Positions 1-25,289 of a stretch of 25,289 nucleotides of DNA are shown here, piece after piece; the stretch's first letter is position 1; every line of letters starts with the position of its first letter. The stretch covers positions 1 through 25,289 of the IMG/VR virus record IMGVR_UViG_3300017747_002921; one strand, 5' to 3'. The translations under genes and the position numbers were made by a program. Origin of the DNA: a virus (taxonomy: Duplodnaviria; Caudoviricetes). The notes below the pieces were generated by a model. The model worked only from the letters and a program-made list of their open reading frames with translations, had not been told where the DNA came from and searched no databases.

Positions 1-9
1 CATTCCGGA

Positions 10-38
10 ATATTAGGGAAATCCAAATACCGGCGCAA
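10..38 (-). promoter_or_regulatory. Leftward sigma70-type promoter (PR-like, towards a presumed cro beyond the window edge) overlapping an operator
   Basis: Minus strand reads TTGCGC (38-33), 17 bp, TAATAT (15-10). Operator-like ATTAGGGAAATCCAAAT at 12-28 overlaps the spacer and -10. Same architecture as the promoter at 901-929. Confidence 0.65.
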
Positions 39-101
39 GAGGATAATTCGCCATATGGGAATTTCTTTGAACGGCAGATATTTGCACACCTTCACAAAAA
101 G

Positions 102-782
102 TTGCGTAGGCTCAGTCAACAACGGCAATTTAGCGGCGGAACAGTGCAGCGCATTCGCGATCGGCTAAAAATTCTCGGCAGGCGCCAAAAAGAACTTGCG
201 GCCTTTCTGGGTATTAAGGAGAGTCGCCTGTCCGATTGCCTCAACGGGAAAAACCAGTTCAAGACGATTGAACTCCCGCAAATGGCGGCGTTTTTAAAGT
301 GGTCTCCCGCCGAGTTGCTGGCGGTTATTGCCGATCCGCTTCCCTCCCAAGGGGAAGTAAAGACGATGCCGCTCACGGTCTCCAGGGAGGATCTCGATCT
401 TCCTGTCCTGGGTGCCGAGGAGGTAGGCGGGGGGATTTTCACGTTGAGCGCTGAAGCCGTTGCCGTCACCAGCAGGCCCGTCATGTTGCGGCAGTCGAAG
501 AACTCCTTTGCCTTCCGGGTCGTTTCGGATGCGATGTACCCTGCGCTCGAACGCGGGACGCTGATCTTCATCGACCCGACAATCCCGGCCGCCGTGGGGG
601 AGAATGCCCTTTTTGTCTCCGCGCCGGGCGCAGACGGTAAAATCCGCTACACCGTCCGCCGCATCCTCGACATCACGGAAGCCCACTGGCGGGTAAAACA
701 GTGGAAGCCCGAAAAGACGGTCAACCTGGCCCGATCGGAATGGCCCACCGCCCATAAGGTCATGGGCACCCGCTCCCGCTAG
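102..782 (+). CDS. CI-like phage repressor (XRE HTH + S24 peptidase-like domain); start may be GTG at 144
   Basis: N-terminal QKELAAFLGIKESRLSDCLNGK helix-turn-helix. C-terminal AFRVVSDAMYPALERGTLIFIDP matches the S24 pattern. Flanked by operators. Confidence 0.9.
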   Translation: MRRLSQQRQFSGGTVQRIRDRLKILGRRQKELAAFLGIKESRLSDCLNGKNQFKTIELPQMAAFLKWSPAELLAVIADPLPSQGEVKTMPLTVSREDLDLPVLGAEEVGGGIFTLSAEAVAVTSRPVMLRQSKNSFAFRVVSDAMYPALERGTLIFIDPTIPAAVGENALFVSAPGADGKIRYTVRRILDITEAHWRVKQWKPEKTVNLARSEWPTAHKVMGTRSR

Positions 783-815
783 GCGGCCCAGCTCCCAAAT
801 ATCCACAGGTTTCAG

Positions 816-838
816 GCTGCATGCACTCTGCATGCGGC
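816..838 (+). terminator. Stem-loop downstream of the repressor, possible terminator
   Basis: GCTGCATGCA-CTC-TGCATGCGGC inverted repeat; no clear U-tract. Confidence 0.3.
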
Positions 839-875
839 GGGGCGTCGCTATGTCTATTTCTGCCCACACAAAATA

Positions 876-929
876 ATTAGGGAATTTTGAATAATTAGCC
901 TTGCGCTTTGATTAGGCTTTTCCTAATCT
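876..929 (+). promoter_or_regulatory. Rightward early promoter (PL-like) with two operator sites
   Basis: TTGCGC (901-906), 17 bp, TAATCT (924-929). Palindrome ATTAGG-N5-CCTAAT at 911-927 and degenerate ATTAGGGAATTTTGAAT at 876-892. Confidence 0.7.
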
Positions 930-953
930 ATCTCCACCATACAGGAGAGAGCG

Positions 954-1337
954 ATGCAGAGTGAAGGCGATAGAGAGATTGAACTGCCTCAGCCGAAGAC
1001 GGCTTCGGGGAGTCCCTCGGCTAAACCTTCCGATGCACAACACACGCGCGGGCCTTGGAGTTGTGGCCCCTCGGGGTGGCAAATGGCCGACAACTACAGT
1101 CAACCGTTCAACGTCTATCAGAGTGGCGTTCCAAATCTGATCGCTGGATGCTTTGGCGATGTGCGGGGCGGCCCCGAGGTCGCAGAAGCCAATGCCCGCC
1201 TGATCGCCGCCGCGCCTGATCTGTTGGCAGCGCTGAAGGAGGCCAAGAAGGCCCTTCAACCGATAATGACCAGGGCTGACCGTGAAGTGTTCCAGCGGGT
1301 CGTCGCCGCCCTCTCCAAGGCCGAGTCCCAGTCATGA
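954..1337 (+). CDS. Phage hypothetical protein (HTxGPW...ANARLIAAAPDLL family)
   Basis: AGGAG RBS; motif common in small phage early proteins. The N-terminal ~27 aa are encoded by repeat F1. Confidence 0.85.
   Translation: MQSEGDREIELPQPKTASGSPSAKPSDAQHTRGPWSCGPSGWQMADNYSQPFNVYQSGVPNLIAGCFGDVRGGPEVAEANARLIAAAPDLLAALKEAKKALQPIMTRADREVFQRVVAALSKAESQS
969..1035 (+). repeat. Dispersed hairpin-box element, forward copy F1
   Basis: GAACTGCCTC, hairpin AGCCG-AAGA-CGGCT (991-1004), TCGGGGAGTCC (1005-1015), 9 nt, ACCTTCCGATG (1025-1035). Confidence 0.85.
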
Positions 1338-1594
1338 GTGCAGGGGAAGAGAATGGGTGCCTACGCGCCGATGGCGCTCCGGGGAGTCCTGCTAAGGGAC
1401 CTTCCGACGCCGACCGCGAGATAGAAACGCTGATCCTCGTCTGCAAAGCGCTTTGGCCGCTGACCCACATCGAGCGCCGCCGCGTCCTGAAATATCTGTG
1501 GGCTCGGCTGGTTGAGGCGCGCGAACCGGAGCAGGTCGCAGAAGCCTCAGTCTCCCCGGCACGCGAAGCGGGCCGCACCAATCCTCTTAAATAG
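1334..1594 (+). CDS. Hypothetical protein bounded by inverted copies of the element
   Basis: ATGA overlap with the previous gene; both termini are encoded by repeats F2 and R1. Confidence 0.7.
   Translation: MSAGEENGCLRADGAPGSPAKGPSDADREIETLILVCKALWPLTHIERRRVLKYLWARLVEAREPEQVAEASVSPAREAGRTNPLK
1347..1409 (+). repeat. Element forward copy F2
   Basis: GGGTGCCTAC, hairpin GCGCC-GAT-GGCGC (1365-1377), TCCGGGGAGTCC, 9 nt, ACCTTCCGACG (1399-1409). Confidence 0.85.
1528..1588 (-). repeat. Element inverted copy R1 (degenerate)
   Basis: Minus strand AAGAGGATTGGTGC..CGC-TTC-GCG..CCGGGGAGACT..ACCTGC aligns with F2. Confidence 0.65.
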
Positions 1595-1612
1595 TTGAAA
1601 GGAGAAAGAGAG

Positions 1613-1981
1613 ATGGACACCAGCATTTATCATCTCTGGGACACCAGCCAGCCCAAGGCCGCGCCCGTCACCGTCACCCAAGCTGATGCTTGGGTCGTCG
1701 TCTCGTGGTCCCGCGACCGGGACTCGATCAAGCCGCCGCACACGGGCCGCTACGAGTACGAACACCGCGCCGACCTCAACGAGGCTTACGACCTGTACGC
1801 GGACTATGAGAGCGGCGGCTGCCCCGGCTGGTCTGCTGTCGGCATCTTCCCCTGCAAGAATGGTCTGCCGTTTGGTCCGCCGCTTCCCCTGTCGCAAATC
1901 TCCGCTGCTACGCAAGAGGCTCGGCAGGACAAGCGCGCCGATGACGAGCATGTCCGCCTGTTCGGGAGGCCCAGCCTGTGA
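1613..1981 (+). CDS. Hypothetical protein
   Basis: AAAGGAG/GAGAG upstream of ATG 1613; GTGA overlap with the next gene. Confidence 0.75.
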   Translation: MDTSIYHLWDTSQPKAAPVTVTQADAWVVVSWSRDRDSIKPPHTGRYEYEHRADLNEAYDLYADYESGGCPGWSAVGIFPCKNGLPFGPPLPLSQISAATQEARQDKRADDEHVRLFGRPSL

Positions 1982-2355
1982 ACATCAAAGAGCATATCGA
2001 AGCGGGGCACTATCCGAAGGACGAGAAGGGCCGGGCGCTGGTGCCAATGAAGTCCGGCCGTCAGTTGGTGGTCACGGCTACCGACAAGCCGGGGCCGTGC
2101 CCGATCATTGGCTGGGTCGAGGGCATCAACCACGCATTCGGCTGGTACGGCGACAGTGAAGACCTCCTCCCTCCCCCGCCGCGCAAGGTGAAGGTGATGG
2201 CGTATACGGTCCTCACGCGAGGCAACACCGGGAAGTATGAGACGAGCGGTCTCTTCTTCAATCGCAGCGAAGCAGGCGGCCATAACTGTGGCGCCAGCGG
2301 GCTCGGGATCGTCACCCTCACCGGCGAATACGAGGAGCCGTGGTCATCGCCATGA
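1978..2355 (+). CDS. Hypothetical protein
   Basis: GTG start coupled to the upstream stop, GGAGG RBS, plausible globular composition. Confidence 0.75.
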   Translation: MNIKEHIEAGHYPKDEKGRALVPMKSGRQLVVTATDKPGPCPIIGWVEGINHAFGWYGDSEDLLPPPPRKVKVMAYTVLTRGNTGKYETSGLFFNRSEAGGHNCGASGLGIVTLTGEYEEPWSSP

Positions 2356-2362
2356 GACTCGC

Positions 2363-2393
2363 TCGCGTTGTCCCGCAGCAAAACCGACCGTCA
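2363..2393 (+). repeat. Element partial forward copy F3 (hairpin lost)
   Basis: TCGCGTTGTCC, 9 nt (CGCAGCAAA), ACCGACCGTCA; same spacing as F1, F2 and F5. Confidence 0.55.
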
Positions 2394-2416
2394 ACATAAT
2401 CGAGAGGAGATAGAGC

Positions 2417-2608
2417 ATGACCCGCCACGAGTTGCAGCGCCTTCGCGACATTGCGAACGCCATTCTCGATCGCCCCGAGATGGCCGCCGCCGCATTGGAG
2501 CGCGTCATCGCCGCCGCCGAGTCTGAACACGCCGACGAAGATGCTCACCACGACTTGCTCGCGAGCAAGGATCGCCCCGTCAACCTAGACCAACAGGCAG
2601 CAGCATGA
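2417..2608 (+). CDS. Small hypothetical protein
   Basis: GAGGAG RBS; ATGA overlap with the nuclease gene. Confidence 0.75.
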   Translation: MTRHELQRLRDIANAILDRPEMAAAALERVIAAAESEHADEDAHHDLLASKDRPVNLDQQAAA

Positions 2609-3348
2609 ACCCGTTTGAACGCCACGGAATAACCCACCTCAGCGCGAGCAGCTTGGGGCTCTACAGGGACCAGCCAGCGGCGTGGGTCTGCCGCTACCTC
2701 TTGCGCGTCAAGGACGAGGCCGGGCCCGGCGCATGGCGCGGCACCGCGACCGAGGCCGGCATGGACATGTACCTGTTCGGCCAGCCCGAGAACGCTACCA
2801 AGGCCATGCACCTCGCCTTCGAGGAACGCGCCGCCGGGGTTGCCGACGACAAGACGGTCAAGGAGCGGCAGGCCCTGCCGATGTTCCTGACGCAGGCGCG
2901 GCTCGCGTTGGAGGGCAAGGGAACGCCCCTCACCCGCCAGAGCAAGATCAAGATCGAGATACCGGGGCTGGTCGTGCCAATCATCGGCTTCTCGGACTGG
3001 CAGTGGGCCGATGTGGGCCGGGATCTCAAGACAACCTGGGCGCTGCCGAGCAACCCCAAGCCCGAGCACATCGACCAGATGGCGATCTACATGGAGGCCA
3101 CCGGCAAGCCCTTCGAGCTGGTCTACGTCACCCCGAAGAAGCACGCCATCTATCCGATCAGCCAGCAGCAGGCAGCCGAAGGCATGGCCCGCGTCCGTCG
3201 TGGCGCGCTCGCCATCCAGCACATGCTCGGCAAGGTGGACAGCGGCGAAGACGCGCTGCGGCTCTACACGCCGGATTACTCATCGTTCTACTGGTCGGCA
3301 GAGATGGTGCTGGCCGCCAACAAGGTTCTTGAAGGAGCGCCAGCATGA
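2605..3348 (+). CDS. PD-(D/E)XK superfamily exonuclease (RecB/Cas4-like phage recombination nuclease)
   Basis: HLSASSL, RGTATE, GFSD...DLKTT and QMAIY motifs in the canonical order. Confidence 0.85.
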   Translation: MNPFERHGITHLSASSLGLYRDQPAAWVCRYLLRVKDEAGPGAWRGTATEAGMDMYLFGQPENATKAMHLAFEERAAGVADDKTVKERQALPMFLTQARLALEGKGTPLTRQSKIKIEIPGLVVPIIGFSDWQWADVGRDLKTTWALPSNPKPEHIDQMAIYMEATGKPFELVYVTPKKHAIYPISQQQAAEGMARVRRGALAIQHMLGKVDSGEDALRLYTPDYSSFYWSAEMVLAANKVLEGAPA

Positions 3349-3800
3349 CCGTCATTGTCGCCAAGTACGTCAACCCGGCCAAGCCGGACAAGAAGTTCGG
3401 CAGCATCGTGGACGCCAGCGGGGCGAAGTTCATGCTCCCGGTCGGGATGCAGGATGCCTTCGCCGCCGGGCAGACCTACGACGTACCCACATCGCAGAAG
3501 AAATGGGGCGATAGCGTCGTGACGGTGATCGAGGGACGGCCCGGCGCGGCCGGATCGACCAACCCCGCCACCCCGCCCGCAGCCCCTGCCCCCGCGCCAC
3601 AGGCCGCCCCACGCCCCGCCTACAACGGAAACGGGAATGGCAACGGCAGCGTATCCAAGGACGTGCAGATCGCGACCATCGCCCTGATGAAGTCCTTCAT
3701 CGAGAGCGGCAGCTTTGGCCTCACCGATCTGCCGGCGCTGGAGGCGGCCTGCATTCCGACCGCCCGCAGCATCGTGAAGCGCACGGCGGACGGCACATGA
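3345..3800 (+). CDS. Hypothetical protein, possibly ssDNA-binding or annealing
   Basis: Beta-rich N-domain, Pro/Ala linker, short helical C-domain; directly after the exonuclease. Function inferred from context only. Confidence 0.6.
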   Translation: MTVIVAKYVNPAKPDKKFGSIVDASGAKFMLPVGMQDAFAAGQTYDVPTSQKKWGDSVVTVIEGRPGAAGSTNPATPPAAPAPAPQAAPRPAYNGNGNGNGSVSKDVQIATIALMKSFIESGSFGLTDLPALEAACIPTARSIVKRTADGT

Positions 3801-4120
3801 TTACCGAGCCCCAGGTGCAGGAGTCGATGGACTACCTGTTCGGATCGGCCGTCGCGGCGGCGCAGGCTCGCGCCGACCGGGAAGTGCTGGAACAGGGACT
3901 GAAGCGCATCAAGGCCATGGAAATGCGCGACGCCAACGCAAAAACCATAGGCGAGCGGGAAACCACCGCCTACGCATCCGAGGCTTACAGGGTGGCCCTT
4001 GAGGGGCTGCGCGAGGCCATCACGAAAGACGAGACGTTCCGCGCCATGCGGTCGGCACACTCGGCCCGGATCGAAAGCTGGCGCACCCAGCAGGCAACCA
4101 TGAGAAGCGTGCGCCTGTGA
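3797..4120 (+). CDS. Helical phage protein of recombination modules (UvsY-like mediator, tentative)
   Basis: All-helical, ends in IESWRTQQATMR, a motif seen in phage recombination blocks. Confidence 0.6.
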   Translation: MITEPQVQESMDYLFGSAVAAAQARADREVLEQGLKRIKAMEMRDANAKTIGERETTAYASEAYRVALEGLREAITKDETFRAMRSAHSARIESWRTQQATMRSVRL

Positions 4121-4446
4121 GACGCGAGTTCCCCGACAAGGTGAAGATAGACGCTTTCCAGCGCGCCGATGGTCACTGCGAGAAATGCACCGCCAAGCTG
4201 TTCGTGGGGAAGATCCACTACGACCACCGCATCCCCGATGCCATGGGAGGCGAGCCGACGCTATCCAACTGTGATGTGCTTTGCTCCGCGTGCCATGGGG
4301 TCAAGACGCATCGCATCGACGTTCCGGCCATCGCCAAGGTCAAGCGCATCCGTGCCAAGCATCTTGGGGCGGTTAAGCCCTCCGGCTTTCGTAAGCCACC
4401 TGAAGGATACGATCCTTGGAAAAGACGAATGAGGGAAGCGACATGA
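4117..4446 (+). CDS. HNH endonuclease
   Basis: CEKC...YDHRIP...GG...NCDVLCSACHGVKT. Confidence 0.9.
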   Translation: MRREFPDKVKIDAFQRADGHCEKCTAKLFVGKIHYDHRIPDAMGGEPTLSNCDVLCSACHGVKTHRIDVPAIAKVKRIRAKHLGAVKPSGFRKPPEGYDPWKRRMREAT

Positions 4447-4625
4447 GCAAAGCAAAGCGAGAGAAGCCGGTTGAGTTGGACAACGCGAGCGACAAGATGG
4501 CCGTCATGCTGTTTCGTGCGGCGCTCAAAGTTGTCCGCGAAGGCGGCGGCCCGATCAAGATCACACTGCATCCGACAAAGCGCCCGCACCCCGCGAGTGC
4601 CCACGTTAAGGGGCGCAGGCCATGA
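4443..4625 (+). CDS. Small basic hypothetical protein
   Basis: ATGA overlap at 4443; its stop codon directly abuts repeat R2. Confidence 0.6.
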   Translation: MSKAKREKPVELDNASDKMAVMLFRAALKVVREGGGPIKITLHPTKRPHPASAHVKGRRP

Positions 4626-4681
4626 GCAGGCAGGTCTGACATGCAGGACTCCCGGAGGCCGAAGGCCGACGCACTACTCTC
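4626..4681 (-). repeat. Element inverted copy R2
   Basis: Plus strand GCAGGCAGGT, 10 nt, GGACTCCCGGA, hairpin GGCC-GAA-GGCC (4657-4667). Confidence 0.85.
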
Positions 4682-4688
4682 CTTTGAA

Positions 4689-4736
4689 ATAGAGAATGAA
4701 CTGGCTCGGCTTCGCCTCGCGGAGTCCTTCAGAAAC
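4689..4736 (+). repeat. Element forward copy F4 (terminal box replaced by an RBS)
   Basis: AGAGAATGAACTGGCTC, hairpin GGC-TTC-GCC (4708-4716), TCGCGGAGTCC (4717-4727). Confidence 0.85.
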
Positions 4737-4747
4737 AGGAGTGCGAC

Positions 4748-5023
4748 ATGAGCGATGAGGTTAGCTTGATGATCGTTGTCGGCATGGCAGCGATGTTGAT
4801 GGGGTTGATTCTCGGGCGATGGTCCGAGGCCTCGATCTGGCGCGGCAAGTGTGGCGACGAGGTCGGCTACCGCACCGCCATGTGTAGCGGCGGCAAGTTC
4901 TACTACGTCGTCACGGAGCGCGAATACGTCGACAAGGTGATGGGGCCGCTGACGGACAAGGAAATCGAGGCGCGCACGCTGGCCGCGCAGTACAGCGACC
5001 AGCATCCGTATGGTGCGCCATGA
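4748..5023 (+). CDS. Hypothetical protein with an N-terminal transmembrane segment
   Basis: AGGAG RBS; hydrophobic LMIVVGMAAMLMGLILG. Confidence 0.75.
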   Translation: MSDEVSLMIVVGMAAMLMGLILGRWSEASIWRGKCGDEVGYRTAMCSGGKFYYVVTEREYVDKVMGPLTDKEIEARTLAAQYSDQHPYGAP

Positions 5024-5112
5024 TTTGGTACATCGCTTCGGCCATCGGCGGCGCTGCCGTCTGCTACTTCCTCGTCTGGCTCTACGTCGTCTGCAATTGG
5101 CCCCGGCCATGA
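5020..5112 (+). CDS. 30-aa membrane peptide (absent from the ORF track)
   Basis: MIWYIASAIGGAAVCYFLVWLYVVCNWPRP; ATGA overlaps at both ends fill the gap exactly. Confidence 0.7.
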   Translation: MIWYIASAIGGAAVCYFLVWLYVVCNWPRP

Positions 5113-5354
5113 TCAAGGCAATATGCCACGGCAAGAACGGCCGCAAGATCGCGCTGCTCGGCATTACGGACATGAACATCCAGAAGATGCGCGAGGGCAA
5201 GCCGATCCAGATCCACGGCGAGGAAATGGGCCTCGGCAATCTCGAAATCTGGATCATCACCGGCAAGGACGAGGCAGCGCTCGCCAAAACGCTCTCGCCG
5301 ATGATCGGACCCGAGACGACCGTGCGAAATCAGACAAAGGAGCGCCGCCAATGA
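5109..5354 (+). CDS. Hypothetical protein
   Basis: MIKAICHGK... starts at an ATGA overlap; LGITDMNIQKMREGKPI. Confidence 0.75.
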   Translation: MIKAICHGKNGRKIALLGITDMNIQKMREGKPIQIHGEEMGLGNLEIWIITGKDEAALAKTLSPMIGPETTVRNQTKERRQ

Positions 5355-5767
5355 GCAGGAAGGTGACAGCCATGGGACCACGCGAGCAAGGCGGTGCAAT
5401 CGTGACCGCGCAAGACCTCCCTCCGGTGCTGGAAAGCTGCCCTTTCTGCGGGAACGTCGCGATTCTGCATCGGCATTGCGAGGGTCAAGGAGCAGATCAA
5501 AAGCTGATCGCGGTCTACGTGGCTTGCAACACGTTCAAGCCGAACGCCTGTGGTGCCGCCGTGATGACGACGCCCCTTGGTTGCGCCTTCACACACGAAG
5601 CCGACGCCATCGCCGCCTGGAACCGCCGCTCTCTCCGGGCGGAACGGGATGCGGTGCTGGAATTGGCGGCAGTTAAGGCCGAGACGTGCCCCGTGATGGA
5701 CGTTCACTGGCGTCGCGACATCGCCGCAGCCATCCGCGCACTGAAGGCGGAAGGTGGTGGAGCATGA
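5351..5767 (+). CDS. Lar-family (restriction alleviation-like) zinc-finger protein
   Basis: LESCPFCG...VACNT...CGA...DAIAAWNRR. Start may be 5351 (ATGA) or GTG 5402. Confidence 0.75.
   Translation: MSRKVTAMGPREQGGAIVTAQDLPPVLESCPFCGNVAILHRHCEGQGADQKLIAVYVACNTFKPNACGAAVMTTPLGCAFTHEADAIAAWNRRSLRAERDAVLELAAVKAETCPVMDVHWRRDIAAAIRALKAEGGGA
5355..5385 (-). repeat. Element partial inverted copy R3
   Basis: GCAGGAAGGT, 10 nt, GGACCACGCGA, directly after a TGA stop. Confidence 0.65.
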
Positions 5768-6027
5768 CCAGCGGCGGACTCACCATGGCCGAGGGCTGGA
5801 ACCTCCAGCTACAGGGGCGCGTGCGAGAACTGGAGGCCGATTTAGAGCAGGCCGAACAGCTTTTGCGCGATGTCACCAAGGACATGCAGAACAGCACTGA
5901 ACTCCGCCTCGCGGTGCTTTTCCTTCAAGGCATGGACGACAAACGCGCCAAGCGCGCCGCTATCGCGGAAGATGTTGAGGAATTTCTGAAGGCGGAAGGT
6001 GTCGAGAAGGAGACGAACAATGACTAA
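5764..6027 (+). CDS. Coiled-coil hypothetical protein
   Basis: GGAG RBS, ATGA overlap; RVRELEADLEQAEQLL heptads. Confidence 0.7.
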   Translation: MTSGGLTMAEGWNLQLQGRVRELEADLEQAEQLLRDVTKDMQNSTELRLAVLFLQGMDDKRAKRAAIAEDVEEFLKAEGVEKETNND

Positions 6028-6340
6028 CATGACGAAAGCCGCGCAGGACGTTCTTGTCGAACGCGAGCGCCAGAAGGCCGCCGAAGGCTGGACGCCAGAG
6101 CATGACGACGAGCACGCCAATGGCTCGATAGCCCTTGCGGCTGCAGCCTACGCCTCTGGATATGAATGGATCTGGCCGTGGGATGGGACTTGGTGGAAAC
6201 CAAAGAGCCCGCGTCGCGACCTCGTCCGAGCCGGCGCGCTGATCCTCGCCGAGATCGAACGCTTGGATCGCATCGAACCCAAGCAGGAAGGTGTCGAGGC
6301 GGGACCACCCGGAGCGACGAAGTCGCGTAGGCACCCCTAA
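6020..6340 (+). CDS. Phage hypothetical protein (ERxRQ..EGWTPEHDD family)
   Basis: Recognisable motifs ending RRDLVRAGALILAEIERLDR; the C-terminal tail is encoded by R4. Confidence 0.85.
   Translation: MTNMTKAAQDVLVERERQKAAEGWTPEHDDEHANGSIALAAAAYASGYEWIWPWDGTWWKPKSPRRDLVRAGALILAEIERLDRIEPKQEGVEAGPPGATKSRRHP
6283..6336 (-). repeat. Element inverted copy R4
   Basis: GCAGGAAGGT, 9 nt, GGACCACCCGGA, hairpin GCGAC-GAA-GTCGC (6314-6326), GTAGGCACCC. Confidence 0.85.
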
Positions 6341-6363
6341 CCCCTTCGTATTAATAAGGAGAT

Positions 6364-6429
6364 GAGAGATGGATGAACTGGCTCAGCGCAAGAGCGCTTC
6401 GCGGAGTCCTGCAGAGAAACCTACCGATG
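6364..6429 (+). repeat. Element forward copy F5
   Basis: ATGAACTGGCTC, hairpin AGCGC-AAGA-GCGCT (6385-6398), TCGCGGAGTCC, 9 nt, ACCTACCGATG (6419-6429). Confidence 0.9.
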
Positions 6430-6818
6430 CCAAACCAAAGACCGAGGCCGAGTGGCGACGACAGCGTAACGAAGCGCAGAACGCCCTGTACGAGTTCGAG
6501 AAGAAGGCCCGAGCCGACAAATGCGCAGCGTTGCTGGGCAATTGCTATCGCTTCAACAATTCATACGGCAGCGGAGAGAAGAGCTGGCTTCTGTACGCCC
6601 GTGTGGTCGGTGCTGACGATTGGGGCCGCCCGATCATCTTCAAGTTCGAGACGACCTCGCGCGGCGAGATCAGAATCGAGCCCTTCGAGGCGTGCATGTC
6701 ACTCGACAGCTACAAGCCCATCGAGATCCGGGAATATCTCGACGCATGGGCTGAACTTCAACATCGCGTAGCTGCCCTGATTGCCGCGCCGCCACCTAGC
6801 AAGGCGGAAGGTCCGTAA
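6369..6818 (+). CDS. Hypothetical protein bounded by F5 and R5
   Basis: TAAGGAG upstream; 149-aa ORF whose termini lie inside the repeats. Confidence 0.8.
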   Translation: MDELAQRKSASRSPAEKPTDAKPKTEAEWRRQRNEAQNALYEFEKKARADKCAALLGNCYRFNNSYGSGEKSWLLYARVVGADDWGRPIIFKFETTSRGEIRIEPFEACMSLDSYKPIEIREYLDAWAELQHRVAALIAAPPPSKAEGP

Positions 6819-6857
6819 TGCAGGACTCCGCGAAGCAGCGAAGCTGCGTAGCCACCC
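6803..6857 (-). repeat. Element inverted copy R5
   Basis: GGCGGAAGGT, 10 nt, GGACTCCGCGA, hairpin GCAGC-GAA-GCTGC (6835-6847), GTAGCCACCC. Confidence 0.9.
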
Positions 6858-6914
6858 CCCTTCTTCAATTCTCACCCACGGAAGCGTAGTCCTACCATTG
6901 AAGTCTAGGAGACG

Positions 6915-7127
6915 ATGATGCCCCGACCTAAGAAGAAGGCCCCCAAGAAGGAAAATTGGCGCGGCTTTATAGCCAAGCACGACGATCCCGAGGGCAACGG
7001 CTTTCCCCGGCCCGGCATTCGCCGCTTTCGCGTCTACCCTCTCCAAAAACTGCGCACCAGCGAAGGTCTAAAAGACGTGGCGATCATCGAACTGCTCCCG
7101 CGCGCCAAGCCCCGGAAGCGCCCATGA
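6915..7127 (+). CDS. Small basic hypothetical protein
   Basis: AGGAG RBS; ATGA overlap with the xis-like gene. Confidence 0.7.
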   Translation: MMPRPKKKAPKKENWRGFIAKHDDPEGNGFPRPGIRRFRVYPLQKLRTSEGLKDVAIIELLPRAKPRKRP

Positions 7128-7351
7128 GTGAACAGAACGACGACCGCGAGCTGCGCATCGCCACCCGCGCTGTGCGCCTGTACGCTGAGAGCCACCCAAG
7201 GCCAACGCAGGTTACGCAGACCCAGGCTGCGGAGATCCTTGGCGTTGCGCCCCGAACCGTGCGACGCTACATCCGCGCCGGCCGGTTGAAGCTCAATCGC
7301 TGCGGCTATCTGCCGATTGAGGCGGTCGACGCGATGCGCGCTCCCCAATAA
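7124..7351 (+). CDS. Excisionase-like HTH DNA-binding protein
   Basis: VTQTQAAEILGVAPRTVRRYIRAGRL; adjacent to attP and the integrase. Confidence 0.8.
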   Translation: MSEQNDDRELRIATRAVRLYAESHPRPTQVTQTQAAEILGVAPRTVRRYIRAGRLKLNRCGYLPIEAVDAMRAPQ

Positions 7352-7578
7352 TTACGCACGACACGATGACGATCGTTGATTTAATTGGGTTTGCGAGTCC
7401 AGCAGCGGGCACCACGGGCTTGTCCGCTATTGTCACTCAACCGCCGGACAGAGGCGGCCAGTATAGACTAAATCGACACTTCCGCACAGGCTCGTTGTCC
7501 TATCCCGGCTCCCCGAACTGGACAATTCCAGCCGCTATTCCCCACTATCTCCCCACGGCACTACGCACGGGGGAGCGG
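7352..7578 (+). other. attP region with a tRNA 3'-end-like core (7394-7414)
   Basis: CGAGTCCAGCAGCGGGCACCA resembles the T-loop 3' side, acceptor strand and CCA of a tRNA (Leu-like). TACGCACG direct repeats at 7353 and 7562 are candidate arm sites. Confidence 0.75.
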
Positions 7579-8562
7579 ATGGCGTCGATCAGGAAGCACC
7601 AGGGCGGATACCGCGCGCAGGTCTATGTCGGGGGGCGGCGCGCTTCCAAGGTGTTCCGCACCCAGCGCGAGGCGTCGGCTTGGGCGCTCGGCAAGGAAGG
7701 CGAACTGGAGCGGTCGCCATCCGAACTGCACACCGTCCGCCAGTTGGTCGAGCGGTATATAGAAGAGGTGATCCCCGGCAAGCGGGGCGGCACCCACGAG
7801 GAGTGGCAAGCCAAGGCACTGCTGCGGGACTTCCCCGATCTGGCCGCCAAGAAGTTGTCCGACCTCGACACGCCCGATCTGGCCCGGTGGCGCGATACCC
7901 GGCTCAAGGTCGTGTCCGACGCCACGGTCCTGCGCAATCTGAGCTGGCTACGGCACGCGCTCAAGGTCGCCCGCGAGGAATGGAAGTGGATGGACCGCAA
8001 CCCGCTCCAAGGCCTGCGCATTCCCAAGAACCCGACGCCAAGGACCCGGCGCATGCAGATGGGCGAGGTGCGCGCCCTGTGCCGCATCCTCGACTACCGG
8101 CCGGGCAAGGCCCCCCAGACCAAGGGCCAGCAGGTCGCGCTTGCCCTCATGGTGGCCCTGCGCTCCGGCCTGCGTGCTGGCGAGATCCTGAGCCTGGGGC
8201 GGGGCAACCTCGACATGAGGAACCGCGTCGCCAAGGTCCAGCACAAGACCCAGCACCTGACGGGCCGCCCGCGCGAGGTGCCGCTACGCCATCCCGTCAT
8301 CCGCCTGTTGCGCCCCGTGGCCCATCTGGAGAGATGCTTCGATATTTCGTCGGCCTCGCTCGACGTGCTGTTCCGCAAGGCCCGCGATCGGCTTATGATC
8401 GAGGACCTGCACTTCCACGACTCGCGCGCCGAGGCCCTGACGCGGCTGGCCCGCAAGGTGGACGTGATGACCCTATCCAAGATCAGCGGGCACAAGGACG
8501 TGCGAATCCTCGTGAACGCCTATTACAGAGAAACGGCGGCTCAAATCGCCGCGAGAATATGA
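7579..8562 (+). CDS. int: Tyrosine integrase, Rci/HP1-like subfamily
   Basis: MASIRK..YRAQV N-terminus; catalytic SGLRAGEI, FHDSRAEA, SGHKD and YY; GGAG RBS before ATG 7579. Confidence 0.93.
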   Translation: MASIRKHQGGYRAQVYVGGRRASKVFRTQREASAWALGKEGELERSPSELHTVRQLVERYIEEVIPGKRGGTHEEWQAKALLRDFPDLAAKKLSDLDTPDLARWRDTRLKVVSDATVLRNLSWLRHALKVAREEWKWMDRNPLQGLRIPKNPTPRTRRMQMGEVRALCRILDYRPGKAPQTKGQQVALALMVALRSGLRAGEILSLGRGNLDMRNRVAKVQHKTQHLTGRPREVPLRHPVIRLLRPVAHLERCFDISSASLDVLFRKARDRLMIEDLHFHDSRAEALTRLARKVDVMTLSKISGHKDVRILVNAYYRETAAQIAARI

Positions 8563-8612
8563 GCAGGAAGGTGTCGAGGACAGACCACCGAGCGACGAAG
8601 TCGCGAGCACCA
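8563..8612 (-). repeat. Element inverted copy R6 abutting the integrase stop
   Basis: GCAGGAAGGTGTCGAGG..GACCACC..GAGCGAC-GAA-GTCGCG; closely similar to R4. Confidence 0.85.
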
Positions 8613-8648
8613 CTAAGGACTCCCAATGACAGATAACCTTGTCAGCCA

Positions 8649-8716
8649 GCAGGAAGGGTTAGCCGTGGCTCCCCGCTTCGCGGCTCGCGGAGTCCCACGG
8701 CAGCCACCTACCGACG
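8649..8716 (+). repeat. Self-complementary composite element (inverted arm + forward copy F6)
   Basis: GCAGGAAGGGTTAGCCGTGG..CCGC-TTC-GCGG..TCGCGGAGTCC-CACGGCAGCC-ACCTACCGACG. Confidence 0.85.
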
Positions 8717-8732
8717 TATAATGGAGAGACGA

Positions 8733-9053
8733 ATGAAGAAACCGAAAGCCAAGAAGGCGACGGCCAAGAAGAAGGCGGCCAAAGCCAAGAAGCCCCTCCC
8801 AGCCCCCAAGCCCTATTGGGTGAAACCCGGCCCGAATTTCAAGGACGGCTATCGCTGGGCTGGCATTACTGCCGAGCAGATCAGGTACTTCCTGAAGGAC
8901 TTGCCGGGCAGCTTTTCGGGCGTCCAGGAGTTCATCAAAGGCCGAAACACTGGCGGCATTGTCGGCGTCCTCCGGGCTGTGCCGGCGCTTCTAGCCGACG
9001 CGGAGAAGGCGGTGGGCCGCAAGGCGCGTAGGCGGCCACCTGCCGACGTATGA
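8733..9053 (+). CDS. Lys-rich hypothetical protein flanked by direct repeats
   Basis: GGAG at 8723 favours ATG 8733; KKPKAKKATAKKKAAKAKK N-terminus. Confidence 0.75.
   Translation: MKKPKAKKATAKKKAAKAKKPLPAPKPYWVKPGPNFKDGYRWAGITAEQIRYFLKDLPGSFSGVQEFIKGRNTGGIVGVLRAVPALLADAEKAVGRKARRRPPADV
9031..9051 (+). repeat. Direct repeat of 8699-8719 (terminal box of the element)
   Basis: GGCGGCCACCTGCCGACGTAT vs GGCAGCCACCTACCGACGTAT, 19/21 identical. Confidence 0.85.
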
Positions 9054-9063
9054 GGAGGCGAAG

Positions 9064-9330
9064 ATGGGCGACACCATCAGACGGCATGACGAGACGGACG
9101 AACCGGACGTTCCGTTTACCAGCCTGCGCGAGGCAATGCAGAGCCTTCGCACCTTGGCGCGCGCCGCTGCCAACAACCACGAACGCAACCTCGCCAAGTA
9201 CATGCTGCGGCACATCAATGGCCTCACGCGCGAAAACAAGAAGCTGCGCCATGATCTTGCGGAGGCTCGCGACCTCGTCCGAGTCTCACGGATGAACGCG
9301 CGGGCGCTGATAGAACAGCGTCGGCAATGA
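9064..9330 (+). CDS. Hypothetical helical protein, last gene of the + arm
   Basis: GAGGAGG RBS; ends in ATGAGCAGGAATGT, a stub of the element. Confidence 0.75.
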   Translation: MGDTIRRHDETDEPDVPFTSLREAMQSLRTLARAAANNHERNLAKYMLRHINGLTRENKKLRHDLAEARDLVRVSRMNARALIEQRRQ

Positions 9331-9340
9331 GCAGGAATGT

Positions 9341-9733
9341 CTAACCGCCCGTATCTGGCGGCACGAAGCAGATGGTCCCGCGATCCGGGGTCCAGCAATG
9401 GTGGGCGTCCTGCCCGTTCGGATTGCGCTCGCGTAGGATCTTGGCGTCGGCCACGGGTATCCATCCGTTGATCTGCCGCACCCACACCCACCAGACGCCC
9501 GCGCGTATCTCGGCCTTGGTCGGCTCGCAATCTCCGGTCTCGACGCCATCCGGCCCCACAATCCGCGCATTGCAGCAGGAAGTGTTCGGGTTGTCGTTCG
9601 GCTTCCAGTTCCGATAGAAGTCCTTGTGGAAGTCGTGATGGTGCTGTTGCGACCTCCCCGGCTTCACGGCTCCAACGACCGCACCGAAGGCTATCACTGC
9701 CGCGAATAGAACGCCTAGATCGCGGGTGTTCAT
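9341..9733 (-). CDS. Exported Cys-containing phage protein
   Basis: N-terminal hydrophobic segment; SCC..DC..HCW..ICFVPP pattern. Confidence 0.8.
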   Translation of the reverse strand: MNTRDLGVLFAAVIAFGAVVGAVKPGRSQQHHHDFHKDFYRNWKPNDNPNTSCCNARIVGPDGVETGDCEPTKAEIRAGVWWVWVRQINGWIPVADAKILRERNPNGQDAHHCWTPDRGTICFVPPDTGG

Positions 9734-9776
9734 GGCTTCCCTGCAAATGCAAAGCGGCGGTTAAGATTTGCGGGGA

Positions 9777-9974
9777 TCATCGCGGCGGCACCGGGGCGTC
9801 AGAGTCGGACGGGTGCGGCTGGCTGCACTCGGCCCACTGGATGGCCTTCGCCAAATCCGCGATCAGGGATAGAGCCAGACCCTCCCCCACCTCGCAGGAA
9901 CGCTCCACCCCATCGACGTTGACCTTGTGAAGGATGCGACCGTCCTCGACGACGAAGCGGGGGTAGAGGTTCAT
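9777..9974 (-). CDS. Small hypothetical protein
   Basis: MNLYPRFVVEDG... starts at an ATGA overlap with the GNAT stop; GGAGG RBS. Confidence 0.7.
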   Translation of the reverse strand: MNLYPRFVVEDGRILHKVNVDGVERSCEVGEGLALSLIADLAKAIQWAECSQPHPSDSDAPVPPR

Positions 9975-10402
9975 ATCGCCCTCCGCCAGTAGACCATGGT
10001 GCGCCAGTACGCCGGGTTGATGACGAGGCCGGTCGTCGCCGTCGCCTCGAATGGCCGGTATCCGCAGGCGATCAGCGAACGCATGGACGCTGCGGAGTAA
10101 GCCTCGGTGTAGGTGATGGCGCTCCTGATGCCCGCGTCGCGCATGGCGTTCTCGCGGTACTCGATCATGGCGCGCTGCAGGCCCTGGCCCCGGCTTTCGG
10201 GGAGGACGCCCGCCCTGTAGTGGAACCCTTCCTCTAGGTGCCTGCACCAGCCGCAGAAGGCCACGGCGACGGGGCCTTGCCATACGAGCGACCAGTGCGC
10301 CGCATCCAGGATCAGCGGCTTGTCATCGGGGAAGCACTCGGCATCGAGCCAACGCAGCCAGCGTCGATCCTCGGGGCCTACGACGGGGCGGAACTCGGTC
10401 AT
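9971..10402 (-). CDS. GNAT-family acetyltransferase
   Basis: RAGVLPESRGQGLQRAMI acetyl-CoA motif A; SMRSLIACGY motif B. Confidence 0.9.
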   Translation of the reverse strand: MTEFRPVVGPEDRRWLRWLDAECFPDDKPLILDAAHWSLVWQGPVAVAFCGWCRHLEEGFHYRAGVLPESRGQGLQRAMIEYRENAMRDAGIRSAITYTEAYSAASMRSLIACGYRPFEATATTGLVINPAYWRTMVYWRRAI

Positions 10403-10674
10403 TCCGGGGCCTTCTTGCTGGGGAAGTCGTCCAGCTCCAAAACCATCCGCTTGGGCACGGCCATCATGCAGCCCGCCTCCCATGAGCCATCGTTGCGCCC
10501 GAGATTCGGCGCGATCAGGTGGTAGTTCTTGGTTTCCTTCACCAGATAGCCGTAGCTCTCGACCGTGTAGTCAACGTGTTCGTACTGATCGACGTTCTTC
10601 CATTCGTCCTCAGAATAGGCGTCGAGCCAGACGCAGCGGATGAAACGGAACGGGGGTTTGTCGTCGTCGCTCAT
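10399..10674 (-). CDS. Phage hypothetical protein (VxWxDA...SxG.L...P family)
   Basis: CVWLDAYSEDEW...VESYGYLVKE...VPKRMV; ATGA-coupled on both sides. Confidence 0.8.
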   Translation of the reverse strand: MSDDDKPPFRFIRCVWLDAYSEDEWKNVDQYEHVDYTVESYGYLVKETKNYHLIAPNLGRNDGSWEAGCMMAVPKRMVLELDDFPSKKAPE

Positions 10675-11927
10675 GCCGCCACCTTTGCGTCGAACATGCC
10701 GGGATTGACGGTGTGCCGCTCTACCTCGCCGTGTTCGCAGTGGTAGACGATGGCCTTCATGGAGCGGTTGCCGCGATAGCCCGCGCCTGCCGCGTAGGCA
10801 TCCAGCGGCGGCAGAACTTCCAGGGTCTCGACCTTGCAGCCGGGAAACGATTTGAGGCTTTCGTGGTGGACGTGGCCGGTAAACCAGACGCGGTGCGCCG
10901 TGCGGCCCCACGCTTCCGGCCGGTCGTGCGCCATGATGCCGGGCAGCTTCTCGCCCTTGATCTTGTCGCCGTGATGCGTGCCGATTAAGACCTTGTGCCA
11001 CTCAAAGTAATGGCAGCCCATCGGGGACTTGTCGATCGTCACGCGGGGTTCGTTCTCGTACAGGCACGCCAGCAGGATACGCATAAAGGCCGCTGTCGCC
11101 GGGTCGTGGTTGCCGCCCTCGAATATCACCGTGACGAGCTTATGCCGCTCCAGCGCCGCCGCGATGATGTGGCGAATGATCCGAACGCCAGTCTCGACCA
11201 TCTTCGGAAAGCGGCCGTCTGCATCCAGTAGGTTCTTGTGCGCGGGCGTGACGGCCGCATAGGAGTCGTAATGAAGGAAATCGCCCAGGAACGGGATCAG
11301 CGCCTGTTCGCACGGCGGGCAGGTATCTATCAGCCGGACGGACGCATCGCGAAAGACCTGTTCTGATATCTTCAGGTCATAGTCGGCATCGCCCGTCTCT
11401 TCGGCCCATGCTTGCATTCCGTGGTGCTGGTCTCCTACGGGATAGACGGCCAGCAGATCGGCATGCGACTTGCCCTTGGGAGCCTTGACCGGCGCGGCCC
11501 TCGGCACGGCCATGGCGATCTTCTCTGCGTAGAGAAGCCACAACCGCTCGCGCTCAGCGTCCTCGGGTTTCTCCGAAATCCACTGCTGCACGACCTTGCC
11601 TTGTTGGTCGCGGAGCGTGGACAGCTTTACGATCTTCTTCGGATCCTGAATCTGGACGGCATCCTCGGGCTCGATGCCCGCCAGCCGTGTCTTGTCCCAT
11701 CGGGCTATCTCTTCGCCGTCGTTGTTGTAGAGGGTGCTTTGACCCTTCATCACCATCTTGGGCGGGATAGCCGAAACAAACCCCCGCCTCCGGGCCTCTC
11801 TCAGCCGCCCCTCGAAGGTCGAGCGGTTCAGGTCCAGAGCCCGGCATACAGTGGCGATGCTGCCGTGCGTTGCCATGGCATCGACGGCCCCTTGGCACAA
11901 CTCGTCTGATAGCGGCGGGGTGGGCAT
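10671..11927 (-). CDS. Calcineurin-like metallophosphoesterase with an N-terminal HTH
   Basis: GDQHHG, LGDFLH, GNHD, HHGD and GHVHH motifs; HGSIATVCRALDLNRSTFEGRL HTH. Confidence 0.88.
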   Translation of the reverse strand: MPTPPLSDELCQGAVDAMATHGSIATVCRALDLNRSTFEGRLREARRRGFVSAIPPKMVMKGQSTLYNNDGEEIARWDKTRLAGIEPEDAVQIQDPKKIVKLSTLRDQQGKVVQQWISEKPEDAERERLWLLYAEKIAMAVPRAAPVKAPKGKSHADLLAVYPVGDQHHGMQAWAEETGDADYDLKISEQVFRDASVRLIDTCPPCEQALIPFLGDFLHYDSYAAVTPAHKNLLDADGRFPKMVETGVRIIRHIIAAALERHKLVTVIFEGGNHDPATAAFMRILLACLYENEPRVTIDKSPMGCHYFEWHKVLIGTHHGDKIKGEKLPGIMAHDRPEAWGRTAHRVWFTGHVHHESLKSFPGCKVETLEVLPPLDAYAAGAGYRGNRSMKAIVYHCEHGEVERHTVNPGMFDAKVAA

Positions 11928-12235
11928 TACTTCACGACCTCGCTAGGTAGGCAGTGCTTGTCGTATTCGATGTTGAAGGCCACGATCTGGTCGGCGTAGC
12001 TTTCCATCACGTCCCAATTGTCCGCGAAGACCTTGATCTGTGCGTCGGTGGCGCTGATGTGGCGGAAGCGTTCGCAACTGGTATCCGCGCTCACAATTGG
12101 GAGTGGCGGGGAGCAGGCGGATAGGAGTAGAATTGCGGCCACAGGAATCAGGAACGACGGCAACGCTAAGCGGATGTTGTCGGTTGGACCGCTAGGCTCT
12201 GCAGAGCCTTTAGAGGCCGGCCCGTCGTTCATCAT
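11927..12235 (-). CDS. Outer-membrane spanin-like lipoprotein (start uncertain)
   Basis: Lipobox LLLSAC followed by SPPLP; follows an i-spanin-like gene. Confidence 0.7.
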   Translation of the reverse strand: MMNDGPASKGSAEPSGPTDNIRLALPSFLIPVAAILLLSACSPPLPIVSADTSCERFRHISATDAQIKVFADNWDVMESYADQIVAFNIEYDKHCLPSEVVK

Positions 12236-12468
12236 TTCAGCCTCTCCAGCTTCTCAGCCGGAGCCATCTGCCTAACCTTCTGCTGGGTTACGGCCCTGCC
12301 CTTGGTAGCCTCGACCTTGCCAGCCAGTGCGGCGGCATAGGTGCGGGCGGCTTGTTCCAGCGCCCCGTTCTTTTCGTGAAGTCGGCCGTTCTGCCAAAAG
12401 AGGAAGGCCGCAGCGGCGATACCGGCGGCGGCGATCAGCCATGGGGCGAAGCGGAGAAGGCCGATCAT
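12232..12468 (-). CDS. Inner-membrane spanin-like protein
   Basis: N-terminal TM helix plus Ala-rich helix, directly after the endolysin. Confidence 0.7.
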   Translation of the reverse strand: MIGLLRFAPWLIAAAGIAAAAFLFWQNGRLHEKNGALEQAARTYAAALAGKVEATKGRAVTQQKVRQMAPAEKLERLK

Positions 12469-12926
12469 ACCGGCCGCCTCGCCTCGAAGGCGACGCCAAG
12501 GAACTGGTCACGCTCGCCAGCACGGCGCGTCCGCACCTCGAAGTCGGCCATCCAGTTATTGAAGGCTTGGCCAGCGCCTTCGTAATCGCCCGCGTTCAGT
12601 GCCCGCAGGATGCTCGAAGGCTTGCCGCCGTTGCCGTAGGCCAGCGCGTTCTTGCCGACGTTGTAGGCGAAGGACACGAGAGCATCGAACTGGTGCTGCT
12701 TGAGCGGAACGGTCACGCAGTCGTTGACGGACTGCTCGAACACTCCAAGGTGGCGCACAAAGTCTGCGTCGGCCTTCTCCTGCGAGATCGGCGGCCCGTT
12801 CGGGATGACGCCATGCGTATTTCCCCAGCCATCGGTCCAGACGCCCTTGGTGTCGAGATAGGGCTTGAGGCGGCAGCCCTCGCGGCCGTGCAGAAGCTCG
12901 ATGCCCTGCTTGCTGGTTTTCATCAC
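12465..12926 (-). CDS. Endolysin, GH24 lysozyme
   Basis: REGCRLKPYLDTKGVWTDGWG (E-x8-D-x5-T), QFDALVSFAYNVG, RRAGE. Confidence 0.93.
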   Translation of the reverse strand: MMKTSKQGIELLHGREGCRLKPYLDTKGVWTDGWGNTHGVIPNGPPISQEKADADFVRHLGVFEQSVNDCVTVPLKQHQFDALVSFAYNVGKNALAYGNGGKPSSILRALNAGDYEGAGQAFNNWMADFEVRTRRAGERDQFLGVAFEARRPV

Positions 12927-13213
12927 GGCACCTTGGCTGCAAGCGTCGCGGCTGCGGTCGCCGCCGTGTCGGTCGCCTTATTCGCCATGGTGGCGATCTG
13001 GTCTTGCTGCTTCTGGCTGCTCACGGTGGAGCCGGTGAAGTAGTTGCCAACGTCCTTGAACGACGTAATCAGCGCGCCCAGCATGATAAGCAGGTACTTC
13101 TCCTGCTCCCCCTCGATCTTCACCACGAAAATCATGTAGAGGCAGGCAAAGAAAGATATCGTGACGAGCGTGCAGTAGATCACGGCGCCGAGAGTGCGAA
13201 GCGTCTCGTTCAT
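12923..13213 (-). CDS. Holin-like two-TM protein
   Basis: Two hydrophobic segments, YFTGS..SS motif, upstream of the endolysin. Confidence 0.7.
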   Translation of the reverse strand: MNETLRTLGAVIYCTLVTISFFACLYMIFVVKIEGEQEKYLLIMLGALITSFKDVGNYFTGSTVSSQKQQDQIATMANKATDTAATAAATLAAKVP

Positions 13214-13407
13214 CAGTGGGCAATCTTCGATAGCTGCCAGACGGCAGCGAAAAGGGCGCAGATGAGCGCGCCAGACGAGATAATCACCAGCGCCTCAAGG
13301 CGGCCTATACGGGCCAAAATGCCCGCGTACCGCTCGGCGCAGACCGCCTCGTGAGTCGCCAATTTGGACGCAGTTGCGGTGGGTGTTTTGCGGGTAGCCC
13401 TAGCCAT
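13213..13407 (-). CDS. Small membrane protein of the lysis cassette (HEAVCAERY family)
   Basis: HEAVCAERY plus a C-terminal TM helix; GGAG RBS. Confidence 0.75.
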   Translation of the reverse strand: MARATRKTPTATASKLATHEAVCAERYAGILARIGRLEALVIISSGALICALFAAVWQLSKIAH

Positions 13408-13510
13408 GGGGCGACTCCAGGGTCAGTCTCATCTCAGCCTCCGTGAGCCGTGCTTGGCTCGTTGGGGTCAGGCTCCCGGTGGCATTCGCGGTGCGCCGGG
13501 GGCCGCTTCG

Positions 13511-13639
13511 TTATTCGTCCGTCTTGGCCTTCGCTGCCTCGACTAGCGCCTCCAGATGCGCCGTCATTTCCGGCCGGTAGAACTCGTCGGCCTTCAGGTG
13601 TTCGATCTCGCGCTCGGCCCATGCGATTGCTTCATCCAT
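13511..13639 (-). CDS. 42-aa acidic helical protein (absent from the ORF track)
   Basis: MDEAIAWAEREIEHLKADEFYRPEMTAHLEALVEAAKAKTDE; AGGTG RBS overlapping the tailspike stop. Confidence 0.65.
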   Translation of the reverse strand: MDEAIAWAEREIEHLKADEFYRPEMTAHLEALVEAAKAKTDE

Positions 13640-13646
13640 GCTTCAC

Positions 13647-15206
13647 CTAGTCGGCTATGTTGTCGCGACGGATGCTGATGCTCTGCGCTGATCCGTAGAG
13701 GAAGGCGGCCGCAGCGGTCGAGCCATTGGCCTGCGCGTGCGCGATGTTGTCGGAGACGTTGAACAGCGTATCGGTCGCGCCGTTCACGTTGACTGCGGCG
13801 TGCTGGCTGTCGGCGGTCGTCGTGCCCGTGGGGCCGAAGATGTTGTTCGTGACAAGGAAGTAGGCGCGGTTGGCGACGACTTCCACGCCGTTGTAGGTGT
13901 TGCTCGTCAACTCGCTGTTGCGGCCGATCCGGTTCCCGATGATCTGCGTATAGCGCCCGCTCGCGCCGTCCATCTGGTAGCCGTGCTTCGCGTTTAGTTC
14001 GAGCTTCGAGCCCATTACGATAGACTCGCCAATGGCGCTAGATCCCTCATAGATGCCGCTTGCCGTCAGAGACGATGCGTACCAGCCGCCAATCGCGGTA
14101 AAGTCGCGGCCCGCATCCAACTGCACGACATTGGAATACTGCCGGTCGCACTCGACGCGCATCAGGTAGAGCCAGATCGGGAACGAGTCGCCAGCCGCCA
14201 GAGTGTCGGTCATCTTCGCGGCATGCACGCCGTTCACAAGCTGGCACTTCTCCGCAACCATCTGGTAGGTGTAGCTGTCGTGAAGAAGCCACGCCGTGGT
14301 GGAGCCCGACACCCACTTGACCTGCGCGCTGCCGTCCGTGATGGCGTCCTGCAGATTGGCCGTCAGCGCAGGCAGCACATATTGAGCCGTGCCCGTGCCC
14401 GTCGTGCCCGCCGTCGTGACCTGCCAGATATGGCCGTTGACCACGAAATAGTCGTACTGGCTATAGGCCGTCGTGTTCGAGCGCGTCTTGGATTGGCTCG
14501 GGTTCGGTGTGTTCCACCACGGATTGTTGGCCTGCAGGTTCGTGATGTTGATGGCGTTGGTCTGGTAGGTGAGTGAGACCGCCTTGCCCCAAATCCCGGC
14601 CGGGCCGTAGACGTAGAGGAAGGAACAGCGGTCCACCATGGGGCTGTTCGAGTAGCTGAAATAGATCGGCTGGTAGCAGAACGAAAACGCGACATCTATG
14701 ATGCGCGTGCGGTAGGAGCCGCCGAAGTTGGCAATCTCCGCGCCGCTGGTCTTGATGTTGACCGGAGTAAAGCGCAGACCCCTGAAGCAAATTTCCTGCG
14801 CCGCCACCGGGCCTGTGTCGTTGCCGACCTTCCAGGCATATCCCGAAGTGGCGGTATCACGCAGCACCGTGACGTTGTTGCCGCATCCCTCGATCCCGCC
14901 GCCGATGGCGATGATCCGGGGAAACGTAGTGCTGTTGTATCGGTAATTCCCCGGCTCGATCTTATAGGTGTAGTTCGTGATGTTGAGCGCGTCGATTAGT
15001 GCAACGAAGGCCGCCGTGTTGTCCGTCGAGTCGTCACCGATCAGCCCAAACAGCGAATTGGCATTCACCACCACGCCAAGAGTCAACGCATCCGCCCGCG
15101 ACGCCGCAACCAAGGCATTGATTGAAGTCGTGACGCCCAAACCCCATACCGGAGAGTAGACCCCCGGCATGGGGGAGAGGACGGTCGGGACGGTGCGGTC
15201 GACCAT
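13647..15206 (-). CDS. Tailspike / depolymerase with a pectate-lyase-like beta-helix
   Basis: FGLIGDDSTDNTAAF..PGNYR helix-cap motif; Asn-rich IIGNRIG/VTNNIF/VSDNIA rungs. Confidence 0.85.
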   Translation of the reverse strand: MVDRTVPTVLSPMPGVYSPVWGLGVTTSINALVAASRADALTLGVVVNANSLFGLIGDDSTDNTAAFVALIDALNITNYTYKIEPGNYRYNSTTFPRIIAIGGGIEGCGNNVTVLRDTATSGYAWKVGNDTGPVAAQEICFRGLRFTPVNIKTSGAEIANFGGSYRTRIIDVAFSFCYQPIYFSYSNSPMVDRCSFLYVYGPAGIWGKAVSLTYQTNAINITNLQANNPWWNTPNPSQSKTRSNTTAYSQYDYFVVNGHIWQVTTAGTTGTGTAQYVLPALTANLQDAITDGSAQVKWVSGSTTAWLLHDSYTYQMVAEKCQLVNGVHAAKMTDTLAAGDSFPIWLYLMRVECDRQYSNVVQLDAGRDFTAIGGWYASSLTASGIYEGSSAIGESIVMGSKLELNAKHGYQMDGASGRYTQIIGNRIGRNSELTSNTYNGVEVVANRAYFLVTNNIFGPTGTTTADSQHAAVNVNGATDTLFNVSDNIAHAQANGSTAAAAFLYGSAQSISIRRDNIAD

Positions 15207-15644
15207 TTACAGAATCCGGTACGACCCGCCGAAGTTGATGATCGTCGTGGCGCTGAGCTGCGTGGCGATGTTGACCGGATTGCTGGCAGCGGCTGCCGCC
15301 TTGCCGAACTCGATCAGCGCAATCGTCGTGGCAGCCGCGCGCACGCGGGCGCCGTACTGGAAGTAGTCAGTGCCGTGCGTGACGTTGGAGACTTCCGCCA
15401 GCGCAATCGGGGAGTTGTGGGTCGCCATCGACGTAAACGGCAGCCCGCCAATCCAGGTCGATCCCGCCGATGCGGGATCGAGCGCCGTCAGGGTCACGAT
15501 GCCACCGATGGTGATAAGGTTGCCGTTGCGCGCCCACCACCCAATGGTTGCCGAGCCGTTGTAGGTTTGCGTGCCGGCCGTCGAGGAACCGAGGATCGTC
15601 GGCGTCCAGGTGCCAGAGCTATAGTCCGAGCCAGTGAGGGCCAT
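15207..15644 (-). CDS. Stand-alone tail fibre C-terminal-type beta-sandwich protein
   Basis: YSSGTWTPTI..GWWARNGNLITI..IGGLPFT..GSY motifs; GGAGG RBS. Confidence 0.8.
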   Translation of the reverse strand: MALTGSDYSSGTWTPTILGSSTAGTQTYNGSATIGWWARNGNLITIGGIVTLTALDPASAGSTWIGGLPFTSMATHNSPIALAEVSNVTHGTDYFQYGARVRAAATTIALIEFGKAAAAASNPVNIATQLSATTIINFGGSYRIL

Positions 15645-15654
15645 TTTTTTCCTC

Positions 15655-16203
15655 CTACCAAGTCGACGCGGTGAACTTGTGGCCCGTGGTGGCCGCAACG
15701 ACAGAGACCGCGCCCGCCGGACGGCGGCCCGGCGGCGTCTCGTAAGAGAAGCCGGGGACGATCTCGATGGAGCCCGCCGCATTCGCCGCTGCGGTGCCGG
15801 TGTCGGAAACCCACAGGCTTTCCGCCAGCGCGTCGGGATTGCTCACAGACCAGCCATTGACCGGCGTTCCACCAGCAAGAGCCTGCGCGGTTCCACCCGT
15901 AGCGATCGTCGTGCTGCGGTTGGTTGCGGCAACGGCCTGCGGCGTCGCCGCCAACGCGGTCAGGGCGCTCGTGAGCCTCTGAGCGATGCGCTGAAGGCGT
16001 CCATTGAGGCCGCTCGACGCGGTGTCGGTTGAAGGCGCGGTTTCCGTAAGCGCGCCGAGCAGAGTGTCCGACGAGCCCCCGGTCGCGGTCGTCATGAGGC
16101 GACCCTGCGAATCGGTGCGGAGGGGGTAGGTCTCCTGGTCCGAAAGCGACGGATCGGAGGTCACATAGAGGGCTTTGATGAGGCGTCCGACGTAGGTGGT
16201 CAT
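15655..16203 (-). CDS. Tail-associated structural protein
   Basis: AAGGAG RBS before ATG 16203; Thr/Ala/Gly-rich, beta-rich C-domain ending in W. Confidence 0.7.
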   Translation of the reverse strand: MTTYVGRLIKALYVTSDPSLSDQETYPLRTDSQGRLMTTATGGSSDTLLGALTETAPSTDTASSGLNGRLQRIAQRLTSALTALAATPQAVAATNRSTTIATGGTAQALAGGTPVNGWSVSNPDALAESLWVSDTGTAAANAAGSIEIVPGFSYETPPGRRPAGAVSVVAATTGHKFTASTW

Positions 16204-16213
16204 AGTCTTCTCC

Positions 16214-17452
16214 TTAGAAAATCTTTTCTTCGATGGTGATGCTGGAAACCATTGCCGTGCCCAGGCGGCGAACACCGCCGACGCCGTTGAACGTGAGGCC
16301 ACTGCCGGCGACGGAGCCCGCGCGCACAGTGAAGGTCGACGCGCTGGTTGAACCGCTCACCAGGGCGACGCGGAGATGGATCGGCTCGGAGGCGGACATT
16401 GCGTCTATGCGCCCAATCACGGCAGCGCAGGCGTCCGCCGCACCGTCGCGGAACAGGGCGACAATGGGATTGTCCGCCGCGCCCGAAGACAGGCAGCAAA
16501 CAACGTCGATGACGAGGATGGATGTCGCACTCTTCGGCGTGATGATGGCCGACATATATTGGTCGCCCTCGGTGACTTGAGGGATCGTGTCGTCCTGGAA
16601 CATCGCCGTGGTGCCGGTATTGACGGCGCCCGTGATGCTGGAAACGAACTGCCCGCCTGCAGCCAAGGCGACGGATCGCTGGTAGGTGATGCAGATCCAG
16701 TTGCCGCCGCCCAGCGAGCGAAACACGGCAAGGTCATTGGCTACCGTGGTGATGTTCGCGGCACCCGGCAGGATCAGCGACGTGCCGTTGTGCGTGAGCG
16801 TCAGCGCGCCCGTGAAGCGGACAGTCCGCTCCGTGCCCGCCTGTACGGTGCCAAGGCCGGTGATCGTCGTGGTGCCCGTGACCTGGACGAAGTTGCCTGT
16901 CGCGGCCCCGATGTCCGTGGTCGTGGCGCTGGCAATGTCGGAGCCCTGCGCTTCGTTGATCGACGCACCCAACATGGTGAGCGTGCCGAGGAAGGTATTA
17001 GCGACCGCCAGAAGGGCCGCGCCTACCGTGGTGATGATGCGATAGGCGCCCGTCCCGGAGTCGTAGTAGACCCACGCGACGAGGTTCGCCGTCAGGTAGC
17101 CGGTCGGAACCGCCCCCCACGCGCCCGCCGTGTAGTAGTGGATCGGCTTCGCGCCAAGGCTGTTCACGTTCAGCGTGGGGGCCGCGCCGGATACCTGGTC
17201 GAACCTCACCAGATGCGTCATCTGGTCGACAAGCGCGCCGGGAGCCACCGTGTAGGACAGCGTGTAAGCCGTGGACGTGCCCGCCGTGACCTTGGGAATG
17301 GTCCACGAATACCAGCGCCTGACCGCGCCCATGACGGCCCGGCCCCAGTTGTTCACGCCGCTGGGCGCCATTCCTTCGGGCATGCCGTCAGGCGAGGCAG
17401 TCGTGTTGCTGCCATCGGTTTCTGACCAATTGCTGGCGGGGATGTCAGCCAT
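16214..17452 (-). CDS. Proximal tail fibre protein
   Basis: N-terminal WS.T..SN...PEGMAPSGVNN..R..M virion-anchor motif; PTLNVNSLGAKPI; Thr/Gly-rich. Confidence 0.85.
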   Translation of the reverse strand: MADIPASNWSETDGSNTTASPDGMPEGMAPSGVNNWGRAVMGAVRRWYSWTIPKVTAGTSTAYTLSYTVAPGALVDQMTHLVRFDQVSGAAPTLNVNSLGAKPIHYYTAGAWGAVPTGYLTANLVAWVYYDSGTGAYRIITTVGAALLAVANTFLGTLTMLGASINEAQGSDIASATTTDIGAATGNFVQVTGTTTITGLGTVQAGTERTVRFTGALTLTHNGTSLILPGAANITTVANDLAVFRSLGGGNWICITYQRSVALAAGGQFVSSITGAVNTGTTAMFQDDTIPQVTEGDQYMSAIITPKSATSILVIDVVCCLSSGAADNPIVALFRDGAADACAAVIGRIDAMSASEPIHLRVALVSGSTSASTFTVRAGSVAGSGLTFNGVGGVRRLGTAMVSSITIEEKIF

Positions 17453-17466
17453 TATACTCTCCGGCC

Positions 17467-17667
17467 ATGCTCATGTTCGTGCAGGCGGTTTCCGCCATCG
17501 CAGGCGCCACCGTCGTTTTGATGCTGTTCGCAGACGATCCCAGCCCGCCGCCGATCGGCGTGTATCTCGCGGCGTCGATCATCTGCGGATGCGCCGGGAC
17601 ATGGCTGTACGTGCGGATGCGATACGGGAAGGACGCGATCATTCGTGCCTCCCGACGGCTTGACTGA
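17467..17667 (+). CDS. Counter-oriented two-TM protein (moron/exclusion-like, tentative)
   Basis: Two hydrophobic helices; fills the only gap between the ejection and fibre genes. Confidence 0.5.
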   Translation: MLMFVQAVSAIAGATVVLMLFADDPSPPPIGVYLAASIICGCAGTWLYVRMRYGKDAIIRASRRLD

Positions 17668-19720
17668 CGGCGGCGCCCTTCACGAGGCTTTGCAGTACAG
17701 GCTCGGCCATCTTCACGTTGCCGGCGTTCGCCTTTTTCATGAGGGCTGACGCAATCTTGGGGTCCTGCAGCGCCTCGAAAATCCGCGCCATCGCCGCTTC
17801 ATCCGATCCGCCGTAAACCAGACCCAGCGCCTTCTTGATCGGGTGCAGGATCGGGGCCTCGGAAAGACGGGGCGACAGGAACGCACCGAGGATGCTTTCA
17901 GACGCGAGCCGGTCGAATGTCGGAGAGCCGGTGCGGCCGGGAATTGACGCCGACTGCTCCTTGAGTGCTTGGGTGATGGTTTCGAGCCCCTTCACCTGAT
18001 CGGGAGTCAGGACATTGACAGCGGCGCCCCTGTTGGCTTCCAGCCACTTCGCGGCGCCATTGGCGGTCATGCGGGCGTTGCCCGTCGCATCCTCGGCCAC
18101 CTTGGAACCGGCGGCCTTGCGGAAGTCGTCCAGCACGTAGGAACGCATCGCCTCGACGGACTTGATGTCGCCGCCGTTGGCCGTCAGGAACTTCTGCATC
18201 ATCGGCGCACTGAGATCGCCCTGACGCATGAATTGAGAAGGCACCTTCTCAGCCGGCATCAGGAAGTCCTTGCCGAACTTGTCCCTGGCAATGGCGTCAG
18301 CCACGGGCTTGTTGCCGAGCTTCGCGTCGAAGGGCTCCAGCGGCTTGCTGTGCTGCTGGAATGTTGCACGAGCGGCGGCCTCCTCGGGCACGGCAGCCAG
18401 GGCGTCATCAACGCGCTTTTTCACGGCGACCAACAGGCCCTTGCTGAACTTGCCCATCGACAGGTCGCCCTGCATGTCTCCGATGGCTTCGCGAATCGCC
18501 ATCAGGCCCTTCGGAGTCGTGGGCAGCGGGCCGGTCGGATTCTCGAAGAAATCCGCGACCGACTGCATCAGCTTTTGCGGCTTGCCGACCGTCTCGTCGG
18601 CGGCGCCGGCTGCAGTCGCCCATGCGTCGGACGGGTCAACCGGCGTCTTGGAATTGCGAGCAGCCTCATAGAGAGGGTCGGACTTGGCCGAGCGCGCCTT
18701 GACGAGATCGTCGAAACGCTCCCGCAGCGACTTCTGGATGGTCTCGCCAGCCGTGGACGCCGGAGGAAGGCCAGCCCCCAGATTGTCGAGGTTGTCCGTC
18801 AGCAGCGCATTGTTCTTGTCATAGACGCCACGCATGCCGGGCGTCTTGGCCTCGGCAACCTCCTGCATCGCCATCATGCCGGGGTCGCGCGAAGCCTTGC
18901 CGGCCGGAAGATTGAAGCCCGGAACCGGCGGCGAGTAGGAATCCATGTTGGCAATCGCGGCAGTCGGATCGGTGGCGGAACGGTTGAGCGCAGCACCAGC
19001 AATCTTGTCGCGTCCGCCCTTGGTGAAGGGCTCGATCATCGACATGGTGGCCTCGCCACCCTTCTTGAGGGCGAACGGCGTCATACCGCCGACGACAGAG
19101 CCGGCAACGCGCGCATAGGGCTCGTAGGACGTACCTGCGATGCCTGGAACTTCCGCCGCGCCCTCTCCGCCCATTGCGGCGGTCGCGTTGACGATCGGTC
19201 CCATCTTGCCGCCCGCGCCCATCACGGGACCGGCAAACAGGGCCTCGACGCCAGCATCGACGACGGGGTTGAGGTTCGTTTCCTTGAAGTCAGGGCGTGC
19301 CTTGGCGCGATCCAGCATGAATTGCTGCGCCTCGGGGCCGCTCGGAAGTTGCTTGCCGATGGCAGTGGCCGCGCCGAGGAAGGGAATTGCGGTCGGGCTG
19401 ACGCCGATCTTGTCGCCAGCCCATGTCACGGCGTCGGAGGCCATGCGCGGCAGCCCGGCAACGCTGCCCATCGCCTTGGCAAAGCGCGTGTCGCGATAGT
19501 TGCCCGCCGTCTCGGCGCCATCGACGACAGCACCGCCGGCTGCCTTCGCCGTATCCATGACGCGATTGCCCAGCGATGGAGGCGGGCCAAGCCGCTGCCA
19601 CGACTTGCCGTCAAAGGCCATGCGCTCGCCGCGCTCGTTCTCTGCGACCTGCGCGGGCTTCCACTCGCGCCCGTCGAAGGCCATCACATCGCCTGCGTCG
19701 TTGGTAGCGAGTGCGCTCAC
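17639..19720 (-). CDS. Large internal virion / DNA ejection protein
   Basis: 693-aa Ala/Gly-rich helical protein at the last ejection-gene position; ARTGSPT-like C-terminal motif. Confidence 0.75.
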   Translation of the reverse strand: MSALATNDAGDVMAFDGREWKPAQVAENERGERMAFDGKSWQRLGPPPSLGNRVMDTAKAAGGAVVDGAETAGNYRDTRFAKAMGSVAGLPRMASDAVTWAGDKIGVSPTAIPFLGAATAIGKQLPSGPEAQQFMLDRAKARPDFKETNLNPVVDAGVEALFAGPVMGAGGKMGPIVNATAAMGGEGAAEVPGIAGTSYEPYARVAGSVVGGMTPFALKKGGEATMSMIEPFTKGGRDKIAGAALNRSATDPTAAIANMDSYSPPVPGFNLPAGKASRDPGMMAMQEVAEAKTPGMRGVYDKNNALLTDNLDNLGAGLPPASTAGETIQKSLRERFDDLVKARSAKSDPLYEAARNSKTPVDPSDAWATAAGAADETVGKPQKLMQSVADFFENPTGPLPTTPKGLMAIREAIGDMQGDLSMGKFSKGLLVAVKKRVDDALAAVPEEAAARATFQQHSKPLEPFDAKLGNKPVADAIARDKFGKDFLMPAEKVPSQFMRQGDLSAPMMQKFLTANGGDIKSVEAMRSYVLDDFRKAAGSKVAEDATGNARMTANGAAKWLEANRGAAVNVLTPDQVKGLETITQALKEQSASIPGRTGSPTFDRLASESILGAFLSPRLSEAPILHPIKKALGLVYGGSDEAAMARIFEALQDPKIASALMKKANAGNVKMAEPVLQSLVKGAAVSQAVGRHE

Positions 19721-21558
19721 GGCCGCACCTTGAAGCCCGTTGGCGGCGGCGGAAGGTTGGGCATCGGAGACATGCCGCCGTTCTGGATCACCTTGAATCC
19801 GGCCGGCGGTGGCGGCGGCTCGGCGGTCTTGGCCTTGGTCAGGCCCATCATTTCCTTGCGCTCATCCTCGCCAAACAGCGGGCCGAGCTTCTTGACCTCA
19901 TCGGCAAACTTGGTGCCTGTGAGCGGCTGCGTGCCGCCTTGCGAATGTTCCTCCGCAAGCTGCCTGATCTGCGTGGCACGGTCGGCAAGCCGCTGGAAGT
20001 ACGAAGCAACGCGCTCGTTGCCGCCGGGCAGGTTGAGCAGGCCCGGCAGGGCGCGGGCGAACATGTCCATGTCCTTGTCGGACGATGCGCCGGAGCCAGC
20101 CGCGCGCATGTGCGGCTTCATCTGCGAGATCATCGCCATGCCGGCGTCGGCGGCGTTGGCCTTGTTGGCGAACTCTTCCAGCCCGAAGGCACCCAGCGTC
20201 TTGAAGAACGCATTGGCGGACTCGCCGCCGGGGCCGGTGTAGGTGTTTTTGAACTGATCGACCGCGAAGCTGATCTTGCTCGCGAAGTCGCTCATCGTGC
20301 CTTCGGCGTCCTGAATAGCCTTCAGACGCTCGGCGTCGTTCTTGCCCACGGCCTTGGCGAACTCGGTCTGTCCCCTCTGATCGACGGTGACCAAGGGTGC
20401 GCCGATTGGCTTGATTTCGCCCGTGCGCTTGTTCCGCTGATACGATTTGCCGGGCTCTAGGCCGGGATACATCTTCGCATCGTCGGGGCCGATCGTGTGC
20501 CACTGGTCGGCCTTGGTCGATTCGCTGCGGTCGAAGCGATATTGGTCGTTCTGTTGCTTCCACGCGGCATCGGCTTGTGCCTGCGCGCGATTGTGCAGAT
20601 CGGTGATGATCCGGTGCGCCTCGGCGTCGCCCTGCTGGGGCGTGATCTGACGGCTTTGCACCGCCCGCTGGAGGCGTGCGGCGTCTTCCGGCGGAAGCTG
20701 CGGGCGCGGCACAATCTGCGGTGACGGCGGCGGCGAGCGCACGGGCATGCCGTCGCCCGACCCCTGCTCGATCATCGTTCCGGGCTGCTGCCGACCATAC
20801 GCCTGTGCATACTGAACGCGGTTCTCGTAGCCGTGACCGCCCGTGGGATTCTGCGGCGTGTAGCCAGCCGGGCGGAAATACGGCATCAGCGCAGTTGCTG
20901 CGGTCTGTGGGTCCTGCGCTTGCGAGAACTGCTGCCACTCGGGCCGCGTCTTCAATTCATCGACGAAGAAATCGGCCTGCAACTTTGGATCGCTGACATT
21001 GCCGCCTTTGAGTTTGGCGTAGTTGTTCAGCGCGTCGCGGCGATCAAGACGCCAGCCAGCGAGGCCCTGCCCGGTGCCGCCGTCGTGGACGGCATTGGGA
21101 TTGAGGCTTGATTCCTGCTGAAAGTGACCAACAGCCGCCGCCGCCTGTGCCGGGCTAAGACCGCGACTCGTGAGATGGCTCACAAGGTCCTGTCCGGCCT
21201 GCTGCGGCTCGAAACTTCCCGGCCCCATCCGCACGGTCGTATCGGGACGCATGCCGGGCGGGCTCCACCCCGTCGCAGCTTTCTCGGCGCGGGCGCGCTC
21301 GGCTTCCTTGCTGGCGAACTCGCGCTCCTGGAGGCCGAACTGCTGGCGACGCAGCGCGCGCACTTCCTCTTGATCCGCCTGCTCTCGGGCGCGCATCTGC
21401 TGCTGCCCCATTGCGCCGGCATAGCCAGCCACGCCCGGACCAATGCCCGCCCACGCCGGCTGCCCGTTCTGCGCGGCGTTGGAAATCCCGCCGCCAAGCG
21501 ACATCAGCAGCATGGCAAGCTGGCTGCCCTTGTCGTCCAGAAAAGGATTCACGGGCAT
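19717..21558 (-). CDS. DNA ejection protein with a phage-tail-lysozyme domain
   Basis: GLSPAQAAAAVGHFQQESSLNPNA..G.GLAGW..DRR; GSGASSDKD motif. Confidence 0.85.
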   Translation of the reverse strand: MPVNPFLDDKGSQLAMLLMSLGGGISNAAQNGQPAWAGIGPGVAGYAGAMGQQQMRAREQADQEEVRALRRQQFGLQEREFASKEAERARAEKAATGWSPPGMRPDTTVRMGPGSFEPQQAGQDLVSHLTSRGLSPAQAAAAVGHFQQESSLNPNAVHDGGTGQGLAGWRLDRRDALNNYAKLKGGNVSDPKLQADFFVDELKTRPEWQQFSQAQDPQTAATALMPYFRPAGYTPQNPTGGHGYENRVQYAQAYGRQQPGTMIEQGSGDGMPVRSPPPSPQIVPRPQLPPEDAARLQRAVQSRQITPQQGDAEAHRIITDLHNRAQAQADAAWKQQNDQYRFDRSESTKADQWHTIGPDDAKMYPGLEPGKSYQRNKRTGEIKPIGAPLVTVDQRGQTEFAKAVGKNDAERLKAIQDAEGTMSDFASKISFAVDQFKNTYTGPGGESANAFFKTLGAFGLEEFANKANAADAGMAMISQMKPHMRAAGSGASSDKDMDMFARALPGLLNLPGGNERVASYFQRLADRATQIRQLAEEHSQGGTQPLTGTKFADEVKKLGPLFGEDERKEMMGLTKAKTAEPPPPPAGFKVIQNGGMSPMPNLPPPPTGFKVRP

Positions 21559-21927
21559 TTAGAAGAGGCCCTTCAGGGCACGCTGCAGCCACCCGCCCTG
21601 CATGTCGGCGGTCTGTGCCGCGCCTTGCGCGAAGGGGTCGGAGTTGCCACCCGGAGGAGCCGCGCCGAGCACGTCGTTGACCTGTTGCTCATTGCCGCCC
21701 GGCTTCCGCATCGCCATCGACATCATCGCGAGCATGGTGGGATCAAGCCCCATGCCCGGCGTTTGCGGCTGCTGCGGGAGTCCCGGAGCGCCACCGGCAC
21801 CCGGAGGACGGAAGCCCGGCTGCGGGATATGCGGCGCGACAGGCCCCGTCTGCATGCCGGGCATCATCGCGCGGGCGCGGAGGGCGACGAGTGAGTTGGG
21901 ATCGTTGGGACCAAAGGGCATGTTCAT
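21559..21927 (-). CDS. Small Pro/Gly/Met-rich virion-associated protein
   Basis: Fills the gap exactly between ejection genes; low complexity. Confidence 0.7.
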   Translation of the reverse strand: MNMPFGPNDPNSLVALRARAMMPGMQTGPVAPHIPQPGFRPPGAGGAPGLPQQPQTPGMGLDPTMLAMMSMAMRKPGGNEQQVNDVLGAAPPGGNSDPFAQGAAQTADMQGGWLQRALKGLF

Positions 21928-21928
21928 G

Positions 21929-23002
21929 TCAGAAAAGCCCCAGAGCTTGGCTGTAGTTCACTTTCAAAAACCCGCTGGCGGGATCGACATGCACGGCCTC
22001 GGGGTGCGTCTCCGCGACCTCCTGGGCCAGCAGGCCCACGGTGCGGCGCGGGTCGCCCTTGTAGCGATACGAGTAGATGTTCTGCCCGTCGTGCGTCTTG
22101 CCGATTGGCGCGATGTCTTCCTTCAGGCGTTCGTCAGAGAATAAAGATGCTGCCTGAAGCCCAAGGCCGGCGATGCTCGCAGCAGGCCCGAAGATCGAGC
22201 CGAAAGCGTCGGGCGCGGGGCGCGTGCCTATCGTCGTGCCGGTGCCGGTGGTCGTGCCGCCGGGATAGCCACCATTCAGCATCGCCAGATAGCGGCTGAT
22301 GTAGTCCATGTCTTTGTTCTGGTTGTAGTTGTAGCGGTCCACGTCGGCGTCGATGAGCGACTGCGCCTGATTGTCCCGCGCTTGGCCTGCTGTGCCGAAT
22401 TGGTTGATGTCGACGTAATCCTGATTGGCCAGCGTCGGCGCCATGCCAGAGGCCGCGATCTGCTGTCCGCGCGCCGTCGTGAAGTATTCAGAGCCCGCCT
22501 TGGCGTCGGCGTCGGCAATCGTGCGGTTGAGGCCGGTCGTGGCGCGATCGACCGCCATCTGGTGCGCGGGCGAGCCGGTGCGGCCAGAGCCCTCGAATGC
22601 CGAGGTCACGCCGGGAATCACCGTGCCCATGAACTGGTCGATGTAGGGCTGATGCGACGCCTGCAGCGCCGCCTTGAACTGCGGGTTGCTGGTCGGGTCG
22701 AGGTACTTGCCGTTGATCGTGTCGGTGAGCTGGGTCTGCGCCGCGCCCGTCAGCGGCGAACCATTGGCCCCGCGCTGCTCCATCATCCGCAGCGCCTGCT
22801 CGGTCTGGCTGGAGAACGGCGCAACCGTGCTGCCAGAGTAATAGGCTGGCGCACCGCCTGCCCCGCCCCGCTGCATGTAGATCTGGTTCAAGTCCGTGAT
22901 GCCGCCCTGCAGCATCGGCTTGATGAACTCGGGCGGCTCGTTGACGTTCCTGGTCGTCTGCGTGCTGCTGCCGCCGCTGCCTGATCCGCCACCACCACTC
23001 AT
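21929..23002 (-). CDS. Ejection/pilot-type protein with a C-terminal S74-like chaperone domain
   Basis: MSGGGG..STQTT..PPEF N-terminus; FSDERLKEDI..GLLAQEV...PEAV..VNY. Confidence 0.8.
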   Translation of the reverse strand: MSGGGGSGSGGSSTQTTRNVNEPPEFIKPMLQGGITDLNQIYMQRGGAGGAPAYYSGSTVAPFSSQTEQALRMMEQRGANGSPLTGAAQTQLTDTINGKYLDPTSNPQFKAALQASHQPYIDQFMGTVIPGVTSAFEGSGRTGSPAHQMAVDRATTGLNRTIADADAKAGSEYFTTARGQQIAASGMAPTLANQDYVDINQFGTAGQARDNQAQSLIDADVDRYNYNQNKDMDYISRYLAMLNGGYPGGTTTGTGTTIGTRPAPDAFGSIFGPAASIAGLGLQAASLFSDERLKEDIAPIGKTHDGQNIYSYRYKGDPRRTVGLLAQEVAETHPEAVHVDPASGFLKVNYSQALGLF

Positions 23003-23421
23003 AGCGCAAGCCTCCACGCGGGCTCGCCGTCCTCATCCTCAATCCGCTCGCCACCAAAGCGGGCAACGATGCGCGCCCAGCCCTTGCGGCCGGAGCCGGA
23101 CAGGCTGGTGCAGCCCTCGGCTTTCGCCCAGGCAGACAGTTTCGCGATGAGGTCAGGAGCCCAGATATTCAAGCGATCACCACCAACAAGCCAAATTCGG
23201 CAGTCTAGGTGTCCGCTTGTCCCCACGGCCCGAAGGCGCGTGACGATGCCGGAGACTAGAATATCCTTATCAAATATCGCCCAGGCTTGCAAATCCTTTG
23301 CGCGAATCCCGGCCAACAGGTCGGTTTTTTCGCGCGATTTCGCATATGCTGGCGCCAGAAGCGGCCAGAGACGCGGCCACACTTCGGAAATCCACTCTCG
23401 CGAGATGCCCGTCGCCATCAT
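22999..23421 (-). CDS. Virion assembly protein (P22 gp14-like position, GNAT-like fold)
   Basis: WLVGG..WAKAEGC....GRKGWAR motif; lies between the tail hub and the ejection genes. Confidence 0.75.
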   Translation of the reverse strand: MMATGISREWISEVWPRLWPLLAPAYAKSREKTDLLAGIRAKDLQAWAIFDKDILVSGIVTRLRAVGTSGHLDCRIWLVGGDRLNIWAPDLIAKLSAWAKAEGCTSLSGSGRKGWARIVARFGGERIEDEDGEPAWRLAL

Positions 23422-24893
23422 CGCAACCCCGCTCCACGCGCGTCGATGTCATCGACACCCTGCGCCCACTGCCAGGTCTCGCCCGCTGCCTGCTTCGTCC
23501 GCAGCCGGAAATACCGCCCCGCCGCCCGTAGCGGCACCGCGCCGTTGTTTGCCCTTGCGCGTTCCGGTCCCCAGGAGACGATGCCTTGGTGAAGGGACCG
23601 GGCGCCGCAGATCATCGTGGGCGAGCCGCCGTCGATCATCGGGCGAGCGGAACGAAGGAGAGCCCTGCGGCCGGGGATGGGCTGGAACTCGCCCGTATCC
23701 AGAACCGCCGCGACGTTGTTGCCGCTGAATGTCCCGTACTTGTGGTCAGTATCGAAGCCCGAGAGGAGAAGCTGGCGCGAGCCCAACCAGTAGGAGCTAT
23801 CGAGCGAGTACGGCAGGGTTTCCAGCGTGCCGAACGTGTCGAGCTGTTCCAGCGTGTAGCTCTGCTGCGTCGCGCCGGAATAGATCATCTCGCAAGTGGA
23901 ATCGACGTGCGCCCAACGATTGGCGCTGACGCTGTAGATCAGTTTCGAGTTGGGCGTGCCGCTGCTGTTGTTCGATGGGAAAGACACGACGTACAGCGCA
24001 TTGACTGGATCGAAGGCCGCCGTCACGCGGTGGATATTCGTCTGATCGAGATGGCCCCAGAACCAGCGGTCGATGCGACTGCCGCCCTCTGCATTGCGCC
24101 CGATCGGCACGACTTCCTGCCCGCCCCGAACCATGTAGAAGCCGGAGCGATGGCAGAAGAAGGCGAGATTGCCCCAGCCCGCCACGCTGTTGGGGATCGT
24201 GGCGCCGATGTTCTCGGCTATCTTGTCGAAGCGGAAGACGGTCGGGGCGCCCTCGAAGACCATCCGGCGGATAGTCTCTTCCTGGAACACCAGGCCGAAC
24301 TCGCCCCCGACGAATCCGGTGATTTCGCCGCCGTCAGGGTGATCCTGCTCGTCGGAGAGCGTCGTGACGCTTGGCGTCCATGTGCCCGAGTTGTTGTCAC
24401 CCGACCACTTGGTGCGCTGCGGTGCGCCGGAGATGTTGGCGATCACAAGGAAGTTCTTCACGACGCCAATAAACTTGGCGACCGGAGGCGAGCCCGCTGC
24501 GGCGATCCAGTTGGTGCCCGCCGACAGGTCGAAACTCTGCAGGGCGTCCACGCCGTTCGTGGCATAGGCCAACGTCTGGAACTGGCCGAATCGCCAGTTG
24601 TTGTCTCCGCCCGTCGCATAGGCACCACCCGAGGCGCGCGTGACATCGCTCCACGTCGCGCTCGACAGCAGATAGAGCTTGGTCGCGTCGCCCGCGAAGT
24701 TCTTGGTCCCGCCGCCGGGTGCGCGGAACCATGCCGCGCCCTGCGCTCGTGCCGTCAGCGCATTGGAGATGGTTGCAAGCGCCTTGAAGGGCCGATAGCC
24801 GTCCGCCTCGGGGATCACGCCGGAGGCTTCGAGGGCCGTGTCGCCAAGCTCGGGGCTGTCAGGCGCCCACTGGCCGTAGGGCACCAAAGTCAC
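23418..24893 (-). CDS. Tail hub / stabilization protein (P22 gp10-like)
   Basis: GQWAPD start, beta-propeller-like composition, C-terminal GRYFRLR. Confidence 0.8.
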   Translation of the reverse strand: MTLVPYGQWAPDSPELGDTALEASGVIPEADGYRPFKALATISNALTARAQGAAWFRAPGGGTKNFAGDATKLYLLSSATWSDVTRASGGAYATGGDNNWRFGQFQTLAYATNGVDALQSFDLSAGTNWIAAAGSPPVAKFIGVVKNFLVIANISGAPQRTKWSGDNNSGTWTPSVTTLSDEQDHPDGGEITGFVGGEFGLVFQEETIRRMVFEGAPTVFRFDKIAENIGATIPNSVAGWGNLAFFCHRSGFYMVRGGQEVVPIGRNAEGGSRIDRWFWGHLDQTNIHRVTAAFDPVNALYVVSFPSNNSSGTPNSKLIYSVSANRWAHVDSTCEMIYSGATQQSYTLEQLDTFGTLETLPYSLDSSYWLGSRQLLLSGFDTDHKYGTFSGNNVAAVLDTGEFQPIPGRRALLRSARPMIDGGSPTMICGARSLHQGIVSWGPERARANNGAVPLRAAGRYFRLRTKQAAGETWQWAQGVDDIDARGAGLR

Positions 24894-25288
24894 GGCGTGC
24901 GTCCGCGAAAGCGAATCCTGAGGTTGTGCGCGGAACTCAGGACACGGTTGCGCTTGCGATTGAGGCCCGCCGCCTCCGCCCCGTACATGGCCGAGTAAGC
25001 CTTGGCCGCATCGGCATCGCCGCTGAAGATCGAGGCTTCCAGGAGGATGCCGTTCAGGTAGACGGCCGGCGCGTTCGCCAGAATCCAGTTGTCGGGATTG
25101 GTCGCACTCGGCGTCGCAAGGCGGGCGTAGTAGCGCAGCGTGCAGACGGCGGCGTTGTCCTCGCCCGGATTGCCGCTGAAGCGGAACTTCGTGCCCGAGG
25201 GCGCGATCATCGCCGGGGTGGCGCTGGTGAAGTCGCCGTAGCTGTCGAACAGGGACTGATCGACGATCTGCAGGGCCGCGATGGGATC
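24890..25288 (-). CDS. Head-tail adaptor protein, 5'-truncated by the window edge
   Basis: Frame is open to the edge; YY...L....NWIL..AP.VYL.G.L.EA motif. Confidence 0.8.
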   Translation of the reverse strand, partial: DPIAALQIVDQSLFDSYGDFTSATPAMIAPSGTKFRFSGNPGEDNAAVCTLRYYARLATPSATNPDNWILANAPAVYLNGILLEASIFSGDADAAKAYSAMYGAEAAGLNRKRNRVLSSAHNLRIRFRGRTP

Positions 25289-25289
25289 G

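Follow-up and report, generated by a model that had tools for sequence, protein, structure and literature searches.

How unrelated genes come to be joined precisely at gene borders in temperate phages is a long-standing question, and most mosaic borders are described as lacking conserved sequence (PMC3029335). The 25,289-nucleotide stretch of viral DNA analysed here (the window) has borders whose structure is defined and whose reading frame is fixed, and a double swap is documented at them, which makes directed exchange testable against chance recombination followed by selection. The original prediction had described a dispersed, oriented repeat that marks accessory-gene boundaries in this DNA. 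We therefore asked what the repeat is, how far it is conserved and what happens to the genes between its copies.

Using a profile trained on 41 copies from other contigs, without any window copy, we found nine window copies at 15-41 bits, above the threshold of 11.4 bits set by the best score in 300 shuffled windows. The oriented repeat family is real. A fixed-gap pattern matched the window five times versus 0.29 by chance. All window copies lie within a temperate phage's early operon. In this early arm, the matches to box plus flank comprised five of AGCAGG type, three of AAGGCGG type and six of GAYG type, every one on the expected strand, with counts that are partly circular as the three patterns were derived from the window itself. 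The same patterns had no match in 9345-25289; the original prediction had seen no clear copy in the structural arm. Forward copies are located at or within gene starts and inverted copies at or within gene ends, so the non-random orientation was confirmed as well, with orientation and reading frames taken from our own crude gene caller. Many copies lie within reading frames rather than between genes (at least 23 are read inside long genes). In a comparison with Rfam, the window gave no match at the gathering score (best E 2.9 in 800-9500). About 50 more copies were detected on 18 other contigs, in early regions only, versus none in 60 control phage loci. The carriers are a small group of uncultured bacterial viruses, namely small temperate phages.

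The repeat unit of about 55 bases consists of a hairpin with a symmetric internal loop, a GGAGTCC core, a spacer of mostly 9-10 bases (8-10 across copies) and an ACCTTCC box. Core, spacer and box thus stand as first described, while the hairpin is now better defined as an outer pair, an internal loop and an inner stem. Among 48 parsed copies, the outer pair was GC:GC in 27, CC:GG in 19 and CG:CG in 2, and never mixed; the inner stems came in 21 different versions. Eight copies of equal length revealed two-sided changes at six of seven pairs, which none of 500 shuffles matched. The covarying base pairs indicate that the hairpin structure is under selection. On one strand, the internal loop reads GA/GA in 30 and GNA/GNA in 16 of the 48 copies (46 together), and GNA occupies 23 of 28 triloops on one strand versus 0 of 28 on the other. 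Purine-rich loops occupy the top strand of the repeat in 14 of 28 forward versus 0 of 20 inverted copies, so the hairpins are not freely inverted. Folding energies computed for DNA gave no strand preference (24 of 48 copies; 40 of 48 with RNA parameters). GANTC, the CcrM site (PMC2229807), is located at the stem foot within the core of 38 of 48 copies. One strand of the box resembles a Shine-Dalgarno sequence, often with an ATG 5-7 bases on. Fifty parsed copies comprised 29 forward and 21 inverted ones, and the flank type tracks orientation (GAYG 13 forward and 1 inverted, TGC 3 and 18; p 5e-6). In 5 of 9 hairpin-sharing and 3 of 19 spacer-sharing pairs, the identical hairpin or spacer faces both ways relative to transcription, and this favours a role at the DNA level.

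Within the window, the relation of copies to genes can be followed along the operon. F1 (985..1035, plus strand; 39.4 bits, profile span 979-1035, core at 1009, box at 1025-1031) falls in the first 28 codons of the plus-strand gene 954-1337 of the phrog_1273/PF27050 family and supplies its 28-residue leader. Of the 104 homologs with the family motif, 85 have eight residues or fewer ahead of it, and the F1 leader was found on other bodies in P0145 and P0178. The plus-strand gene 1334-1594 (86 residues) exemplifies a cassette: its leader is encoded by F2 (1358..1409, plus strand; 41.3 bits, span 1352-1410) and its tail by the degenerate inverted copy R1 (1528..1579, minus strand), visible in the sequence and missed by the profile. 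R1 is supported by P0250, which carries the same tail peptide and the same leader around an unrelated body. A weak forward remnant, F3 (2360..2389, plus strand; 8.8 bits, 0.017 expected per shuffled window), precedes gene 2417. R2 (4622..4673, minus strand; 29.5 bits, span 4623-4679) begins at the stop of gene 4443-4625 and stands back to back with F4, a forward copy without the box (4702..4747, plus strand; 28.2 bits, span 4696-4736) that extends into the ribosome-binding site of gene 4748. This pair is similar to one in another operon, of L041 (75% over 113 bases), and the boxless type recurs in G001, L036, L041 and L042.

R3 (5351..5387, minus strand; 14.6 bits, span 5352-5387) provides the opening codons of the Lar-like gene 5351-5767, and P0251 of that family begins without this leader. 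Box-only stubs encoding KAEG are located at the end of the Lar-like gene (5744..5755, minus strand) and of gene 5764-6027 (5989..6003, minus strand; 3.7 bits); neither carries much weight by itself, since proteins often end naturally in KAEG, as do 47 of 119 homologs of gene 954-1337. R4 (6281..6333, minus strand; 26.8 bits, span 6282-6339) codes the tail of gene 6020-6340. Its core, spacer and box are identical to those of L049:77, with flanks diverging directly past the box. Back to back with R4, F5 (6379..6429, plus strand; 40.8 bits, span 6373-6428) codes the leader of the plus-strand gene 6369-6818, an orphan of 149 residues with F5 and R5 on either side; among 19 candidates, solely the gene itself was recovered. 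R5 (6801..6854, minus strand; 35.9 bits, span 6802-6859) shares an identical spacer and box with copies in G002 and G003 that have different flanks.

At the integrase stop, R6 (8559..8612, minus strand) scores on its box only (5.8 bits), with hairpin and core visible by eye; it forms the left end of a block, 8560-9340, that is absent from L071. An inverted remnant (R7, 8649) and a forward copy (F6, 8666-8716; 33.3 bits, span 8661-8718) overlap at 8649..8716 and have a single hairpin in common; R7 is degenerate and, like R1, escaped the profile. Further stubs precede gene 9064 (9038..9048, plus strand) and follow gene 9064-9330 (9327..9340, minus strand, 11 bases of it in direct repeat with 8559-8569). 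The original copy list is thus borne out for nine scored copies, and qualified for those at 2363, 8563, 1528 and 8649, as well as for the stubs, some of which score inside the shuffle range.

Comparison of related proteins revealed what is exchanged. They retain the repeat-coded leader, and the body changes directly after the box. P0249 and P0250 are identical in 25 of the first 26 and 11 of the last 12 residues, with unrelated middles; P0122 and P0178, and likewise a G001 gene and P0247, diverge after PSDA. The swaps in P0250, P0178 and P0247 were read at the protein level only. In all three comparisons the spacer-coded residues are retained, and the crossover therefore lies within about 11 bases. 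Such an interval is short for ordinary homologous recombination. Spacers are shared by 19 copy pairs versus 5.4 expected (maximum of 15 in 500 shuffles), and identity between these copies drops to background about 5 bases beyond the box. Breaks in gene content between relatives were predicted to map to GGAAGGT/ACCTTCC, and in the three comparisons they do so, right after the box. Several gene-end breaks fall at the core instead (L041/L050, L016/G001/L041 and the P0250 tail). The proposal of accessory-gene cassettes hence holds in part, with a different unit: what changes hands is the gene body lying between the inner boxes, which is joined in frame to ends that the repeat encodes.

A single frame runs through the box in 8 of 9 forward copies at starts and in all 14 inverted copies at ends; at gene ends it can be explained by codon usage together with the natural KAEG endings. 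Tentatively, and at somewhat less than even chances, we favour the repeat as a joint at which a protein, probably reading the hairpin as folded single-stranded DNA, would carry out strand exchange at or beside the ACCTTCC box. The folded molecule would putatively be DNA rather than RNA, and the putative enzyme would need to act in trans. A forward site would supply a translated leader and join a new gene around its second codon, with PSDA occupying the place of natural MSDA or MTDA starts. An inverted site would join inside a Shine-Dalgarno-like gene end, giving a short tail and coupling to the next start. One frame common to all sites would allow any leader to take any body.

We place such directed exchange narrowly ahead of its closest competitor, in which homologous recombination takes place at a site that serves some other purpose. 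There, the hairpin would be an RNA or single-stranded DNA signal for early-operon expression or replication, and swaps would follow as by-products of homologous recombination wherever copies share a short run of bases, a mechanism that has been put forward for PeSLs and boundary sequences. This is a real, if lesser, possibility. Breaks occur at both conserved motifs, and breaks at the core would be expected wherever a brief stretch of identity is enough. Genes for Erf or Rad52-type annealing proteins and for NinB are present in these phages, and the Shine-Dalgarno-like box and the GANTC in the core would suit another function. A dedicated enzyme was not found among the proteins scanned: Y1 transposases and tyrosine recombinases apart, the 231 proteins contained no recombinase or transposase family, and no invertase family was found. 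Yet a sigma-70-like promoter scan of 780-9500, which covered that promoter type, returned no site, and none of five terminator-like sites lies on a repeat copy. Both orientations occur in one transcript despite the strand-asymmetric fold, and crossover is limited to about 11 bases in the three protein comparisons.

Improbable, in our assessment, is that a host transposase mobilizes the repeat as a selfish, non-autonomous element of the REP/REPIN, PATE or MITE kind, with pairs as the mobile unit inserting at start codons or ribosome-binding sites and bringing replacement leaders. Back-to-back pairs are indeed frequent (three in the window; also in L016, L036, L038, L039, L040 and L041), L039 and L040 have one pair in common and diverge directly outside both boxes, and one G001 gene resembles a single copy set into an N-terminus. 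Y1 transposases, as described in PMC8266576, read strand-specific mismatched hairpins. However, GTAG at the foot of the palindrome occurs in only 1 of 48 copies, and the three window pairs are no more stably folded than shuffled sequence (z -0.4 to -2.0). The stretch separating paired copies is variable and may contain part of a gene. Five alignments, of relatives too distant for this to weigh heavily, displayed neither a target duplication nor a clean empty site. In 185,579 genomes the exact pattern matched one contig, itself phage-like, whose bin lacked expansion (3 matches versus 5 for a control pattern).

Very improbable is a phage integron in which the tyrosine integrase encoded by the phage itself (7579..8562, plus strand; PF00589) would use the repeats, derived from tRNA 3' ends, as secondary attachment sites. 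A likely attP (7343..7568, plus strand) lies between an excisionase-like gene (7124-7351) and the integrase, with two arm-like repeats (7343 and 7551) and a core (7393-7414) shaped like what we take to be a tRNA 3' end; the region is conserved in L065-L072. With a right-arm matrix and a 10-base spacer, the attP core at 7395 ranks fourth of about 50,500 positions (18.4 bits), and R6 starts at the integrase stop. But this match was noticed after the fact, and an unrelated site scores 17.5. Eight loci with integrases 71-76% identical and the same att region have no repeat copy, the carriers of the repeat have different integrases or none, and the complete G003 lacks a tyrosine recombinase despite three clear copies. 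The window and G001 integrases had no match to the integron-integrase model TIGR02249 at E 0.01, and that of G002 scored 49 against a cut-off of 265. The window integrase is of the usual prophage kind and has no link to the repeat, and the likely attP stands outside the repeat system. Chance, or common protein endings and starts (M[STA]D begins 26 of 285 called genes), is hardly credible and, for full copies, refuted by the independent profile scores and the covariation, and a spacer of 8-10 bases breaks any single peptide reading, whereas the box-only stubs may be due to chance.

Among known systems, the shufflon sfx site is a short sequence at which a constant N-terminus is joined in frame to one of several C-terminal parts, much as the repeat joins leaders to bodies. 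Going by these features, the shufflon half of the predicted analogy was rejected: no invertase family was found among the proteins scanned, and genes between facing copies run forward and have homologs rather than being silent segments. Unlike in the shufflon, the exchange partners seem to come from other phages. The attC half retains a likeness in purine-enriched unpaired features on one strand (attC is described with a purine bias and a GAA loop on the recombining strand, PMC5027507), in the placement at gene ends and in crossover at a short box. Yet the RYYYAAC/GTTRRRY pair that closes the attC hairpin by that description was found in 0 of 68 copies with 40-base flanks. Whereas attC has one orientation and one site per cassette, the repeat occurs in both orientations, with the box outside the hairpin and no integron integrase. 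The site is not attC or REP, neither of which the original prediction had recognised in it, and it is not a PeSL.

REP/REPIN elements with RAYT, as described in PMC3116915 and PMC8266576, are likewise imperfect palindromes with conserved mismatches, found as singlets and inverted doublets. This identity was rejected, given the rare GTAG 5' of the palindrome, 0 of 5 phage records with a Y1 transposase (PF01797), weakly folding doublets and no chromosomal expansion; moreover, many copies here are coding. Guide and cleavage pairings of IS200/IS605 (PATE) type, tried by eye, gave no consistent fit, and no TnpA was found in five phage records. RPE palindromes of Alphaproteobacteria are also fused in frame into proteins, but are described as 105-146 bases long (PMC2229807), whereas our repeat has about 55, is limited to phages and lies at gene termini with body exchange. 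CIR, compared by its description in the same source, shares the conserved GANTC; it is about 110 bases long and two-armed, lies between genes, has stop codons in every frame and bears GANTC at a loop, unlike the single, often intragenic hairpin with GANTC at the stem foot.

PeSLs, the promoter-stem-loop cassettes of T4-type phages (PMC2839356, PMC4122927), come close: they too are dispersed short hairpin repeats confined to variable regions, where gene bodies are gained, lost or exchanged and gene content breaks at the repeat, and in these accounts their enzyme is likewise not known. By description, however, each is a promoter-terminator unit between genes, and tandem recombination of these units yields mini-circles. 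A single sequencing run, represented by contigs, listed no joints between copies of the present repeat. This repeat has no sigma-70-like promoter and no terminator-like site, faces both ways, is translated in one frame and resides in small temperate phages. In lambdoid phages and mycobacteriophages, boundary sequences have been put forward as the points where modules cross over (PMC3029335); these brief conserved tracts at the module edges are by description plain short homologies, in contrast to a covarying hairpin with an invariant core and box at many unrelated junctions.

The wider reading of directed exchange, which we consider rather doubtful, is an integron-like, integrase-free cassette system common to these phages, in which a protein would read the G-A-mismatched single-stranded DNA hairpin and attach gene bodies, always in the same codon phase, to the leaders and tails encoded by the repeat. 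In phages, such a system would correspond to exon shuffling in a single shared phase. The repeat accounts for the odd peptides that otherwise unrelated phage proteins have in common at their N- and C-termini, a likeness that can lead annotation astray. If a dedicated protein does read the hairpin, the process would represent a new type of structure-specific recombination, one whose products are in-frame protein fusions.

Using a profile trained on 41 copies of the ~55-base hairpin repeat, all from other contigs, we scanned the window and 300 shuffled versions of it. Nine window copies matched at 14.6-41.3 bits versus 11.4 for the best shuffle, and the repeat family proposed in the original prediction thus proved real by an independent profile. 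Its individual copies fared unevenly: besides the nine clear ones, the copy at 2360 is weak (8.8 bits), that at 8563 is scored for its box alone, and those at 1528 and 8649 are unscored; all three can be seen by eye, with those at 1528 and 8649 degenerate. Box-only stubs are weaker evidence, because 47 of the 119 homologs of gene 954-1337 naturally end in KAEG. Beyond position 8901 the profile gave no score of 3 bits or more, in line with the original prediction, which saw no clear copy in the structural arm.

In G000, the 25.3-kb virus fragment whose whole record the window covers, a repressor gene (102-782) shares its direction of transcription with the early operon that comes after it. On the plus strand, this operon encodes a tyrosine integrase as well as excisionase-like, PD-(D/E)XK, HNH and Lar-like products; the lysis and virion arm lies on the minus strand. 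Two imperfect palindromes upstream of the early operon (TAATTAG ... and ATTAGG ... CCTAAT, 870-935) are likely repressor operators over a promoter. A gene of 418 residues (10671-11927, phrog_704), with the annotation DNA repair exonuclease, is located on the late strand amid the lysis genes and also occurs in the loci L065, L066 and L071. No homolog was found for the orphan gene 6369-6818, and the alignment of gene 1613-1981 recovered 0 loci as a query.

The 68 candidate copies were split into 51 parsed and 17 unparsed ones; removal of one duplicate and two odd parses left 48. Each consists of TG, an outer stem of two bases, an internal loop (TC or TNC, symmetric) and an inner stem of 2-5 pairs, followed by the mirrored loop and stem, the core GGAGTCC, 8-10 bases and the box ACCTTCC. 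Although the parser set no pairing requirement on the outer pair, we found GC:GC in 27, CC:GG in 19, CG:CG in 2 and mixed combinations in 0 of the 48 copies. The 21 distinct inner stems had been selected for pairing by the parser and were therefore tested separately on 8 equal-length copies, in which 56/56 cells pair and 6/7 pairs are changed on both sides; 0/500 shuffles reached these two-sided changes, and slid controls pair at 23-50%. The complementary strand has GA/GA as its internal loop in 30 and GNA/GNA in 16 of the 48 copies, and 23 of the 28 three-base loops are GNA. Tandem G-A pairs and GNA triloops stabilise DNA hairpins. Folding software showed no strand preference with DNA parameters (24/48) and favoured one strand with RNA parameters (40/48). 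GANTC is present inside the core of 38/48 copies. In the loci L053, L102, L045, L104, L056, L106, L016, L041 and L038 and in the window, GANTC is depleted to ~0.4-0.75 of the base-composition expectation, and the core keeps it.

A comparison with Rfam, suggested along with the original prediction, gave no match for the repeat. In the consulted parts of two sources (PMC13449921, PMC6344338), the same 13-base core of the hairpin turns up in cloning-vector backbone sequence and, in E. coli, next to a sequence resembling a tRNA; this recurrence may mean that the hairpin is a single-stranded DNA motif in wide reuse. These occurrences, as far as those parts describe them, arrange core and box differently, and the idea of a primosome site was kept as a lead only. 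A conserved ~450-base stretch after the GapR-like gene (L053 10540-11180, L016 1550-2200, L038 3900-4290, L041 2820-3260 and L048 455-860) shows a number of variable hairpins and little sign of coding; some versions contain a repeat copy, and the role of the stretch may be that of an antitermination RNA or of a structured, non-coding leader.

As originally described, forward copies are found where genes start and inverted ones where they end. Excluding L040 and L048 as near-duplicates, the bases after the box were GAYG in 13 forward and 1 inverted copies, TGC in 3 and 18, GCC in 5 and 6, and others in 2 and 1 (GAYG versus TGC by orientation, Fisher p 5e-6); orientation and genes come from our own simple gene caller, a few calls of which are uncertain. 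Among flank-side genes of at least 120 bases reading through the box, the frame is P-S/T-x at 8/9 forward and E-G at 14/14 inverted copies, and the shared frame at gene ends could stem from codon usage. At gene starts, PSDA is in register with natural starts: of the 104 homologs of gene 954-1337 with the family motif, 85 have at most eight residues ahead of that family motif. Likewise, PSDVLLALA of a gene in the complete carrier genome G001 corresponds in register to MSADLLALA of L039.

Five pattern scans over viral and metagenome collections and one over 185,579 genomes revealed, apart from the window, 18 distinct contigs with real copies. Over 19 locus sets, the profile detected 53 copies scoring at least 14 bits, many of them members of the training set and one locus (L044) a duplicate of L038. 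Since most record ids fall in few series, the carriers may not be independent habitats. Within the complete genomes G001-G003, copies are confined to the early operons. Across 60 control loci (834 kb) reached via shared genes (12 via the PD-(D/E)XK gene, 36 via the integrase and 12 via the related protein P0250), no copy exceeded 9.0 bits; neither four named phages nor the cultured phages and plasmids searched had a copy. Early matches in the latter were traced to gene 6020-6340, a phiLM21 match to a chance 21-mer, and exact pattern matches in L019-L023, L025, L027, L029, L030 and L033 were dismissed as chance. A boxless pattern hit 31 further viral loci once each, without full hairpin and box. 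The single match in the 185,579 genomes fell on a contig that is phage-like and belongs to a Planctomycetia-labelled bin; this bin showed no chromosomal expansion of the repeat. The contig (L058 / L038; 10.3 kb) carries genes for a repressor, Cro, a GapR-like protein and a primase-helicase and is likely misbinned. G003 (L056, L106, L107), a genome complete at 42.6 kb that has terminal repeats, encodes a Cro-like protein, at least three HNH_3 endonucleases and a TylF-like methyltransferase, but no tyrosine integrase.

A profile of eight repeat-coded peptides, searched over 1.84 billion proteins, gave 11 matches: five already known, three discarded as low-complexity repeats (P0244, P0245, P0248) and three new. 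At the protein level, P0250 shares with window gene 1334-1594 the leader (25/26 residues) and the tail (11 of the last 12); its body is phrog_1273, that of the window gene belongs to no family, and BLASTP aligned only the first 28 residues. P0247 joins the leader of a G001 gene to a Lar-like body, P0178 that of window gene 954-1337 to an unrelated body, and P0145 combines the latter leader with a diverged relative from that gene's own family. In all four comparisons the leader match ends at PSDA, spacer-coded residues included. For P0250, P0145 and the 93% identical integrase P0001, the longest contig on record is 41,796 bases in each case, and the three probably represent one close relative.

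In DNA comparisons of 56 boxed copies, 19 pairs have spacers that differ at no more than one position (against 5.4 expected and a maximum of 15 in 500 shuffles), and their identity drops to ~0.3 by five bases beyond the box; one exceptional pair is alike far past it and two are partly so. L039 and L040 have a common back-to-back pair and diverge outside both boxes, and a single inverted copy is the centre of a three-way mosaic among L016, L041 and G001. Breaks in relatives occur at the repeat as proposed, as a set of cases rather than a rate. They fall at the box in the leader swaps, but at the core at several gene ends (L041/L050, L016/G001 and the P0250 tail), which argues against a single cut site. 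Block 8560-9340 comprises two genes downstream of the integrase and has an 11-base direct repeat of flank plus box on either side; the N-terminus of its first gene (8733-9053) is rich in lysine and alanine. In L071 this block is missing, the integrase stop directly abutting a homolog of gene 9341-9733. Only ~76% identical, L071 represents a loose empty site. Assembled contigs of sequencing run X1 showed no joints between copies, with part of 6433-6892 uncovered and uninformative.

On present evidence, the neighbouring integrase is not the partner of the repeat, because it has its own att-like region and repeat-less relatives, G003 lacks it and it gave no integron-integrase match. The conserved att-like region upstream of it, a likely attP (7343-7568) between the excisionase-like gene and the integrase, contains a pair of arm-like repeats and a core with the shape of a tRNA 3' end, and is kept in six loci with related integrases. 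This core resembles the right arm of the repeat (rank 4 of ~50,500 positions, an after-the-fact observation), a likeness that may only reflect the tRNA-like shape. Eight loci with 71-76% identical integrases had no repeat copy, and the complete G003 has copies but no PF00589 match. Downstream of the integrase of G002, another complete carrier, a tRNA-like fragment (L045 6100-6215) in which ARAGORN finds no full tRNA is probably the att core of that integrase. A Y1 transposase was absent from 5/5 records, and no other recombinase or transposase family was detected when 134 and 97 proteins, mostly of early genes (134/158 called; 93/108 called plus 4 added), were scanned with Pfam. An exchange enzyme could be among the unannotated scanned proteins, which are the majority, or be supplied by the host.

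Our leading, tentative reading of why the repeat is conserved is that a protein would recognise the folded single strand and direct exchange near the box. We favour it because the fold, although strand-asymmetric, serves in either orientation, and because three swaps are confined to ~11 bases; that a dedicated structure-reading enzyme exists is less likely than not. Close behind folded-strand recognition stands the possibility that the site is conserved for some other function and that annealing proteins of the phages recombine it; genes of related carriers include Cro, GapR-like, NinB and Erf or Rad52-type proteins, and GapR presumably indicates alphaproteobacterial hosts. A selfish element is less likely, as the GTAG foot is absent, doublets fold weakly and chromosomal copies are lacking.

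Judged by the consulted parts of their descriptions, PeSLs (PMC2839356, PMC4122927) and boundary sequences (PMC3029335) work similarly, the repeat being without the promoter and terminator of the former, and REP/REPIN (PMC3116915, PMC8266576) and CIR (PMC2229807) are distinct from it. The predicted analogy to attC holds in part: strand-biased unpaired purines are common to both, as far as the portion consulted goes (PMC5027507), but 0/68 copies have the attC core boxes described there and no integron-integrase match was obtained. A literature search, which for most papers covered the title and the opening of the abstract, found no description of the repeat family. The repeat is a real and apparently undescribed family, and its role as a mark of exchange joints is well supported; comparison with relatives gives direct evidence that gene bodies are exchanged in frame.
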